Assembly: GCA_030754595.1 (NCBI GenBank)
Contig: JASLZZ010000013.1
Coordinates: forward strand, 1 to 63,048
Direction of reading: 5' to 3'
DNA length: 63,048 nt
Source: Nitrospinota bacterium
Lineage (GTDB): Bacteria > UBA8248
Below, in pieces: positions 1-63,048 of this stretch. The notes under the pieces were generated by a model. It worked only from the letters and a program-made list of their open reading frames with translations, had not been told where the DNA came from and did no database searches. A program made the translations under genes and the position numbers. Each line of letters begins with the position of its first letter. Positions within the stretch are counted from its first letter, which is position 1.

Positions 1-127
1 AATAGGTCTGCTCTGAGACCTCGGTGCGCTTGCAGGCCACAGGCACGCTCTGGCCCTGGGAAAGAAGAACTTCTGCTTCTCTCAGCTTGGATATGATCTG
101 CTCGGGTGTATGACGCTTCTTGCTCAT
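1..127 (-). CDS. IS3-family transposase OrfA, N-terminal part (cut by window edge)
   Basis: Manual translation from ATG at 127: MSKKRHTPEQIISKLREAEVLLSQGQSVPVACKRTEVSEQTY, a typical OrfA helix-turn-helix; absent from the ORF track. Confidence 0.85.
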   Translation of the reverse strand, partial: MSKKRHTPEQIISKLREAEVLLSQGQSVPVACKRTEVSEQTY

Positions 128-214
128 CTGAATCCCCCCGGGTTGGGCGGTCACACCGAAAGAATACCGAAAATACTCCCACTCAGCATGGACCGGTTTT
201 GAGGGGGAAGATCA
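1..214 (-). mobile_element. Left end of an IS3-family (IS407-like) insertion sequence, running off the window edge
   Basis: Minus strand begins TGATCTTCCCCCTCAAAACCGGTCCA at 214, an IS3-type 5'-TG inverted repeat, followed by an OrfA-like reading frame. Confidence 0.85.
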
Positions 215-397
215 GGGCGGGGAAGCGCTTGAGTGGTAGAAGAGGATGCGGTCGCCCTTTTTCATCTCCCGCATGGTGTTTCGCGCGAGGTAGTTGCGGA
301 CGCCGTCCCAGTGGTCGGTTTTACGGGGGGCGTTGAGGAGATCACTGAACGAGTAGGCCGAGGGCTCGCTTTTCATCAGCCAGTAGCGCCGCGCCAT
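212..397 (-). pseudogene. EVE-domain protein interrupted by the IS3 element
   Basis: YWLMKSEP, WDGVRNY, MKKGD..FYHS motifs of EVE proteins; stops at 61 aa on the TGA that is the first 3 nt of the IS end. Confidence 0.85.
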
Positions 398-519
398 GAG
401 GGCTTCCTAGGAGATAGATCGAATTTCACCGGAGATTTAGAGATCGACGAGCTTGAGGGTGTAAATTCGACCACCACAATGGTTGTTTTATAGATCGGAT
501 GTGCTTGATATGAAAAAAT

Positions 520-1593
520 TTATAGGTTTTCCTCGTTGGCCCTGGTCGTGTGATTTATTGAGTCTTCTTCCTGGTTTTCGGTGATGTGGCTATTTGCTGA
601 ACCGTTGGTTTGGCCATTAGCAGCGCCATTTGCGTGGAGATGGGAGGATTCTTCAGCGAGGTCGGTATCATTATCCCTCGGCTCAAAATCTGTTTCGATT
701 GGGATGATGTCGCCGCCGTGTCCTTGTTCTCCGAGGTTGATTTCCATTTCGAACTCATCAGGCTTGGGCATGTCAGTCAAGGTTTTAAATCCAAAATGCT
801 CTAGGAATTGGGGTGTTGTGCCATAGACGATTGGTTTTCCAACAACATCACGTCGTCCCAGTATTCGGATCATCTTTCGCTCGAGGAGAGTGCGAAGAAC
901 GCCGCCGCAGTCCACTCGGCGGATTTCTTCCACTTCCACTTTCGTGAGCGGTTGTTTGTAGGCGATTATAGCCAGTGTTTCGAGTCCTGCATTCGAAACG
1001 CGCCATTTTCGCTCAGCCTTGAGAAAGCGTCTTACCCACGGCGATTGTTCCAGCCGCGTGCACATTCGGAAACCCTCGGCTACCTCGACAATTTGGAGAG
1101 TGCGGTCCTTGTATTCCTCGACTAGCTCTGAAAGGAGTTTCCGGACAACCTTGGCGTTAACGTTTTCGACGCCTCGAAAAACCATCGAAATATCACGAGG
1201 ACGAAGCGGTTCATGCGAAGCAAAGAGAAGGGTTTCGACAATTTGCTTGGCCTCATTGAGATCCACGACCAGGGGTATTTCCCCGCTAATTACAGCACTC
1301 CCGTTCGCGGTGTTGTTTATCGCCGCAACGGCGATTTTGTAAGATGGAGATTCAGTTGCGTCACCAACTTTTTCGTCTGTTAGTTCGGAAGGCGTTGCGA
1401 TGAATTGTTTTTCTCCGTCCTCGGTGGTGTCGTCGAGACCGAAGACAGCTTGCTTTGGTTTGATGGATGCTTGGTTTTTTTCGATTTTGTGAATCTTTGC
1501 CTCCGGGACCGTGGAATCATTTTCTTCAAGTTCAAAAGCAGACCCCTGCGATTCACTTTTGGAATTCATGGTATTTTTTCTTGGGTTAGTCAT
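520..1593 (-). CDS. scpB: SMC-Scp complex subunit ScpB with long acidic N- and C-terminal extensions
   Basis: ETLLFAS, LETLAIIAYKQP, GKPIVYGTTPQFLEHFG motifs; overlaps the scpA stop. Confidence 0.95.
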   Translation of the reverse strand: MTNPRKNTMNSKSESQGSAFELEENDSTVPEAKIHKIEKNQASIKPKQAVFGLDDTTEDGEKQFIATPSELTDEKVGDATESPSYKIAVAAINNTANGSAVISGEIPLVVDLNEAKQIVETLLFASHEPLRPRDISMVFRGVENVNAKVVRKLLSELVEEYKDRTLQIVEVAEGFRMCTRLEQSPWVRRFLKAERKWRVSNAGLETLAIIAYKQPLTKVEVEEIRRVDCGGVLRTLLERKMIRILGRRDVVGKPIVYGTTPQFLEHFGFKTLTDMPKPDEFEMEINLGEQGHGGDIIPIETDFEPRDNDTDLAEESSHLHANGAANGQTNGSANSHITENQEEDSINHTTRANEENL

Positions 1594-2578
1594 CGTCTTT
1601 TACCGCCTTATAAATTTGTATCTCTCCAAAAATGGCGGATTGCCTTGCCAGTATCAAGTTTAGCCGTATCAGTTCCAACAGAGCGAGGAAGGTCACAGCA
1701 ATTAGAAGTCTCCTAGGGCCGGCGCCATCAAACAGTTTGTTGAATTCGACGCCCTCAGGACCAGCCTTGTCGAGTATGTCGAGAATACGTGTCAGGCGAT
1801 CGGCTACTTCAAGTTCATCCACTTCAACGAGATGAACGCCTTCTTCCCCGGCGTCTTCAATCATTTTCTGTATGGCACTGATAAGATCGAAAACTGAAAT
1901 TTCAAGGGGGGGAGGTTTTTCGATGTCAGCGGGATTCAGCATGATGCCGTCACCATTCCCGCCGCGCGGGAAAATGCAAGCCTGAACTTCTTCCGCTTGG
2001 CGGAAAACATTGCTCATACTTTTGAACTTTTGGTATTCAAGTAACTGGCGCTGAAGTTCGAGGCGAAGAGCTTCGGGGTCTTCTTCGGCGTTCTCTTCGC
2101 CTTCCTGTTGAGGAAGTAACGTGCGGCTTTTAACGTAAACTAACCAAGAAGCCATGACGAGATAATCGGATGCTATATTGATGTTCAATATTTTCATCAT
2201 CTCGATATGACGGAGGTATTGTTCTGTTATAAAGGCAATGGGAATGTCATGTATGTCGAGCTTATGTTCGCGAATGAGGTGAAGAAGAAGTTCCATGGGC
2301 CCTTCAAATACGTCAAGCTTAATATTGAAGCGTTCGTTTTTTTCGTTTGGGCGATATATGCTCTCGTCCTTCATGTTTTCGGTGGCAGAAGCTTTGAATT
2401 CAAGGGGGGGGGGTTGTTCTTCAATTATCCATGAATCGGTCATTCCAGCGGACCGGTCGGAGCCCACACCCAATTTTTCAAGGGCCACCGCCTCAAGTGG
2501 AGTAGATTCTGGGCCCGGCGCAGGATGGCCTATTGAATCTTCGGATGTATTTGTATTTTCAGGCATATCGACCACCAT
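1586..2578 (-). CDS. scpA: Segregation and condensation protein A (kleisin); start uncertain (2578 or 2638)
   Basis: FEGPMELLLHLI, IAFITEQYL, KSRTLLP, TFLALLELIR motifs; adjacent to scpB. Confidence 0.95.
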   Translation of the reverse strand: MVVDMPENTNTSEDSIGHPAPGPESTPLEAVALEKLGVGSDRSAGMTDSWIIEEQPPPLEFKASATENMKDESIYRPNEKNERFNIKLDVFEGPMELLLHLIREHKLDIHDIPIAFITEQYLRHIEMMKILNINIASDYLVMASWLVYVKSRTLLPQQEGEENAEEDPEALRLELQRQLLEYQKFKSMSNVFRQAEEVQACIFPRGGNGDGIMLNPADIEKPPPLEISVFDLISAIQKMIEDAGEEGVHLVEVDELEVADRLTRILDILDKAGPEGVEFNKLFDGAGPRRLLIAVTFLALLELIRLNLILARQSAIFGEIQIYKAVKDDD

Positions 2579-2677
2579 GGGGACGGTCCCCCTGCAAGGC
2601 GAATGGTGGGCGGAACGGCGATTCTTGCTGCTGAACAATAGGGCTTGTCGTCCTAATTTCCCCCAATACAGTGTCCC

Positions 2678-2706
2678 AGCCTAAAAAATACCGCAACACT
2701 TGTCAA
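2678..2706 (-). promoter_or_regulatory. Putative sigma70 promoter of scpAB
   Basis: Minus strand TTGACA-17 nt-TAGGCT. Confidence 0.5.
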
Positions 2707-2771
2707 TAGAAAGGTTTACGGGGAAAACTTTTATCTTGACAACAGTTTTTCTTGAGGATTATTAGGGAGGG

Positions 2772-3557
2772 GTGGTTTTCTGCTCCCAAAGGTCATTCAG
2801 AAGGATAGGGCGTGTGCCAGTGAAAAAAATTTCTTCAAGTCTCCGCAAAACAGCTGACAGGTTAGCCGTTTTTCTGGCAAGGCAAATTTTGAACGGGGAA
2901 CGCGTTTTTCATGGTGTGGCATCCTCATTGCCCTTGACGGCAGTTGCTTTGGCCAGGATGACCCTTGCACCTCAACTGACTTACCTCAATATCCCCGGGG
3001 GGGTAGATGCGCATCCATTCAAATTGCCGACGGCTACCACTGGAGCGCAGCTCAACCATGAGGCAAGTTCTGTATTTAGTCTGACTGATATTTTTGATCT
3101 TTCTTCTTGTGGTGGGCTGGATCTCGCTTTTTTGAGTGGTGCCGAAATTGACGCCCAGGGAGATATCAATCTTTCTTTCATCGGCGACACCACGAAACCG
3201 AAAGTGCGTTTTCCAGGCGGTGCGGGGAGTGCGGCTATCCTTCCCACGGCGAATCGAACAGTGCTCTGGCGGACTGTGCATGATCGACGGAGTTTTCCAG
3301 AGCGTTGCGGGTATGTCACAGCCTCTGGTTCTGTCGATAGGGTGGTTACCCCACTTTGTATTTTTCGGAGGGTAGCGGGGCGATTGTGTCTTGAGTCCCG
3401 GCATGTCGGCGTGACGGTAGAAATGATAAAGGACGCCACAGATTTTACTTTGAACTCCGTGGAAGATGTGCCTGAGACCCCCGAACCTACCGGTGATGAA
3501 ATTCTCGCCCTTGAATCAGTCGACCCTGAAGGGGTCCGGTTTAGCGAGTTTTATTAG
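2772..3557 (+). CDS. CoA-transferase-fold beta subunit (GctB/AibB-like); start may be 2814-2820
   Basis: DLAFLSGAEIDAQGDINLS, RFPGGAGS, VVTPLCIF, VDPEG motifs of family I CoA-transferase beta subunits. Confidence 0.8.
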   Translation: MVFCSQRSFRRIGRVPVKKISSSLRKTADRLAVFLARQILNGERVFHGVASSLPLTAVALARMTLAPQLTYLNIPGGVDAHPFKLPTATTGAQLNHEASSVFSLTDIFDLSSCGGLDLAFLSGAEIDAQGDINLSFIGDTTKPKVRFPGGAGSAAILPTANRTVLWRTVHDRRSFPERCGYVTASGSVDRVVTPLCIFRRVAGRLCLESRHVGVTVEMIKDATDFTLNSVEDVPETPEPTGDEILALESVDPEGVRFSEFY

Positions 3558-4502
3558 GTGAAGGTTTCAGCCCCGGATATGAGAGCCCCCCGTTTTGACG
3601 TAGTTGGAATCGGCCTGAACTCCGTGGATATTCTTTGCCGCGTGGATCGCTATCCCGATTTCAATACAAAGAAAGTTCTCCGTGGAATGGAGTGGCATGG
3701 TGGTGGACAGGCGGCTACGGCCATGGCCGCTTTGGCGCGGCTCGGTATGGAAACGGCGTTAATCGGTGCGGTTGGAGATGATGCGGAAGGAAGATTTTCG
3801 TTAACATCCCTCGTAGATGCCGGCGTGAATACAGAAAGTATGGTTGTTCAGCCGGGCTTGGCGAGTCAGTTAGCCATAATCATCGTCCAGGAGGAGGGTG
3901 ATTTGGAAGACAGGGGCGGGAGGACAATCTTATGGCGGCGGGATGTGAGTCTGCGGCCCGACGACGTGCGTGAAGATATAGTCAAATCCGCGCGAATTAT
4001 TCATGTGGACGGTCATTCGGCAGCAGCGGAAATTCGTGCGGCGAGGTGGGCGCGAGAGGCCGGAATACCGGTTTCATTCGATGCCGAGCGTGTGGTTCCG
4101 GGGACGGAGGAGCTCATATCGCTCACTGATTATCTGGTGGCGGCGGAGGACTTCCCGGCAGCACTGACCGGGTCCGTGGATTCCGAGGAGGCATTGCTGA
4201 AATTGCATGCCCTCGGCCCTCTTGTCACCGCTATGACCCTCGGTCCCCGCGGAGCACTCGCTTATGACGGAACGCACTTTTATGATTCCCCTGGGTTTCA
4301 GGTGGAAGCGGTGGACACCACCGGGGCTGGAGATGTATTTCATGCGGGTTTTATCTATGGTCTTCTTCATGAATTCGATATTCCTCGGACTCTCCAGTTC
4401 GCTAATGCATTGGCAGCGATGAGTTGCCAGGAAGTGGGGGGTAGGGCTGGACTTAGTCGTTTGGAGGAAGTCGAAAAATTTATAGCTGAACATTCCAGGT
4501 AA
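3558..4502 (+). CDS. PfkB-family carbohydrate kinase
   Basis: GGGQAATA N-terminal motif and DTTGAGDVF anion-hole motif. Confidence 0.9.
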   Translation: MKVSAPDMRAPRFDVVGIGLNSVDILCRVDRYPDFNTKKVLRGMEWHGGGQAATAMAALARLGMETALIGAVGDDAEGRFSLTSLVDAGVNTESMVVQPGLASQLAIIIVQEEGDLEDRGGRTILWRRDVSLRPDDVREDIVKSARIIHVDGHSAAAEIRAARWAREAGIPVSFDAERVVPGTEELISLTDYLVAAEDFPAALTGSVDSEEALLKLHALGPLVTAMTLGPRGALAYDGTHFYDSPGFQVEAVDTTGAGDVFHAGFIYGLLHEFDIPRTLQFANALAAMSCQEVGGRAGLSRLEEVEKFIAEHSR

Positions 4503-4543
4503 TGAGCGAATCGTGCCTGATTTTTTGGGGTTTTGGAGGAGTT

Positions 4544-5395
4544 TTGGAAAAATTTCGTGGGTTGTATTTGGCGCTAATCCTTACTTTGGCGGTGGGAGGT
4601 CCAATTGGGTGTAATGCGGATCTGCCCGAAAAATCAGTCTCCGGAATAATCCGTCTGTCTTCATCTCTTCCTTTTAAAGCGCCGAAGACAAGGACTCTTT
4701 TTATTGTTTTGGTTCCAGAAGGGGGAGGGCCTCCGCTCGCCGTCCAGCGGTTGGTTCGGGTTAAGTTTCCTTATCGGTATATCCTGACAAAAGACGATGT
4801 CATGTTCAGGGGGAAGTCTTTTTCCGGTAAAGTCCGCGTGCGTGCCCGGCTGGATGCGGATGGGCGTGCCGGGCCTCTTGTTCGGGGGGATTTTGAGGGA
4901 ATAAGGCAGGGGTTCGTCTCGATAGGCGCCAGGGATGTGGATATCCTAATCGATACGGCGGGTACCGCCGCTCCTTTAAAGGTGGCTGATAAGGCGAAGC
5001 CCCGTAAGAAGCAACCACCCGCGGCTATTTCTCAGGTCCCTCCTCCGCCAGATAATGGTCCCAAAATATCGGGAACGATCGAGGTCGCGCCTCGCCTCGC
5101 CAAAAAGGCGTCGAGGATTCCCGTTCTCTATATCGTCGCCCGGACCGAGAAGCCCGGCCCGCCGCTGGCGGTGGTGAGGGTGCCGAATCCGCGGTTTCCC
5201 CTTCCGTTTATCATTTCAAATCGCAACATCATGATGCAGGGCGGGCGCCTCGAGGGCAGGGTGCGGATCACGGCCCGCCTCGACGCGGACGGAAACGCCG
5301 ATCCCCCCCGGCCGGGGGACATGGAGGGCAGCGCCTCTGATTTGGTGGCGGTGGGCGCCAGCGGGGTGAGGATCACCGTGGACCGGGAGTTCTGA
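4544..5395 (+). CDS. Exported (possible lipo)protein with two tandem CycH/CcmI C-terminal-like domains
   Basis: TTG at 4544 after GGAGGA; hydrophobic leader ending IGC; repeated LFI..GPPLAV..FP..VRARLDADG..GD.EG units joined by a Pro-rich linker. Confidence 0.7.
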   Translation: MEKFRGLYLALILTLAVGGPIGCNADLPEKSVSGIIRLSSSLPFKAPKTRTLFIVLVPEGGGPPLAVQRLVRVKFPYRYILTKDDVMFRGKSFSGKVRVRARLDADGRAGPLVRGDFEGIRQGFVSIGARDVDILIDTAGTAAPLKVADKAKPRKKQPPAAISQVPPPPDNGPKISGTIEVAPRLAKKASRIPVLYIVARTEKPGPPLAVVRVPNPRFPLPFIISNRNIMMQGGRLEGRVRITARLDADGNADPPRPGDMEGSASDLVAVGASGVRITVDREF

Positions 5396-5643
5396 CCCCC
5401 CCTAACCCGAAAATCTCGATCCGCGCCCCGAAGCGAGCCTCCTCGCGCTTTAGCGGCATTTCCCGTCGTGACCGGCCCCGGCCGGCGCGCCCGCGGGCTC
5501 AATTTCGCCTCGCCCCACACTGGACTTGACGGGTCGATATCGCTAGATTTGATGAGTCCCATGCGGATAACGCAGCCAAAATCGCGGGCGCCCGGTAATA
5601 TTCGCCGGCGCGCTCCCGCCGCGATCAACCCGGGTGATCGGGA

Positions 5644-6561
5644 ATGCATAAGCCGGAAAATCCCAAAATACCCAGAAGGGACCTTCTTTTCGCGGGGGCA
5701 TTAATCGCCGCCGCGAAAACCCTGGAGGCGCTTGCTACGAATTTTCTATATGCCGAGACGCTCCCCGGGACAACGGCTGGCAAGGTCACCCTCTATGAGG
5801 GCGAGCTGGAGGGGAGGACGGTGATCGTCGCCGCCGTCTTCGACCCGGTAAATGACGGGATAAATCCGAAAATTCGGGCGGACGATTCCCTAGAAAGGAA
5901 AAACATCGGGGAGATGACGCTGGCCGGATTCGGGAAAACATCTTCAACGCTTCCCGGCGGTTCCGACGGAGCGATAAAAAGATATGAGCTTAACGATGGC
6001 ACAGTGGAAGCTGTTGTTTACGGATTTATCGATAAGCCGGGGACCGGTGAGGAAAAAGAATTCGTGGACATCCGGGGAACCGCCTTGTCCGGCGGCGGCA
6101 AGAAAGCCCTCTGGATCGAGAGCCCGGAAAGCGCCGATGCCGGTGGAGGCGGCTGTTTTACCGCTGACACCAGGGTAATGATGGCGGACGGCGGCTTCAA
6201 GCCCATAGCGGACATAAATTTAGGAGAGGAAGTAAGAAGCTTTGATTTTGAGGCGAACAGAGTTGTGAGCAACAAGGTAAGCAAGCTCTTTAAAGTGAGA
6301 GCGCCAAATTTCCTGATGATTAATAATCTGAAAGTCACCGGCAAGCATCCTTTCGCCGTCGGAAAAGGTGAGTGGAAATCCGCCGCGGAACTCAGGGCCG
6401 GCGACAAGGTTATCGGGAACAGCTTCACTGAAATAAAAAGCGTAAAGAGAGTTCCGAGACCGGTGGATGTCTTCAACCTGTCTGTAAATGGAACCCGGAA
6501 TTATTATGTAACCGACGGGAAGAATATTTTCCTGGTGCATAATAAGGGCGGCGACGGCTAA
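5644..6561 (+). CDS. Tat-signal protein with a C-terminal Hint (intein-like, BIL/PT-HINT type) domain
   Basis: PRRDLL twin-arginine leader; Hint Cys171 (CFTADTRVMMADG), block B VTGKHPF, VFNLSV and terminal LVHN (Asn300) followed only by KGGDG. Confidence 0.85.
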   Translation: MHKPENPKIPRRDLLFAGALIAAAKTLEALATNFLYAETLPGTTAGKVTLYEGELEGRTVIVAAVFDPVNDGINPKIRADDSLERKNIGEMTLAGFGKTSSTLPGGSDGAIKRYELNDGTVEAVVYGFIDKPGTGEEKEFVDIRGTALSGGGKKALWIESPESADAGGGGCFTADTRVMMADGGFKPIADINLGEEVRSFDFEANRVVSNKVSKLFKVRAPNFLMINNLKVTGKHPFAVGKGEWKSAAELRAGDKVIGNSFTEIKSVKRVPRPVDVFNLSVNGTRNYYVTDGKNIFLVHNKGGDG

Positions 6562-6605
6562 TCTTTTATTCGGTGAGGATGAGCGGGGTCACCCTCTAGG
6601 CGGAA

Positions 6606-7782
6606 TCACGGCAAAAACTCCAACACCGCCTCGACCGGCTTGTGGTTCGAAATTTTGACGTCCGGCACGCTCGCGCTCCGGGCGCCGAACCCATCGGAGT
6701 AAAAAACGTGGTCCGCTCGCACTTTAAACAGACCCGAGGCGAAGGTGAAACCGAAGCCCATTTCATCGAACGCGCTTTTCATGGTTTTCAATAGAACGAG
6801 AAGATCCAGGCTGTACGGGGCGGCGTTCAGATCGCCTCCCAGAACGAGCGGATCCACCCCGCCGGCGGCGATCTGGCCCAGAAACTCGAACTGGGAGCGG
6901 CGCGCGTACTCATTGGCCCGGACGTTGAGCAGCCAGTCGCGCATTGTACCCGGCCTTATCCCGACCTCCCGGAGGTTCCGGTCCCGCCACTGAATCCGGG
7001 GCGGGCAAAGGTGGGTGGTGGCGACGCGCGCCGTCTTTCCCCGCACCTTGATCTTGGCGATCAGTACGAACGTCTGGCTGCACACCCCTTTCGTCACATA
7101 GCCCGAGGTGAGCTCCAACCGGTGCGCCTCCGACAAGGGGTACCGGCTCATGATCCCGAGACCGAATTGAAAGTCCCCCAGGATCGGACCCTCATGCCAG
7201 ATCGAATGCGGATACCAGCTGCCTAACGCGGCCAGCAGCCGTGGGCGGTCCCCCTTCCTTTCATTCCCGCGCACTTCCTGAAGGAAAACGAGATCGGTGC
7301 TTCGCCTTCGCTTGAGGTAGGCGATCGCCGCCGGGCGGCGGTGGACCTTCTGGCTCAGGTTGAGCGTCAAGACGCGGAGGGTCGGCCCCGTGGCCGGGGG
7401 CAGGCTTCCTCCCGGAAGCATCCGGCTTCCGTGGGTCATGGCGAGCGAAAGAACCAGCCAGGCGGTGGGTACATACCTCTGAGTCCGGGGTGAGTTTCGC
7501 GCCGCCAGCCCCGCGATCACGCCGGCGCACGAGATATAGAGCCAGAGATGGCTCGCGAAATTAAGTTTCTAGGAAAATTCGCCGCTGGCGCGAACGTACC
7601 AGAGCAGCAGGTCGATCAGGAAAAAAAAACCACAACGCCAATAACGAGAAGGCCGATGTCCAGCCCCAAAAACCCTCCGGTTTGATTCTCCTCAACCGGG
7701 GCGCCAGCCAGGCGCGGAAGCCGCGGGGGGTTCTCTTCCATCCTCCCTGAAGCTCCCTGATCGGTCTTTGAGGCCGACTCAT
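6606..7782 (-). pseudogene. Membrane-anchored endonuclease/exonuclease/phosphatase (EEP) family gene with a broken 5' part
   Basis: LRVLTLN, FLQEV, THL, GGDLN, DHVF, SNH motifs in 6606-7520; upstream hydrophobic segment cut off by in-frame TAG (7569-7571) and a frameshift at the A9/T9 run (7621-7629). Confidence 0.7.
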
Positions 7783-7986
7783 TTACCGAAGCCCCTTCCT
7801 TCATTTTGGCGGGCGTTTTTCGGAGCCGCCACCGGGCAGTGACCTCCCTCCAATAGTTGTACCACTCCCTATGGGAATCCGGCTTCAAAACCTTTCATCC
7901 GAGATGGACGCGGTGAGGATATATGTCCGCAGGGCCGAGTTCACCGGCCACGCGAGATCGGCCGCCCGAGGGTTAATTTACCGGGC

Positions 7987-9759
7987 CTAAAACGGCGGCT
8001 TCTGGAGCCCCCTGTCGTAGAAATCGGCGGTATAGGCGAAGGGCATGGGGTTATAGGGCTCGATCTCGATGTCGATTTCAGCGTCCACCACAACGGGCCT
8101 TCCGGCCTCCAGGGCCTTCTTGAGAACCGGCCTGATGTCTCCCGGCTTCTCGAGCTTCATGCCTTCCACGCCCAGCGACTCCGCCATCTTCACGAAGTCG
8201 GGGTTCCAGAGCTCGCCGGTCGCCTCGATCTTGTAATCGCAGAAAACCTCCTTCCCGTAAAAATTCTTCATCCGCCGCTCGAACTGGACCGACCGGTTGT
8301 TGAGCACGACCCAGACGGCGGGGATGCCGTACTCGACCGCGGTCGCAACGGAGGTTCCCGTCATCATGAAGGACCCGTCGCCCACGAAGGCGATGGCCGG
8401 GTGAGCGGGGTTGGCGAGCTTGGCTCCGATGAGCCCGGGCACGCTCCAGCCCATGCGGATGAAATGATCGTTGTTGGTGCTGATGTTCCGCGAGGACGCT
8501 TTAAAAAACGAGGGTGCGAAGCAGAGGCTGGCGCCCGTGTCGATGAGTATCGAGGTCTCGGGGTCCACCTCCCGGACGGCTTCTCCCGCCTCGTGGTATA
8601 GCCTCGCGTAGTGGAGAGGCGAAGAGTCGTCCTCCCGCATATGGGCCACCTTCGCCCGCCACTCCTCGCGCCAGTCGTTGATTTGACGCATCCAGGAGCC
8701 GCCGCCCGAGCCCTTGAAGCGCCGCTCCTTCAACTCCTCGGTGAGCGCCCGCAGGGCGAGGCGCGGGTCCGAGACGATCGCGACTTCGGCGGGGTAGACC
8801 CGGGCGATCTCCTCGGGGTCCAGATCTATCTGAATAAGCTTGGTCGTTTCGGGGATGTCGTACAAGGTCCAGCCCGCGGTGGTGAGGTCGGTGAAGCGGT
8901 TCCCGATGGAGACGAGCGTGTCGCAGTTCCGGGCCGTCTGGACCCCATGCTCATCTCCGAAGCGCCCGGGGATGCCGACATAGAGGGGGTGGTCCTCCGG
9001 AAAGGCGCCCTTGCCCGCGAAGGTGGTCCCGACCGGGACCTGAAAGCTCTCGGCGAACTCGAGGAGCTCTTCGTATCCCCCCGCGTTCAAAAGTCCCGTG
9101 CTCACCAGGGCGAAGGGCCGCTCGCTCTTGGTGATAAGATCAGCCGCGCGCCGCACGCCTTCCATGTCCGGGCCCGAGGGATGGAAGTGGGCCCATTGGC
9201 GCGGATCGGGGATATCGAGCACTTCGGTCTCGGTGTTCTGGATGTCGAAGGGGACCTGAACCACCACGGGCCCCGGCCTTCCGGTGCAGGCGGTTTTATA
9301 CGCCCGGACGAACATCTCGAGCGCCGTATCCGGCCGGTTCACCATGAAGGCCTTCTTGGAGATGGGCTTTACGATCTGCACCCACTCCTCCGGCCCGTAG
9401 CGGTAACTCTCCTGAATCCCGCCCCGGTCGAACCACTGCGTGGGACCCGCTCCCACGAGGACGATCATGGCCGAGTCCTCGTAAAAGGCCTCGGCGAGAG
9501 GGCCTACGATGTTGGTCGCGCCCGGTCCGCCCGTCGTGCACACGACGGGGATCGGCCCGCCGCGTCGCATGCGGAAGTAGCAATCGGCCATGTGCATGGC
9601 ATGGTCCTCGCATCGCGACCGTATACCCTTGATCTTCGTCTCTGAAGCCAGGGCATCGAGAAGGGCCCAGTTCCCGTGACCCACATAGCCGAAGAAATAT
9701 TCGGTCCCCGCTTTTTCAAGAAATTTTGCGATGGCCGTCGAAGTGCGCATCTTGACCAT
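7987..9759 (-). CDS. Thiamine diphosphate-dependent enzyme (acetolactate-synthase superfamily, IolD-like N-terminus)
   Basis: GHGN, TTGGPGATN, GRPGPV and ThDP motif GDGSF...NN. Confidence 0.9.
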   Translation of the reverse strand: MVKMRTSTAIAKFLEKAGTEYFFGYVGHGNWALLDALASETKIKGIRSRCEDHAMHMADCYFRMRRGGPIPVVCTTGGPGATNIVGPLAEAFYEDSAMIVLVGAGPTQWFDRGGIQESYRYGPEEWVQIVKPISKKAFMVNRPDTALEMFVRAYKTACTGRPGPVVVQVPFDIQNTETEVLDIPDPRQWAHFHPSGPDMEGVRRAADLITKSERPFALVSTGLLNAGGYEELLEFAESFQVPVGTTFAGKGAFPEDHPLYVGIPGRFGDEHGVQTARNCDTLVSIGNRFTDLTTAGWTLYDIPETTKLIQIDLDPEEIARVYPAEVAIVSDPRLALRALTEELKERRFKGSGGGSWMRQINDWREEWRAKVAHMREDDSSPLHYARLYHEAGEAVREVDPETSILIDTGASLCFAPSFFKASSRNISTNNDHFIRMGWSVPGLIGAKLANPAHPAIAFVGDGSFMMTGTSVATAVEYGIPAVWVVLNNRSVQFERRMKNFYGKEVFCDYKIEATGELWNPDFVKMAESLGVEGMKLEKPGDIRPVLKKALEAGRPVVVDAEIDIEIEPYNPMPFAYTADFYDRGLQKPPF

Positions 9760-9854
9760 GAACTTTTCCTCCGCGAAAAAAAATCAGGCTCGTCTCTCGA
9801 AAAACGATCATCTAACCGAAAACGGATTATTCGAATGGCGGCGAAAGATCGCCC

Positions 9855-10583
9855 TTACTTTTTGGCCTCGGCCCCCTCGGCCACCTTTTCCTTGAACTCC
9901 TCGTTGTCGAGGACCCAACCGAGGGCGCGCATGACGTTCTGGAGCCCGAGGACGTGGAGATCGGGACCATACATGCTGGCGACGCAATCGGAGAGGACGA
10001 CGACCCGGTAGTCGTAGTTGAAGGCGGTGAAGGCCGTGTTCATGACGCAGGTGTTGGTGTTGATTCCCATCAGGCAGACGTTCTTGACGCGGAGTGTATC
10101 GAGCAGGCCTTTCAGGTCGGTGCCCATGAAGCAGTCCAGGCGCTTCTTGTTGTCGATGACGTAGTCGCCCTCATCCACCAGGTCCGGGATCATCTCGGTG
10201 GTGACTTCGCCCTCGATGTTGTGGCCGTTCACCGTGCTCTTGCGGCCCAGGGTTTGGCGGTTCTTATCGTCCTGAATGTCGTGGAGCATCTTCCAGAAGG
10301 GCACGGTCATGCCCTCGCTTCCCAGGCCGGGAATTTTCCGCCAGACGAGCTTGACGTGAACGACAGGAATCTGGTGGGCGCGGGCGAATTGGAGAAGCTC
10401 GCTGGAGTTTCCGATAACCTTCTCGCAGTCCTCGTCGCTGGCGGGCATCGTCGCCACCTCCGGGTCCAGGTGCCCGCGGTGCATATCGATGGTGACGATT
10501 GCGGTCTCCTTGGGGTCGAGCCGGAGCAATTTCACCATCTTGTCCGTCATCTCCGAGCGATCGAGAATCTCAACCTGGGACAT
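9855..10583 (-). CDS. Cysteine hydrolase (isochorismatase/nicotinamidase family)
   Basis: TIDMH, NKKRLDCF, GINTNTCV (Asp-Lys-Cys triad), VLSDCVAS. Confidence 0.9.
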   Translation of the reverse strand: MSQVEILDRSEMTDKMVKLLRLDPKETAIVTIDMHRGHLDPEVATMPASDEDCEKVIGNSSELLQFARAHQIPVVHVKLVWRKIPGLGSEGMTVPFWKMLHDIQDDKNRQTLGRKSTVNGHNIEGEVTTEMIPDLVDEGDYVIDNKKRLDCFMGTDLKGLLDTLRVKNVCLMGINTNTCVMNTAFTAFNYDYRVVVLSDCVASMYGPDLHVLGLQNVMRALGWVLDNEEFKEKVAEGAEAKK

Positions 10584-11126
10584 GGCGCGTCTCCTCTGCG
10601 AATGTGTGGAAGGAGGACAGCCTGGCCCTCCATGAGTCTCTTCTGGCTTTCCCGGCGTTCTTCCTCGGTCCGAAACCGATCGGTGAGGTCGCGGGCGTTG
10701 CCGGAGAAGGCGATGATCCCGGAATTATGTGGCTACTCCCCCTGTTTGGCAAATTCCGACCCTTTTTTCTCTTGTCGGCGGCGCTTCCCGCCGAGAAGTC
10801 TATAACCGGCAAAGGCCTTCGTTGCTTTCGAAACGACCCCTCCCAGCCAATAAGGAGAGCGGAAATAGTTTCAGGGGTCCTGGCGTGGGATAGCTTTCGC
10901 CTTTGCCAGCGCGGTTCGGGCCGGGCGAGGAAGGGAGGAGTGAAGTCCTCTTATTTCACCGGTGTCTTCGAGGAGGGAAACCGCCTAAGGCGCTCCGCGT
11001 TTTGGTGGGCAGGCGTTTTTTAAGCCCTTTGGCCCTGTTCCTCGCCGCAGGGGTCTTGTCTCCCGTGGGACGCCCGCCGCGTGAACCATGGGCCGCTCGT
11101 TGACGTGAAGGCGGAAGCCGCCAAGC

Positions 11127-12119
11127 CTAATGGTGGCCCACCGCCCAGGAAAAAGTAACGCCGTGGGGAGCGGCGCCGGTCTGGATGCGGTCGAGGACGC
11201 GAAACGAGCGCGCGTCGATTACATGGACGTAGTTCCGGTAGCGGCTGGTCACCCAGAGCTCACTGCCGTCCGGAGTGACGGACATCATATCCGGCCCGCC
11301 GGGGACGGAGATCTGCTTCTGGACGGCGCGGCTCGCGGGGTCCACCACGGAAACGGTGTCGGCGTTGCGGTTCGCGACGAATAGCGTTTTTCCGTCCGGC
11401 GTGAGGGCCAGGCCGTGGGCGGCTTTTCCTGTTTCGAACTTTTCTTTCAGCTCCAGGGTCTCGACATCGATGACCGCCACCTTCCCTTCGCCGTAAATCG
11501 CGACGAAGGCCTCTTTCTTGTGGGGGCCGAGATGGATGTCCACGGGCCGGGTGCCGACGGTGATCTGTTTTTTCACCTTCCAGGTCTTGGTGTCGACGGC
11601 GGAAACCGTCTGCGACTTTTCGTTCGTGACGAACATGATCGAACCGCTCTCGTTGAAGGCCAGATGGTTTGGCTCCTTCCCGGTCTGGACGCGATGGAGC
11701 TTTTTGAGGGTTTTGGCGTCGTAGACCTCGACGAACAGGTCCCGGGTGCAGGCCGTCACCATGAAGCGCCGGGTGGGGTCGTAAACGAGATTGTAGGGGT
11801 CGTAAATGTTCGGAATGGTGCGGACCGGGAGATGGGTGTGAAGGTCCACCACCGTAATATCGTCGCTGTGGGTGTTTCCGACGTAGATAAACTCTCCGTC
11901 GAGGCTGTGAAGCATGTGGTGAGGATGATCCCCCACGGGGAAGGTTCGAACTGGCTTCCGGCTCTTGCGGTCGATGACGGTCACCGAGTCGGCGTCGCTG
12001 TTGGAGATGTAGACCATTTCGTCGCCCGAGGCGTTCGAGGCGCCGGGCGTAGCCGCCACGCATACCACTGCCGCGAATCCCGCCACCGCTGCCCAGGCAA
12101 GTAACCGTTTCCCGATCAT
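11127..12119 (-). CDS. Exported YVTN/YncE-type beta-propeller protein
   Basis: Signal peptide from ATG 12119; about seven YV.N..S.TVSVID...VG..P repeats. Confidence 0.9.
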   Translation of the reverse strand: MIGKRLLAWAAVAGFAAVVCVAATPGASNASGDEMVYISNSDADSVTVIDRKSRKPVRTFPVGDHPHHMLHSLDGEFIYVGNTHSDDITVVDLHTHLPVRTIPNIYDPYNLVYDPTRRFMVTACTRDLFVEVYDAKTLKKLHRVQTGKEPNHLAFNESGSIMFVTNEKSQTVSAVDTKTWKVKKQITVGTRPVDIHLGPHKKEAFVAIYGEGKVAVIDVETLELKEKFETGKAAHGLALTPDGKTLFVANRNADTVSVVDPASRAVQKQISVPGGPDMMSVTPDGSELWVTSRYRNYVHVIDARSFRVLDRIQTGAAPHGVTFSWAVGHH

Positions 12120-12263
12120 ATGAGAATCCTCTTCTTTTTCGTGTTGACAGAAATTACCCAGTGAACGCCGTGCGATCCGTTTCCACTCTAGCCCGGTTCG
12201 GCGCCCCGACCCGGTTCGGGACACAGCTGGCTCCCGAATGCATCAAACCTTGGCCGGCGCGCC

Positions 12264-13247
12264 TCAGCCCCTTTCGCCCTGATCCTCGCCGTCGGGGTCC
12301 GCTTCCCAAGGAGCGCCCGCCGTGTGAACCACGGGAGGAGCGGGCCGCCCGTTGACATGAAGGCGGAATACGTCGGGGCGGGCGTAATGGCCCACCACGT
12401 CGAAGGCGTACTTGGCGCGCACGATTTCGTCGAGATCGATCTCCGCCGAGAGGATGGCGGGCCCCTCGAAGTTGGGTCCGGCGAGGATCTCGCCGGTCGG
12501 GGAGACGATGGAGCTGCCCCCGCGCATCAGGACGGTCTCGGGGTCGTCTCCCTGGAAGGCGTTGTAATCCTCAGGGCAGTCGCCGCGCGTGAGATATTGG
12601 CAGGTGGACAGGACGAAACAGCCGCCCTCCCGCGCGACGTGCTGCATGGTGGGCAGCCAGGTGTCGCGGCTGTCCGCCGTCGGGGCGAGATAGATCTGGA
12701 CGCCTTTTGAGTACATGGCCGTCCGCAGGAGCGGCATGTAATTTTCCCAGCAGATGACCGCGCCGAGCCGGCCCAGCGGGGTGTCGGCCACCGTCAGCGT
12801 GGAGCCGTCGCCGTAGCCCCAGACCAGGCGCTCCATCGCGGTCGGCATCAGCTTGCGGTGCTTGCCGATGAGTTGGCCGTCCGGCCCCCAGAAACACGCC
12901 GTGCAATAGAGCGTACCGCCGTCCCGCTCGATGACGCCCACGACGAGGTGGAGGCCGTTCTCCCGGGCGGCGGCGCCGATGGCGGCGCTGTCGGGCCCCG
13001 CCAGATCGAGCGCGCTCTCGTGGTAGCGCCGGAAATCCTCCATTCCCTCGGGGGAGCGGCTCCCCATCCGGGCCCCGAAGTCGAGCCCAGTGGGATAACC
13101 GGAGACGAACGCCTCGGGAAATAAAACAAGCTTTGCCCCCGTTTTCGACGCCTCGGCGGTGAGCCGCGCGATCTTTTCGACGGTTTTTTTTCTGTCGAAG
13201 ACAACGGAACTATCCTGCACCACCGCGACGGTGAATTTTTTCGGCAT
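12264..13247 (-). CDS. Nitrilase (carbon-nitrogen hydrolase)
   Basis: FPEAF, HRKLMPT, ICWENYMP catalytic Glu-Lys-Cys; DVVGHYARPD C-terminal motif. Confidence 0.92.
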   Translation of the reverse strand: MPKKFTVAVVQDSSVVFDRKKTVEKIARLTAEASKTGAKLVLFPEAFVSGYPTGLDFGARMGSRSPEGMEDFRRYHESALDLAGPDSAAIGAAARENGLHLVVGVIERDGGTLYCTACFWGPDGQLIGKHRKLMPTAMERLVWGYGDGSTLTVADTPLGRLGAVICWENYMPLLRTAMYSKGVQIYLAPTADSRDTWLPTMQHVAREGGCFVLSTCQYLTRGDCPEDYNAFQGDDPETVLMRGGSSIVSPTGEILAGPNFEGPAILSAEIDLDEIVRAKYAFDVVGHYARPDVFRLHVNGRPAPPVVHTAGAPWEADPDGEDQGERG

Positions 13248-13507
13248 GGTCCATCCCCCCTTGCGCGCGAAATGACAAAGATGCTTTTTGTCTCGCCCGA
13301 TATTTTATTCCGCCGCTTTTTTTAACCCGGAATCAGGCGGCAAACAAGGCTCCTGCCCCGATTTCGAATCGATCACTCTCAATTCCGGCTGCTTCCCCCT
13401 TTTTTGAGGCGCAATGCCCCCTGTTTTTTTGCTGTTATCGTCTTTCGGTTCTTCGCGTGGGCTCATTTCGACTTTGCCGCTCCGGTTCAGGCCGGAGCGA
13501 AGTCCCC

Positions 13508-14443
13508 CTATTTCGCCGGTAACTTCGCGGGGGGCAACCGCCAAAGGCGTTCTGCGTTCCGGTGGGCCAGCGCGTGCGCCGCGGCGGGGGGAAGGTCGGT
13601 CAGCGCTTTTCGCCAAAGCTCGATCTGGTCCAGATAAAAATCCCCCCAGTCGTCCGCCCATACGTTGTCGAAGCCCAGGATGAAGCGCTCCGGGTGCCGG
13701 ATGATGAGCTTTTTCCACCGGGGAGCCAGATGGTTTCCCTTTAACAAGTTAACCCATGGCTGGCCCGGGGTGGCGCCGAGCGCCACCGTGTTGGCGCGCG
13801 AGGTCAAAAAGAAAACGTTGGGGTGCGCCGCGATCAGGCGGGCAACGTCGTCGGCGGGGAGCTGACCCATATGGATCAACACGAAGGGGTGCTTCGGGTT
13901 CGCGGCGGCCATGGCCTCGAACTTTTTCATGAATTCATCGCGGTCGAATTGAATCGCAGCGAATTCAATATGGGCGATAAAGGGCCATTTCCGCTCCAGG
14001 GCGATCTCAAGCGCCGCCATCGCCTGCGGCTCATCGGGGAGCACCGATATCTCGGGGGCCATATTTCCCTTTTGTGCGTGATACAAAATCACCTCGGCCA
14101 GCGCGGCGAACTCGGGTTTGCTCTTCTGCATCTTGAGCAGGCGGTAATACTTCCGCTGGTTGGCGTTGCAGGAAAAACCCTTCGTCCTGAGGGCCGGGGT
14201 GATCCGGTCCGGGTGCCGGGAAACCGCTGAAACAAACGGACCCACTTTCACTTTCGGCCTCGTCGAGAGGATGGTCCGTGCGATCCCGCCCTTGTCCATC
14301 AGTTTGATCACGTCTTCAATCTCGACACCCTCGTCCACCTGGCTGTGCGCGTCGATGATGGGCATCCGGGCCGCCCCGGCCGGGAGAGCCGCCGAGAGAA
14401 TAGAAAACAGAAAAGATAATAATGCCACGGCAATAATCTTCAC
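13508..14443 (-). CDS. Exported amidohydrolase-family (TIM-barrel) protein
   Basis: Signal peptide; IIDAHSQ, HIE, LIHMG, FILGFD, NAERLW. Confidence 0.8.
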   Translation of the reverse strand: MKIIAVALLSFLFSILSAALPAGAARMPIIDAHSQVDEGVEIEDVIKLMDKGGIARTILSTRPKVKVGPFVSAVSRHPDRITPALRTKGFSCNANQRKYYRLLKMQKSKPEFAALAEVILYHAQKGNMAPEISVLPDEPQAMAALEIALERKWPFIAHIEFAAIQFDRDEFMKKFEAMAAANPKHPFVLIHMGQLPADDVARLIAAHPNVFFLTSRANTVALGATPGQPWVNLLKGNHLAPRWKKLIIRHPERFILGFDNVWADDWGDFYLDQIELWRKALTDLPPAAAHALAHRNAERLWRLPPAKLPAK

Positions 14444-14549
14444 GATTGACTTCTCTCCTCTCTATTGCGCAGTAAATTTTCCCAAAGCCGGATCATTTTT
14501 TCCCGTTTCGCCGCGCGGATTCATTCAGGGGGTTCAGGCGCCCGGCGCC

Positions 14550-15428
14550 TCATTTTCCCCAGACGACCAGAAACACCCCGGTGACCGATAGCAACCCCCC
14601 GTACACGACCCAGGCGGTGATCTTTTCCTGTGTTCTGAAAAACAGCCAGGAGGTGAAAATCATCAGGAGGACCGCGATCCGGGTGACGGGGACCACCTGC
14701 ACGAGTTCCCCCCGCCTGACGGCCGTCCAGAAGAGCAGAGCGGACGTGAAGTTGAACAGCGCCCCCGCCACTATACAAAGCAGGGGCCGCCGCCCCCAGG
14801 AACCGGACATTCTCTCTTTCGTGAAAGGTAAGATGACGATCATTGTCAGGACCGAGACGGTGTTGGAGATGCTCAGGCCGAGCGGTGCGGAATTGATCCA
14901 GAAAAAACCGAATTTGCGGAGCAAGTGAGATAGCCCCAGAAAAAACGCCGCCGCCAGCGGGATGAGGTAGTAGGCGAAGGGTGTCTCCGTAGGGTCCTCT
15001 TTCCCCCTGTGGACCAGGAGAATGGAGCCGGCCATGATCGCCAGCGTCCCCGCCCCGATCGCCAGGTTCAGGCGCTCGCCCAGCAGGACGATGGCCATCC
15101 CCGTCGACCAGACGAGACTCGTCTGCATCAGAACCGAGGTCCGGGCGAGGCCGATCTCTTTTATCGAAAAAAAACTAAGATAGCGGCCGCCCAGGCCCCC
15201 TAATATCCCGACGATCACGAACCAGGCAATGCCCTGAAAGGGCCAGTGTTCCACTCGGCCCGTAAAAAAATAAAAGATCCAGACGATGACGAGGGTAATA
15301 GAGCCCGAGGCCAGCGCCGTCGTGCCGGGGCCGAGGCTGAGCATCGCGCCCCGGTAGAGGGTTCGCGCTATCGCGATGTTGAACGCGGATATCAGCGCCA
15401 ACAGACTGGGATGAAGCGTATCGAGCAA
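14550..15428 (-). CDS. DMT/EamA-family transporter
   Basis: About ten hydrophobic helices in two repeats; LLGER and FFRTQEKIT repeat ends. Confidence 0.85.
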   Translation of the reverse strand: MLDTLHPSLLALISAFNIAIARTLYRGAMLSLGPGTTALASGSITLVIVWIFYFFTGRVEHWPFQGIAWFVIVGILGGLGGRYLSFFSIKEIGLARTSVLMQTSLVWSTGMAIVLLGERLNLAIGAGTLAIMAGSILLVHRGKEDPTETPFAYYLIPLAAAFFLGLSHLLRKFGFFWINSAPLGLSISNTVSVLTMIVILPFTKERMSGSWGRRPLLCIVAGALFNFTSALLFWTAVRRGELVQVVPVTRIAVLLMIFTSWLFFRTQEKITAWVVYGGLLSVTGVFLVVWGK

Positions 15429-15624
15429 AGTGACCCCAGCGAGTAGGGAAGCGAAAAATCTATTATCGCACGGATTGTGGAAAGTGATGACGGCCGGAAT
15501 GGGCTCTCAAAGGTCCCGACGCGATTTCGCCCGCCGAAAGGTCCCAAAGCCCAAAAAAAGGGAAGGATTGCAGGTTGAGCCCCGGATGAGTGAAAAGGAA
15601 GTTGTGGCCCTGTGCCGGGTGGGT

Positions 15625-15903
15625 TCATCCCCCGCTGCAAGGGTCCGCGAGATCGTCGATGAGCTTCCAGGCTTCCTCGGAAATTTTAGGGGTTTCTCGG
15701 GGGACGCTGCACGGCATGGGGCTTCTTTTCTTGATGACCTTCTTCGGCGTGTCCGCAAGGCCGGTGGAAGTTTTTCCGGGAGTAAACGGCCCGGTGATTT
15801 GTGCCTGTCTGGGGGCATCGCTCCCATGAAAAACGAATCCCCAAAGCAGCACCGCCATTACGATAATCAGTCCCAACAATAGCCTATGGCCGCGAGAAAA
15901 CAT
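15625..15903 (-). CDS. Small membrane-anchored or exported protein (92 aa, two Cys)
   Basis: ATG 15903 after a purine-rich RBS; N-terminal TM LLLGLIIVMAVLLWGFVF; lies below a sigma54-type promoter. Confidence 0.55.
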   Translation of the reverse strand: MFSRGHRLLLGLIIVMAVLLWGFVFHGSDAPRQAQITGPFTPGKTSTGLADTPKKVIKKRSPMPCSVPRETPKISEEAWKLIDDLADPCSGG

Positions 15904-16049
15904 CTTCCCTTTCCCCCCTCTCCCGAAATTGGTAAGGCCAGCCCCGGAGGGCTGGCCCTTGCGGAGAAGCGAAGGGCTGTAAGCTGAACAGGTCAGAGAG
16001 ATTCTGTATTGTGCGCCCAACCCACTTCCCAACTCCTGCTCTTGTATAA

Positions 16050-16065
16050 AGCAAAATAGATGCCA
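16050..16065 (-). promoter_or_regulatory. Sigma54 (-24/-12) promoter
   Basis: Minus strand TGGCATCTATTTTGCT with exact GG-N10-GC spacing. Confidence 0.7.
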
Positions 16066-16573
16066 CATTGGACAAAAAAAAGAGAAGGGGAGGCCGGGGA
16101 AGGCCGGCCCGGCCGAAACACTTGATATGCGGTTGTTTGGGGGATGCGGGGGTGAAGGTTTCGGGAGCGACGAAAGGTCCGAGGCCTTGCCGGTGCGGCA
16201 AAATGCCTTGGTTTCCACGGCGCGCGGGTAAAAACGCCGCATTTTTGACGCCGCCGCCGCCTCGAAATGACTTCACTCGAAACGACTTCACCTCAAAATG
16301 GCTCCGTCTCGAAACGGCCCGCGGCGCGAGGGTCTTTCGGCTTCTAGTTCTTTTTCCTTGCACCTTCGCCGGCTCCGGATGCGGGAGGTTGGAGACTTGA
16401 GACGGGGAGGCTGGAGGTGGACGCCGGCCCGAACGGCGCGCGCGAGAACGACAAAGCGGCTCAACGCTGGCGGGGGCGGGCTGGATGAGCGATAATCGCC
16501 TCCTTCGTCTACAATCGAATTCCGGGCGGCTCGTCGCGCCGGATCGTTTTTCGACATTTTCAAGGAGAGCCAA

Positions 16574-17587
16574 ATGATTATCGATCCACATGCTCATATC
16601 TCGCCGGAGAGTTTTATCGAGGATGTCCGCAAGAAGCGTTTCGGCCGGGCGGTGACGATAGAGAAGGGCAAGCCCTGGGAGCTGCTCGTCACGCGGACAA
16701 AGATTCTGGGCAAGGAGCGGGTCCACAAGAACCCGCTGCCGAAGGAGACCTACGACGTGGGTCTGCGCCTCAAGGGGATGAAAAAACAGGACGTGGACAT
16801 GCAGATTCTCTCCGTCGTCCCGCCGATGACCTACTACGCGCTCGACAAGGGGCTCAACCGCGAGCTATCGGCCTCGCTGAACGAGGCGCTGCTCAAGATC
16901 GCCGGGGAGCGCCCGGACAAGTTCCGGTGCATGGCCCAGATACCCCTCCAGGACCCGAAGGCGGCGGCCAAGGAGCTCCAGCGCGCCGTCAAGGCGGGCC
17001 ATCTGGGCGCCCAGATCGGCTCGAACGTCGCCGGGGGCAACCTCGACGACAGGAAGCTGGACCCCGTTTGGCGGATGGCGCAAAAGCTCGACGTGCCCAT
17101 CTTCATTCACCCGACCGATGTCATGGGGGTGAACGACCGGCTCAAGGACTATTACCTGCGCAACTTCATCGGGAACCCGCTCGACACCACCATCGCCGCC
17201 GCGAGCCTCATCTTCGGCGGGGTCTTCGACCGGTTCCCGAAGATCAAGTTCCTGCTCTCGCACACGGGCGGTTTCGTGCCCTGGATCAGGGGCCGCTGGC
17301 AGCACGGCTACGGCGAGCGCCTCGAACCCAAGGTGAACAAGGCCAAGGCGCCCGAGAACTACTACAAGAAATTCTACTACGACACGATCATCCACAACGC
17401 CGACGCCTTCGAGTACGCCGTCAAGTCGCTGGGGGTGAACCGCATCCTCTACGGGACCGACTATCCCTTCGACATGGGCTATCTGAAAAAGGCGGGGAAG
17501 ATTCCCGGCCTCTCGAAGTTTAAGAAGAAAGATCAGAAAAAGATGCTCTTCGACAACGTGAAGAAGCTTTACAAGCTCAAGGTCTGA
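16574..17587 (+). CDS. Amidohydrolase 2 family (ACMSD-like) protein, paralog 1
   Basis: DPHAH, FIHP, LSHTGG, GTDYPFD metal-site motifs. Confidence 0.9.
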   Translation: MIIDPHAHISPESFIEDVRKKRFGRAVTIEKGKPWELLVTRTKILGKERVHKNPLPKETYDVGLRLKGMKKQDVDMQILSVVPPMTYYALDKGLNRELSASLNEALLKIAGERPDKFRCMAQIPLQDPKAAAKELQRAVKAGHLGAQIGSNVAGGNLDDRKLDPVWRMAQKLDVPIFIHPTDVMGVNDRLKDYYLRNFIGNPLDTTIAAASLIFGGVFDRFPKIKFLLSHTGGFVPWIRGRWQHGYGERLEPKVNKAKAPENYYKKFYYDTIIHNADAFEYAVKSLGVNRILYGTDYPFDMGYLKKAGKIPGLSKFKKKDQKKMLFDNVKKLYKLKV

Positions 17588-17630
17588 GGTCTCAAGGTCC
17601 GAGGCCGGGGCCCGGCGAAAGGAGAACCCG

Positions 17631-18638
17631 ATGGCCATCGATCCGCATACGCATATCCTGCCCGGGGATTTTCTCGCGGACATCCGCAAGGGACGCCTGG
17701 GCGAGACGGCCAGGATCATCAGCGAGGACGGGCAGGAGTGGATGGCTTTCCGGGTCCCCCTCTTCGGCAAGGACCGCGAGTTCCGAAATAAGCTGAGCGC
17801 GCCCTACTACGACGTGGGCATTCGCCTCGGGGCGATGGAGCGGATGGGGGTGGAGCGCCAGGTCCTCTCGGTTTCCCCGTTCATGACCCTCTACGCCATC
17901 GACGCCGGGCTGAACAAAGACATCTCGGCCTCGATCAACGACGGCCTCTCCTCGCTGGCGAAGAGCCACCCCGGCCGGTTTTCATGCATGGCCCAGGTGC
18001 CCCTCCAGGACCCGGAGGCGGCGGCCGACGAGCTCGAACGCGCCGTCAACAACGGCCACATCGGGGTCCAGATCGCCGCGAACATCGCCGGGGGCAATCT
18101 CGACGATCCGGGTCTTGATGTTTTCTGGGAGAAGGCGGTCTCGCTCGACCTGCCCATCTTCATCCACCCGCAGGGCCAGGCGGCCGCCCCCGAGCGGCTC
18201 GGGGACTACTACCTGCGCAACTTCATCGGCAACCCGCTCGACACCACCGTCGCCGCCGCGAGCCTCATCTTCGGCGGCGTTCTCGACCGCTTCCCGGACA
18301 TCAAGTTCTATCTCTCCCACGTGGGCGGCTTCGTCCCCTGGATCAGGGGCCGCTGGCAGCACGGCTACGGCGAGCGCGAGGAGCCCAAGGTGCGCGGCGC
18401 GAAAGACCCCGATCAGTATTTCGGGAAATTTTATTACGACACCATCATCCACAACGCCGACGCCTTCGAGTACGCCGTAAAAACCCTGGGCGCCGACCGG
18501 ATTCTCTACGGGACGGATTATCCGGCCGACATGGGCTACCACCAGCCGGCGAAGGAAATCCCCGGCCTCTCGAGGTTGTCCACAGCGGACCAGGAGAAAA
18601 TCCTCACCGGCAACGCGAAAAAACTCTATAAGCTCTAG
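17631..18638 (+). CDS. Amidohydrolase 2 family (ACMSD-like) protein, paralog 2
   Basis: DPHTH, FIHP, LSHVGG, GTDYPAD; strongly similar to the preceding gene. Confidence 0.9.
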   Translation: MAIDPHTHILPGDFLADIRKGRLGETARIISEDGQEWMAFRVPLFGKDREFRNKLSAPYYDVGIRLGAMERMGVERQVLSVSPFMTLYAIDAGLNKDISASINDGLSSLAKSHPGRFSCMAQVPLQDPEAAADELERAVNNGHIGVQIAANIAGGNLDDPGLDVFWEKAVSLDLPIFIHPQGQAAAPERLGDYYLRNFIGNPLDTTVAAASLIFGGVLDRFPDIKFYLSHVGGFVPWIRGRWQHGYGEREEPKVRGAKDPDQYFGKFYYDTIIHNADAFEYAVKTLGADRILYGTDYPADMGYHQPAKEIPGLSRLSTADQEKILTGNAKKLYKL

Positions 18639-18806
18639 ACCGTTCAGGAAAGCTCTGGGTTTCTTCAAGAAATCTTTTAGCCCCCATCCGGACACGCGCC
18701 GGACGGGGAGGTCGGATGGCGGGGAAGCCGAACAAACAGGCCCGGTAATTTTTCGTGCGGGATATTCACCGGCGGGGAGGCGGGGGCTTCCCCGCCGTTT
18801 TTGTTC

Positions 18807-20093
18807 TCAATCCCCTCGCGCCGGTTCCATCTGTCCCAGCGCGGCGGCCAGGAGGCCGCCCAGGACGAAGAGCGCGGCCATCAGTAGAAACGCGCTGAGA
18901 TAGCTTCCCGAAGCGTCGTAGAGCGCCCCGGTGGACCAGGCGCCCGCCGCCCCGAAGGCGCTGAAGATCATCATCACCGCCCCGTTCATCTTCCCGAAGC
19001 CGGGGCCCTCGAAATGGTCCGCCGCCAGGGCCGAGATCGTCGGGCGAATCAACCCGTTCGCGAAGCCCGTGACCGCCGCCGCCCCGTAAAACACCGCCGG
19101 CGAGGTCCCCTCCTCGAAGAGCCCCATCGTGATCGCCGCTCCCGCCCCGAGGGCCGCGCCGGTCAGGTAGGTGGGCGTTCGCCCGATCCGGTCGGATGCG
19201 CCGCTCGCGAAATTTCCCGCCATGATGAACGCGCCCCAGAGCAAGAAGATCACTCCCCCCTCGCGGAGGGTGAAGCCCTGGTCCGTCGCGTGGGGGACGA
19301 GGTGGACCACGGTGCCGACGAAAATAAAGGCGTTCAGGCCGTAAACTCCCGCGAGCAGGAAAAAGCGCGGCGAGAAAATACGCTCCCAGACGCCCGGCGG
19401 GGCGGGCGCCTCCATTGGCAGGGGGATCGTCCGCCGCGCGGCGAGGGCCATGCGTTCGTCCATGGGGAGAAAGGGCGCGTCCGGCACAGTGCCCTTCTCC
19501 CCGGGGTCGTCTCTTAAAAACCCCGCCGAGATCGGAAAGATGATGAACATCACGAAGAGGGCCAGGGCGACGTAGCTGGCCCGCCAGCCGAGGAGGGCGA
19601 AAAGGGGAGGCACCGCCAGGGTCAGCACGGTGGCGAACCCCTGGGCCGAGGTGGAGATGCCCATCGCCAGGCCGCGCCGCTTGCGGAACCAGTTCGAGAG
19701 GATGTGCACCTGCGGGACATAGGTGGCCATCGTGAAGCCCGCCGAGAGGAGGGCGTACATCAAATAAAGATGCCAGAGGCTCCGGATGAAGTACCCGAGC
19801 AGGAGAGCCGCCCCGGTGGCGAGAGCGCCCGCCGATATCGTCCACCTCAGATTCCACCGGTCGCCCATCCAGCCGGCCAGCGGGGAGGTGAACCCCTGGG
19901 CGATCATTCCCGCTGAGTAGGCGGCGGAGATCTCGGCGCGGTTCCAGCCGAACTCGCCCGCCATCTCCTTGAAGAAAAAGCCGAGCGAGTTTCTCGCCCC
20001 GATCAGGGTGGCCATGACCGCGAAAAGGGCCGCCAGCACCACCCAGCCGTACCAGAGACGAGGTTTCATCCGCGCCTCGAGGGAGCCGGCCAT
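18807..20093 (-). CDS. MFS transporter (OFA/MCT-like)
   Basis: About 12 TM; GWMGDRW and SDRIGR motif-A loops; SNWFRKRRGLAMG. Confidence 0.9.
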   Translation of the reverse strand: MAGSLEARMKPRLWYGWVVLAALFAVMATLIGARNSLGFFFKEMAGEFGWNRAEISAAYSAGMIAQGFTSPLAGWMGDRWNLRWTISAGALATGAALLLGYFIRSLWHLYLMYALLSAGFTMATYVPQVHILSNWFRKRRGLAMGISTSAQGFATVLTLAVPPLFALLGWRASYVALALFVMFIIFPISAGFLRDDPGEKGTVPDAPFLPMDERMALAARRTIPLPMEAPAPPGVWERIFSPRFFLLAGVYGLNAFIFVGTVVHLVPHATDQGFTLREGGVIFLLWGAFIMAGNFASGASDRIGRTPTYLTGAALGAGAAITMGLFEEGTSPAVFYGAAAVTGFANGLIRPTISALAADHFEGPGFGKMNGAVMMIFSAFGAAGAWSTGALYDASGSYLSAFLLMAALFVLGGLLAAALGQMEPARGD

Positions 20094-21413
20094 CTACGTC
20101 TCCTCCTCGCGGAGCGGTTTCATCCGCCCCAGCGCGGCGGCGAAAAGACAACTCAGGACAAATACCCCCGCGACCAGGAGCATCGCCTCGAGATAGCCGC
20201 CGAAGCGGTCGAACAGATAGCCCGTCGCCAGCGGGCCTCCCGCGCCCGTGAGAGCGAAGAGCATCATCATGGTCCCGTTCACCCGGCCGATGCCGGGCCC
20301 GGCGAAATGATCGGTGAGCATGGCGACGATAGTCGGGCGCACCAAGCCCAGCGCGAACCCCGAGAGACCCGCCCCGAGAACAATTTGGGTCCCCGCCGCC
20401 GCGCCGGCGATCCCCGCGAGCAGAAGCATGGCCCCCGCCCCCAGCATCGCGCCGGTGATATAGGTGCTGGTTCGCCCGTATTTGTCCGATATGCTGCTCG
20501 CCAGATTTCCCGCGAAAACCGAGACTCCGAAGAGGGTGAAGATAGCCGCGCCCTCCGCCGGGGAGAAGCCGCTGTCCGTCGCCAGGGGAACGAGGTGAAC
20601 CACGAGGGTGGTGTAATTGTAGGCGATGGCGGCGAACAGGCCGAGCAGTAAAAAGAATCTGATCGAGAAGATCAGGTCGGCGGGAAACCCGCCCTGCGCC
20701 GCGTCTTCACCGTGGGCGGAACTTTCGGCCGCGGACAGCGCGCCGGGATCCTCCGGGCCGAGGTCTTCTGCGCCGAGAAAAGGAGCGTCGGCGACCGTCC
20801 CTTTTTCCTGGGGCCGGTCCCGCAGAAGCAGGGCGGCCAGCGGAAGCGTCCCCAAGAGAATCACACAGCCGAAGACCAGGTAGGTGAGGCGCCAGCCGAG
20901 CCCGGCGATGAGCGCCGAGGTAAGGACGCTCGTCGTGAAGGCGATTCCCTGCGCCGAGGAAGTCAGCCCGAGGGCGAGGCCGCGCCGGCGGACGAACCAA
21001 TTCGAGAGGACCTGAATTTGCGGAAGGTGGGTCGCTCCCCCGAAGCCCAGCGAGAGGATGAAATACATCAGGTAGATATGCCAAAGAGCGCTCACGAAAA
21101 ATCCCATGAGCATCCCCGCGCCGAAAAGAGACACCCCCAGCGCCATCGTCCAGCGGATGCTCCACTTGTCCAGTATCCAGCCGACGAAAGGCGCGCTGAA
21201 GGCGAAACCGAGCATGCCCATCGAAAACGCGCCCGAGGTCTCGGCGCGCGACCAGCCGAACTCCGCCGAGAGCCCCTTGAAGAAAACGCCGAACGAGGTG
21301 CGCGTGCCGATGAGAGTTAGCATGACGACAAACACCGTCCCGAGGATCACCCAGCCGTACCAGAGGCCGGGACGGACCTCGCCGTGCGTTTCGGGTGAGG
21401 GCGTTTGGGTCAC
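20094..21413 (-). CDS. MFS transporter (OFA/MCT-like), tandem paralog
   Basis: About 12 TM; GWILDKW, SNWFVRRRGLALG, SDKYGR. Confidence 0.9.
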   Translation of the reverse strand: MTQTPSPETHGEVRPGLWYGWVILGTVFVVMLTLIGTRTSFGVFFKGLSAEFGWSRAETSGAFSMGMLGFAFSAPFVGWILDKWSIRWTMALGVSLFGAGMLMGFFVSALWHIYLMYFILSLGFGGATHLPQIQVLSNWFVRRRGLALGLTSSAQGIAFTTSVLTSALIAGLGWRLTYLVFGCVILLGTLPLAALLLRDRPQEKGTVADAPFLGAEDLGPEDPGALSAAESSAHGEDAAQGGFPADLIFSIRFFLLLGLFAAIAYNYTTLVVHLVPLATDSGFSPAEGAAIFTLFGVSVFAGNLASSISDKYGRTSTYITGAMLGAGAMLLLAGIAGAAAGTQIVLGAGLSGFALGLVRPTIVAMLTDHFAGPGIGRVNGTMMMLFALTGAGGPLATGYLFDRFGGYLEAMLLVAGVFVLSCLFAAALGRMKPLREEET

Positions 21414-21711
21414 TAAGCGGATTTTTCGAGAAGGCCGGGTTCGATGCGCTTCTCTTGGAGCGGGTGGGCGATCTTCCCGTCGGGGTAGTAGTGCATCTGC
21501 ACTACGTTGCCCAAGACGAAAACATTATCCCGGATCATGCCGCGCCTCTCTCCGGGGGCAAGGCCCGGCGCTCGCGTTGAATACCCGGCGCTCGCGTTTA
21601 ATAGAAAAGCGGCCGGCCGTGTGAGATACTTTCGCCACCGAAGATAGCACAAGCCTCCGGCGGGCGTCAGGAAGGCCTCCGCCGGTTTTTTTTCGCGGGA
21701 GCGCGCCGAAA

Positions 21712-22584
21712 ATGTACTGGATATCCCTCTCTCTGGCGGCGGCGTTGCTTCAGGCGTCGCGCAACGCCGTGATGAAGCGCCTCGGCCACGAGCTCGACGA
21801 ATACATCAACGTATTCGGGCGTTTCTTTTTTCTGCTTCCCTTCGCGGGCGTGGCGGTCCTTTTAACCGGCGTGCCCGAGGTTCGGCCGGATTACTACTGG
21901 GCCTGCTTTCTTTTCGGATTCAGCCAGACGGCGGCGACGCTGTGCCTCTCGAAGGCGCTCCTTTACGGAAACATCTCGGTGGTCATCCCGCTCTGGCGGA
22001 CCTCACTCATCTGGCTCGTCCTGGTCTCGTTTTTCACGCTGGGCGAGGTGCCCACGGCGGTGGGTCTCGCCGGGATCGGCGTCACCCTCGCCGGGGTCTA
22101 TGTCCTCAATATCTCGCGGGCGAGGATATCGCCCTGGGAGCCGATCCGCGTCCTCTTCACCGACCGGGGCCAGCGCTTCGCCCTCCTCTCGGCCGTCATG
22201 TACGCCCCCTCGGTGGTCACCTTCAAATGGGCGATCGTCAACTCCAGTGTTCCCTTCGCCACCCTCGGGACCTACGTCGCCGCGACGCTCTGCGTCCTGC
22301 CCTTCGCTCTGAAAAACTCGCGCCAACATTTCGCCCAGATTCCGCGCCTCTGGAAGAGTTTCGTCTCGCTCGGGCTCTTCGCCGCCCTGACGAACTTCAC
22401 CCAGGGGGAGGCCTACCGGGTCCAGCTCTCCTCCTACGTCGAGGCGATCAAGCAGACCGAGATCCTCTTCGCCCTGCTGATAGGCTACGTTCTTTTCGGC
22501 GAGCGCGAGCGGATCAGGGAGATATCCGCCGGCGCGGCGATCATCCTGGCCGGGGTGGTCTTCCTCGTCCTCTTCGTCGGGTAG
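21712..22584 (+). CDS. DMT/EamA-family transporter
   Basis: About ten TM; LGEVP and LFGER repeat ends. Confidence 0.85.
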   Translation: MYWISLSLAAALLQASRNAVMKRLGHELDEYINVFGRFFFLLPFAGVAVLLTGVPEVRPDYYWACFLFGFSQTAATLCLSKALLYGNISVVIPLWRTSLIWLVLVSFFTLGEVPTAVGLAGIGVTLAGVYVLNISRARISPWEPIRVLFTDRGQRFALLSAVMYAPSVVTFKWAIVNSSVPFATLGTYVAATLCVLPFALKNSRQHFAQIPRLWKSFVSLGLFAALTNFTQGEAYRVQLSSYVEAIKQTEILFALLIGYVLFGERERIREISAGAAIILAGVVFLVLFVG

Positions 22585-22796
22585 GAGTTTCAAGAAAAAA
22601 CCGCAACCAGAAACTTCAATTAAAAGCCGCAGGCAGAATCCTCGAATAAAAACCTCGTGAGGGGAGAGGGTGGAAGATCGCCCCCCTCCCCGCCGCCTCG
22701 GTCCTGTCTATTTAGTGTTTCGCGTTCAAAGGTGATGCAGGTCACAAGTGCGCCGTTAATTAATGGCGAAATTTATAATAATGATTAAGCATATTA

Positions 22797-22905
22797 GAGG
22801 CCATTTCATAACCTCTTTCGCGGAATCTTCGTCCGTCAAAGGCCTTGATTTTATCGGCCTTCTCACAGGGGTGGAAACCTCGGGAATGGGTTATGAAATG
22901 ACTTC
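22797..22905 (+). mobile_element. 109-bp MITE, copy 1
   Basis: 17-bp imperfect terminal inverted repeats GAGGCCATTTCATAACC / GGTTATGAAATGACTTC flanked by TA on both sides; near-identical inverted copy at 54383-54491. Confidence 0.85.
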
Positions 22906-23077
22906 TAGTGTTTTAAAATTGATGAAAAGTCCGTGGATTTGTTCCGGGGGAAAGTTATGGCAATAAATACGAGTATTTTATTCAATTGTCCGGTTATTCG
23001 TTTCCGTTTTTTTTTTGACCTTGGCCCCGCGTTCGTTTCGCGGGGCCGCTCACCCACTCATGTAGAGGAGAGTCGTC

Positions 23078-24248
23078 ATGCGAAAACGAATTTCTCACTT
23101 GATTGTCCCGGTAATCATGGCTCTGATGTTCATGATCCCGGCGGCGGCCCTCGGGGCCACCACCGAGGAGCGCGTCACCGACCTTAAAACCGATGTCCAG
23201 ACAACGAGCTCCGGCCTGTTGGACCGGATGGACGACGTGGAGGACGAGAACGGAGAAAGCGGCTGACTCCCCAAGCAACTCCGCTGCCGGATCAAATATC
23301 TCGAAACCCTGCTCGCATGTTTGCACAGCTCCAGCACTTCGACGAACCTCGTTTTCAGGGGTTGCAACGTCAACGTGCAAAGCGGATCGGGAAGCACCGC
23401 CGAAACCGTCAACGGATATGGCAACCTGATCGTCGGTTATAACGAGGCACCCACATCGCCAAGCCGGGGCGGGTCGCACAACCTCATCGTCGGCCCAAAG
23501 CACAACTTTTCGAGTTACGGGGGGCTTGCCGCCGGATACGAGAGCACGGTCAGCGGCACGTACGCCACCGTGAGCGGGGGAAACCTCAACACCGCCAGCG
23601 GCGACTACGCGAGCGTGAGCGCAGGCACCACTAACCTGGACTCGGGCGATTATTCCAGCGTAAGCGGAGGAGATACCAACACCGCCCGCCAGGTAGCCAC
23701 CAGCGTGAGCGGAGGGCAAAGCAACATCGCCGGAACCACCACAGCGAATGTGGGCGAAGACGCCAACGTGAGCGGGGGGGGAAAGCAATACCGCCAGCGG
23801 CGACTACGCGAGCGTGAGCGCGGGAAGGCTCAACACCGCCAGCGGCGACTGGTCCAGCGTCAGCGGAGGCGGAGGCGGAGGCGGAGGCGATCCGGCTGAG
23901 TATGGGGGAAATGTCGCCTCCCACGCCCTATCCAGCGTGAGCGGCGGGCAGGGCAATGAGGCCAATGCATACGCTTCGAGCGTGACCGGTGGGGTTCACA
24001 ATACCGCCGACGACCCCGGCCATTACAACACCGTCAGCGGAGGGGAGAACAACCTGGCCGACCGCGACTACTCCAGCATCAGCGGAGGGTCGGACAACAC
24101 CGCGCAAGGCGTCGGCTCCGATATTAGTGGCGGGAAAAATAATTTGATCGGCACTTCCGGCGACCGCGCCAGCGTCAGCGGCGGGTCGACTCGTAGTGTG
24201 AATGGGCAGTACGACTAGCGGGGGGGCAGCTACTTCTCAACCAATTAA
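23078..24248 (+). pseudogene. Exported Gly/Ser-rich repeat (SVSGG..N.A) surface protein, triple-broken
   Basis: Signal peptide, in-frame TGA 23264-23266, +1 frameshift in G8 (23774-23781), in-frame TAG 24216-24218 ten codons before TAA; about 14-aa beta-solenoid-like repeats continue across all fragments. Confidence 0.8.
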
Positions 24249-24273
24249 CCGATCATCGTAATCGACCCACAAT

Positions 24274-24313
24274 CCGCCCCCTCGGCCCCGCGCCGGGGGG
24301 GCGGTTTTTTTTT
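24274..24313 (+). terminator. Intrinsic terminator
   Basis: CCGCCCCCTCGGC / GCCGGGGGGGCGG stem followed by T9. Confidence 0.8.
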
Positions 24314-24407
24314 ATTGGCGCGGCGGGCGGGATGATCTATCCTTGCTCTGGAGATGGATTCAAGGGAGTTACTCACCCGGCGAGCCGGGTTTATATGGAG
24401 CGGACGG

Positions 24408-24839
24408 ATGGAAAAAGCGACCTTCGGGGCGGGATGTTTTTGGGGAGTCGAGGCGGCTTTCCGGAAGGTGAGGGGAGTTGGCTCGACGGCGGTGGGCTAC
24501 TCGGGCGGGCACACCGATGACCCGAGCTACCGGGAGGTGTGCTCCGGCCGGACCGGTCACGCCGAGGTCGTCGAGATCGAATTCGACCCGGCCGCCGTCT
24601 CCTACGGCGAGCTGTTAGAGGTGTTGTGGCGGATTCACGACCCGACGACGCTGAACCGCCAGGGCCCGGACGTGGGCACCCAGTACCGCTCGGCGATCTT
24701 TTTTCACACCCCCGCGCAGGAAGCCGCCGCCGCCTCATCGAAGGAAGCCCTCGAGGCCTCGGGCTGGCTCGGGGGCCCCGTCGTCACCGAAATCACGCCC
24801 GCCCCCGCCTTTTACCGGGCCGAGGAGTATCATCAGTAA
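24408..24839 (+). CDS. msrA: Peptide-methionine (S)-S-oxide reductase with premature stop in the YHQxY motif
   Basis: [30 protein letters not shown] then TAA; frame continues YFEKNRVAH to 24869. Confidence 0.9.
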
Positions 24840-24879
24840 TATTTCGAAAAAAATAGGGTGGCCCATTAAGGAGCGAAAT

Positions 24880-25545
24880 ATGACCCGCCGCGCACTGTCC
24901 CATGGCGCGGGCCGGTTTTTGTGCGCCGCGCTCGCCGCCGCGATGATCTGGACGGCGGTTTCAGCCGCGTCCGCCGCACAGCGAGAAACCCGCTCCCGCC
25001 TCAAGAGTAAAATCGCCGCCGAGCGCTACGAGGCCGCGCTCGCGCTCGGCCGGGCGGGGGTGATGAAAGATACGCCCTCGCTCGCGCCGCTTCTGGCGGA
25101 CTCTGTGGTCCGGGTCCGGGAGGCGGCGTATCAATCCCTCTGGAAAATCTGGTTGCGCTCGGGCGACCCGGAGATAGACGCAATCATGGGCCGGGGCGTC
25201 GAACTGATGAACGGGGACCACCCCGCCGAGGCGGTCGATGTCTTTTCCGAGATCATCCGGCGAAAGCCCGTCTACGCCGAGGGCTGGAACAAGCGTGCGA
25301 CGGCGCTGTGGATGGTCCGGCGCTACCGAGAGTCGATCGCCGACTGCATCAGGGTGGTCGAGCTCAATCCCTATCATTTCGGCGCTTTCTCGGGGATGGG
25401 GCTCAATTATCTCGGGCTCAAGGATTTCGAGGGCGCCCTCGACGCCTTCAAGAAAACGATCAGGCTCCTCCCGCACTCGAAGAGCACGGCGCGCTACATC
25501 GAAATTATCGAGAACGCCCTGGCGGACAAGCGCAAGAAGATTTAA
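24880..25545 (+). CDS. Exported HEAT/TPR-repeat protein
   Basis: Signal peptide; LW.IW..SG, AEGWNKRAT, LNPYHFGA.SG TPR motifs. Confidence 0.85.
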   Translation: MTRRALSHGAGRFLCAALAAAMIWTAVSAASAAQRETRSRLKSKIAAERYEAALALGRAGVMKDTPSLAPLLADSVVRVREAAYQSLWKIWLRSGDPEIDAIMGRGVELMNGDHPAEAVDVFSEIIRRKPVYAEGWNKRATALWMVRRYRESIADCIRVVELNPYHFGAFSGMGLNYLGLKDFEGALDAFKKTIRLLPHSKSTARYIEIIENALADKRKKI

Positions 25546-25616
25546 GGCCGTCCGGTCGTGCGAGATGGGCGAGTGAGGTAGCGCCGCCTGATGCGGGTTT
25601 TCGAGGGGTTGATTTC

Positions 25617-25645
25617 TTGACACCTCCGGCGGCTCTCCTTATATT
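25617..25645 (+). promoter_or_regulatory. Sigma70 promoter of nuo operon 1
   Basis: TTGACA-17 nt-TATATT, 70 nt upstream of nuoA. Confidence 0.7.
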
Positions 25646-25715
25646 GCCCGGTGGCGAAGCGCCGAGCGAATTGACGGTTCTTAAATAAACAAAGCGATCT
25701 CATCGAGGTCTTGCC

Positions 25716-26072
25716 GTGCCTCAGGAATACTTGCCGATTTTCCTCCTTCTCGCGTTGGCGGTGGGATTCGCCGCCGTGAGCCTGGGGATGTCCTTCTTTT
25801 TCGGCAAAAGACGCCCCACACCCGAGAAAAACGCGCCCTACGAGTGCGGAATCGTCCCCGAGACGAGCGCGCGCGGGCGGGTTTCGGTGAAATTCTTCCT
25901 CGTGGCGATGCTCTTTATCGTGTTCGACGTCGAGACCATCTTCCTCTTTCCCTGGGCGGTGGTGTTGCGGGAGCTGGGGGGCTACGCCCTCGCCGCGATG
26001 CTGCCCTTCATGTTCCTGCTCGTGGCCAGCCTGGTTTACGAGTGGAAACGGGGAGCGCTGGAATGGGACTAG
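25716..26072 (+). CDS. nuoA: NADH-quinone oxidoreductase subunit A (set 1)
   Basis: PYECG, FDVE, KRGALEW. Confidence 0.97.
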
Positions 26073-26560
26073 AAGAAAAACTCGAGGGCCAGGTCGTGCT
26101 CGGCCGGGCCGCCGATGTGATCAAGTGGGCCCGTAAAAACAGCCTCTGGCCCGCGCTTTTTGGCCTCGCCTGCTGCGCCATCGAGATGATGTCCGCCTCG
26201 GCGAGCAAGTACGATATCGCGCGGTTCGGGGCCGAGGTGTTCCGCGCCTCCCCGCGCCAGTCGGACCTGATGATCGTGGCGGGCCGCGTCTCGCGGAAGA
26301 TGGCCCCGGTTCTCAGGCAGATTTACGACCAGATGCCAGAGCCTAAATGGGTGATTTCGATGGGCGCCTGCGCTTCGACCGGAGGGGTTTTTAACAATTA
26401 CGCCCTGGTCCAGGGGGTGGACGAGGTGGTCCCCGTGGATATTTACGTGCCCGGCTGTCCGCCGCGCCCGGAAACCCTCCTCGATGGAATTCTCAAGCTC
26501 CAGAAGAAAATCGAATCCGAGGGACTTTACCCGGAAAGGTCCGGAGCAGCCTCCGCCTGA
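26063..26560 (+). CDS. nuoB: NADH-quinone oxidoreductase subunit B (set 1)
   Basis: [28 protein letters not shown] 26063 overlaps nuoA. Confidence 0.97.
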
Positions 26561-26611
26561 TCGAGCGGAGCGTCCGGAGCCGCACCCGGGCGGATATTTA
26601 TGGACGGAGGC

Positions 26612-26629
26612 TTGTGCTATTTTTCACAA
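26612..26629. promoter_or_regulatory. Rex-type operator between nuoB and nuoC
   Basis: TTGTGCTATTTTTCACAA matches 12 of 14 defined positions of TTGTGAA-N4-TTCACAA. Confidence 0.65.
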
Positions 26630-26712
26630 AATTTTGCCCCGGCGGGGCGACCCATAGGATGTCACTCCCAAGTCGCCATCGGCGAGTCGCCTGCCCGGGA
26701 AGAGGATGAATC

Positions 26713-27273
26713 GTGCCGGATGAGACCGAATTAGCGCCAGACGGCGAAGAGAGCCCCGGAGAGAGCGACGAGGATCTCCTGGCGCTCCGGGACCGGATCG
26801 GCGGCGGGGTGCGGGCCGCCCGGCTTCACCGGGGCCAGCTCTCCGTCGAGATCGCGCCCGCCTCGCTGGAGGAGGCGGCGATGTTTCTCCGCGAGGAGCG
26901 CGGGTTCGCGATGTTGAGCTTCGTCGCCGGGGTGGACTGCCTCGAGCTTCCGGTCCCCTACCGGTTCAAGGCGACTTATTCGCTCCTCGATCCGGCGCGG
27001 GCCCGGCGGATTCGCCTGGAGGCGCCCTGCGAGGACGATCTGGAGCCCCGCCTCCCGAGCGTAAGCGGGGTCTGGCCCGGCGCGGCCCCGCACGAGAGCG
27101 AGGCCTACGACCTCCTCGGGATAGTTTTTGACGGAAACGAGCAGCTTGAGCGGATCCTCACCCCCGAAGGTTTCGTGGGCTATCCGCACAGAAAAGATTT
27201 CGACATCTCCTCCGAGCCGGTGGCGTTCTCCTTCCGGGATACGCCCGCCGGCAAGCCGGAGGCGAAGGAGTAG
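26713..27273 (+). CDS. nuoC: NADH-quinone oxidoreductase subunit C (set 1)
   Basis: PSVSGVW, ESEAYDLLGI.F, YPHRKDF. Confidence 0.93.
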   Translation: MPDETELAPDGEESPGESDEDLLALRDRIGGGVRAARLHRGQLSVEIAPASLEEAAMFLREERGFAMLSFVAGVDCLELPVPYRFKATYSLLDPARARRIRLEAPCEDDLEPRLPSVSGVWPGAAPHESEAYDLLGIVFDGNEQLERILTPEGFVGYPHRKDFDISSEPVAFSFRDTPAGKPEAKE

Positions 27274-27307
27274 CCGCCCCGCCGGCGGATGCCCCCGACA
27301 GGAGCGC

Positions 27308-28534
27308 ATGATGAGTTCCGAGGCCGAACAGGCCGCCGCACCGGACCGGGATATTCTCGGTCCCATTCGCACCGAGACGATGACCCTCAACATGGGTCCG
27401 CAGCACCCGAGCACCCACGGCGTCCTCCGCGTGCGGCTCGAGCTCGAGGGCGAGATGGTGCTCGCCTGCCGCCCCGATATCGGCTATCTCCACACCGGCT
27501 TCGAAAAGAACATGGAGGAGAAGACCTACAACAAGGCGCTCCCCATGACCGACCGCATGGACTACCTCGCGCCCATGTCGAACAACCTGGGTTTCGTCCT
27601 CGCGGTCGAGCGGCTTCTCGACCTGGAAATCACGCGGCGGTGCAGCTATCTGCGCGTGCTCCTGGCCGAGTTGACGCGGATCCAGAGCCACCTCGTCTGG
27701 CTGGGGACCCACGCCCTCGACCTCGGGGCGATGACGGTGTTCCTCTACTGCTTCAGGGAGCGCGAGGCCCTCCTCAAGATTTTCGAGAAGGTCGCTGGGG
27801 TGCGGATGATGACGAGCTACTTCCGCGTCGGGGGCGTCTCCCGCGAGCCCTACCTCGAGTTCCATGCCGACTGCCGGAGATTTCTGGACGAATTTCCCGC
27901 CAAGATGGACGACTACGAGGAACTCCTCACGGACAATCCGATTTTCAGGGGCCGCACCCGGGGGGTCGGAGCGATTTCGGCCGAGAAAGCCCTAGCCCAC
28001 GGCGTGACGGGGCCGCTCCTCCGCGCCTGCGGAGTGGACTACGACATCCGGAAAAAAGAGCCCTACCTCGCCTACGAGGAGTTCGATTTCGGCGTCCCCC
28101 TTGGCGAGACCGGCGACATCTACGACCGCTACCTAGTGCGCTTAGCCGAGATGCGCGAGTCGCGCGAAATCGCCATCCAGGCGATCGAGGGGATGCCCGA
28201 GGGACCGCTCATGGCGGACGATCCCAAGGTGGTCCCCCCGCCCAAGGAACGGCTCTCCACCGACATGGAAGCGCTGATTCATCATTTCAAAATCTTCACC
28301 GAGGGCTATCAGGTTCCCGCCGGCGAGGTGTATCAGGCCACCGAGTCCCCGCGCGGGGAGATCGGCTACTACATCATCAGCGACGGAAGCCCCAGCCCGT
28401 ATAAAGTGAAAGTCCGCGCCCCGAGCTTTTCAAATCTCTTTTCGATGGCGGAGATGGTGAAGGGCGGGATGTTTGGCGACGTGGTGGCCGCGCTGGGAAG
28501 CGTGGACATCGTTTTGGGAGAGATCGACCGCTAG
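27308..28534 (+). CDS. nuoD: NADH-quinone oxidoreductase subunit D (set 1)
   Basis: NMGPQHPSTHGVLR, GYLH, DRMDY, ESPRGE, GEIDR. Confidence 0.97.
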   Translation: MMSSEAEQAAAPDRDILGPIRTETMTLNMGPQHPSTHGVLRVRLELEGEMVLACRPDIGYLHTGFEKNMEEKTYNKALPMTDRMDYLAPMSNNLGFVLAVERLLDLEITRRCSYLRVLLAELTRIQSHLVWLGTHALDLGAMTVFLYCFREREALLKIFEKVAGVRMMTSYFRVGGVSREPYLEFHADCRRFLDEFPAKMDDYEELLTDNPIFRGRTRGVGAISAEKALAHGVTGPLLRACGVDYDIRKKEPYLAYEEFDFGVPLGETGDIYDRYLVRLAEMRESREIAIQAIEGMPEGPLMADDPKVVPPPKERLSTDMEALIHHFKIFTEGYQVPAGEVYQATESPRGEIGYYIISDGSPSPYKVKVRAPSFSNLFSMAEMVKGGMFGDVVAALGSVDIVLGEIDR

Positions 28535-28560
28535 GCGGCCGGTTTCCAGAGGAGCAGGGT

Positions 28561-29187
28561 TTGTCGATAGAGCGGTTTCCGCATTCCGCGAAAGAGGAAA
28601 GCTTCGAGTTCGCGCCCGAGGTCCGGGCCGAGTTCGACCGGATCGTCGAAAAATACCCGGTGAAGCGCTCGGCGCTCATCCCGGCGCTTCAGCTCGCGCA
28701 AAAGCAAAATGGCTACATCTCGAGCGCCGTGATGCAGCACGTCGCCGGTATATTCGACATCTCGGCGATGGATGTCTGGGGGGTGGTGAGCTTTTACAGC
28801 ATGCTCAAGACCCATCCCATCGGGGAGTATCATTTTCAGCTTTGCAGCAATCTCTCGTGCAACTTGCTGGGTTCGGGCGCTCTCCTCAGGCGGATCGAGG
28901 AGCGGCTCGGAATCAGGGCGGGCGAGACGCGGGCGGACGGCAAGTTTTCCCTCGAGAGGGTCGAGTGCCTGGGCGCCTGCGGAGGGGGGCCCTGCGTTCA
29001 GATCAACGTGGATTATTTCGAGTGCGCAACGCCCGAAATGATCGACGGGATTATCTCGGCCCTGGAGAAGGGCGAGTATGTGCCCCCCGTCGGCGCGGAC
29101 GAGGTGGCCCCGCCGCCAGCTGCCGCTGCCGAGGCGGCGGCGGCCGGCGATGGGACCGCCAATGTGGCTGGAAAAGCGGAAGGCTAG
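28561..29187 (+). CDS. nuoE: NADH-quinone oxidoreductase subunit E
   Basis: CSNLSC...CLGAC [2Fe-2S] ligands. Confidence 0.95.
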   Translation: MSIERFPHSAKEESFEFAPEVRAEFDRIVEKYPVKRSALIPALQLAQKQNGYISSAVMQHVAGIFDISAMDVWGVVSFYSMLKTHPIGEYHFQLCSNLSCNLLGSGALLRRIEERLGIRAGETRADGKFSLERVECLGACGGGPCVQINVDYFECATPEMIDGIISALEKGEYVPPVGADEVAPPPAAAAEAAAAGDGTANVAGKAEG

Positions 29188-29202
29188 GAAGAGACTGCGC
29201 GA

Positions 29203-30516
29203 ATGAATCTGCGTCTGGACGCACTGGTTACCGAGAAGATCGTCTCGGCCCGCTTCGGCGACGCCGGGGCGGCGGATATCGGCGGCTACGAAGCCTCGGG
29301 CGGCTACCGGGCCATCCGCAAGATTTTCGGCCAGACCGGCCCGAAGGATGTCATCGAGATCGTCAAGGCCTCCGGCCTTCGCGGGCGCGGCGGCGCTGGC
29401 TTCCCCTGCGGGCTCAAGTGGAGCTTCGTGCCCGACATGGACGGACCCAAGTACCTCGCGGTCAATGCCGACGAGGGCGAGCCCGGTACCTTCAAGGACC
29501 GCGAACTCATGCTCCGCGATCCGCACCAGCTCATCGAGGGCATCCTCATCGCCTGCTACGCGGTGGGAATCGAGAAGGCCTATATCTTCATCCGGGGCGA
29601 GTTCGACGCCCCGGCGCGATCGGTCAACAAGGCGCTGGCCGAGGCCTATGAGGCGGGCTACATCGGGGAGAACATCCTGGGCAGCGGGTTCTCCTGCGAC
29701 ATTTACACCCACATGGGCGCCGGGGCCTATATTTGCGGCGAGGAGACGGGGCTGCTCGAATCCCTCGAAGGAAAGCGCGGCCACCCGCGCCTGAAGCCGC
29801 CGTTCCCGGCGATTGTCGGGCTCTACGGCCGGCCCACCGTGGTGAACAACGTCGAGACGCTCTCGAACCTTTCGCACATCATCGAGCGGGGCGCGGATTG
29901 GTACGCCGGCATCGGGATCGACGAGAAGAACACGGGCACCCGGATGTACTGCGTTTCGGGCCACGTGGAAAAGCCCGGTCTCTACGAGTTGCCCCTCGGG
30001 CTCACCCTCGAAGAGATCGTCGACGGGCACTGCGGCGGAATGCGCGGCGGAAAGGCGCTCAAGGCGGTGATCCCCGGAGGGGCAAGCGCGCCGGTGCTGA
30101 CCACGAAGGAGATCCGCGAGGATAAGATCCGGATGGATTTCGACGCCCTGGCCCGGGCCGGGAGCATGGGCGGAAGCGGCGGGGTGATCGTGATGGACGA
30201 GACGACGTGCATGGTCCAGGCGGCCCAGCGGCTGGCCCTGTTCTATGAGGAAGAATCCTGCGGGCAGTGCTCTGTCTGCCGGGAGGGGACGGGCTGGGTG
30301 GCCGGGATTTTCTCGCGGCTGGAAAACGGCCGGGGCGTCCCCGACGATCTGGGGACGCTCGAGTCGATCGATGTCAACATGAGAGGAAACACCATCTGCG
30401 TTCTCTCGGACGCCTGCGCGATGATGTTCGGCGCGTTCGTGAAAAAGTTCCGGAGCGAGTTCGAGGCCCATATCGAGGGCGGGCGCTGCCCGCTCGGGAG
30501 CCCGTATCCCGCTTGA
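29203..30516 (+). CDS. nuoF: NADH-quinone oxidoreductase subunit F
   Basis: GRGGAGFP, NADEGEPG, GAGAYICGEET, CGQCSVC. Confidence 0.97.
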   Translation: MNLRLDALVTEKIVSARFGDAGAADIGGYEASGGYRAIRKIFGQTGPKDVIEIVKASGLRGRGGAGFPCGLKWSFVPDMDGPKYLAVNADEGEPGTFKDRELMLRDPHQLIEGILIACYAVGIEKAYIFIRGEFDAPARSVNKALAEAYEAGYIGENILGSGFSCDIYTHMGAGAYICGEETGLLESLEGKRGHPRLKPPFPAIVGLYGRPTVVNNVETLSNLSHIIERGADWYAGIGIDEKNTGTRMYCVSGHVEKPGLYELPLGLTLEEIVDGHCGGMRGGKALKAVIPGGASAPVLTTKEIREDKIRMDFDALARAGSMGGSGGVIVMDETTCMVQAAQRLALFYEEESCGQCSVCREGTGWVAGIFSRLENGRGVPDDLGTLESIDVNMRGNTICVLSDACAMMFGAFVKKFRSEFEAHIEGGRCPLGSPYPA

Positions 30517-30543
30517 GCGGGGCGGTTTTTTTGAGGCGAGTCG

Positions 30544-33108
30544 ATGCCTGACGCTGAAATCACGTTTACCCTGAACAGACGGGAGTTGAAGGCGCGAAAG
30601 GACGAGAGCGTCCTCGGCGCCGCGTTGCGCGCCGGGGTGCACATCCCCCACTTCTGCTACCACAAAAATCTTTCCGTGGTGGGCCAATGCCGCGCCTGCC
30701 TGGTGGAGATCGTGGACCTGGGCAACGGCAACGGCCTCCCCAAGCTCCAGCCTTCCTGCGCGATGAAGGCGGGGGAGGGAATGGTGGTCGAATCGGCGAA
30801 CGCTCGCGTCAAGGAGGCTCAAGAGACCGTCTTCGAGTTCCTGCTCAAGAACCATCCGCTGGATTGCCCCGTCTGCGATCAGGGAGGCGAGTGCCCTCTG
30901 CAGGATCAGACCATGGCCTTCGGCAAAGCGATCAGCCGGACGCACGAGCTGCGCCGCCTCTATCCCGAAAAAGAAATCAGCCCCTATATCAAGCCTCAGA
31001 TGAATCGGTGCGTTCACTGCACCCGGTGCGTCCGCTTCTCCGGCGAGATCGACGGGGGCGGCGAGTTCGGTTGGGCCGGCCGGGGAGACCGGACCGAGGT
31101 GGGGATTTTCCAGGACCTTCCCCTGACGAGCATCGTCTCGGGCAACGTCATTGATATCTGCCCGGTGGGCGCCCTCACCGACAACAAGTACCGCTTCACC
31201 GCCCGGGTATGGGAGATGAAGGATGTCGAGGGGCCCTGCACCCACTGCAGTGTGGGCTGCAGCCAACGGGTCTGGAACCGAGAAAATGAGATCATGCGCG
31301 TCACCGCCGGGGAGAACGTGGAGGTGAACGATACCTGGATCTGCGACGTGGCCCGGTGGGGCTGGAGCGGCGCTGGGAGTAAAGAGCGCATCGACGGCCC
31401 CATGATCCGCGAAGGGGGCGAGCTTCGCTCCGCCGGCTGGGACGAGGCGCTCTCACTGGTTGCCTCCCGCCTGGACGGCATCCGCTCGGAGAGCGGCGGC
31501 GCGGCGCTGGCGGGGCTGGGCGGCGCGCGCTCGACGAACGAGGCCGCCTACCAGTTCGGTGCGCTTTTCAGGTCGGTTTTGGGCACCAATAACATCGACT
31601 GCCGGGTTCATCCGCGCGACACAGCCCAGACCGAGGCCCAGCGAGAGGGGCTTGGCGCGGCGGGCGGCTTCGGCTCCCTGACCGGCCTCGCCGAGGCGAG
31701 GGCGATCCTGCTCGTGGGCAGCGATCCTTTCGAGGAGCATCCGATCCTGGCCCTTCAGGCCCGCAAGGCCCACCGCGCAGGGGCCAGTATCGTCAGCCTT
31801 CATCCGAGGCGGATCGATCTGCGCATCCTAGGGCGGATGCACCACCTCAACCCGCTGCCGTGCGAGGAGGCCCGCGCGCTCACCGCGCTGGCCAGGACCC
31901 TCCTCGACGCGGGCGCCGCGCCGAGGGGCGATGGCGCGGGTGACTACCAAAAAGCGCTTGCGGGAGCCGACACGGACGCTCTGTGCCGGGAATCGGGCAT
32001 CAATGCCGGCGGCCTGGCCGCTGCGGCCGGGGCGCTCCGCCCGGAGGAGGGCGGCGTGGCCGTAGTCGTGGGTCCCGGAATCGGGGACGAGGCGGCGGCG
32101 GCCGAGGCCGTGAACATCGCGCTGATGCTGGGTGCCGAGATTCTCTTCGCCTCGGGCGCGCCCAATCTCCAGGGGGCGCTCGACATGGGTCTTCACCCCG
32201 GGTTTCTTCCGGGCGGCGGGGATGCGGCCAGTGACGCCGCCCGCCAGGCCGTGGCCGGTGTGTGGGGCAGGGAGGCACCGGCGTCTTCCTGCCTCGGGAC
32301 GGACGCCATCCTCGAGGCCGCCGCCGGGGGAGAAATTCGCGGGCTTTACCTCTTTGGGTGTGACCCGCTCGCGGAGCACCCTAACGGCGATCTGGCGCGG
32401 CGCGCCCTCGATCGGGCGGAGTTCGTAGTGGTTCACGCCTCCCACCGGAGCGCGGGCAGGGAGTTCGCCGATGTGGTGCTCCCCGCGCCTACGCTCTACG
32501 AGGAGGAGGGAACGGTGACGAATATGGAGCGGCGCGTTCAGCGGCTCAGGCGTTCGGTGAAGCCGGACGGTCCGGAGGTCCGGGAGGCCTCGCGGGTCAT
32601 CGCCGAGCTCGCCCGGCTCATGGAGCGCCCCCTGAAGGCCCAGGGCGCCGCCGCGATTCAGGCCGAGGTGCGTCTCCTCGCCGAGGACTACGCGCCCGCC
32701 TTCGGACGGATGCCGGAGGGCGGGGCCCGCCTCGGGCGGGTGCCGGTGGGCGCTTGTCGGGCCGTGGAGCACGCGCTGGTGTCCGCCCCCGTGGACGGGC
32801 TTCAGTTGATACTCGCTCCCACGATTTGGCTCTCTGGCGCGCTGATCGCGTCGGCGCATCACCTCTCTGGCAAGCCGGGGGCCGCTCTTCGCCTCTCGCC
32901 CACCGACGCCGGAAGGCTGGGCGTCGCCGAGGGCATGGAGGTCGGCGTAGAGCTGGGCGGCGAGACGATCCACCTGCCCGCGCGGGTGGACGAATCGCTT
33001 CCGGTGGGCGTGGCGCAGGCCCCCGAGGCCTTACCCGGCGCTCTACTCAACCGCGGCGGGGCGGTGATTCGCGTCTCGCCCGCCGAGAAAGAAACGGTGG
33101 GGGCGTAA
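30544..33108 (+). CDS. nuoG: NADH-quinone oxidoreductase subunit G (long form with N7 motif)
   Basis: CYH..CRAC, HPLDCPVCDQGGEC, CVHCTRC, CTHCSVGC...C. Confidence 0.97.
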   Translation: MPDAEITFTLNRRELKARKDESVLGAALRAGVHIPHFCYHKNLSVVGQCRACLVEIVDLGNGNGLPKLQPSCAMKAGEGMVVESANARVKEAQETVFEFLLKNHPLDCPVCDQGGECPLQDQTMAFGKAISRTHELRRLYPEKEISPYIKPQMNRCVHCTRCVRFSGEIDGGGEFGWAGRGDRTEVGIFQDLPLTSIVSGNVIDICPVGALTDNKYRFTARVWEMKDVEGPCTHCSVGCSQRVWNRENEIMRVTAGENVEVNDTWICDVARWGWSGAGSKERIDGPMIREGGELRSAGWDEALSLVASRLDGIRSESGGAALAGLGGARSTNEAAYQFGALFRSVLGTNNIDCRVHPRDTAQTEAQREGLGAAGGFGSLTGLAEARAILLVGSDPFEEHPILALQARKAHRAGASIVSLHPRRIDLRILGRMHHLNPLPCEEARALTALARTLLDAGAAPRGDGAGDYQKALAGADTDALCRESGINAGGLAAAAGALRPEEGGVAVVVGPGIGDEAAAAEAVNIALMLGAEILFASGAPNLQGALDMGLHPGFLPGGGDAASDAARQAVAGVWGREAPASSCLGTDAILEAAAGGEIRGLYLFGCDPLAEHPNGDLARRALDRAEFVVVHASHRSAGREFADVVLPAPTLYEEEGTVTNMERRVQRLRRSVKPDGPEVREASRVIAELARLMERPLKAQGAAAIQAEVRLLAEDYAPAFGRMPEGGARLGRVPVGACRAVEHALVSAPVDGLQLILAPTIWLSGALIASAHHLSGKPGAALRLSPTDAGRLGVAEGMEVGVELGGETIHLPARVDESLPVGVAQAPEALPGALLNRGGAVIRVSPAEKETVGA

Positions 33109-34091
33109 TGGCCTGGCTTGCCATCATCATCATAAAAGTTGTCGTCGCCTTCGGGGCGCTGCTCCTGATAGCAGCCTATATGAGCTGGATGGAGCGGCGC
33201 GTCTTCGCTCTCGTTCAGGTGCGCTACGGCCCCAACCGCGTGGGCCCGGCCGGGCTGTTTCAGCCCATCGCGGACGGGATCAAACTGATGTTCAAGGAGA
33301 CGGTGGTCCCGAGCCAGGCGGACAAGTTCGTATTCTTCATCGCCCCGGCCCTCACGCTGATTCCCGCGCTCGCGGCCTTCGCGGTGGTTCCCTTCGGCGA
33401 TGCCGTCACCTTGTTCGGGCACAAAATCGACCTGGTGGTGGCCGATGTGAACGTCGGCATCCTCTATATCTTCGCGCTGAGCGGGATCGGCATTTACGGT
33501 GTGGTGCTCGGCGCCTGGGCCTCGAACAGCAAGTATCCCCTGATGGGGGGGCTTCGCGCGTCGGCCCAGCTCATCAGCTACGAGCTCTCGCTGGGCATGT
33601 CACTGCTCGGAGTGGTGATGATCTCCGGCTCGCTGAGCCTCAAGGACATCATCGCCGGGCAGGTGGACTATCCCTTTATTTTTCTTCAGCCGCTGGGCTT
33701 CATTTTGTTCGTCGTTTGCATGCTTGCCGAGACGAACCGGACGCCCTTCGATTTGCCCGAGGCCGAGAGTGAGCTCACCGGCGGTTTTCACACCGAGTAC
33801 TCGAGCATGAACTTCGCTGTCTATTTTCTGGCCGAGTACTGCAACATGATCACGCTCTCGGCGGTGGCGGCGACGTTTTTCCTGGGCGGCTGGCGTGGCC
33901 CGTTCCTGCCGCCGGTGCTGTGGTTCCTGATTAAAATCATCGCGTTCATGTTCTTTTTCATGTGGCTGCGCGCGTCGAGCCCCCGCCTTCGCTACGATCA
34001 GTTAATGGCTTTCGGCTGGAAGGTGCTCCTTCCGCTCTCGATACTGAACGTAGTGGTGACGGCGGTTTTCATTTACTTGATGGATTCTTGA
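33108..34091 (+). CDS. nuoH: NADH-quinone oxidoreductase subunit H (set 1)
   Basis: [30 protein letters not shown] overlaps the nuoG TAA. Confidence 0.97.
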   Translation: MAWLAIIIIKVVVAFGALLLIAAYMSWMERRVFALVQVRYGPNRVGPAGLFQPIADGIKLMFKETVVPSQADKFVFFIAPALTLIPALAAFAVVPFGDAVTLFGHKIDLVVADVNVGILYIFALSGIGIYGVVLGAWASNSKYPLMGGLRASAQLISYELSLGMSLLGVVMISGSLSLKDIIAGQVDYPFIFLQPLGFILFVVCMLAETNRTPFDLPEAESELTGGFHTEYSSMNFAVYFLAEYCNMITLSAVAATFFLGGWRGPFLPPVLWFLIKIIAFMFFFMWLRASSPRLRYDQLMAFGWKVLLPLSILNVVVTAVFIYLMDS

Positions 34092-34142
34092 GCCGCGGGG
34101 CGGGAGCTCCGCTCCCGCGATGCGGCCTATGGAGGAGAGGCC

Positions 34143-34622
34143 ATGCTGGGCGAGGTATTTAGAGGACTGTGGGTGACGATCAAGCACTCCGTCCGTGCCC
34201 GGGAGACGGTCCAGTATCCCGAGGTGCGCGAGGAACTTCCCCCCGGCTACCGGGGGCTTCACAAGCTTCTTCTCTGGGAGGACGGACTGGAGCGCTGCGT
34301 GGGCTGTAAGCTCTGCGCCGCCGCCTGCCCGGTGGAATGCATCTTCGTCGAATCCGGGGAGAACAATCCCGCTAGGCCGGTCTCGAAGGGCGAGCGCTAC
34401 GCGCGCGTTTACGAGATTAACGAGCTGAGGTGTATTTTCTGCGGCTATTGCGAGGAGGCCTGCCCGGTCGGAGCGATCGTTCTGGGCGAGGAATACGAAT
34501 TCTGTGCGGACAGCCGCCAGAAATTCATCTATGGAAAGCGCGATCTGCTCGTGAAGCGGCCCGACGAAATTCCCGAGCTTCAGAGGCGCTATAACGAGAA
34601 AAAGCTGCTCACCTATGTCTAG
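34143..34622 (+). CDS. nuoI: NADH-quinone oxidoreductase subunit I
   Basis: CVGCKLCAAACP and CIFCGYCEEACP. Confidence 0.97.
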   Translation: MLGEVFRGLWVTIKHSVRARETVQYPEVREELPPGYRGLHKLLLWEDGLERCVGCKLCAAACPVECIFVESGENNPARPVSKGERYARVYEINELRCIFCGYCEEACPVGAIVLGEEYEFCADSRQKFIYGKRDLLVKRPDEIPELQRRYNEKKLLTYV

Positions 34623-34676
34623 GCGCGGGCGACGAGCGGGCGAGGGTCCGCCGGAGGGACCAGAGGGGGAGGTTTA

Positions 34677-35195
34677 GTGCCGGGTTTGTTCCTGTTTTAT
34701 CTGACGGCGGCGGTGACGATCGCGGGGGCGATGGGGGTCGTGTCCCAGCCGAACCCGCTCTACTGCGTGTTGAGCCTCATCGCCGCTTTTCTCGGGCTGG
34801 CCGGGCTTTATCTTTCGCTGAGCGCCGAGTTCATCGCCATCGTTCAGGTCGTCATTTACGCCGGCGCCATCATGGTGCTTTTCCTGTTCGTGGTGATGCT
34901 GCTCGATCTGCGCCGAGATGAGTGGATTCCCCTGCGCCTGCCGATCCAGAAGTTCACCGGCGCGCTCATCGGGGTGGGGCTCTTCGCCGTTATCTTGAAG
35001 GTGATATTTTCGGGCTCGGTCCTCACCGGTGCGAAGGGGGAGTTCCCCGCCGAGCGCGTGAGCGAAATCGGAAACACCCAGATCCTCGGGAAGATTCTTC
35101 TCACGGATTATCTCCTGCCCTTCCAGGCGATGGGGGTGTTGTTGTTCGTGGGAATCATCGGCGCGGTGGTGTTGGCCCGCCGCAGGGCGGACTGA
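34677..35195 (+). CDS. nuoJ: NADH-quinone oxidoreductase subunit J (set 1)
   Basis: [16 protein letters not shown]. Confidence 0.96.
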
Positions 35196-35217
35196 GCCCA
35201 AGGAAAGGGAACCGAGC

Positions 35218-35520
35218 GTGGCTCCACTGGAACATTATTTGATCGTCAGCGCCCTGCTCTTCGCGATTGGGGTGGTGGGCGTCGTTGTGCGGCGCAACGC
35301 CATCGTCGTCGTCATGTCGATCGAAATCATGCTGAACGCCGGGAACCTCGCTTTCGTCACGTTCGGCAGATTTCTGGATTCGATGGACGGCCAGCTTATT
35401 GTGTTTTTCGTGATGGGCGTGGCGGCGGCCGAGGCGGCTATCGGGCTCGCCATCCTCATATTGATATACAGAAACCGTGAGTCCACCGACGTGGACAACC
35501 TGAACCTATTGAAGCTTTGA
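35218..35520 (+). CDS. nuoK: NADH-quinone oxidoreductase subunit K (set 1)
   Basis: [17 protein letters not shown]. Confidence 0.96.
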
Positions 35521-37433
35521 TGATGAAAACGATCCTTTTCATATTATTGCTCCCCGTGGCCGGGGTATTGGTGAACTTGATCTTCGGCTGGCGGCGGGGA
35601 GAAAAGTTCGCGGGTCAGGTCGCGGCCGGCGTCATGGCGTTGGCCTTCGCGGCCTCGGTCGCCGGATTTGTCCAGCTTCTCGGGCTGCCGGAGGACCAAA
35701 GGCTGATTCGCGCCGATCTGTTCGAGTGGATAGCCGTCGGGACCTTCCGAGTCAGCGCCGGTTTCATGCTCGATCCGCTTTCCTCGGTGATGACGCTGAT
35801 CATCACCGGGGTCGGCGCCCTCATTCACATTTACTCGATTGGGTACATGCACGGCGACCGGGGCGCGGTGCGCTACTTTATTTATCTCAACCTGTTTGTT
35901 TTCTTCATGCTCACCCTGGTTCTCGGCTCGAATTTTCTCGTCCTCTTCGTCGGTTGGGAGGGCGTGGGCCTGTGCAGCTACCTCCTGATCGGATTCTGGT
36001 TCGAGCGGCCCGCCGCGTCCGAGGCGGGCAAGAAGGCATTTGTCGTCAACCGGATCGGCGATTTCTGTTTTCTGATCGCGATGTTCATTCTCATCGGCAT
36101 TTTCGGAACCCTCGACTTCGGGGAAATCCTCCAGGCCGCACCGGTCAAGCTGGCGGCGGGCGGCGGAACCGTCACCTTGGTTTGCCTCCTTCTCTTCGGC
36201 GGGGCGACCGGCAAGAGCGCGCAGATTCCGCTCTTCGTCTGGCTTCCCGACGCGATGGAGGGCCCCACGCCCGTCAGCGCGCTGATCCATGCGGCGACGA
36301 TGGTGACGGCGGGCGTCTACATGATGGCGCGGACCTATTTTCTCTTCGATCTCTCCCCCGCGGCGATGAACGTCGTCGCGGTGATCGGGGCGGCCACGCT
36401 TCTCGTGGCGGCAACCATCGCCATGGTGCAGACCGACATCAAGCGTGTGCTCGCTTACAGCACAGTGAGCCAGCTCGGCTACATGGTGATGGCCTGCGGG
36501 GTGGGCGCCTACTCGGCGGCGATTTTCCATCTCATGACGCATTCCTTCTTTAAGGCACTTCTGTTCATGGGGGCGGGCAGCGTCATTCATGCGCTCGACG
36601 GCGAGCAGGACATGAACCGCATGGGTGGCCTGAGTGCGGCGCTCCCCTCGACTAGCATGACCTGCGCCGTCGCCGCTTTCGCCATCGCGGGCGTGTTTCC
36701 GCTGGCGGGTTTCTTTAGCAAGGACGCCATCCTGTTCGCGGCGATGACCTCGGACCACGGCGGGATCGGGTTCTGGCTGGCCGGCGCGGCGGGCGCCCTG
36801 ATGACCGCCTTTTATATTTTCCGGCTGCTCTTCAAGACCTTCTACGGCCGCTGCAACCTCTCGATAGAGGAGCAGAATCACCTGCACGAGTCGCCCGACG
36901 TCATGACAAGGCCGCTCAAGGCGCTCGCGGTGCTCTCCTTCGCCGGCGGCTGGGTGGGGATCCCCATCATCGCGGGGGCGAACGTGTTCGACGGCTTCCT
37001 CTCGCCGGTGTTCGGCGGCGGCGGCGAGGCGCACCACGAGATCATTTTCGAGCTGGCGATGATGGCGGTTTCGCTTGCCATCGCTGTTTTGGGAATTTAT
37101 ATGGCCTATAACCTTTTCGTTCTCAGCTCGCGAGGGGCCTACGCCTATGCCGAGCGCTGGCCGGGGCTCTACCGGCTGGTTTTAAACAAGTACTACATCG
37201 ACGAGCTTTACGATTTTCTGATCGTCCAGCCCATCCGGCGGCTCTCCGTCCGGCTCTGGAAGGATTTCGACGACGGCCTGGTGGACGCATCGGTGAACGG
37301 CGCGGGCGGTTTTGTGCGCCTGATCGGCTCGGCGGCCCGGCAGCTTCAGACGGGCTATGTAAAAAGCTACGCGGTGATGATGCTGGCGGGCGCACTGGTG
37401 CTGGCGCTCTACCTCACCGCAGGGGCGAAATAA
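35520..37433 (+). CDS. nuoL: NADH-quinone oxidoreductase subunit L (set 1), standard-length lateral helix
   Basis: GKSAQIP, DAMEGPTPVSALIHAATMV, NKYYIDE, single D..VD..VNG segment. Confidence 0.97.
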   Translation: MMKTILFILLLPVAGVLVNLIFGWRRGEKFAGQVAAGVMALAFAASVAGFVQLLGLPEDQRLIRADLFEWIAVGTFRVSAGFMLDPLSSVMTLIITGVGALIHIYSIGYMHGDRGAVRYFIYLNLFVFFMLTLVLGSNFLVLFVGWEGVGLCSYLLIGFWFERPAASEAGKKAFVVNRIGDFCFLIAMFILIGIFGTLDFGEILQAAPVKLAAGGGTVTLVCLLLFGGATGKSAQIPLFVWLPDAMEGPTPVSALIHAATMVTAGVYMMARTYFLFDLSPAAMNVVAVIGAATLLVAATIAMVQTDIKRVLAYSTVSQLGYMVMACGVGAYSAAIFHLMTHSFFKALLFMGAGSVIHALDGEQDMNRMGGLSAALPSTSMTCAVAAFAIAGVFPLAGFFSKDAILFAAMTSDHGGIGFWLAGAAGALMTAFYIFRLLFKTFYGRCNLSIEEQNHLHESPDVMTRPLKALAVLSFAGGWVGIPIIAGANVFDGFLSPVFGGGGEAHHEIIFELAMMAVSLAIAVLGIYMAYNLFVLSSRGAYAYAERWPGLYRLVLNKYYIDELYDFLIVQPIRRLSVRLWKDFDDGLVDASVNGAGGFVRLIGSAARQLQTGYVKSYAVMMLAGALVLALYLTAGAK

Positions 37434-37445
37434 AGGAATGGGAAT

Positions 37446-39008
37446 TTGAGTGAACTGCCGTTGACTACCCTGATGATTTTCCTTCCGCTGGCGGGGGGGC
37501 TCCTCCTTCTCTTCGTGGGGGACGCCGACGAAGCGGGCCGGGGGCGGGTGCGAGCGATTTCGATGGCGTTCGCTCTGGCCGCCCTTGCGGTCTCGGCGGC
37601 GGTTTACGCCGGGTTCCGCGAAAATTTCGCCGGGATGCAGTTTATCGAGCGGGCGGAGTGGATACCCCGGTTCGGAATTTCCTATTACGTGGGTCTCGAC
37701 GGCATCAGCCTGCCCCTCATTCTACTGACGACGTTTCTCACCCCGATCGTCTTGCTTTATTCGTGGGATGAAGTGGAAAAGCGGGTGCGGCTTTATCACA
37801 TGGCTCTTCTTTTCCTCGAGACAGCGATGCTCGGCGTTTTCGTCTCGCTCGATTTTTTCCTCTTCTATGTCTTCTGGGAGGGGATGCTCATTCCGATGTA
37901 TCTGATCATCGGGGTGTGGGGCGGCCCCCGGCGCATTTATGCGGCGGTTAAATTTTTCCTCTACACGATGGTCGGCAGCGTGCTCATGCTGGTGGCGATC
38001 CTCTGGCTTTATTTCGAGACGGGCGCGGAGACCTTCGACATCCTGGTCCATCTGGACAAGCCGGTTCATTACGCTTTGCAGGGCTGGCTCTTCGCGGCCT
38101 TCGCCCTATCGTTCGCGATCAAGGTTCCGATTTTTCCGTTTCACACATGGCTGCCCGACGCCCATGTCGAGGCGCCCACGGCCGGCAGTGTAATCCTCGC
38201 CGGGGTGCTTCTGAAGATGGGGACCTACGGGCTCATGCGGTTGGCGATGCCGCTATTTCCGACGGCGGCGCGCGATTTCGCCCTCTTGTTCATGACCCTT
38301 GCAGTCATCGGGATCATTTACGGCGCGCTGGTGGCGATGGTTCAGGACGACATCAAAAAACTCGTCGCTTACTCCTCGGTGAGCCATCTGGGTTTTGTCG
38401 TCCTGGGGCTCTTCTCCTTCAACCTGCTCGGCGCATCGGGCGGGGTACTTCAGATGGTGAACCACGGTGTGAGCACCGGGGCGCTCTTCCTGATCGTGGG
38501 AATGATATACAGCCGCAGGCATACGAGGCTGATCGCCGACTTCGGCGGCATCGCGCGGGTGATGCCGGCCTTCGCGGTCTTTTTCGTGATCACATCGCTC
38601 AGCAGCATCGGCCTTCCCGGTCTGAACGGGTTCGTCGGTGAGTTTACGATTCTGGCCGGCGCCTTCAGCCGGAGTCCTTTCTTCGCCGTCGTGGCGGCGT
38701 CGGGGGTGGTGCTCGCGGCGATCTACATGCTGTGGATGCTCCAGCGCGTTCTCTTCGGCGGGGACCCGTCGCCGGCCAATCTCGGTCTCCGCGATTTGGG
38801 GGTGCGCGAGTGGTGCGTGCTGGTGCCCCTAGTTGCGTTGATGTTCGGTATGGGCCTTTATCCCAAGCCCATACTGAGCAAGATCGAGCCCTCCGCGAAG
38901 GCATGGGTCGAACAGGTGAACCGGCGGGTGCTCCATGTGCAAACGCCCCCGGAGGCGCCCGCGCCCAGGCTGGCGAGGACGCGCTCCCAAAAGACGGTGA
39001 GGCCATGA
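37446..39008 (+). CDS. nuoM: NADH-quinone oxidoreductase subunit M (set 1)
   Basis: FWE, HTWLPDAHVEAPT, LLKMG, GLPGLNGFVGE. Confidence 0.97.
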   Translation: MSELPLTTLMIFLPLAGGLLLLFVGDADEAGRGRVRAISMAFALAALAVSAAVYAGFRENFAGMQFIERAEWIPRFGISYYVGLDGISLPLILLTTFLTPIVLLYSWDEVEKRVRLYHMALLFLETAMLGVFVSLDFFLFYVFWEGMLIPMYLIIGVWGGPRRIYAAVKFFLYTMVGSVLMLVAILWLYFETGAETFDILVHLDKPVHYALQGWLFAAFALSFAIKVPIFPFHTWLPDAHVEAPTAGSVILAGVLLKMGTYGLMRLAMPLFPTAARDFALLFMTLAVIGIIYGALVAMVQDDIKKLVAYSSVSHLGFVVLGLFSFNLLGASGGVLQMVNHGVSTGALFLIVGMIYSRRHTRLIADFGGIARVMPAFAVFFVITSLSSIGLPGLNGFVGEFTILAGAFSRSPFFAVVAASGVVLAAIYMLWMLQRVLFGGDPSPANLGLRDLGVREWCVLVPLVALMFGMGLYPKPILSKIEPSAKAWVEQVNRRVLHVQTPPEAPAPRLARTRSQKTVRP

Positions 39009-40492
39009 CTCCGACTTTTCCTGTGATTCATTGGCCGTATTTGCTTCCGGTGATTTTTGTGGTGTCCGGGGCGGTGGCCGTTCTTCTCTGGGATACTTTT
39101 TCCCGCTCCCGAGATCGGACCTTTCTCGCCGCCCTGACTCTGGCCACTCTCGCGGCCGCGGGGAGCGCCACCCTCTCGGCTTTGCCCGGCCTGCCCGGCG
39201 GCGCCGTCTCCTTCGGTGGCATGTACATCTTCGACCGATTCACGGGGTTTGTATTTATCCTGGTCCTGATCGCGAGTTTTATTTCCGTTCTGATCGCCTC
39301 CGCTCAGATGAGCCTCGACGAGACCCCGGCGGGCGAATATTTCGCCCTTATCCTCTTCGCCACCTCGGGGATGATGCTCATGGCGGGGACGCGGAATCTG
39401 CTGATGATTTTCATCGGCCTCGAGATTCTCTCGCTTTCCTTATATATATTGGCCGGCTATCTCAGGTTCGATCTGAGGGGGAACGAGGCGGCGCTGAAAT
39501 ATTTTCTGCTGGGATCTTTCGCCGCGGGCTTTTTGCTGTTCGGAATGGCCATGATTTACGGCGCTGCCGGCTCGGTGGACCTGTCCCGGATTACCACCCA
39601 CCTCAACGCCCACCCCCTTTCGCGGAACCCGGCCTTCATGCTGGGGCTGGGTTTCATCATCGTCGGCTTGGGTTTCAAGGTGGCGGCGGTGCCCTTCAAC
39701 ATGTGGACCCCCGACGTCTACGAGGGAGCGCCCACGGCGGTGACAGCCTTTATGTCGGTGGGGCCCAAAGCGGCCGCTTTCGCGGCATTTTTCAGGGTAG
39801 TGCTCATGGTGGCGGGCTATGCCGGGGAGAATTTCACCACCGTCCTCTGGGTGATGGCGGCGCTCACGATGACGGCGGGCAATCTGGTGGCCATCTGGCA
39901 GACGAACATAAAAAGAATGCTCGCCTTCTCCAGTATCGCTCATGCCGGATACATTCTGGTGGCCCTGGTGGCGGCCCAGAAGGGCGCAGCCCTGGCCACT
40001 GGGGGATTTCTCTACTACTTGCTTGTTTACTCGTTTATGAACCTGGGTGCGTTCTGCGTGGTGGTGGCCTCTGGCTGGGGCGGGGGGGAGAGAACCGGGA
40101 TAGCGGATTACGCCGGGATGGGCTATACCCGGCCGGTTCTGGCCGCGGCGATGGCGATATTCATGGTGTCTCTGGCGGGGCTGCCTCCGACCGGGGGGTT
40201 TGTCGCCAAATTATATATCTTCAGCGCGGCCATCAAGGCGGGCTATGTCTGGCTGGTGGTGGTGGCCGTCCTGAACAGCGTTGTCGCGGTTTACTACTAC
40301 CTCCGTCTGATCGTGGTGATGTACATGCAAGAGCCCGCGGACGGGGAAAATCAGGCTGCGGCGGGTTCGGCGCGCGTAAGCTCCTATGCGTTCGCCGCGC
40401 TGCTTCTGGCGGTGATCGGCACGCTTGAACTGGGTATATTCCCCGGCGCGGTGATGGAATTCGCCCTCCGTTCGGGTGTCCTTTTGAACTAG
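39005..40492 (+). CDS. nuoN: NADH-quinone oxidoreductase subunit N (set 1)
   Basis: EAALKYF, FK...VPF.MW.PDVYEGAP, GLPPTGGF.AK; ATG 39005. Confidence 0.97.
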   Translation: MTPTFPVIHWPYLLPVIFVVSGAVAVLLWDTFSRSRDRTFLAALTLATLAAAGSATLSALPGLPGGAVSFGGMYIFDRFTGFVFILVLIASFISVLIASAQMSLDETPAGEYFALILFATSGMMLMAGTRNLLMIFIGLEILSLSLYILAGYLRFDLRGNEAALKYFLLGSFAAGFLLFGMAMIYGAAGSVDLSRITTHLNAHPLSRNPAFMLGLGFIIVGLGFKVAAVPFNMWTPDVYEGAPTAVTAFMSVGPKAAAFAAFFRVVLMVAGYAGENFTTVLWVMAALTMTAGNLVAIWQTNIKRMLAFSSIAHAGYILVALVAAQKGAALATGGFLYYLLVYSFMNLGAFCVVVASGWGGGERTGIADYAGMGYTRPVLAAAMAIFMVSLAGLPPTGGFVAKLYIFSAAIKAGYVWLVVVAVLNSVVAVYYYLRLIVVMYMQEPADGENQAAAGSARVSSYAFAALLLAVIGTLELGIFPGAVMEFALRSGVLLN

Positions 40493-40511
40493 CCGAGCGG
40501 TTCCAATATGC

Positions 40512-40540
40512 TTGGATTTGGCCTGTGCCCATGGTATAGT
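40512..40540 (+). promoter_or_regulatory. Putative sigma70 promoter of nuo operon 2
   Basis: TTGGAT-17 nt-TATAGT with extended -10 TG. Confidence 0.55.
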
Positions 40541-40672
40541 CACTGGCCGTGGAATAAAGATATACAAAGATTTAGACCCCTATCGCCCTTGGGGCGTGGC
40601 TATAGCCTGCCGGGCCTGTCCGAAACCATGCGAGTAGACTTCCGGAGCCCGCGGACCTTTTTTCTAAGCTGA

Positions 40673-41080
40673 GTGAGGATCGGTTTGCAGGAATTCATAT
40701 CTGCGTTTTTTGGCGATTACAACGTGATCAACGGCTATGTGCCACTGTTCATTTTTCTGCTGGTGGCTTTGGGGTTTGCCGGGGGCACGCTGCTCGTCGC
40801 CCTGATCATCCGCCCGAACAAGCCCGACCCCGAAAAGCTCGCGCCCTACGAGTGCGGAATGCCCCCGCTCATGGAGGCGCACGAACGTTTTTCCATTCGT
40901 TTTTATCTTCTCGGAATTCTGTTTCTCCTCTTCGACGTGGAGGCGATGTTCCTCTTCCCATGGGCGGTGAAGTACGACGCCCTCGGCCTCTTCGGTTTCA
41001 TCGAGATGATGTTGTTTATCGCGATTCTGCTCGTCGGCTATTTTTATGCCTGGCGGAAGGGAGCGCTGGAATGGGCTTAA
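40673..41080 (+). CDS. nuoA: NADH-quinone oxidoreductase subunit A (set 2); start uncertain
   Basis: PYECG, FDVE, RKGALEW. Confidence 0.96.
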
Positions 41081-41562
41081 TCGACGGAAAGCTGGGCGAC
41101 AACTTTATCACCACTAGATTCGACAGCCTAGTGGCCTGGGCCCGTAAAAGCTCGCTTTGGCCGATGACTTTCGGGCTGGCTTGTTGCGCCATCGAGATGA
41201 TGGCCTCGGGCGCCGCGCGGTACGACTTCGACCGCTTCGGGGTCATTTTCCGGGCGACGCCCCGGCAGTCCGACGTTATCATCATCGCCGGGACCGTCAC
41301 CCATAAAATGGCCGATGCGATCGTTCGGGTTTATAACCAGATGCCCGAGCCCAGGTGGGTCATTTCGATGGGGAATTGTTCGACCTGCGGCGGACCGTAT
41401 GCGAACTATGCCGTTGTTCAAGGGGTGGACGAGATCATCCCCGTCGATGTGTATGTGCCGGGATGCCCCCCCCGCCCGGAAGCCCTGATGTGGGGCGTCA
41501 TGCAGCTACAGAAAAAGATCGAGCAGGAAAGGTTCGTCCGCAAGAGTAAATCGGCGGCGTAG
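41071..41562 (+). CDS. nuoB: NADH-quinone oxidoreductase subunit B (set 2)
   Basis: [25 protein letters not shown]. Confidence 0.97.
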
Positions 41563-41572
41563 ACTCCCAAAA

Positions 41573-42151
41573 ATGGCAGACGAAGTCGGAACCGAGGAAG
41601 CGAACGGGGAAACTCCTGAAGAGGTTGAAGCGCCGAAAACTCCTCCGGGGAAGGCGCTCAGGGAATTGGTCGATGGGGAGTTTCCAGGAGCGATCCTCGA
41701 GCAAACGGCATACGAAGACCGCGAGGACGAGGTGACGTTTGTCCTCAAGGACGACGCCCTGGTGGGGGTGGCGACCTATCTGCGCGATCATCCGGCCACG
41801 AGCTTCAAGATACTGACGGATCTGACCGCCGCGCACTATCCCGGCGAGGAAACGCCGTTCCATGTCGTCTATCAGCTGGTCAGCGTCGATCACGGCCGCT
41901 TGCTTCGCCTGAAGGTGAAGGCCAGGGAGGACCAAGAGGTCCCCACCGTGTCGGGGGTTTGGTCAAGCGCGAACTGGATGGAGCGGGAGGTCTACGATTT
42001 GTTCGGCGTCCGCTTCAAGGACCACCCGGATCTTAGGCGTATTTTTCTTCCCGACGATTGGGGAAGTTATCCTTTCAGGAAGGACTATCCTCTCGAGGGC
42101 CGGGGGGAGCGCGTATACTCGAAACCCACGCGCAAGGAAATCGGCGACTAG
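41573..42151 (+). CDS. nuoC: NADH-quinone oxidoreductase subunit C (set 2)
   Basis: WMEREVYDLFG, HPDLRRI, PFRKDYP. Confidence 0.96.
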   Translation: MADEVGTEEANGETPEEVEAPKTPPGKALRELVDGEFPGAILEQTAYEDREDEVTFVLKDDALVGVATYLRDHPATSFKILTDLTAAHYPGEETPFHVVYQLVSVDHGRLLRLKVKAREDQEVPTVSGVWSSANWMEREVYDLFGVRFKDHPDLRRIFLPDDWGSYPFRKDYPLEGRGERVYSKPTRKEIGD

Positions 42152-42207
42152 GGCCTTCGCCGCCCGGCGGCGTGGCTTTTATTTGAGTTGAATCGGGAGA
42201 TACCCTG

Positions 42208-43350
42208 ATGCTCGGAGCGGAAATCTCGTCCCGGATTGAGCGGTCCAGCACCGTCCCCGGCACCGAGGAACTCGTCATCAACATGGGGCCCCAGCACCCC
42301 AGCACGCACGGGGTGCTCCGGATTATCCTCAAGCTCGACGGCGAGACGGTCAAGGACGTCGATTGCGATATCGGCTACCTCCACCGGGGCACCGAGAAGA
42401 TCGGAGAGAACATCACATACACGATGTTCATCCCCTATACGGATCGGCTCGATTACATCGCCGCCCCCTCGTGCAATCTGGCCTGGGTCCAGGCGGTCGA
42501 ATCGTTCTTCGACTGGGAGATTCCGGACCGCGCTCTTTTCATCCGCTCCATCGTGGCCGAGCTTTCGCGGATCGCGAGCCATCTTCTCTGGCTGGCCACC
42601 CACGCGCTCGACATCGGCGCGATGACGGTTTTTCTGTGGTGTTTCCGGGAGCGGGAGATGGTTCTCGATTTGTTCGAGAGGGCCTTCGGAGCGCGGCTCA
42701 CCGTGAACGCCTTCCGCCTCGGCGGGCTTTATCAGGACGTTCCTCAGGAATTTCTCGACGACGCCCGGAAGTTCATCGAACTTTTCCCGGACCGGGTGGA
42801 CGACTACGAGACGCTGCTGACCGAGAACCGCATCTGGCTCCAGCGCACGCGAGGGGTCGGCGTCATTTCGGCCGCGGACGCCCTCGACTACGGGCTGACG
42901 GGGCCGATCCTCCGCGCATCGGGGGTGAAGTGGGACCTCCGCCGGGCGAAGCCCTACGCCGCCTATCCGTATGTGAATTTCACGATACCCGTCGGTGAGA
43001 ACGGCGACGTCTACGATCGTTATCTGGTGCGGCTCGTCGAGATGCGCGAGAGCGCGAGCATCATCGGGCAGTGCCTCGATATGCTCCCGGGGGGGCCGGT
43101 GAGCTGCAAGACCCCTCGGACGATTAAGCCTCCGGCGGGCGAAATTTATCACGGCACCGAAAATCCGAAGGGGGAATTCGGATTTTACATCGTGAGCGAC
43201 GGGACGGAGACGCCCTACCGGGTCCGTATCCGACCGCCCTCGTTCATCAACCTCGCGGGCCTGAAAAAGCTGTGCGTGGGCGAGCTTTTAGCGGACGTTA
43301 TCGCGATCATCGGCAGCATCGATATCGTCTTGGGCGAGTGTGACCGCTAG
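42208..43350 (+). CDS. nuoD: NADH-quinone oxidoreductase subunit D (set 2)
   Basis: NMGPQHPSTHGVLR, DRLDY, ENPKGE, GECDR; no NiFe CxxC motifs. Confidence 0.97.
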   Translation: MLGAEISSRIERSSTVPGTEELVINMGPQHPSTHGVLRIILKLDGETVKDVDCDIGYLHRGTEKIGENITYTMFIPYTDRLDYIAAPSCNLAWVQAVESFFDWEIPDRALFIRSIVAELSRIASHLLWLATHALDIGAMTVFLWCFREREMVLDLFERAFGARLTVNAFRLGGLYQDVPQEFLDDARKFIELFPDRVDDYETLLTENRIWLQRTRGVGVISAADALDYGLTGPILRASGVKWDLRRAKPYAAYPYVNFTIPVGENGDVYDRYLVRLVEMRESASIIGQCLDMLPGGPVSCKTPRTIKPPAGEIYHGTENPKGEFGFYIVSDGTETPYRVRIRPPSFINLAGLKKLCVGELLADVIAIIGSIDIVLGECDR

Positions 43351-43379
43351 CGCGCGCCGAAAAGGATTCTTGACCGGAA

Positions 43380-44345
43380 ATGATTGCTGAACTAATCGCC
43401 GCTTTTTTGAAAATCGTTCTCGTGCTCGGGACCATCTCTCTCGTGGTGGCTTACCTAACCTATCTCGAGCGCAAGATCATCGGGCATATCCAGATGCGCA
43501 TGGGGCCGATGCGGGTCGGCTGGCACGGGCTGCTCCAGCCCATCGCCGATGGGCTCAAGCTCTTCCTCAAAGAAGACATCATCCCCTCGAAGGCGGACAA
43601 GATCGTATTCGTCATCGCGCCGATCATGGTGCTGGTGCCCGCGTTCGTGGTCTATTCCGTGCTGCCGTTCGATGAGAATTTCTATATCACCCAGGTTAAC
43701 GTGGGCCTCTTTCTCGTCCTGGCGGTGAGCTCGCTGGGCGTTTTCGGCATCGTCATGGCGGGCTGGGCCTCCAACAGCAAATACAGCCTCCTGGGGGCAT
43801 TTCGCAGCGCCGCTCAGATGCTGAGCTACGAGATTTTCCTGGGCTTCTCTCTCATCGGGCCGCTCATGCTGGCCGGCTCGCTCAACTTCCAGAACATCGT
43901 TAAAGCCCAGTCGGACGTTTGGTTTGTCTTCTATCAGCCTCTCGCGTTCATCGTGTTTTTCATCGCGGCGCTCGCCGAGACGAACCGAATTCCTTTTGAC
44001 CTGCCCGAGGCCGAGACGGAGCTGGTGGCCGGGTTCCACACCGAGTACAGCGGGATGAAGTTCGCTTTCTTCTTCTTGGCCGAGTATGCCAACATCATGG
44101 CGGTCTCCACCGTCTGCATCGCCGTTTTCTTCGGAGGCTGGGGCGGGATCGATGCGATACCTCTGCCGGGCATCGTCTGGTACCTGTTAAAGATGGCGGT
44201 CCTGATTTTCGTGTTTATCTGGATACGGGCGACGCTGCCCCGCTACCGCTACGACCAGTTGATGCGGGTGGGGTGGAAGTTCATGTTCCCGCTCGCGATT
44301 TTGAATATATTTGTCACTGGATTGGTGAAGTTCCTGTTTCTCTAA
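43380..44345 (+). CDS. nuoH: NADH-quinone oxidoreductase subunit H (set 2)
   Basis: [27 protein letters not shown]; follows nuoD directly. Confidence 0.97.
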
Positions 44346-44363
44346 CGGCGAGAGGCATCGGTT

Positions 44364-44879
44364 TTGGAACTGCTTTTCTTTTATTTATTCGCGGCCGGAA
44401 TCATCGGGGCCTCGCTCCTGGTGGTGACCCGCTCGAACGTCATTCACGCGGCTCTGCTGCTGGTGCTCACGTTCTTTTTCATGTCTGGGGTGTTTGTCCT
44501 GGCCGGGGCCGAGTTCCTGGCGGTGGTGCAGGTCCTGCTCTACGCCGGCGGAATCATGGTGCTCTACCTTTTCTCGATCATGTTGATGAACGCTGAGGTC
44601 TCCGTGCGGCTCAGGCAGTTTCACCGCCAGAGCTTTTTCACGATCGTCGTCTCGCTGATTCTGGCGGCGGAGATTTGGTGGAAGGTTCTGGGCGGGGGGG
44701 CCGCATATCCGGCCTTCAAGGGTTTTTCGTGGACGCTGGGGACGACGCCCGGAAACGTCGAGGCGCTCGGATCGATTCTTTACACGAAGTACCTGTTTCC
44801 GTTCGAGGTGGCTTCGATTTTACTGCTGGCGGCCATGATCGGCGCTATCGTTCTCGCCAAACGGACGATAGACCGCTAG
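44364..44879 (+). CDS. nuoJ: NADH-quinone oxidoreductase subunit J (set 2)
   Basis: [21 protein letters not shown]; 18 nt after nuoH, no nuoI between. Confidence 0.96.
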
Positions 44880-44901
44880 GGCCCCGGGAGGAGACAACGG
44901 G

Positions 44902-45204
44902 ATGGTTCCTCTTTCTCATTATCTGGCGCTGGGCGCGGTCGTGTTCGTGATCGGGGCCGCGGGCGTCCTGATGCGGCGGAACGCCATCATCATCCTGATG
45001 AGCATCGAATTGATGTTGAACGCCGTGAACATCACTCTCGTCGGCTTCTCGCGCCAGTGGGGGGACCTGACGGGCCAGGTGCTCGCCATCTTCGTCATCA
45101 CGGTTGCGGCGGCGGAGGCGGCCGTGGGCCTGGCCATCCTGATCTCCTTGAACCGAGACCGGTCGGTCCTCAACGTGGACGAAGTGAACCTTTTGAAGTG
45201 GTAG
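44902..45204 (+). CDS. nuoK: NADH-quinone oxidoreductase subunit K (set 2)
   Basis: [17 protein letters not shown]. Confidence 0.96.
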
Positions 45205-45211
45205 GGAACGA

Positions 45212-47242
45212 ATGATCAAACTCGCGTGGCTCATACCGTTGTTCCCGGCGCTCGGCGTCGTCATCAACGGCTTCTTCGGCTCCCGCTACACCCGGGACAA
45301 GGCGGGGCACATCGCCGCCCTGATGGCGGGTCTCTCGTTCCTGGTCGTCCTCGGAATCGCCTTCGAGATGATCTTCGGAAGCGGCGGCAAGCACACGATC
45401 CACCTCTGGGACTGGATCTCGGCGGGCAAGTTCTCGGTTTCCGTCGCCTTTTTGATCGATCCGCTAAGCACCATCATGCTCCTCGTCGTGTCGGGCGTGG
45501 GTTTCCTCGTCCATGTCTATTCTGTCGGCTACCTCCACGGCGACCCGGGTTATCCTCGGTTTTTCACCTACCTGAACCTGTTCATGCTCTCGATGTTCCT
45601 CCTCGTCCTCGGGGACAACTACCTGCTCATGTTCGTCGGGTGGGAGGGCGTCGGACTCTGCAGCTACCTCCTGGTCGGTTTCTGGTACGAAAAGCAGTCG
45701 GCCTCGGACGCCGGGAAAAAGGCCTTTATCGTCAACCGGATCGGCGACGCCGGCTTTTTGCTCGGCATGTTCATGATCTGGGTTCTAACCGGCAGCCTGA
45801 CCTATTCGGAAGTATTTCATGCGGCCTCGAACATCACGGAAGCCGGGGCCACGGCCATCGGCCTTTTGCTCTTCATCGGGGCCGCCGGCAAGAGCGCGCA
45901 GATTCCGCTCTACGTATGGCTTCCCGACGCGATGGAAGGCCCCACGCCCGTCAGCGCGCTGATCCACGCGGCGACGATGGTGACGGCCGGAGTTTACATG
46001 GTCGCGCGGACGAGCCCGATTTATGTGATGGGCCCCGGCGCCCTCGAGGTCATCGCCCTCGTCGGCGCGGTCACGGCGATTTTCGCTGCCTCGATCGGGC
46101 TGGTTCAAAACGACATCAAGCGCGTCCTGGCCTACAGCACGGTGAGCCAGCTCGGGTTCATGTTCATGGCGCTAGGGGTGGGCGCGTTCGGGGCCGGTAT
46201 TTTCCACCTGATGACCCATGCCTTCTTTAAAGGTCTCCTGTTTCTGGGGAGCGGGAGCGTCATCCACGCCCTCCACCACGCCCCGGTGGATCAGCAACAG
46301 GACATGCGCTACATGGGCGGATTGAGATCGAAGATGCCCATTACCTACTGGACGTTTGTGATCGGCGCGGTGGCGATCGCCGGAGTTCCGCCCTTGGCGG
46401 GCTTTTGGAGCAAGGACGAGATTTTAGCCAACGCCTTCTTCACCGGACACCACTTTGTCTGGGTCCTGGGCTCTGTGGCGGCGTTCATGACGGCGTTTTA
46501 TATGTTCCGCCTGATATTCATGACCTTCCACGGCGAGATGCGGGTGGACCACCACGCCAGAGAGTATATTCACGAGTCCCCCTATTCGATGACGGTGCCA
46601 CTGATGATCCTGGCGGTCTTGAGCGTTGTCGGGGGGATTATTCCGGGCTTCCCGCCGGAGGGCGGCTGGATTCACACCTTCCTCGCTCCTTCGCTGGCCA
46701 AGGTCGGCGCCGGGGGGCATGCGGCGAATGAGGCGGTCCAGTTTGTCCGTGTGTCGGCCGGGAGCGGCGGCGGCCACGGCGGCCCGGCGGCGGTGATTCT
46801 CATCATCCTGGCGATTGCCATCGCCGTGGGCGGAATCGCCCTGGCCTGGTTCATGTACATGAAGAATACGGCGGTGCCGGACGGCCTGGCCTCCCGCTTC
46901 CCGGGCATTCACAGGCTCTTGCTCAACAAGTACTACATCGATGAGATTTATCAGGCCTGTATCGTCAAGCCGATTTACCGCCTGATGAACAGTCTTTGGT
47001 CTTTCGACGCGAATGTCGTGGACGGCGCGGTGAACGGAAGCAGCCTCATCACGCTCGTGTCGAGCCGCTTTTCGGGAATATTCGATCTAAAGACGGTGGA
47101 CGGCGCTGTAAACGGCGTCGCCTCCGTGACGAAGTTTTTTTCTCAGGTTTTCAAGTTCATACAATCGGGCATGGTGCAAAATTATCTTTTCGTGATGCTT
47201 CTCGGTGTTTTCATGATGCTGAGCGCATACTTGTTCCGGTAG
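45212..47242 (+). CDS. nuoL: NADH-quinone oxidoreductase subunit L (set 2) with 26-aa lateral-helix duplication
   Basis: Canonical NuoL motifs plus FD...VDGAVNG repeated at 26-residue spacing. Confidence 0.97.
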   Translation: MIKLAWLIPLFPALGVVINGFFGSRYTRDKAGHIAALMAGLSFLVVLGIAFEMIFGSGGKHTIHLWDWISAGKFSVSVAFLIDPLSTIMLLVVSGVGFLVHVYSVGYLHGDPGYPRFFTYLNLFMLSMFLLVLGDNYLLMFVGWEGVGLCSYLLVGFWYEKQSASDAGKKAFIVNRIGDAGFLLGMFMIWVLTGSLTYSEVFHAASNITEAGATAIGLLLFIGAAGKSAQIPLYVWLPDAMEGPTPVSALIHAATMVTAGVYMVARTSPIYVMGPGALEVIALVGAVTAIFAASIGLVQNDIKRVLAYSTVSQLGFMFMALGVGAFGAGIFHLMTHAFFKGLLFLGSGSVIHALHHAPVDQQQDMRYMGGLRSKMPITYWTFVIGAVAIAGVPPLAGFWSKDEILANAFFTGHHFVWVLGSVAAFMTAFYMFRLIFMTFHGEMRVDHHAREYIHESPYSMTVPLMILAVLSVVGGIIPGFPPEGGWIHTFLAPSLAKVGAGGHAANEAVQFVRVSAGSGGGHGGPAAVILIILAIAIAVGGIALAWFMYMKNTAVPDGLASRFPGIHRLLLNKYYIDEIYQACIVKPIYRLMNSLWSFDANVVDGAVNGSSLITLVSSRFSGIFDLKTVDGAVNGVASVTKFFSQVFKFIQSGMVQNYLFVMLLGVFMMLSAYLFR

Positions 47243-47267
47243 GCGTCTCTGGGACCAGGAGAGTCAG

Positions 47268-48836
47268 ATGGAGAATTATCTGCTTACACTGATCACCTTC
47301 ATTCCCCTGGCGGGGGCGGTGATCGTCATGCTCTTTTTCGAAAAGGGGCAGACGAAAGCCATCAAGGGATTCGCCACGGCGGTGACGATCGTGGACTTCC
47401 TTCTTTCGATTCCGCTCTGGACCCAATTCGACACATCCGAGGCGGGCTTTCAGTTCGTCCAGAAGGTGAGTTGGATCCCGACCATCGGGGTGAGCTATTT
47501 CGTGGGGGTGGACGGAATCAGCGTCCTGCTCGTCCTGCTCACGACGATCACCATGATCGTCTCCACGGTTTGCTCGTTCTCGGCCATCGTCGATCGGGAG
47601 AAGGAATACTACGTCTGCCTCCTGTTGATGTCGACCGGAATGCTCGGAACCTTCATGGCCGTCGATATATTCCTGTTCTACGTTTTCTTCGAGATCACGC
47701 TGGTCCCGATGTACTTCCTGATCGGAATCTGGGGCGGGTCGAGAAAGCTCTACGCGGCGATCAAGTTCTTCCTCTACACCCTGTTCGGCAGCGTGCTCAT
47801 GTTGCTGGGGATCCTGGCGCTCTATTTCGTGAACCTCAAGCTCGGAACCGGAACCCTTACTTTCGATCTGACCGAGCTCTATGCGGTCGGCCCGAAAATC
47901 CCGATCGGCCTTCAGAGCTGGATCTTCCTGGCCTTCTTCGTCGGATTCGCCATCAAGGTGCCGATGTTCCCGTTCCACACCTGGCTCCCCGACGCCCATG
48001 TCGAGGCGCCGACGGCGGGAAGCGTCATCCTGGCGGGAATTCTCCTGAAGATGGGGACCTACGGCTTTGTCCGCTTCGTGCTTCCGCTGCTTCCCCAGGC
48101 CAGCCAGTTGTTCGTGCCCTTCATGGTCCTGTTGTCGATTATCGGGATCATCTACGGCGCCCTGGTGGCCATGGCCCAGACCGACGTGAAAAAGCTGGTG
48201 GCCTATTCTTCGGTGAGCCATCTGGGGTTTGTCATGCTGGGCGTCTTCGCCCTTAACCAGCAGGGTGTCCTCGGCGGCCAGCTTCAGATGATCAACCACG
48301 GCATCAGCACGGGGGCGCTCTTCCTCCTGGTGGGAATCATCTATGAGCGCCGCCACACGCGCCAGATATCGGATTTCGGCGGTCTCTCGACCCAGGTGCC
48401 AATTTACTCGACGATCTTCGCCGTCACGATGCTGAGCAGCATCGGCCTGCCCGGGTTGAACGGGTTTGTGGGCGAGTTCCTGATCCTCGTCGGCGCCTTC
48501 AAGGCGAGCTATGTGTATGCCGCCTTCGCCGTAATCGGAATCGTACTCGGCGCGGCCTATATGCTCTGGCTGTTCCAGAGAATGTTCTTTGGAACCCTCG
48601 ACAACCCGGAGAACCAGAAGCTGACGGACTGCAACACCCGGGAGATTCTATATCTGCTTCCCATGGTGGTGTTGATGTTCTGGATCGGTCTCTATCCCCG
48701 GCCCTTCCTCGCCCGGATGGAGGCCAGCGTCGGCAAGGTAGTGAAAATGGTCAACGTGGCCGCGGCGCCCCATGACAACAAGGCCGCGGCGCTTCCGGTG
48801 GAGTTGCGCTCCCGGTTGAAGGCGAAAACTTATTAG
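47268..48836 (+). CDS. nuoM: NADH-quinone oxidoreductase subunit M (set 2)
   Basis: FFE, HTWLPDAHVEAPT, LLKMG, GLPGLNGFVGE. Confidence 0.97.
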   Translation: MENYLLTLITFIPLAGAVIVMLFFEKGQTKAIKGFATAVTIVDFLLSIPLWTQFDTSEAGFQFVQKVSWIPTIGVSYFVGVDGISVLLVLLTTITMIVSTVCSFSAIVDREKEYYVCLLLMSTGMLGTFMAVDIFLFYVFFEITLVPMYFLIGIWGGSRKLYAAIKFFLYTLFGSVLMLLGILALYFVNLKLGTGTLTFDLTELYAVGPKIPIGLQSWIFLAFFVGFAIKVPMFPFHTWLPDAHVEAPTAGSVILAGILLKMGTYGFVRFVLPLLPQASQLFVPFMVLLSIIGIIYGALVAMAQTDVKKLVAYSSVSHLGFVMLGVFALNQQGVLGGQLQMINHGISTGALFLLVGIIYERRHTRQISDFGGLSTQVPIYSTIFAVTMLSSIGLPGLNGFVGEFLILVGAFKASYVYAAFAVIGIVLGAAYMLWLFQRMFFGTLDNPENQKLTDCNTREILYLLPMVVLMFWIGLYPRPFLARMEASVGKVVKMVNVAAAPHDNKAAALPVELRSRLKAKTY

Positions 48837-48877
48837 GGCCCGGCCTTGAATTCGCTCTATGAATAGGATCTGATCCG

Positions 48878-50380
48878 ATGCCGCTTGTGATTCCCGACAT
48901 ATCGCTTTCCACCGCCGCTCCCGAGGTGGGGCTTGCGATCTTGATCTGCGTCGTGGTGGTCGCCGACTTGTTCACCTCTATGGAAAACAAGGCGGGGATG
49001 GGAATCCTGAGCCTGTTGGGGGTGGCGATTCTGGGGCTCATCGTGTTGTCCCAGTGGGGCGGGGGAGTCCGGACCACGTTCAGCGGGTTCTACATCGCGG
49101 ATAATTTTAGCTCCTTCGTTAAGATGGTCGTCGTTGTAACAACGGCGTTCACGATTCTCCTCTCTCTCCAATACACCAAAATGGAGAAGATCAACTACGG
49201 CGAGTTTTACGTGATGATCCTCTTCGCCGTGTTCGGAATGCTGGTGATGGCCTCGGGCAACGATCTCATCTCGATTTATCTCGGCCTCGAGACGATGAGC
49301 ATCAGCAGTTACGTGCTGGTGAGTTTCATTCGCCATGATCCGCTGAGCCGGGAGGCCGGCCTCAAATATTTCCTGATGGGTGCGTTCGCCTCGGGAATAT
49401 TGCTCTACGGCATCGCGCTGACCTACGGACTTACCGGGACAACCTCGCTGACGGGAATCGCCAAGGCCCTATCGGGTCCGCAGGGAGCGGCGATCGTCGC
49501 CGATCCGGTGATGGTCTTCTCGCTGATATTGTTCGTGGCCGGTTTCGGGTTCAAGCTGGCGCTCGTTCCTTTTCATATGTGGCTACCCGACGCCTATACG
49601 GGGGCGCCGACCTCCATCACGGCGTTTATGTCGGTGGCGGTGAAGATGGCCACCTTGGCCGCGGTCATTCGCGTGTTTTTTATCGCGTTCCCGGCGCTCG
49701 CCGGAAAATGGAACCTCCTGCTCTGGCTCCTGACGGTGTTCACGATGGTTTGGGGCAACGTCGCAGCAATCGCCCAGACCAACCTCAAGCGGATGCTCGC
49801 CTACTCGAGCATCGCCCATGCGGGCTATATCATGTTGGGGATCGTGGCCACCACGAAGATCGCCGGCGGGAAGGCGGTGTTCACGCCGAATGGAATCAGC
49901 GCGGTACTTTTCTATCTGGTGGCCTATATGGTCACGAACCTCGGCGCTTTCGGGATGCTCATCTATCTGTGCCGGGAGGATTTCCGGGGAGACAACATCG
50001 AGGACTGGCGGGGAGTCGGCCATGACCATCCCTGGGCCGGCATGGCCTTTGTCGTCTTTTTCCTCTCGCTGGGCGGTTTTCCCCCGACCGCCGGGTTTGT
50101 CGGCAAACTTTTTCTCTTCGGCACCGCGATCCAGAACGAGTATTACTGGCTGGCGGTGATCGGAATCCTAACGAGCGCCGTCTCCATCTACTATTATTTC
50201 CGCGTGGTGATGGTGATGTATATGGAGCCCCGCGGCGAAAGCCAGCCGGCGATTGAATTCTCAAAAGCTCCTTCCATTTTTGTCGCGCTGTTGGTCCTGG
50301 TGCTGGCGACCATTTACCTGGGTCTGTTCCCCGGGAGTATCATCGCGGCCGCCAAGAGTTCCGTGGCCGGGCTCCTCTAG
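48878..50380 (+). CDS. nuoN: NADH-quinone oxidoreductase subunit N (set 2)
   Basis: EAGLKYF, FK...VPFHMW.PD.Y.GAP, GFPPTAGFVGK. Confidence 0.97.
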   Translation: MPLVIPDISLSTAAPEVGLAILICVVVVADLFTSMENKAGMGILSLLGVAILGLIVLSQWGGGVRTTFSGFYIADNFSSFVKMVVVVTTAFTILLSLQYTKMEKINYGEFYVMILFAVFGMLVMASGNDLISIYLGLETMSISSYVLVSFIRHDPLSREAGLKYFLMGAFASGILLYGIALTYGLTGTTSLTGIAKALSGPQGAAIVADPVMVFSLILFVAGFGFKLALVPFHMWLPDAYTGAPTSITAFMSVAVKMATLAAVIRVFFIAFPALAGKWNLLLWLLTVFTMVWGNVAAIAQTNLKRMLAYSSIAHAGYIMLGIVATTKIAGGKAVFTPNGISAVLFYLVAYMVTNLGAFGMLIYLCREDFRGDNIEDWRGVGHDHPWAGMAFVVFFLSLGGFPPTAGFVGKLFLFGTAIQNEYYWLAVIGILTSAVSIYYYFRVVMVMYMEPRGESQPAIEFSKAPSIFVALLVLVLATIYLGLFPGSIIAAAKSSVAGLL

Positions 50381-50758
50381 CCAGGGCGGGGATTTCTTCC
50401 CCCCTCCCTTTCTCCGGAAACCCTTCTGACCGTCAGTTTTCCCCCAAATGCGCCATTATTCCGGGCTCAATCCGCCATCAGTCGCAATTCGGAACCCCGG
50501 AAAGGCTGTATGGTTCGGGATGGATGATTTTGCATCATTCGATATGCTTTCTGAGACGTTTTTGCACGCCCCGGCCCAGATGATTTTGTCATAATGTCAG
50601 GGGTAGGTTTTTTTTTCGATTTTTCGTTGATATATCGTCAGTACTCAGTCGCATCTCCAAAATTTTTAGAATTGCCGGACTAGGCCGGTAGTTATATAAG
50701 CCATTGTTTTTACTTTTGATACAATTCATGACTGAATTGGCTAATCAGTTTAACATTT

Positions 50759-50774
50759 TGGCATGTGATGTGCA
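50759..50774 (+). promoter_or_regulatory. Sigma54 (-24/-12) promoter with upstream IHF-like site (50697-50709)
   Basis: TGGCATGTGATGTGCA with GG-N10-GC spacing; TAAGCCATTGTTT is one mismatch from the IHF consensus. Confidence 0.65.
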
Positions 50775-50784
50775 GTACTAGAAT

Positions 50785-51039
50785 AGGTGTTACTTCATAT
50801 CTCCTGATGACGATAAGTGGACTGGAAGGAAATTTCTGGCTTCTCAGGAGAGTTTAGAAGGAGACGCTAAAAAAACCCACTAAAACTCCTGATGATGAGG
50901 AGTCATTCTCCCCGGTGGCCGGACGAAGGGTTCCCCTAGGCCGGTGCACTGAACCCCCACCTAATAAATCTTTCCGGCGAAAGCCGGATGGGTTTCCTGC
51001 CGAATGAGGGGCACGTCTTAAAAGACGTGCCCCCTTTTC
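50785..51039 (+). ncRNA. Candidate sigma54-dependent small RNA (about 255 nt)
   Basis: No ORF over 19 codons seen between promoter and terminator; stems TCTCCTGA/TCAGGAGA, ACTCCT/AGGAGT, TCCGGC-GAAA-GCCGGA. Confidence 0.55.
51008..51039 (+). terminator. Intrinsic terminator
   Basis: GGGGCACGTCTT-AA-AAGACGTGCCCC then CTTTTCGTTT; T-tract only on the plus strand. Confidence 0.85.
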
Positions 51040-51079
51040 GTTTGTGGAGAGGAAACAAGCCGCTTCAGGGCGGCGTCAT

Positions 51080-51658
51080 TCAGCGGATCAAGCCCCTGAT
51101 AATCGGGATCGCCTCGGTGAGGCGGCCAACCCTGTAGTCGCAGCGCGGGCCGGGGCGCTCGGAGAGGTGAATGGTCGTCATCCCTGCCTCGCCCCCCGCG
51201 ATCATATCGAGCCGTCCGTCACCGATGAAGATGCAGCCCGCTGGCGGCACGCCGATGGCCTCCGCCCCGAGAAGGACGTGGCGCGGGTCCGGCTTCCAAA
51301 TGCCGATATCGCGCGTGATGACGATCTCGAATGAAAGCTGAATCCGATCGAGCATGACCGAGACATGGCGCATGGCGTTGTTGGTGACGATTCCGTGGGG
51401 CAGGCCGATCCCGAGAAGAAAGTCCATGAACTCGTGCACCCCCTCATTGGGCTCCGCCCGGCGGGCGGCGTCGGTCTCGTGTCGCTCGAGAATCTCGGCG
51501 ACCTCCCGGGCGCGATCAGGCGGCGCAGTTCCGAGATACTCGAGAATCATCGTGTCGTCCTCGAGCGCCATCTCGGTTTTCATCACCTCCCAATTGAACG
51601 CGGGCTTGGTGAGGGTCCCGTCGAAATCGAGAAGAATTCCCATCCGGGAAGATGTCAT
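51080..51658 (-). CDS. HAD-superfamily hydrolase
   Basis: DFDGT, VTNN, KPDP, IGDG..D motifs; GGAGGAG RBS before ATG 51658. Confidence 0.9.
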   Translation of the reverse strand: MTSSRMGILLDFDGTLTKPAFNWEVMKTEMALEDDTMILEYLGTAPPDRAREVAEILERHETDAARRAEPNEGVHEFMDFLLGIGLPHGIVTNNAMRHVSVMLDRIQLSFEIVITRDIGIWKPDPRHVLLGAEAIGVPPAGCIFIGDGRLDMIAGGEAGMTTIHLSERPGPRCDYRVGRLTEAIPIIRGLIR

Positions 51659-51927
51659 CGAATGCGGCTCCTCCGCCTTACGCAACGGGCGTACTCAGAA
51701 AACGGACCGGCGATCAGGCCCTCGCTCTCCTCGATTCTCCGGAGAGGACGAAGCCACTTCCTCCAAGGAGACACGAAGACAAAAATCGCTCACTGTTCCG
51801 GACATTCAGTAGGGATATTTGTTAAGATCACTATATCACGAGAGACTCGAAATGCTTCATAAGGCGGAGTCTGCGTTCGAATCGGAGTCCCTGGATGAAT
51901 TGAATTCCGGCATTCGAGGAGATTTTC

Positions 51928-52335
51928 ATGGATTACGCATTCGATCATGTTCACATCATCTGCCGGGACCTGGCGGCGATGGCGCTATATTTCAAGGAGG
52001 TGTTCGGGGCGGAGGAAATCTACCGGGAGGATAATTTCCACGGTGCGCCCAATGCCGTGATGCGCCTCGGCAGCGCCCGGTTTTTTCTGAGGGGGGTTCG
52101 CCCCGGCGAGACGCCCGGCTCGGGCGCGGCGGACTCGGTGATGGGGCTCGATCATTTCTCCCTCGCCGTTGATGACGTGACGGCCGCCTCGGCCGAGCTC
52201 AAGGGGCGGGGAGCCGAGTTCATCCGCGAGCCGGGCGCAGTCGGCATGGACGGACGCACCACAGCCTTCATCCGGGCTCCCGAGGGCATCCGAATCGAAC
52301 TCAGCGAGCGCTCGGGCAAAACCTACACGGGGTAA
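51928..52335 (+). CDS. VOC/glyoxalase-family protein
   Basis: DHVHI, GLDHFSLAVDD, PEGIRIEL. Confidence 0.9.
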   Translation: MDYAFDHVHIICRDLAAMALYFKEVFGAEEIYREDNFHGAPNAVMRLGSARFFLRGVRPGETPGSGAADSVMGLDHFSLAVDDVTAASAELKGRGAEFIREPGAVGMDGRTTAFIRAPEGIRIELSERSGKTYTG

Positions 52336-52376
52336 TTTCCGTCCCCATATATCAAAAACAGCCTTCCAGTGGCGGG

Positions 52377-53393
52377 CTAAAAAATCTTTCCGATCTCGTC
52401 CGAATCGTACCGGGGTAGAGGAACCGGACCTTCTTTTCGGAGGAGGGTGACGCCTTCCTCCGCCTGGAGGAGGCGGCCGATCCGGACGCCCAGCGCGCCC
52501 GCGTCCGCGAGCGCCTCGCGGACATCCGCTTCTCCCGAGGGCGGGACGGCCAAAAGAAGGGCGCCCGAGGTGATCACCCCGAGCGGGTCGAGGCCGAGCG
52601 ACCTGCACATCGCTTCGCCTTCAACGGAGAGAGGAATCGCCTCCTCATCGATGCCCGCGCCCAGCCCCGCCGCCTCGGCGAGCTCGTGTATCCCCGTGGC
52701 GAGGCCGCCCTCGGTGGGATCGTGCATGGCGTGAACGAGACCGGTCCCCGCCGCCGCCAGCGCCGCGCTGACCACGCTGATGCCGGGGGAGTCGATGTAG
52801 CCGGCGGCCCGCTCGATCAGATCCCGTCCGAGAATCGGGACCAGTTCCTCTCCCTTCGCGCCGGCGAGGATGGCGGTCCCTTCGACGGGCACGCCCCGGG
52901 TGAGTAGAACGGCGTCTCCCTCCCGTGCGCCGTCCCCCCGTATCAGCCCTTCCCTCGAGACCTCTCCGAGCATCTGGCCGCAGATGATCGGGCGCGCTAG
53001 GCCCGCAGTGACCTCGGTGTGGCCGCCGCAGTAGGTGATGCTCAACTCCCGGCACGCTCCCTGGATATCGTTCCAGATTCGCTCGATCATCTCCTCGCCG
53101 GCGCGCCCCTCGGGTAAGAGAAGGGTCGCCAAAAACCACATCGGGGTGGCCCCCATGCAGGCGATGTCGTTCGCGTTGACATGAACGGCGTACCAGCCGA
53201 TCCGCTCCTCGACAAAAGTAATCGGATCGCTCTTGGCAACCAGATACCTGTCGCCCATGCCGATGACGGCGGCGTCCTCGCCGACACGCGGGCCGACCGT
53301 AAGTCGGGGATGGCCCTCCAGGCCGGAGAGCAGCCGGCCGAGAAGGTCCGGTGGGAGTTTTCCCAGCGGAAGGGGAGGAGGGTCGCCGGTCAT
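52377..53393 (-). CDS. AIR-synthase-related (HypE-like) protein
   Basis: GEDAA, KSDPIT, NANDIA, GGHTEVT, MHDPTEGG. Confidence 0.88.
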   Translation of the reverse strand: MTGDPPPLPLGKLPPDLLGRLLSGLEGHPRLTVGPRVGEDAAVIGMGDRYLVAKSDPITFVEERIGWYAVHVNANDIACMGATPMWFLATLLLPEGRAGEEMIERIWNDIQGACRELSITYCGGHTEVTAGLARPIICGQMLGEVSREGLIRGDGAREGDAVLLTRGVPVEGTAILAGAKGEELVPILGRDLIERAAGYIDSPGISVVSAALAAAGTGLVHAMHDPTEGGLATGIHELAEAAGLGAGIDEEAIPLSVEGEAMCRSLGLDPLGVITSGALLLAVPPSGEADVREALADAGALGVRIGRLLQAEEGVTLLRKEGPVPLPRYDSDEIGKIF

Positions 53394-53411
53394 GCGAAAA
53401 CGGCGCCTGGC

Positions 53412-53870
53412 CTAAAGGGTTCCGTTGATGGCGTAGTTGAGAAGACGCACCACCTGCTCGGGCTTCTCGGCCACCGCGAGAGCGGCTGCGTCCACTTCTT
53501 TTAGCGCGTGGCCGTTCCCCGAGTCGTGGACCGTGATGATAGCCTTGCCCAGGGCGGCCGCATAGCCCGCGTCGAAGGCGGCGTTCCATTGCTTGTATTT
53601 CTCGCCGAAGCGCACGACGACGACATCGGCCTTTTCAATGAGGGTGCGGGTTCGGATGGCGTTCACGCTGGCGCCCTTGTGGTCTTTCCAGAAGGAATCG
53701 CTCTCGCCGCCAAGAATATCCACTCCGCAGTTATCGCTTGAGTCGTGGTCGGTGACCGGAGTGAGAAATTCCACCGGCAATCCGGCCTCCCCGGCGCCTC
53801 TCTTGATGACTTCGCGCCAATCGGTATGAACCTCGCCCGAGAGGTACACTTTCCAAACCTGGTCTGACAT
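53412..53870 (-). CDS. YtoQ-family protein (nucleoside 2-deoxyribosyltransferase-like fold)
   Basis: VYLSGEVHTDWR, FGEKYKQWNAAFDAG, HALKE. Confidence 0.9.
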   Translation of the reverse strand: MSDQVWKVYLSGEVHTDWREVIKRGAGEAGLPVEFLTPVTDHDSSDNCGVDILGGESDSFWKDHKGASVNAIRTRTLIEKADVVVVRFGEKYKQWNAAFDAGYAAALGKAIITVHDSGNGHALKEVDAAALAVAEKPEQVVRLLNYAINGTL

Positions 53871-54382
53871 TCCGGTGGACTCCTTTTTGAGCGCGCCCAC
53901 CGCCGAGGCGGGCGCGGTATCTGTGGTGCGAAAAAGTGCCGTTCCGAATCCCGTGTTATCGGGCCCGAGAAACGGGGAATGGACCTTATCCTACCTCATC
54001 CGGGATGAGACTACAGAGTTGGTCATAGAGGAAGATCAGAAATGCCTCAGATAATCAATCAGGAAAGACAAAAAAACTGGGGGAAATAGATATAAATGGC
54101 GTGGTTACGCGATAATTTCAGATTAGGAATAATAAATTTTAAGCGGGAGATGTTTTATCTGAGGCTTTATAAAAAAGGGGGGAGGAGGCAGTTCATGTAT
54201 GAAGACGATTGTTTGGGGGACAGCAAACATCACCGTAAAGTACCGCAATAATCATTTAAGTGACAATGTATCAATGTCTTATGGAAAACAATCTGAGCCT
54301 TTTGAATTGTAACCGACGAGGCTACATGGTATAAGAACGGGCATCCCAATGGGTGAATTGAGGGCAGGTGCTGGAATGTTTA

Positions 54383-54491
54383 GAAGTCATTTCATAACCC
54401 ATTCCCGAGGTTTCCACCCCTGTGAGAAGGCCGATAAAATCAAGGCCTTTGACGGACGAAGATTCCGCGAAAGAGGTTATGAAATGACCTC
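54383..54491 (-). mobile_element. 109-bp MITE, copy 2 (inverted relative to copy 1)
   Basis: Reverse complement of 22797-22905 with one substitution seen; TA on both sides. Confidence 0.85.
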
Positions 54492-54543
54492 TAGTCTGTA
54501 GGTTTTTGGGGTCTTCGTATAATTTAAATAATATCAATTGCTT

Positions 54544-54619
<76 letters not shown>

Positions 54620-54629
54620 AGACTATACA

Positions 54630-54659
54630 GGGGGATGCGAACGCATCCCCTTTATTTTT
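54630..54659 (+). terminator. Intrinsic terminator after tRNA-Phe
   Basis: GGGGATGCG-AA-CGCATCCCC followed by TTTATTTTT. Confidence 0.85.
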
Positions 54660-54934
54660 CAGTCGGTTGTCATTCTTTACCAGAGAACTCAAGGTTGATG
54701 GAAAGAGATAAAGAGCGGCGAAAAGAGCCCCCTGTGGCTGAAAAAAGTAGCACAAAAACTAGCACACCTTAAAGGGTTCCATGGCTCAATATTCTTGGGG
54801 CCGGACGAAGAATGGTGCTGGAGGCGGAGACTCAAAGAGCAAACCCGCCGATGAAGTGTTTAGCTATGTCCACTGAATTTGAAGACCCCAAACGGGGGCA
54901 TGTCCAAGAGCAGTATGGGACAAAGGTGAAGGAA

Positions 54935-55504
54935 ATGACGGGCGACGAAATAAAAATGGTTTTTTTCCTTATACTCTTATCTTTTTCGGCGTTTATTGTA
55001 ATGGTGGTAGTGCATAGGAGTGTCGTTACTTTATTGCGTGCAATAAAGATTTTCGATTCAGCGGGAATATCTTCGGTCATATTACTTGGATTGATCATTG
55101 TGATTGCGATTTCCATGTGGAAAGTTCTTGGTAATATCTCTTTTCCTGTTGGTTCTGGAATTCCAGTTCCTTCGTTTGTGGCAGCTGGGGTGGTATTTTT
55201 ATATTTAACTGGTTGTTTGATTTATCTTGAAAGCTGCTCTCTGTTTTCCAGAGGAATTTCTCTTAGGATATTGGTGGATTTACACGAGAGGGGGGGGAGT
55301 TCGGAGGCGGAAAACCTCAAAGCGGCATACGGGGCCGGTCTCGGAGTTGAAGGTATGTTGGCGAAAAGACTGGACACGATGAAGAAATTTGGTCTTTTGT
55401 ATATTCGAGATGACAGGGTCGGACCACTCACCCTGCTTGGGGCGATTTTCGCCCGCGTGGCCGTGAATTTCCGGAGGCTTCTCCGGATGAAAATGGTGGG
55501 ATAG
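54935..55504 (+). CDS. Membrane protein of unknown function with soluble C-terminal domain
   Basis: Three hydrophobic helices then RGISLRIL...LTLLG...MVG; start uncertain. Confidence 0.65.
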   Translation: MTGDEIKMVFFLILLSFSAFIVMVVVHRSVVTLLRAIKIFDSAGISSVILLGLIIVIAISMWKVLGNISFPVGSGIPVPSFVAAGVVFLYLTGCLIYLESCSLFSRGISLRILVDLHERGGSSEAENLKAAYGAGLGVEGMLAKRLDTMKKFGLLYIRDDRVGPLTLLGAIFARVAVNFRRLLRMKMVG

Positions 55505-55514
55505 GAGTGGCCAT

Positions 55515-56012
55515 TTGGACTTCCGTGACCTTTTTTATGTAGTAGTGGGAAATGCCGTATTTCTCGCGTTTCACATCGGGATGTGGCGGATGCGGCCTTC
55601 AAGCAACCCGCGGATATTATTGTTGGTTCTTTTGGGTTTGTTCGGGATGGGGATTTCTTCCATCATGGCGGTTTTTTTTTCGAAATTCGATATTTTGAGG
55701 CTTTTCGCGCTTCTGTGTAGTGGACTTTTCTTTTTAGTTTTTTATTTATTTATCTACGCCGGAGTGGCTCGGTCGGTTTCTCTCACCTTGTTGTCGCGAT
55801 TTCTTTCCGCCGACACGCGGATAATCGGATTTGATTCAATCACCGAGGAGTATTTAGAATCCTCGCGCTTTGAAGACAGAATTTACCTCATGGAGGAAGC
55901 TGGTTTGGTCAGCCTGGTCAATGGAATTGTGAAACTGACGCCCAAGGGATCGGCGCTGGCACGCTGTTCGAAGGTCGCGGCAAGGCTCTTGGGAACCGGG
56001 ATGGTAGGGTAG
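55515..56012 (+). CDS. Membrane protein, paralog of the preceding gene
   Basis: Three TM then RSVSLTLL...GLV...LTPKG...MVG. Confidence 0.7.
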   Translation: MDFRDLFYVVVGNAVFLAFHIGMWRMRPSSNPRILLLVLLGLFGMGISSIMAVFFSKFDILRLFALLCSGLFFLVFYLFIYAGVARSVSLTLLSRFLSADTRIIGFDSITEEYLESSRFEDRIYLMEEAGLVSLVNGIVKLTPKGSALARCSKVAARLLGTGMVG

Positions 56013-56021
56013 AGGCGATAT

Positions 56022-56768
56022 ATGGACCCGGAAAATAACATGTCAATAAGTTTTTTTGTCCCTTGTCTTAATGAAGAGAACAATATTGCGTTTACGCTTG
56101 ATCGCATTTTGGATGTCATGCGGAAATATGACCATTCGTATGAAATTCTCGTTTTTGACGATTCCTCGACTGACGATAGTGTTGCGAAAATTCTTGAATG
56201 GCGGGCTACCCACGAGGATATTAGTTTGAACCTGCTTCAAAATCCCTGCTGCCGGGGGCTGGGGAGAAATTACTTCCTCGCCGCCCACCGTGCGAGAGGA
56301 CTGTATTATATGCTGGTGAATGGGGATGGATCCGAACCTCCAGCGACTATCAACTCCATTATTTCGCATATGGGAGAGGCGGACGCGATAATTCCCTATT
56401 TCGGGCTGAATGACACGAGAACGCATGCGCGCAGGTTCTTAAGCGTTGCATTTACATTCATTGTCAATATGCTGAGCGGTCATAGACTGAACTATTATAA
56501 TGGCCCCGTACTCCACCGGACCGAAAATGTTCAAATTTGGTTCGCTGAAACCGCAGGATTCGGTTATCAGGCTGAGCTTTTGTGCAGGCTATTGGGGGAA
56601 GGAATTTCCTATATCGAAATTCAGGTGACTAATAGCGACCGGGAGACAGGCGCTTCAAAGGCCATGAGGTTCCAGAATCTTCTTTCGGTGGCCAATACGC
56701 TGTTCCATGTCTTTTTGAGGCGCCTTGAGAATATGGCGTTCAAGTATATGGCCGGCGTAAAGCGGTGA
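56022..56768 (+). CDS. Family 2 glycosyltransferase
   Basis: VPCLNEE, DDSSTD, NGDG, RETGASK. Confidence 0.92.
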   Translation: MDPENNMSISFFVPCLNEENNIAFTLDRILDVMRKYDHSYEILVFDDSSTDDSVAKILEWRATHEDISLNLLQNPCCRGLGRNYFLAAHRARGLYYMLVNGDGSEPPATINSIISHMGEADAIIPYFGLNDTRTHARRFLSVAFTFIVNMLSGHRLNYYNGPVLHRTENVQIWFAETAGFGYQAELLCRLLGEGISYIEIQVTNSDRETGASKAMRFQNLLSVANTLFHVFLRRLENMAFKYMAGVKR

Positions 56769-56855
56769 GGTGGCTAGCGCGGGACAGATTCGAATAAAAA
56801 GTCAGCCCGCACTTCAGGTAACGAGCTTAGACGCTCATAAGATTGTGTGTGCCCC

Positions 56856-57617
56856 TTAGTTTCCCCCTGTTTTACCCGGGTTTTTTACTATTTTCTCCAA
56901 CAACTGGGAGAGAACCGGGTCTGAAAAAATTCGTAAACCTTCCACCACCAACCGCGCCACACGAGGAATGGAAATGCTGTGGCACCGTCGTTCGATCGCG
57001 GCAATAATTTTGGTCACGGCTTGCTTTTCTTTTATTTGTAAGGGGCTACGCACTTTTGCTCCCATCCCGGTAGCAGTGAGGCCCAAGTGAATGGTGGTAA
57101 ATGCGATTCCTTTTTTTGCGTATTGTCCTCTAAGGGATTCGAAGGAACGGCTCAGGGCCGCTTTGCTTGAGCAGTAGGCCACCCTTCGTGAATATCCTCT
57201 GAAAGAGGCGATCGAAGAAATGGCGACAAATTGCCCGCCTCCCAGGAGCTTGAACGCCGGAAGGAAGATTTCCACCCAACTCAATGCCCCGAATAAATTT
57301 ATATTTATCGTTTTTTTGTATTCATCGAATTTGAAATCCGCGCCTGGTGTTTCGAGCGCGACACCCGCATTTAGAATGATAACGCTAGGCTTGTAATTCG
57401 ATTCCTCCATTTCTTGCGCCGTTAACTGCACATCTCCGGAACGGGTAACGTCGCACCTAGAATAAAAAAATCGATTTTCGCCAAGTTCGCCCGCCAATTC
57501 TTCCAGCATCGTAACGCGCCGGGCGATTCCCCATACCCGGTTTCCTCTTCGGCACAACTCCCTTGTTAAAGCCTTTCCAAGACCGGACGAGGCGCCGGTG
57601 ATGAAGTAATCTGTCAT
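56856..57617 (-). CDS. Short-chain dehydrogenase/reductase
   Basis: TGASSGLG, NAG, YCSSK. Confidence 0.92.
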   Translation of the reverse strand: MTDYFITGASSGLGKALTRELCRRGNRVWGIARRVTMLEELAGELGENRFFYSRCDVTRSGDVQLTAQEMEESNYKPSVIILNAGVALETPGADFKFDEYKKTININLFGALSWVEIFLPAFKLLGGGQFVAISSIASFRGYSRRVAYCSSKAALSRSFESLRGQYAKKGIAFTTIHLGLTATGMGAKVRSPLQIKEKQAVTKIIAAIERRCHSISIPRVARLVVEGLRIFSDPVLSQLLEKIVKNPGKTGGN

Positions 57618-57800
57618 GGTGGCTTTAATCCTCTGGGAATGATCTCTGAGAGGGTAATATTAACTTGGCCCGGGTTCTCCGTTCGTTGGGGGAAACCCCT
57701 CGCCCGGCCAGTCTATAGAAAAATTAATCGTCAAATGTGAATTCCGGCAAAATTAAAATTCCATAGAGGTTATTTTAGGAACCGAAAAAATATCGGCCAA

Positions 57801-59411
57801 TTATGTGGTAATGGGTAACTTGTAATTCTCAAGTAGGGTCAGATCGCGCTCACATTCTGTGATCCCTTGTCGGATCTCCCATGTCAGGTTGGTCCCGACA
57901 TTTTTAAGATCGATAGACAGGTCGAAAAAATCCGACTTAGAATTTTGTGACCAGCACTGCGGAAAGGCGGTAGCTTTGTATGGTTTCAGACGCAACATGA
58001 CATAAAAAAATGCTTTAAACGCATCGAAGAACAGGGCACCTGATCGAATTCTCTTTAGCCGGCACTTGATGGCGCTCCATCTTAAAAAATAGCGGCTGTG
58101 AGATCTTTCGTAAAAAGAGAACACCTGGGAGGAGGTAACGGTAGGCAGCTTCAATAGAAAGGTCGAGAGTTCGTATTCCGACCATTCATCCGATACGAGT
58201 GATTTTTTTTCTTTGGCCCACTTGAAGAGTTGTGTTCCCGGATAAGGCGTATTGATGTGAAAATTAACGAGTTCAGCATCCAGTTCGAGGGCATACTGAA
58301 AAGAATCCTCCATGGATTCCGGTGTTTCGCCAACGTTTCCGAGGATAAATGAGGCACGAACGTCCAAACCACATTTTTGGGCAATTCGCACCGTCTCTTT
58401 GATTCGCTTGAGAGCTATCGGTTTGCGAAGAAATTCCAAGACCTTGTGGTTTCCGGACTCCACCCCCAGCAGCACTTGATGGCAGCCAGCCTCCTTCATG
58501 TTCCGGCCCATTTCTTCATTAAAGCAATCTGCGCGAATGTAGGCGGTCCAAACGATATCCAACTTCTCCTCTTTCATAAGCCAGCAGAATTCTTTTACAT
58601 TTTTCACCATTATGGTGAAAGTGTCGTCGAAAAATTCTACTTCACGGATTCCGTATGTGTGGTGGAGATAGCGGATATCCTCAACGACACTGCTCGCCGA
58701 GCGGGTCCGTAGGGTGGTGTTCGCCGAGTTGCAAAAGGTGCATTTTCCTGGGCAGCCCCTCGTCATCATCATGTTGATGCCGGGAATTCTCTTGTATGCC
58801 CCTATGGCCGGATAGTAGAGATGCATCGGGATCAGGTCGTAAGCGGGCCTCGGGTATTTGTCTAAATCCATAACGATATCATTGGGAGGATTCTGGACGA
58901 TGGAAGTGCCATTACTGTAGGAAACTCCGCGAACGGACTCCGGTTCCTGCGAACCAATGAGCTCAAGGAAAATTTCTTCCCCGTCACCTCTCACCACGAA
59001 ATCCACCGCGCTGTTGGCGAGGGTTTCTTCTTGAACGGCCTCGGCATGAACACCCCCGAAGACGACACGGCATCCAGGACAGGCTTCTTTGGCAATTCGG
59101 GCAATCTTGTGGGCTGGGACAGATGTGGCTGTTAAAACGGTGATCCCCACCCATTTGGGGTTGGCGCGCCGGATAGCTTCGCGAGTCTCGTGGCCCAGCA
59201 ACCGTTCCACATGGATGTCTAAAATTTGTACGGAATAGCCGCTGGTTCTGATATAAGCTGCGATGGATAGTATCGAAAGAGGTGGCATCGCATGCTTCAT
59301 TCCGGATCGAATATTATGAGTTTTCGAAACCCACGGAGGATTGATAAGAAGCACATCACAGGGATGGATATCTTTAGAGGTTGGCCCGATTGCGGCCACC
59401 GATTTTGTCAC
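57801..59411 (-). CDS. Cobalamin-binding-domain radical SAM enzyme
   Basis: LLINPP, PPLS, GGVHA, RGDGE B12 domain; RGCPGKCTFC cluster motif; PYPGT. Confidence 0.93.
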   Translation of the reverse strand: MTKSVAAIGPTSKDIHPCDVLLINPPWVSKTHNIRSGMKHAMPPLSILSIAAYIRTSGYSVQILDIHVERLLGHETREAIRRANPKWVGITVLTATSVPAHKIARIAKEACPGCRVVFGGVHAEAVQEETLANSAVDFVVRGDGEEIFLELIGSQEPESVRGVSYSNGTSIVQNPPNDIVMDLDKYPRPAYDLIPMHLYYPAIGAYKRIPGINMMMTRGCPGKCTFCNSANTTLRTRSASSVVEDIRYLHHTYGIREVEFFDDTFTIMVKNVKEFCWLMKEEKLDIVWTAYIRADCFNEEMGRNMKEAGCHQVLLGVESGNHKVLEFLRKPIALKRIKETVRIAQKCGLDVRASFILGNVGETPESMEDSFQYALELDAELVNFHINTPYPGTQLFKWAKEKKSLVSDEWSEYELSTFLLKLPTVTSSQVFSFYERSHSRYFLRWSAIKCRLKRIRSGALFFDAFKAFFYVMLRLKPYKATAFPQCWSQNSKSDFFDLSIDLKNVGTNLTWEIRQGITECERDLTLLENYKLPITT

Positions 59412-60067
59412 GGGTTTTCTCCTGCTACCATGGCGCCTTCCAGGTTATATAAGTTCTTGAGGTCAAAATTCGAAAAAAAATCGTGCCCCTAATTTTACGA
59501 CTCCAACATTAGGCCTTCCGATATCGTGGAATAAAATCTAATTCCTTGTCAGATAACTGGTGTCATTTTAGGGCAATAAGCGGTCTGGCTCAAGTTTGGG
59601 TAATTTTCCGTACATTTTCCCAAAATGGATCTCAATAACTGGTTGGGCCCGCCGATGTACCCAAAAAAATTAGGATAAACTCATCTGGAAGTAGACGTAT
59701 TTTCTCACGGGAAGTTCGGAAAGATATCTCTCACTCGGCCGGAACCAAACGGGTCGATATCGATTTCTCCGATCAGGGGAGAGTGAACGGGCAATTCCGA
59801 AAGTGAAAACTATCGAAGAAAAAATTAGAATTGAAGCCAATCCCTTTGCGGAGTCGTATGATTTGGCACCCTTAGAGAAACGATTCCAACACCTTGACGG
59901 CATTTTTTTCTTGAGGCCCAGTCCATGTTGTATTCGGAAACCCGAAAGAATTTTATGGAATAATTTTGCTATCGGTTTTGAACTTATGTATTTTTCTTTA
60001 TGTGTGATAAGGTCAGTTTAAGACTTGGCGATGAAAAGCAAAAAAGAGATGAAGCCAAGGAGGTAGT

Positions 60068-61600
60068 GTGAACCAACTGTCTCCGCTTTTAAGGTATTTT
60101 GGTCTTCCTCTGATTTTCGGTCTCACCTTTCCACAATCCTACATGTATACGGCGCCGCAGGCCGGCCATTTTATGCGCGGCCTCGCCTGGGGCGGGCACG
60201 GCCTTCTTAGCCGGGACTGGGTCATCAACACACCTTCTCCTCTGCCGGCCATCTCCGTTTTGATCATGACTACATATCGATATCTGGATGAATTCCTGTT
60301 TTATGTTTACTTTATATTTCTCGCCGGGGTTTATATTTATAGCCTACTTGGGATCGTAACCTCGCTTGAAGGAACCAAAAATTCAAAGCCGAAAATTCTC
60401 GTATTGTTTCTTGTGCTTGCATTAATGCATTCTCCTTTATTTGCACCCCACATCAGCAACTATACCCCGTCGTTTGTAGATCAATTTGTTTTTGCTTTTC
60501 GCACGGGGTTCGCCAAGCATTTTATTTTTAATGGCATGTTCTTGCCGAGTAACTTTGGCGCCCTTGTGTTCCTCTCGATTTTTTTGTGTTTGAAGCGAAG
60601 GTATTTAGCCGGGGCGATTACCGGATGTTTTGGCGCGGCGATTCATCCCGCGTATTTAATGAGTATGTGGTTCCTGGTATTGACCTACATGTGGTTCCAG
60701 GCGAGAGAAGAAAGAGATACTAAGGGGGCGATTCTTACGGGTGCCATTTCGTTGGCCCTGGTTTTGCCGAGCGTTCTGTATTCGCGAACGATTTTTCAGC
60801 CAACTTCGCCCGAGATATTTGAGCAGTCCCTGGATATTTTATTGGAAAGATTTCCTCATCAGGCGATTCCCTTATATTTTTTTGGGATAAATGATGCCAT
60901 GCAAATCGTGATCATTGGGGTGGGTCTTTTCCTTGCCCGGGGAACGAGATTGTTTCCTCTGTTGATGGTCCTTTCGGTAGCGACAGCGGCGCTATCCGGG
61001 ATTCAGATAATTACGGGAAATAAAATATTGGCATTGACCATTCCGTGGAGAATTTCCGTTTTTATCGTACCTATCTCAACTGCCTTGATTGCCGCTCGCT
61101 TGGTTAACTGCCTTTTTGAATGGTGCAGAATTGGCAAATCAGAACTTAAAAGATCAATCCGAATTAAAATTGTTTGCCTGATGGTCGCCCTTCCCGCATA
61201 TGGCGTAATCGCGACATACCGGAGCCACGCCGATTCTTTGCGGACTGCCTCCATCCCGGTGATGAACTTCGTAAAACAGTCCAGGGCATCGGGTGATTTA
61301 TATCTGATCCCCTTAAAGATGATCCGCTTTCGGTTATATGCCGGTGTTCCTATTTTGGTGGACTGGAATGTACCGCCTTTCGGCGACAGCAATATTGTCG
61401 AATGGCGAAGAAGGTATGATGCAGCAAAAAAGTTTCATGAATCACCGGATAATGGTTTTTCCTGCGGGCTTCTTCGAAAAATGGTTGGAAAATACAAAAT
61501 AACCCACGTTATTGTTTCTCGCAAAAAGAATCTCGTTTGTGAATTCGCCCTGAATTTATATCAAGACGACGATTATTCTAGTTTTCAGATAAGGCAATAA
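60068..61600 (+). CDS. Multi-pass membrane protein (DUF6798-like, possible GT-C-type)
   Basis: About 10 TM helices, then FRLYAGVPILVDW...EWRRR soluble tail; family assignment from memory. Confidence 0.6.
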   Translation: MNQLSPLLRYFGLPLIFGLTFPQSYMYTAPQAGHFMRGLAWGGHGLLSRDWVINTPSPLPAISVLIMTTYRYLDEFLFYVYFIFLAGVYIYSLLGIVTSLEGTKNSKPKILVLFLVLALMHSPLFAPHISNYTPSFVDQFVFAFRTGFAKHFIFNGMFLPSNFGALVFLSIFLCLKRRYLAGAITGCFGAAIHPAYLMSMWFLVLTYMWFQAREERDTKGAILTGAISLALVLPSVLYSRTIFQPTSPEIFEQSLDILLERFPHQAIPLYFFGINDAMQIVIIGVGLFLARGTRLFPLLMVLSVATAALSGIQIITGNKILALTIPWRISVFIVPISTALIAARLVNCLFEWCRIGKSELKRSIRIKIVCLMVALPAYGVIATYRSHADSLRTASIPVMNFVKQSRASGDLYLIPLKMIRFRLYAGVPILVDWNVPPFGDSNIVEWRRRYDAAKKFHESPDNGFSCGLLRKMVGKYKITHVIVSRKKNLVCEFALNLYQDDDYSSFQIRQ

Positions 61601-61665
61601 TTTGAATTTCACCGGAAAAATGAGGCCATGGGTTCGATCCGCGTCCACATTTCCTTTGGTCTTAA

Positions 61666-62002
61666 CCCGGATTTTTCAGATAGGTTCGTGATTTCCCCGC
61701 CATCCAAGATGATTACGGTTTATAATTTAACAAGTTAATTCTTCCTCTCACCCGGCGGTGGAGAACACCCGGTGGGTGAAGCCACGAAGAGCCCTCTGAA
61801 AGTCCATTTTGACCGCCGATTGAAGATTGAGTTCCGGGGAACCACCATCACTTCGGACGCTGGTTTGCTCGCTTTCCGGGAACTTGATGACGCCCTCGGG
61901 TTGACTGGAATGGCGGCCTCAAGGCTTACCGAATGCCGAAAGGGCAAGAACACTCAGCACGCACTCGTCGCTCTCCTTAGGCAATCAATCTTTGGACGGC
62001 TG
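61666..62002 (+). mobile_element. Truncated IS1380-family element (left end plus first 77 codons of transposase)
   Basis: CCCGGATTT end after TTAA; FDRRLKIEFRG..ITSDAGLL..RELD..LGL..LLRQSIFGRL, then similarity stops. Confidence 0.85.
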
Positions 62003-62242
62003 CAGCACTACGGACGCTGTATGACGGCGACAGACGCCAATAAGCAACTAGGTGAGCAGTTTCTTGATCTCAGCGAGCGCTGTCATCAGCAAATCAATGC
62101 TCACGCGACGGCGCGTTGGCACATTCAGTGAAAAGGGTTCTGCAGCTCAAACGTATGCACCATGGAATCTCGCGGTGGAGTACTTATGCTTTCGAGGTGC
62201 TGATTTTAGCTCGGCGCATGAGCCTTACAGCTAAATAGACAC

Positions 62243-62554
62243 ATGAACACGTCGGCACTCGAGGACATACAGAAAGCACTCAACGCCATCCGAGGCGAAA
62301 TTGAGCGCGTAGACGCCGAGACCAACTTGGCGGCCTTGGAGCTGATCATGGGCACGAGCCAAAGCGTTGTGGCGATGGCACGCAAACTCACCACGCCCAA
62401 GCTAAAGACGCGTACTGTCATCGTGCCAAAGGAGAAAGTGGTAAAAGCGGAACCGCGCCAAGAGAAGGTGTCGAAGACAGACGACGAACCGCGATCGCTC
62501 GAGCCCATCCAACCCAAACCACCGTTGCCTAATCAACGCGTCGGCGAGGCGTGA
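62243..62554 (+). CDS. Hypothetical protein
   Basis: 103-aa ORF with helical N-terminus and charged tail; no recognisable motif. Confidence 0.4.
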   Translation: MNTSALEDIQKALNAIRGEIERVDAETNLAALELIMGTSQSVVAMARKLTTPKLKTRTVIVPKEKVVKAEPRQEKVSKTDDEPRSLEPIQPKPPLPNQRVGEA

Positions 62555-62720
62555 TCATAGAAACGATTCAAAAGCGCACGGTTTGTGTTAGCTGACAGAC
62601 TTAGTTGACGGAGGGGCTGACAGACTATGTGAGGGGGTAATCAAAAATGATAAAGACCAGACTATTCAAAAACGTAATTTCCTCAAGCGCAACCCGATAC
62701 TCCAAAATATCATACCAATA

Positions 62721-63048
62721 TCAGTTGTCTATTCTTGGTCTTAACCTAACTGACCCTATTCTTTTATAAAGCTGGAATGCGGCTACCACTATTGAAATTG
62801 GTAATAATAACTGGAGACCTAGCGCGAAATAATTAAATATTATTTCGTTAATAAGTGCGGTTGAACCTATAACTACTGCAGTTATTCCTACCTGAAAATA
62901 GTAGTAAATGAAAATTAGATCGATCGTTGTTAATTTTAAGGGTTGAGGTTTTTCCGTCGAGAAATATAACGCAATTCCAGCTAAGAATGTAGTCGTCAAA
63001 ATACCCAAAGCTAAATTAGACTCTTTAAAAGGGAGAAAGGTCGTATAG
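62721..63048 (-). CDS. C-terminal TM region of a membrane protein, possibly a pentameric ligand-gated ion channel (partial)
   Basis: Frame open to window edge: YTTFLPFKESNLALGILTTTFLAGIALYFSTEKPQPLKLTTIDLIFIYYYF then further hydrophobic helices. Confidence 0.55.
   Translation of the reverse strand, partial: YTTFLPFKESNLALGILTTTFLAGIALYFSTEKPQPLKLTTIDLIFIYYYFQVGITAVVIGSTALINEIIFNYFALGLQLLLPISIVVAAFQLYKRIGSVRLRPRIDN

Follow-up and report, generated by a model that had tools for sequence, protein, structure and literature searches.

Among described complex I systems, that of Rhodothermus marinus has nqo8 and nqo9 as separate genes, and the 2M complex I lacks NuoEFG. In this analysis, eleven-subunit complexes without NuoE, NuoF and NuoG were seen as nuoABCDHIJKLMN operons in MAGs of Acidobacteriota, Thermoanaerobaculia, Deltaproteobacteria-type and Dehalococcoidia. 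In Nitrospira, the lateral NuoL helix of the 2M complex I is extended by an insertion of ∼26 residues (Chadwick 2018, as relayed in Yu 2022), and Yu 2022 describes similar NuoL insertions in Manganitrophaceae, in complexes whose gene content is canonical. Two studies of Nitrospina gracilis and the class Nitrospinia report NUO-2, a second complex I beside the canonical NUO-1, for which electron transfer between quinol and ferredoxin was proposed (Lucker 2013; Kop 2024). In these accounts, the NUO-2 genes are scattered (nuoACHIJKLMN with nuoI in place, nuoEGD, and a separate nuoB), and its nuoF is FMN-less with extra Fe-S clusters.

Here, we analyzed a 63,048-nt stretch (the window) of contig JASLZZ010000013.1 from a Nitrospinota bacterium. 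The window carries a 14-gene nuo operon (operon 1) and, ∼180 nt downstream, a second nuo operon (operon 2; nuoA-B-C-D-H-J-K-L-M-N, 40673-50380, + strand) identified by ORF listing, Pfam, and NCBIfam. Besides the three operon 1 genes listed below, operon 1 contains B1, C1, D1, E1, F1, G1, H1, J1, L1, M1, and N1, the last of which ends at 40492.

25716-26072: nuoA1, operon 1
34143-34622, + strand: nuoI1, operon 1 (TIGR01971, 138.8 bits)
35218-35520: nuoK1, operon 1, named from ORF position and size alone
40673-41080, + strand: nuoA2, 135 aa from GTG (Pfam Oxidored_q4, E 4.8e-39)
41071-41562, + strand: nuoB2, 163 aa, carries cluster N2 (TIGR01957, 241 bits, over cut-off)
41573-42151, + strand: nuoC2, 192 aa (Pfam Complex1_30kDa, E 1.1e-42; TIGR01961 over cut-off)
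42208-43350, + strand: nuoD2, 380 aa (TIGR01962, 503 bits in two stretches)
43380-44345, + strand: nuoH2, 321 aa (Pfam NADHdh, E 1.1e-128)
44364-44879, + strand: nuoJ2, 171 aa, TTG start (Pfam Oxidored_q3, E 2.1e-39)
44902-45204, + strand: nuoK2, 100 aa (Pfam Oxidored_q2, E 3.2e-30)
45212-47242, + strand: nuoL2, 676 aa (TIGR01974, 751 bits)
47268-48836, + strand: nuoM2, 522 aa, sole NuoM of operon 2 (TIGR01972, 636 bits)
48878-50380, + strand: nuoN2, 500 aa (TIGR01770, 443 bits)

The original prediction had described operon 2 as ten intact genes in this order, with 29 nt between D and H, 18 nt between H and J, and no remnant of nuoE, nuoF, nuoG, or nuoI; ORFs, family matches, and a reading of the junctions confirmed this description. 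All ten genes are intact, and each matches the expected complex I family (Pfam E ≤ 5e-28). The nuoD2 stop (TAG, 43348-43350) is followed after 29 nt by the nuoH2 ATG at 43380, and the nuoH2 stop (TAA, 44343-44345) after 18 nt by the nuoJ2 TTG at 44364, so there is no space for a remnant of nuoE, nuoF, nuoG, or nuoI. The nuoB2 ATG overlaps the nuoA2 stop. The start of nuoA2 is uncertain and may lie a few codons downstream; alignments of relatives begin at residue 7. NuoH2 is 50% identical to NuoH1, and NuoD2 is of a short type, with a deletion of ∼20 residues relative to canonical NuoD. The cysteines of the CC, GNC, and GCPP motifs of NuoB2 align with mitochondrial PSST, indicating that the four N2-cluster cysteines are kept. 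In NuoD, the quinone-site residues are the HPxxHG-loop His and the LDY Tyr; GPQHPSTHGVLR and PYTDRLDY of NuoD2 can be aligned to the 49-kDa subunit and do not vary across 14 sequences.

A dedicated second nuoI (nuoI2) was detected outside the window, as an orphan on contig C94 of the same genome.

G000:C94:5609-6169, + strand: nuoI2, 186 aa (TIGR01971, 122.3 bits versus a cut-off of 113)

NuoI2 is 35% identical to NuoI1 and retains all eight cluster cysteines (C63, C66, C69, C73, C101, C104, C107, and C111), both CxxCxxCxxxCP motifs being invariant across 13 NuoI2 orthologues. Residues 8-149, including the N-terminal part, align with mitochondrial TYKY. The gene lies in a trxB-nuoI-pncB-nrnA cluster, separated from trxB by 50 nt and from pncB by 24 nt, and no other nuo gene was found within 16 kb on C94. 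Contamination of the genome, a MAG, stands at 6.4%; the composition of C94 is typical of it, and in complete relatives operon 2 and nuoI2 are on one chromosome. Genome-wide, we counted two NuoB, two NuoD, two NuoH, two NuoI over the family cut-off, and one NuoF (that of operon 1). No second NuoF-like gene was detected at E ≤ 0.001, and a search made with NuoF found no second nuoEFG. Thus, of the possibilities raised originally, a nuoI encoded elsewhere was found, a second nuoEFG locus was not, and the suggested fusion of NuoI to a donor module did not materialize: NuoI2 is unfused. Its upstream neighbor passes the thioredoxin-disulfide reductase equivalog (368 bits versus a cut-off of 343), has a CxxC motif, and is the sole trxB-like gene in the genome, which together identify it as a housekeeping enzyme. 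We had also considered this flavoprotein as a ferredoxin-NADP reductase-like donor and dropped that assignment because it passes the equivalog and is the only copy.

Operon 2 and nuoI2 together encode the same eleven core subunits as the EFG-less operons described above. A search for homologues of NuoI2 retrieved 164 proteins. Outside the phylum, the nearest NuoI2 homologues (38 to 46% identity) are encoded in EFG-less A-B-C-D-H-I-J-K-L-M-N operons whose B, D, and M are 50 to 66% identical to B2, D2, and M2. Compared with these ordinary 11-subunit operons, nuoI here lies outside, between trxB and pncB and at least 158 kb away, and the ten-gene remainder stands directly behind a full 14-gene operon. 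Operon 2 with its unlinked nuoI is best read as a known type of complex I with an altered gene order, and with nuoI only relocated, the apparent paradox of a missing electron wire is removed. Surveys that score complex I from operon content will misread this lineage.

Like NUO-2, this second complex I occurs in the Nitrospinota next to a canonical complex, and a ferredoxin role is proposed; unlike the N. gracilis-type NUO-2 as published, B and D are inside the operon, I is outside, and a second NuoF was not found. NuoL2 shares with the 2M complex I a lateral-helix insertion of similar size. However, the second NuoM that defines the 2M type is absent both from operon 2, with its single copies of L, M, and N, and from the genome. 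Beyond the two operons, a tblastn search of the genome for NuoM-type genes matched only a stray 2.7-kb contig carrying a NuoL1-like gene and a cluster taken to be Mrp-like on the basis of its tblastn matches and the sizes of its ORFs. Unlinked nuoI is also a feature of the scattered nuo genes of Acidobacteriaceae (in one closed chromosome, G041, two NuoI and two NuoH are all far apart), although these belong to another phylum and another NuoI clade. A literature search for the order nuoABCDHJKLMN found no paper, and the accessible parts of the published Nitrospinota summaries (Lucker 2013; Kop 2024) do not describe operon 2 with an unlinked nuoI.

Operon 2 and nuoI2 are conserved and co-inherited. 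An I2 orthologue was detected in 32 of 33 class-level relatives (missing in G021, 93% complete) and an H2 orthologue in 31 of 33 (missing in G005, 87% complete, and G020, 90%). Where I2 and H2 share a contig (G003, G010, G011, G013, G015, G024, G027, G028, and G032), they are at least 158 kb apart. Adjacency of trxB and nuoI2 was kept in every one of the 20 family loci and in all 7 loci at order or class level (27 in total). It was also seen in six of seven loci from public MAGs (four titled Nitrospinota or Nitrospinaceae, three only "bacterium" or "uncultured bacterium"), the seventh being truncated by the end of its contig. The operon 2 genes of the window are 65 to 86% identical to those of G015, and I2 is about the same (78%). 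Because the nuoI-less arrangement is conserved to class level, it is not the strain-specific deletion that the original prediction had allowed for. Two relatives, G027 and G028 (both 95% complete, in 6 and 2 contigs, respectively), encode one NuoH of the H2 type, one NuoD of the short D2 type, and one NuoI of the I2 type, the last ∼235 kb from the short operon; in G027, the operon order was read as A-B-C-D-H-J-K-L-M-N. No NuoF and no operon-1-type NuoH, NuoI, or NuoD was found in either genome. With a short operon and an orphan nuoI but no operon 1 or NuoF, their short complex does not borrow from operon 1. Dependent on the EFG-less complex alone, these two relatives are good subjects for the question of its electron donor.

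Two sequence signatures also connect NuoI2 with operon 2. Aligned with NuoL1, NuoL2 has two insertions. Its lateral amphipathic helix contains a tandem duplication of ∼25 residues (VDGAVNG plus about 18 residues), both copies of which align with one stretch of Paracoccus NuoL, and the tail from the K-Y-Y-x-D-E anchor measures 104 residues in L2 versus 81 in L1. The duplication was present in all three other Nitrospinota L2 orthologues examined. NuoI2, in turn, carries a motif (CP-T-x-PKS; scored as P-K/R/L/V-S-I/L following the final NuoI cysteine). The I1/L1 pair shows neither feature. In 28 non-phylum loci with both genes readable, 15 had the NuoI motif together with the extended NuoL helix, 11 had neither, 2 had the long helix only, and none had the motif only. 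The two signatures recur in the operons of Acidobacteriota, Thermoanaerobaculia, and the Deltaproteobacteria type, the Dehalococcoidia ones lacking them, and they offer two concrete features for structural inspection. An AlphaFold2 model of NuoL2 (14-row alignment) had a mean pLDDT of 74.8; the extra helix segment fell in a region below 50 (residues 603-660), such that the model cannot tell a straight from a folded-back helix.

In a NuoI tree, the I2 orphans formed one clade (SH-aLRT 95) separate from I1 (99), and in a NuoD tree, D2 (96) and D1 (100) were likewise separate, families f1 and f4 splitting in the same way. D2 grouped weakly (87) with two loci, L074 and L094, whose NuoI falls outside the I2 group, so a separate origin of I2 is possible. 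Both trees were quick ones, with loci picked by likeness to I2, and give no deep placement of I2 versus D2.

Taken together, operon 2 and the unlinked nuoI2 quite probably provide, from two loci, the genes of one ordinary EFG-less 11-subunit complex I. Operon 2 would supply ten of the eleven core subunits, with NuoI coming from the gene between trxB and pncB, and the complex would stand alone, without the NADH head of operon 1. We infer the membership of NuoI2 from gene count, co-inheritance, the signatures, and a structure prediction that perhaps rests on solved structures. In that prediction, NuoI2 with NuoB2 and NuoD2 scored 0.78 versus 0.47 for the best control. Among solved complexes, 116 of 157 attained that mark, as did 2 of 215 mismatched pairs; the NuoI2 runs agreed in at least 97% of contacts, with partner pLDDT of 75 to 76. 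Since NuoI with NuoB and NuoD is a textbook pair, a passing score means likeness to solved complex I, not binding. NuoI2 would bind NuoB2, NuoD2, and NuoH2 at the usual place, and its two [4Fe-4S] clusters would exchange electrons with N2 on NuoB2 and the quinone site in NuoD2/NuoH2. The complex is probably linked to ferredoxin, the most likely soluble partner, which could dock at the exposed distal cluster of NuoI2. Running forward, the complex would pass electrons from ferredoxin to quinone and pump; running backward, it could use proton motive force to reduce ferredoxin with quinol, serving ferredoxin-dependent 2-oxoacid oxidoreductases. The genome encodes three POR_N-type 2-oxoacid:ferredoxin oxidoreductases and has a weak ATP-citrate-lyase-type match (29.3 bits). 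EFG-less or altered second complexes in nitrite oxidizers are read as ferredoxin-linked in earlier reports (Lucker 2013; Kop 2024).

The setting of nuoI2 among housekeeping genes, with no nuo genes nearby, could instead mean that the trxB-pncB operon encodes it as a free ferredoxin with two clusters and that operon 2 works without NuoI or is an inactive relic. We regard this as highly improbable: NuoI2 exceeds the NuoI family cut-off, its non-ferredoxin N-terminal part aligns with TYKY, and its type is the sole NuoI of G027 and G028, while the operon 2 genes are intact and similarly conserved in G015, with N2 and quinone-site residues retained in B2 and D2. Still less credible is the original proposal of a swappable Q/membrane arm, in which operon 2 would dock onto NuoI1 and perhaps NuoEFG, giving one NADH head and two alternative arms. 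The genome has a single NuoF, and the operons are adjacent in 23 genomes, the tandem 14+10 layout being kept in relatives as the original prediction had asked; a simple consensus scan found no sigma-70-like promoter on the + strand between them, which is not evidence of co-transcription. Yet a dedicated, conserved second NuoI exists, the motif that accompanies the long-helix type of NuoL is in I2 and not in I1, and G027 and G028 keep operon 2 and their own I2 in the absence of operon 1. The sharing of one head, and with it the borrowing of NuoI from operon 1, is already largely refuted.

The least credible alternative makes the conserved trxB-nuoI2 pair functional, with TrxB as an NADPH-oxidizing flavoprotein module feeding NuoI2. 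Their adjacency in all 27 relatives' loci examined fits such a role, as does a flavoprotein replacing NuoI in mbx-like operons, described in Degli Esposti 2015; against it stands the housekeeping identity of TrxB established above. The longer NuoL2 helix, in an operon with only three antiporter-like genes, falls outside the explanation given by a plain 11-subunit complex. It would suit an undescribed subfamily of EFG-less complex I, defined by the T-x-P-K-S insertion by the distal cluster of NuoI and a NuoL lateral helix ∼37 Å longer alongside three antiporter-like genes, a reading that we consider unlikely. If it held, the long helix could hold in place a fourth membrane subunit that has so far gone unrecognized, the altered NuoI face could serve as a direct ferredoxin dock, and, in this lineage, the transfer of nuoI to the trxB operon could give assembly of the electron-input subunit its own redox-linked control. 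Such enzymes could then be the "yet unknown ferredoxin-reducing complexes" sought in Nitrospinota in Kop 2024.

Short contigs from RNA libraries (150 to 311 nt, mostly at least 99% alike) matched both operons in four metatranscriptome runs from three studies, with the provisos that such contigs can contain DNA and that bins without cover carry no meaning; none in these four runs bridged two genes by 31 letters. Beyond nuoN2, positions 50381-51008 held no ORF of at least 60 aa and no Rfam match, and a pattern scan identified one further feature:

51008-51033, + strand: terminator-like hairpin of 11 pairs, 8 of them G-C, with a T-rich tail, ∼630 nt past nuoN2

The window, contig C13, belongs to a Nitrospinota metagenome-assembled genome (MAG) of 3.55 Mb in 138 contigs (96.9% completeness, 6.4% contamination) and carries two nuo operons arranged head to tail, both on the + strand. 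Three genes of operon 1, the 14-gene set, lie as follows:

25716-26072, + strand, nuoA1
34143-34622, + strand, nuoI1, assigned by family match
35218-35520, + strand, nuoK1, assigned by ORF position and size only

Family matches were also confirmed for B1, C1, E1, F1, G1, H1, J1, L1, and M1, as well as for D1 and N1, the last of which ends at 40492. Operon 2 follows ∼180 nt downstream (40673-50380) in the order A-B-C-D-H-J-K-L-M-N, with family matches for all ten genes in Pfam and NCBIfam. Both junctions of interest were read directly: 29 nt separate the D2 stop from the H2 start, and 18 nt separate the H2 stop from the J2 start. The B2 start lies at 41071, overlapping the A2 stop. Small start-codon corrections aside, the original prediction of a ten-gene operon lacking nuoI was therefore a correct description. 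The ∼630 nt 3' of nuoN2 (50381-51033) gave neither an ORF of at least 60 amino acids nor an Rfam match; a strong terminator-like hairpin (51008-51033) closes this stretch.

The "missing" NuoI of operon 2 is encoded in trans. A family-model search of the whole genome for NuoI returned 16 matches at E ≤ 0.01, two of which passed the curated cut-off: NuoI1 (138.8 bits) and the product of a gene at positions 5609 to 6169 of another contig, C94 (122.3 bits). The original prediction had allowed for a NuoI encoded elsewhere, and this dedicated second nuoI bears it out. Its product, NuoI2, has 186 residues, is 35% identical to NuoI1, and contains both CxxCxxCxxxCP motifs; residues 8 to 149 align with mitochondrial TYKY, including an N-terminal portion absent from plain ferredoxins. 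C94 is typical of this MAG in tetranucleotide makeup (correlation to the MAG mean of 0.985, versus a median of 0.989 over 59 contigs). Genome searches detected two copies each of NuoB, NuoD, and NuoH and a single NuoF, counts consistent with a pair of complexes that each have a NuoI of their own and with a single NADH module. Located 50 nt upstream of nuoI2 is a thioredoxin-disulfide reductase equivalog (368 bits versus a cut-off of 343), which encodes a CxxC motif and is the sole trxB-like gene in the genome; downstream are genes for a nicotinate phosphoribosyltransferase (pncB) and a DHH/DHHA1 protein. Given these neighbors, NuoI2 is neither fused to nor paired with an obvious donor module, and the earlier suggestion of such a fusion falls away.

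Orthologues of the orphan NuoI2 were detected in 32 of 33 relatives up to class level (51 to 98% identical) and of NuoH2 in 31 of 33 (69 to 99% identical). Within this set, the misses were G021 (93% complete) for NuoI2 and G005 (87% complete) and G020 (90% complete) for NuoH2, and the same searches of seven genomes from other phyla found neither orthologue. In 23 genomes, the window's own counted, a single contig carries nuoH1 and nuoH2 at a spacing of ∼10 kb; the 14+10 arrangement is thus conserved in relatives, and the tandem is old. Wherever nuoI2 and nuoH2 share a contig, at least 158 kb separates them (in G010, for example, at 461,779 versus 655,633), and the order A-B-C-D-H-J-K-L-M-N, with no space for nuoI, was read in the relatives G015, G027, and G032. 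Adjacency of trxB and nuoI2 was observed at all 20 family loci, all 7 order- or class-level loci, and 6 of 7 loci from public MAGs, the seventh beginning at nuoI2 at a contig end. Four of these public loci are titled Nitrospinota or Nitrospinaceae and three only "bacterium" or "uncultured bacterium"; the titles of the closest public loci are those of Nitrospinota or Nitrospinaceae MAGs. In G027, only 46 residues of pncB can be traced beside nuoI2, and in G028 the gene was not found at this locus; trxB-nuoI2-nrnA is kept in both (L037 and L038).

G027 and G028 also bear on how electrons enter the complex. The original prediction envisaged a swappable Q/membrane arm sharing the NADH head of operon 1, possibly with NuoI1 on loan. 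In these two genomes (2.1 Mb, 95% complete, 6 and 2 contigs), the single NuoH is of the H2 type, the single NuoD of the short D2 type, and the single NuoI of the I2 type, encoded at the trxB locus ∼235 kb from the operon; searches of both for NuoF gave no match at E ≤ 1e-20. Operon 2 and its orphan NuoI are therefore present without operon 1, which argues against both a shared NADH head and a borrowed NuoI1 and leaves the shared-head model unsupported. A second NuoF-like gene does occur in some relatives (G010:C1:2217609, G015:C1:2063464, and G032:C1:3169971), scoring 439 to 474 bits, under the family cut-off, in long open frames; the window's genome yielded none.

Several features are relevant to the competence of the operon 2 complex. 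B2 keeps the four N2 cysteines, D2 retains the HPxxHG loop and the LDY tyrosine, and identity to G015 is 65 to 86% for the ten subunits and 78% for NuoI2. Structure prediction of NuoI2 with B2 and D2 scored 0.78 versus 0.47 for the best control. Of 157 solved complexes, 116 reached that mark, as did 2 of 215 mismatched pairs; with so many solved structures of complex I, this score speaks for likeness, not binding. Prediction runs agreed in at least 97% of contacts, with partner pLDDT of 75 to 76.

Two signatures distinguish operon 2 proteins from their operon 1 counterparts. NuoL2 (gene 45212-47242) is 38 residues longer than NuoL1, and ∼25 of the extra residues form a tandem repeat (VDGAVNG plus ∼18 residues; residues about 601 to 637) in the lateral amphipathic helix, both copies of which align with a single stretch of Paracoccus NuoL. 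NuoI2 has the sequence P-T-T-P-K-S-I-V following its last cysteine, in place of the P-V-G/D-A-I-V of NuoI1 and mitochondrial TYKY. Among 28 loci outside the phylum with both nuoI and nuoL readable, which come from few clades and so give a pattern rather than a statistic, 15 have both signatures, 11 neither, 2 the long helix only, and none the motif only. Within Nitrospinota, the long helix is present in four of four NuoL2 orthologues (tail, 104 to 105 residues) and absent from three of three NuoL1 orthologues (79 to 81 residues). This pattern pairs NuoI2 with NuoL2 and NuoI1 with NuoL1. In the predicted complex, NuoI2 residues touching B2 lie around C101, and residues 113 to 118 are outside the B2/D2 interface. 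Under the usual ligand scheme of two-cluster ferredoxins, the motif comes directly after the final distal-cluster ligand and so on the face that NuoG occupies in full complexes, a position that would fit a changed donor face of NuoI2. Acidobacteriota, Thermoanaerobaculia, and Deltaproteobacteria-type MAGs share the NuoL2-type duplication in their EFG-less operons. The long helix occurs despite only three antiporter-like genes in the operon, and this combination with three pump subunits is the one point that retains some interest. 2M complexes carry insertions of this length, as do, according to Yu 2022, complexes of canonical gene content.

The nearest NuoI2 homologues outside the phylum are 38 to 46% identical. 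When 73 such loci (L050 to L122) were sorted by eye for gene order, 39 proved to be A-B-C-D-H-I-J-K-L-M-N sets that lack E, F, and G and place NuoI between H and J; four had G-H-I-J, and the others were partial or differed. A quick maximum-likelihood tree built from 90 NuoI segments places the 12 orphans in a single clade (SH-aLRT 95) and the five NuoI1 sequences in another (SH-aLRT 99), the latter lying among sequences of nuoG-bearing operons. A NuoD tree of 53 segments likewise separates D2 (96) from D1 (100) and repeats the split between families f1 and f4. Since the deep branches lack resolution and the sample was picked by likeness to NuoI2, the trees carry no inference on a donor.

Operon 2 with its orphan nuoI represents the known EFG-less complex I in a variant gene order. 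Its arrangement is unlike that of the published NUO-2 of N. gracilis and class Nitrospinia, which comprises nuoACHIJKLMN with nuoI in place, together with nuoEGD, nuoB, and an FMN-less nuoF (Lucker 2013; Kop 2024). The Kop 2024 supplement mentions a UBA9942 MAG in which all nuo genes except nuoEFG are double, which may be the arrangement described here. Our literature search (Nitrospina complex I/nuoI; nuoABCDHJKLMN) found no description of an unlinked nuoI next to trxB. Unlinked nuoI genes do occur elsewhere: in Acidobacteriaceae, the closed chromosome G041, reached through L095, has two NuoI and two NuoH genes, all hundreds of kilobases apart. Members of a Terriglobales NuoI clade (L095 as well as L085, L090, L091, L096, and others) have no nuo neighbors within 6 kb.

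The genome encodes three 2-oxoacid:ferredoxin oxidoreductase alpha-type genes and gives a weak ATP-citrate-lyase-type match (29.3 bits). Second complexes in Nitrospinota have been proposed to link quinol and ferredoxin (Lucker 2013; Kop 2024). Ferredoxin is taken here as the likely redox partner of the operon 2 complex, with roughly an even chance of being so.

Elsewhere in the genome, a 2.7-kb contig encodes a third NuoL, 67% identical to NuoL1 (G000:C128:490-2400); the contig may have strayed into this MAG, with its 6.4% contamination, from another Nitrospinota strain. Antiporter-like subunits are otherwise encoded only by a cluster at G000:C14:2317-8119, with genes for a 789-amino-acid NuoL/MrpA-like and a 559-amino-acid NuoM/N-like (MrpD-like) protein; we judged it Mrp-like from tblastn matches and ORF sizes. 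Within the window, tRNA-Phe (54544-54619) marks a fall in G+C from ∼0.60-0.65 to ∼0.46-0.47 that continues to 63048. This downstream part, which encodes a family 2 glycosyltransferase, could be an inserted island. G+C is likewise low (0.50) in the first 4 kb of the window.

What the first reader, a model, noticed from the sequence alone, without database searches (positions are those of the whole stretch)
47003..47158. NuoL of the second operon has the 26-aa helix extension of two-NuoM complexes, but the operon has only one nuoM
Seen: NuoL2 reads FDANVVDGAVNGSSLITLVSSRFSGI-FDLKTVDGAVNG, a repeat at exactly 26 residues (F codons at 47003 and 47081). NuoL1 has the segment once. Known: the lateral amphipathic helix of NuoL spans NuoM to reach NuoN, and complexes with an extra NuoM carry an insertion of about 26 aa there, proposed to allow extra proton translocation or reverse electron flow. 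Inference: this arm is built for L-M-M-N, so the second M slot is filled either by a second NuoM2 copy or by NuoM1 from the neighbouring operon. That would be a 'cryptic 2M' complex I missed by counting nuoM genes per operon.
Basis: partly seen in the sequence, partly recalled or inferred. Interest (0 to 1): 0.88.

Follow-up and report, generated by a model that had tools for sequence, protein, structure and literature searches.

The report
Lengthened NuoL arm, one nuoM gene
The second complex I operon of this nitrite-oxidiser relative has a NuoL arm lengthened by one exact 26-residue repeat but only one nuoM gene, a combination that is typical of a large group of such enzymes and leaves open whether they carry a hidden extra proton pump.

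Summary
NuoL2 (45212-47242) has an exact 26-residue tandem duplication in its lateral helix (47003-47080, 47081-47158), and NuoL1 has the unit once. The unit aligns with the E. coli helix kink whose residues lie closest to NuoM.

The organism is a Nitrospinota MAG. Operon 2 is nuoABCDHJKLMN, without nuoE/F/G or nuoI; a nuoI lies unlinked on another contig. All 14 Nitrospinota orthologous loci carry the duplication and one nuoM. Five complete relatives have no orphan nuoM. Two relatives have only this operon type, so NuoM1 cannot be the general filler.

The combination is not special to this genome. I found 91 lengthened NuoL tails in Nitrospinota, Acidobacteriota and metagenomes. None is followed by two nuoM genes. 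None of the 68 metagenome loci nor the 8 Acidobacteriota loci annotated has nuoE/F/G in the sequence held. Their NuoM proteins form one clade. Bryobacterales alone carry an unlinked paralogue of that NuoM.

A similar insertion in single-nuoM complexes is already in print for Ca. Manganitrophaceae (Yu et al. 2022).

No tool here could decide whether two NuoM2 copies fill the arm or the helix is simply re-registered. I rate this a new member of a known kind, of moderate interest.

The parts
45212..47242 (+). nuoL2 (676 aa), the distal antiporter-like subunit of operon 2
   Evidence: Pfam PF00361, PF00662. NCBIfam NF005141 NuoL, 752 bits against a cut-off of 556. The AF2 model matches solved NuoL chains.
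46874..47161 (+). Lateral helix HL of NuoL2 (residues about 555-650)
   Evidence: The AF2 model has helices 555-562, 564-571, 573-620 and 629-650. The region aligns with the E. coli NuoL helix (A3).
47003..47080 (+). Repeat unit 1 (residues 598-623, FDANVVDGAVNGSSLITLVSSRFSGI)
47081..47158 (+). Repeat unit 2 (residues 624-649, FDLKTVDGAVNGVASVTKFFSQVFKF). Its V629/D630 align with E. coli L565/N566.
47174..47236 (+). TM16, the C-terminal anchor helix of NuoL2 (residues 655-675)
   Evidence: AF2 helix 655-675. Conserved QxG..Q.Y...G tail.
47268..48836 (+). nuoM2 (522 aa), the only nuoM of operon 2, with AGGAG upstream of the ATG
   Evidence: Pfam. NCBIfam TIGR01972, 636 bits. Sequence read. Falls in the clade of M from lengthened-arm operons.
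48878..50380 (+). nuoN2 (500 aa), the last gene of operon 2
   Evidence: Pfam. NCBIfam TIGR01770, 443 bits.
40673..45204 (+). nuoA2 (40673-41080), nuoB2 (about 41083-41562), nuoC2 (41573-42151), nuoD2 (42208-43350), nuoH2 (43380-44345), nuoJ2 (44364-44879), nuoK2 (44902-45204). There is no nuoE/F/G and no nuoI.
   Evidence: Pfam. tblastn of operon-1 subunits against the genome. NCBIfam NuoB and NuoD.
35517..40492 (+). nuoL1 (35517-37433, single unit), nuoM1 (37446-39008) and nuoN1 (about 39017-40492) of the neighbouring 14-subunit operon 1

Best explanation
NuoL2 is the distal subunit of a second complex-I-type enzyme of a Nitrospinota bacterium. This enzyme lacks NuoEFG; it is encoded by nuoABCDHJKLMN plus an unlinked nuoI.

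Its lateral helix carries an old, exact tandem duplication of the 26-residue unit that contacts NuoM in canonical enzymes. The lengthened arm is a family trait of a large clade of EFG-less complexes that nearly always encode a single nuoM.

Most likely (inferred, not shown) the helix works as a ruler that spans one more antiporter-like module. As an alpha-helix, 26 residues make about 39 A. In Nitrospinota that module would be a second copy of the NuoM2 polypeptide (L2-M2-M2-N2), not NuoM1. This would give five pumping sites.

The enzyme would then use proton-motive force to push electrons from quinol to a low-potential acceptor such as ferredoxin for the reductive TCA cycle. Lucker et al. 2013 proposed this in print for the FMN-less NUO-2 of N. 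gracilis. Passages of PMC6606698 cite the same proposal for 2M complexes.
For: - Exact 26-residue duplication: 11 of 26 residues identical, the best self-match in the protein. It is an insertion of 26 columns against 46 single-unit NuoL.
- Both units align to one stretch of solved NuoL and NdhF sequences.
- The unit's V-D core aligns with E. coli L565/N566, which PMC3274701 describes as closest to NuoM. The same paper places P552 between L and M (passages).
- Purifying selection: among 12 Nitrospinota orthologues the majority fraction is 0.888 (unit 1) and 0.917 (unit 2), against 0.894 for the whole protein, with no indels.
- Of 91 lengthened tails, 72 keep DGx[VILMF]N in both units, spaced 26 (66 tails) or 27 (6 tails) residues apart. 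This is expected if both units meet the same kind of surface.
- M proteins of lengthened-arm operons form one clade (SH-aLRT 99, 37 rows), apart from canonical M including M1.
- In Bryobacterales, whose arm has the same length, an unlinked nuoM is sister (SH-aLRT 99) to the operon's own M. Unit 2 of that lineage has changed N to R (6 of 6 tails).
- No spare nuoM elsewhere:
  - Five complete relatives have exactly 8 PF00361 genes each: two L-M-N sets plus MrpA and MrpD.
  - 28 of 36 genomes of the family also have 8.
  - The mrp genes form a full mrpABCDEFG operon.
- G015 and G016 have only this operon type: 3 PF00361 hits, no NuoF, and in G015 an extended tail.
Against: - No structure, stoichiometry or proteomic datum was available.
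- I know of no precedent (recalled) for one gene product filling two non-equivalent places in the antiporter chain of complex I.
- 0 of 91 lengthened-arm operons has two adjacent nuoM. Ten genomes checked have no second M of this type: 5 Nitrospinota and 5 Pyrinomonadaceae; L052's genome has none either. So a long arm is not tied to two nuoM genes.
- The AF2 monomer model breaks the helix at residues 621-628, between the units, and has pLDDT 46-61 beyond residue 600.
- The NuoL tree needs 4 changes of arm length. A single origin is not rejected, but only marginally so (AU p = 0.087).
- The Bryobacterales orphan M could be an alternative isoform rather than a second protomer.
- I could not obtain reference sequences of Nitrospira 2M operons. 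Homology of the two extensions therefore rests on text passages only.
Confidence: 0.42

Rival explanations
1. There is only one NuoM per complex. The extra 26-residue unit re-registers the clamp: the repeated contact motif sits once on NuoM2 and once on the homologous site of NuoN2. TM16 then docks one module further towards the quinone end, at the proximal edge of NuoN or at NuoK/J. This gives a longer brace but no extra pump.
For: - Single nuoM is the rule in this clade: 0 of 91 operons have two.
- Most genomes checked have no other M of this type.
- M and N are homologous, so a duplicated M-contact unit could fit N (inference).
- The other subunits are of ordinary size, so nothing else is obviously added.
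Against: - Canonical NuoL needs no such motif over NuoN: NuoL1 and 45 others have a single unit.
- Bryobacterales have two M paralogues of this type but the same arm length, 105-residue tails. If both sit in the complex, one extra unit equals one extra M.
- Published 2M complexes are described with an insertion of this same length.
Confidence: 0.3
2. The extra span is filled by a membrane protein that is not an antiporter-like subunit and is encoded elsewhere, as nuoI is.
For: Subunit genes of this enzyme can be unlinked. The nuoI on contig C94 is conserved in 5 of 5 relatives tested, including those with only this operon type.
Against: - No candidate gene was seen within or just after the operon in the window or in 14 related loci. 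Downstream of nuoN2 lies about 630 nt with no ORF longer than 49 codons, conserved only in the same-species relative.
- The repeat copies an M-contact unit, not a new sequence.
Confidence: 0.1
3. NuoM1 from the neighbouring operon 1 fills the second M place (L2-M1-M2-N2).
For: - The two operons are adjacent in 12 of 12 related loci with upstream flank, and in G014.
- Operon 2 already depends on genes outside itself, such as nuoI.
Against: - G015 and G016 have the lengthened-arm operon as their only complex I, with one nuoM in the genome.
- M1 belongs to the canonical M clade. The only documented second M (Bryobacterales) is a paralogue of the lengthened-arm type.
- The unlinked nuoI, not NuoI1, is the copy kept in genomes without operon 1.
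Confidence: 0.05
4. The extension is a relic of a former two-nuoM ancestor, or a neutral loop without function.
For: Yu et al. [quoted passage not shown]
Against: - The inserted unit is as conserved as the whole protein and has no indels in 12 orthologues.
- Exact spacing and the motif are kept in 72 of 91 tails across phyla.
- The first unit is modelled as helix continuous with HL (low confidence).
Confidence: 0.05

Closest known systems
Nitrospira-type '2M' complex I (Chadwick et al. 2018, clade 3; e.g. CI_1 of N. moscoviensis)
   Same: NuoL lengthened by about 26 residues in the lateral helix. No NuoE/F genes. Found in a nitrite oxidiser that uses the rTCA cycle. Proposed role in reverse electron flow to ferredoxin (passages of PMC9040806 and PMC6606698).
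   Different: The defining second nuoM in the cluster is absent here and in all 91 lengthened-arm operons examined. I could not obtain 2M sequences, so common descent of the extension is untested. Chadwick et al. 2018 is not held, and I did not read it.
Complex_I_1 and Complex_I_2 of Ca. Manganitrophaceae (Yu et al. 2022, mBio, PMC9040806)
   Same: A 26-residue insertion in the NuoL helix of complexes that do not have an extra nuoM. The authors note the same puzzle (passage read).
   Different: Different phylum (Nitrospirota). I did not see their Fig. S2 or their sequences. Their gene content (EFG, nuoI) was not compared here.
NUO-2 of Nitrospina gracilis (Lucker et al. 2013, PMC3578206)
   Same: A second complex I of a Nitrospinota nitrite oxidiser, proposed to reduce ferredoxin by reverse electron transport (passages).
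   Different: NUO-2 is described as nuoACHIJKLMN plus nuoEGD, with separate nuoB2 and nuoF2. The operon here is nuoABCDHJKLMN with no E/F/G and an unlinked nuoI. The paper's passages say nothing about the NuoL helix.
Canonical NuoL of E. coli and P. denitrificans (3RKO, 7P61, 8QBY)
   Same: Same fold: Foldseek E about 1e-44, TM about 0.8, 41% identity to 8qby_L. Same order of TM15, lateral helix and TM16. Same KYYxDE and VDGxVNG landmarks.
   Different: One contact unit instead of two. The tail from KYYxDE to the end is 78-82 residues against 104 here.
Bryobacterales lengthened-arm complex with an unlinked nuoM (found here: L024/G006, L047/G007)
   Same: Same clade of M, same arm length, no EFG in the sequence held, one nuoM in the operon.
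   Different: It has a second, unlinked paralogue of the operon's M (53% and 52% identical to NuoM2). Unit 2 reads DGx[VI]R instead of DGxVN. Nitrospinota have no such paralogue.

Membership tests
2M complex I (two-NuoM complex I, Chadwick et al. 2018, as described in citing papers) | Insertion of about 26 residues in the lateral helix of NuoL | tested here: met
   Insertion of exactly 26 columns relative to 46 single-unit NuoL. Tail of 104 residues against 78-82.
2M complex I (two-NuoM complex I, Chadwick et al. 2018, as described in citing papers) | A second nuoM gene in the gene cluster | tested here: not met
   One PF00361 gene between nuoL2 and nuoN2. The same holds in 14 of 14 related loci. 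No orphan nuoM in five complete relatives.
2M complex I (two-NuoM complex I, Chadwick et al. 2018, as described in citing papers) | Four antiporter-like protomers in the assembled enzyme | not testable with these tools
No solved 2M structure was found.
2M complex I (two-NuoM complex I, Chadwick et al. 2018, as described in citing papers) | Phylogenetic placement of L and M with a recognised 2M clade | not tested
   No Nitrospira 2M operon could be reached. None is among the 80 genome loci, the 80 metagenome loci or the 120 listed proteins.
Single-nuoM complex I with lengthened NuoL helix (noted for Ca. Manganitrophaceae, Yu et al. 2022) | 26-residue helix insertion together with one nuoM in the cluster | tested here: met
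   The published description was read as a passage only.
NuoEFG-less (11-subunit type) complex-I-like enzyme | Genes for A, B, C, D, H, I, J, K, L, M, N and none for E, F, G | tested here: met
   Operon 2 has A, B, C, D, H, J, K, L, M, N. The only E, F, G in the genome belong to operon 1. nuoI is unlinked (C94; TIGR01971, 121.3 bits against a cut-off of 113.05). Relatives G015 and G016 have no NuoF at all (95% completeness).
NuoL, NADH-quinone oxidoreductase subunit L | Curated family models above their cut-offs, and the fold | tested here: met
   NF005141, 752 bits against 556. TIGR01974, 751 bits against 407.5. Foldseek to 8qby_L, E = 1.3e-44.

The most novel reading that the evidence does not exclude
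The lateral helix of NuoL is a molecular ruler. A single 26-residue duplication was enough to turn a three-pump enzyme into a four-antiporter enzyme (five sites in all) in which one nuoM gene supplies two adjacent protomers.

A whole, widespread clade of EFG-less complex-I-type enzymes (Nitrospinota, Acidobacteriota, and by name also Tectomicrobia, Methylomirabilota and others) would then be 'cryptic 2M' enzymes with a higher H+/e- ratio. The known two-gene 2M operons, and the unlinked Bryobacterales paralogue, would be later subfunctionalisations of that state.
Probability: 0.4. Interest if true: 0.8.

Novelty: new member of a known kind. Interest (0 to 1): 0.55.

Why it matters
The number of pumping modules sets the H+/2e- ratio. 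That ratio determines whether a nitrite oxidiser can drive electrons uphill from quinol to ferredoxin for CO2 fixation.

If the arm length rather than the nuoM gene count reports the number of modules, gene-count surveys miss most enzymes with an extra pump. Energy budgets for Nitrospinota and many soil Acidobacteriota would then need revision.

If single-nuoM enzymes really have one M, a long NuoL arm can no longer be used as evidence for an extra pump in 2M complexes.

Either answer is within reach. The operon is conserved, and cultured Nitrospina-type strains exist (recalled).

Tried and rejected
- Complex prediction of two copies of NuoM2 (residues 1-500, alignment A5 of 40 rows): the verdict was 'no answer', score 0.00. 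This is no evidence either way.
- AF2 model of NuoL2 alone: it fits NuoL well. The helix beyond residue 600 has pLDDT 46-61 and a break at 621-628, so it cannot decide between helix and loop.
I dropped it and used an alignment of tails by reference instead.
- Chadwick et al. 2018 is not held.
- I looked for a spare antiporter-like gene:
  - The contig C14 pair is a full mrpABCDEFG operon.
  - Contig C128 is a 2.7-kb J-K-L-M fragment, 67-80% identical to operon 1. It is probably another strain, since the assembly's contamination is 6.43%.
  - The ninth PF00361 hits in three of the six family genomes that have nine (G038, G021, G051) are fragments, contig-end pieces or a second mrp pair. G018 (same order, 12 hits) is a duplicated assembly.
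- I looked for an added gene after nuoN2. There is none; the only Rfam match is weak, 17.7 bits against a gathering score of 45.
- The genome of L061 (G056) is too fragmented to say whether it has an orphan nuoM.
- I first read the gene beside the unlinked nuoI as a ferredoxin-NADP reductase type. It is thioredoxin reductase: TIGR01292, 368 bits against 343.
Full report
**What is in the window.** The window is a whole contig (C13) of a 3.55-Mb assembly in 138 contigs. It holds two complex I gene sets on the + strand.

- Operon 1 is a full 14-subunit set. I located nuoB, C, E, F, G, H, I, J, K, L1, M1 and N1 by Pfam, and nuoA and nuoD by similarity to operon 2.
- About 180 bases after nuoN1, operon 2 begins. 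It reads nuoA2-B2-C2-D2-H2-J2-K2-L2-M2-N2 (40673-50380), with no nuoE, F, G and no nuoI.
- The closest public record is a MAG labelled as an oxygen-deficient-zone nitrite oxidiser (98% identity). Further relatives are titled Nitrospinota.

- The two units are NuoL2 residues 598-623 (47003-47080) and 624-649 (47081-47158).
- They share 11 of 26 residues and 39 of 78 bases.
- Of 30,775 window comparisons within NuoL2, only 6 reach 11 identities. All 6 are this repeat in shifted registers.
- In an alignment of 64 NuoL sequences, the unit is an insertion of exactly 26 columns relative to NuoL1 and 45 other sequences.
- phmmer against PDB sequences aligns each unit separately onto the same single stretch of P. 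denitrificans NuoL and of a cyanobacterial NdhF.

So this is a true tandem duplication inside the lateral helix, and it is old, given only 50% DNA identity between the units.

**Where in the helix.** I aligned E. coli NuoL, fetched by accession, with NuoL2 (A3).

- E. coli P552 falls on P587 of NuoL2.
- E. coli D563-P572 falls on K627-V636, so E. coli L565/N566 pair with V629/D630, the core of the repeated V-D-G motif.
- Passages of Belevich et al. [quoted passage not shown]

The duplicated unit is therefore the M-contacting unit. As an alpha-helix at 1.5 A per residue (textbook value), 26 residues make about 39 A. I recall this as roughly the width of one antiporter-like subunit.

**Is it kept by selection?**

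- All 14 Nitrospinota-type loci from the genome collection carry both units.
- Among the 12 orthologues in the alignment there is no indel. The mean majority fraction is 0.888 in unit 1 and 0.917 in unit 2, against 0.894 for the whole protein and 0.779 for the canonical first part of the helix.

A decaying relic or a free loop is unlikely.

**How many nuoM?**

- Operon 2 has one.
- The assembly has 9 PF00361 genes: L1, M1, N1, L2, M2, N2, two genes of a complete mrpABCDEFG operon on C14, and a nuoL on the 2.7-kb contig C128.
- tblastn shows that C128 holds the end of nuoJ, then nuoK, nuoL and the start of a nuoM, 67-80% identical to operon 1.
- The assembly is rated 6.43% contaminated. Five complete single-chromosome relatives have exactly 8 such genes and no third set. 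I therefore read C128 as a piece of another strain.
- In the family, 28 of 36 genomes of at least 90% completeness have exactly 8 hits. I listed three of the six with nine (G038, G021, G051). Their ninth hits are fragments, contig-end pieces or a second mrp pair.

There is no orphan nuoM in Nitrospinota.

**NuoM1 as filler.**

- The two operons are adjacent in 12 of 12 related loci with enough upstream flank and in a class-level relative, G014.
- Two other class-level relatives, G015 and G016 (95% complete), have only 3 PF00361 genes.
- In G015 these are one nuoABCDHJKLMN operon whose NuoL has the double unit, a 105-residue tail.
- Neither genome has a NuoF.

There the lengthened arm works without any NuoM1. 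That argues against borrowing as the general solution.

**The missing nuoI.**

- The only other NuoI-like gene in the assembly is on contig C94, at 5609-6169.
- It passes the NuoI model (TIGR01971, 121.3 bits against a cut-off of 113.05).
- It lies beside thioredoxin reductase.
- It is found in 5 of 5 relatives tested. In G015 and G016 it is the only NuoI-like match.

I infer that it is the NuoI of the operon-2 enzyme.

**The combination is common.**

- Among the 66 non-Nitrospinota loci, nine from Acidobacteriota have the same double unit: L024, L047, L061, L052, L070, L074, L077, L078, L079.
  - Six read L-M-N.
  - Three end earlier at a contig end.
  - None reads L-M-M.
- The eight of these that I annotated (all but L077) have no nuoE/F/G in the sequence held. 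Four single-unit neighbours in the same call (L014, L041, L059, L069) do have them.
- A metagenome scan with an alignment of tails returned 80 loci.
  - 68 have a lengthened tail (100 residues or more from KYYxDE to the end), 5 are canonical (78-80 residues), and 7 were not parsed by my script.
  - Of the 68, 38 read L-M-N: 37 by script, plus L084 on inspection.
  - 21 read L-M and then the contig ends, 8 end after L, and 1 has a split L.
  - None reads L-M-M, and none has E, F or G in the flank.
- Of all 91 lengthened tails, 72 keep DGx[VILMF]N in both units, 26 (66 tails) or 27 (6 tails) residues apart.
- A protein search with the tail found 1022 proteins at E <= 1e-5. Named ones include Nitrospinota, Tectomicrobia, Vicinamibacterales, Eisenbacteria and Methylomirabilota.

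**Trees.**

- I built a NuoM tree of 64 rows. I picked 53 loci by hand for having a complete M, and added the window's M1, M2, N1 and N2.
  - All 35 M from lengthened-arm operons fall in one clade, together with the two orphans (37 rows, SH-aLRT 99).
  - Canonical M lie outside. These include NuoM1 and the M of the second operons of the same Acidobacteriota.
- A NuoL tree with the insert columns removed needs 4 changes of arm length. The AU test does not reject a single clade (p = 0.087).

The lengthened arm thus marks one lineage of EFG-less enzymes, not an oddity of this genome.

**Bryobacterales.**

- A complete Bryobacteraceae chromosome (G006) and a Bryobacterales MAG (G007) each have a PF00361 gene with no nuo neighbours, besides the lengthened-arm L-M-N and a canonical L-M-N (G006 also has an mrp-like pair).
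- These orphans are NuoM-like, 53% and 52% identical to NuoM2.
- They are sister (SH-aLRT 99) to the M of the lengthened-arm operon of the same lineage.
- The arm there has the same length, but unit 2 reads DGx[VI]R in all 6 tails of that type.
- Five Pyrinomonadaceae genomes and the genome of L052 have no orphan.
- One of these, G057, which holds locus L070, is flagged unpublished. No claim here rests on it alone.

The Bryobacterales case is the best indirect support for 'one extra unit equals one extra M'. It also suggests that the arm was lengthened before nuoM was duplicated. It is a single evolutionary event, however, and the orphan could be an alternative isoform.

**What was not decided.**

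- The AF2 monomer model (pLDDT 83.4) makes unit 1 continuous with the helix (573-620), breaks at 621-628 and resumes at 629-650. Confidence there is 46-61.
- The complex job for two NuoM2 copies gave no verdict.
- No solved 2M structure turned up in the PDB fold search or in the paper searches.

The data therefore leave two main readings. In the first, two NuoM2 protomers sit under a ruler-like helix. In the second, a re-registered clamp covers one M. A third protein, NuoM1 or a relic are minor options.

**Literature.**

- I read passages, not whole texts, of PMC9040806, PMC6606698, PMC7117926, PMC3578206, PMC12342949, PMC7784846, PMC3274701, PMC7419157, PMC10203281 and PMC10052474.
- Yu et al. 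2022 state that the 26-residue insertion also occurs in NuoL of Complex_I_1 and Complex_I_2 of Ca. Manganitrophaceae. [quoted passage not shown]
- Searches for Nitrospina/Nitrospinota together with NuoL, NuoM or '2M complex' found no paper in the held library that describes the lengthened arm in Nitrospinota.
- Chadwick et al. 2018 and its supplements are not held and may list such cases.

**Verdict.** I rate it a new member of a known kind. It is of moderate interest because it makes the question 'does arm length or gene count set the number of pumps?' directly testable.

Noticed in passing
window 43380-44879; genome contig C94:5609-6169 (locus L081): Operon 2 goes straight from nuoH2 to nuoJ2 (18-nt gap) with no nuoI. 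A NuoI gene (TIGR01971 above its cut-off) lies unlinked beside thioredoxin reductase. It is conserved in 5 of 5 Nitrospinota tested, and it is the only NuoI-like gene in the two genomes that lack operon 1.
   Followed up: partly
genome contig C128 (locus L083, 2689 bases): A third nuoJ(end)-K-L-M(start) fragment, 67-80% identical to operon 1, with a single-unit NuoL. Complete relatives have no third set. It is probably another strain binned into the MAG (contamination 6.43%).
   Followed up: partly
G015 (locus L171) and G016: Two small (2.1-Mb) class-level Nitrospinota genomes have the EFG-less operon as their only complex I and no NuoF anywhere. In G015 the NuoL arm was checked and is lengthened. 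They would have no NADH-linked complex I.
   Followed up: partly
L165:6515-8101 (G006) and L166:5781-7343 (G007): Bryobacterales carry an orphan nuoM far from any nuo gene. It is a lineage-specific paralogue of the M of their lengthened-arm operon.
   Followed up: yes
L173:4870-5484 (G038, about 4.5 kb after nuoN2): A complete Nitrospinota relative has a stray fragment matching the C-terminal 205 residues of NuoN2 (70% identity) downstream of operon 2. It may be a partial duplicate or a pseudogene.
   Followed up: no
window 50381-51040: About 630 nt after nuoN2 has no ORF longer than 49 codons. It ends in a strong terminator-like hairpin (11-bp stem, 51008-51033). It is conserved only in the same-species relative, apart from 58 nt shared with L010. 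There is no Rfam match above gathering score.
   Followed up: partly
genome contig C14:2317-8119 (locus L082): A complete mrpABCDEFG cation/proton antiporter operon. It accounts for the two remaining antiporter-like genes of the genome.
   Followed up: yes
L070, L074, L078, L079 (Pyrinomonadaceae NuoL): These lengthened-arm NuoL have open frames of 826-848 residues. They carry large extra insertions near the N-terminus and before TM15, besides the helix duplication.
   Followed up: no
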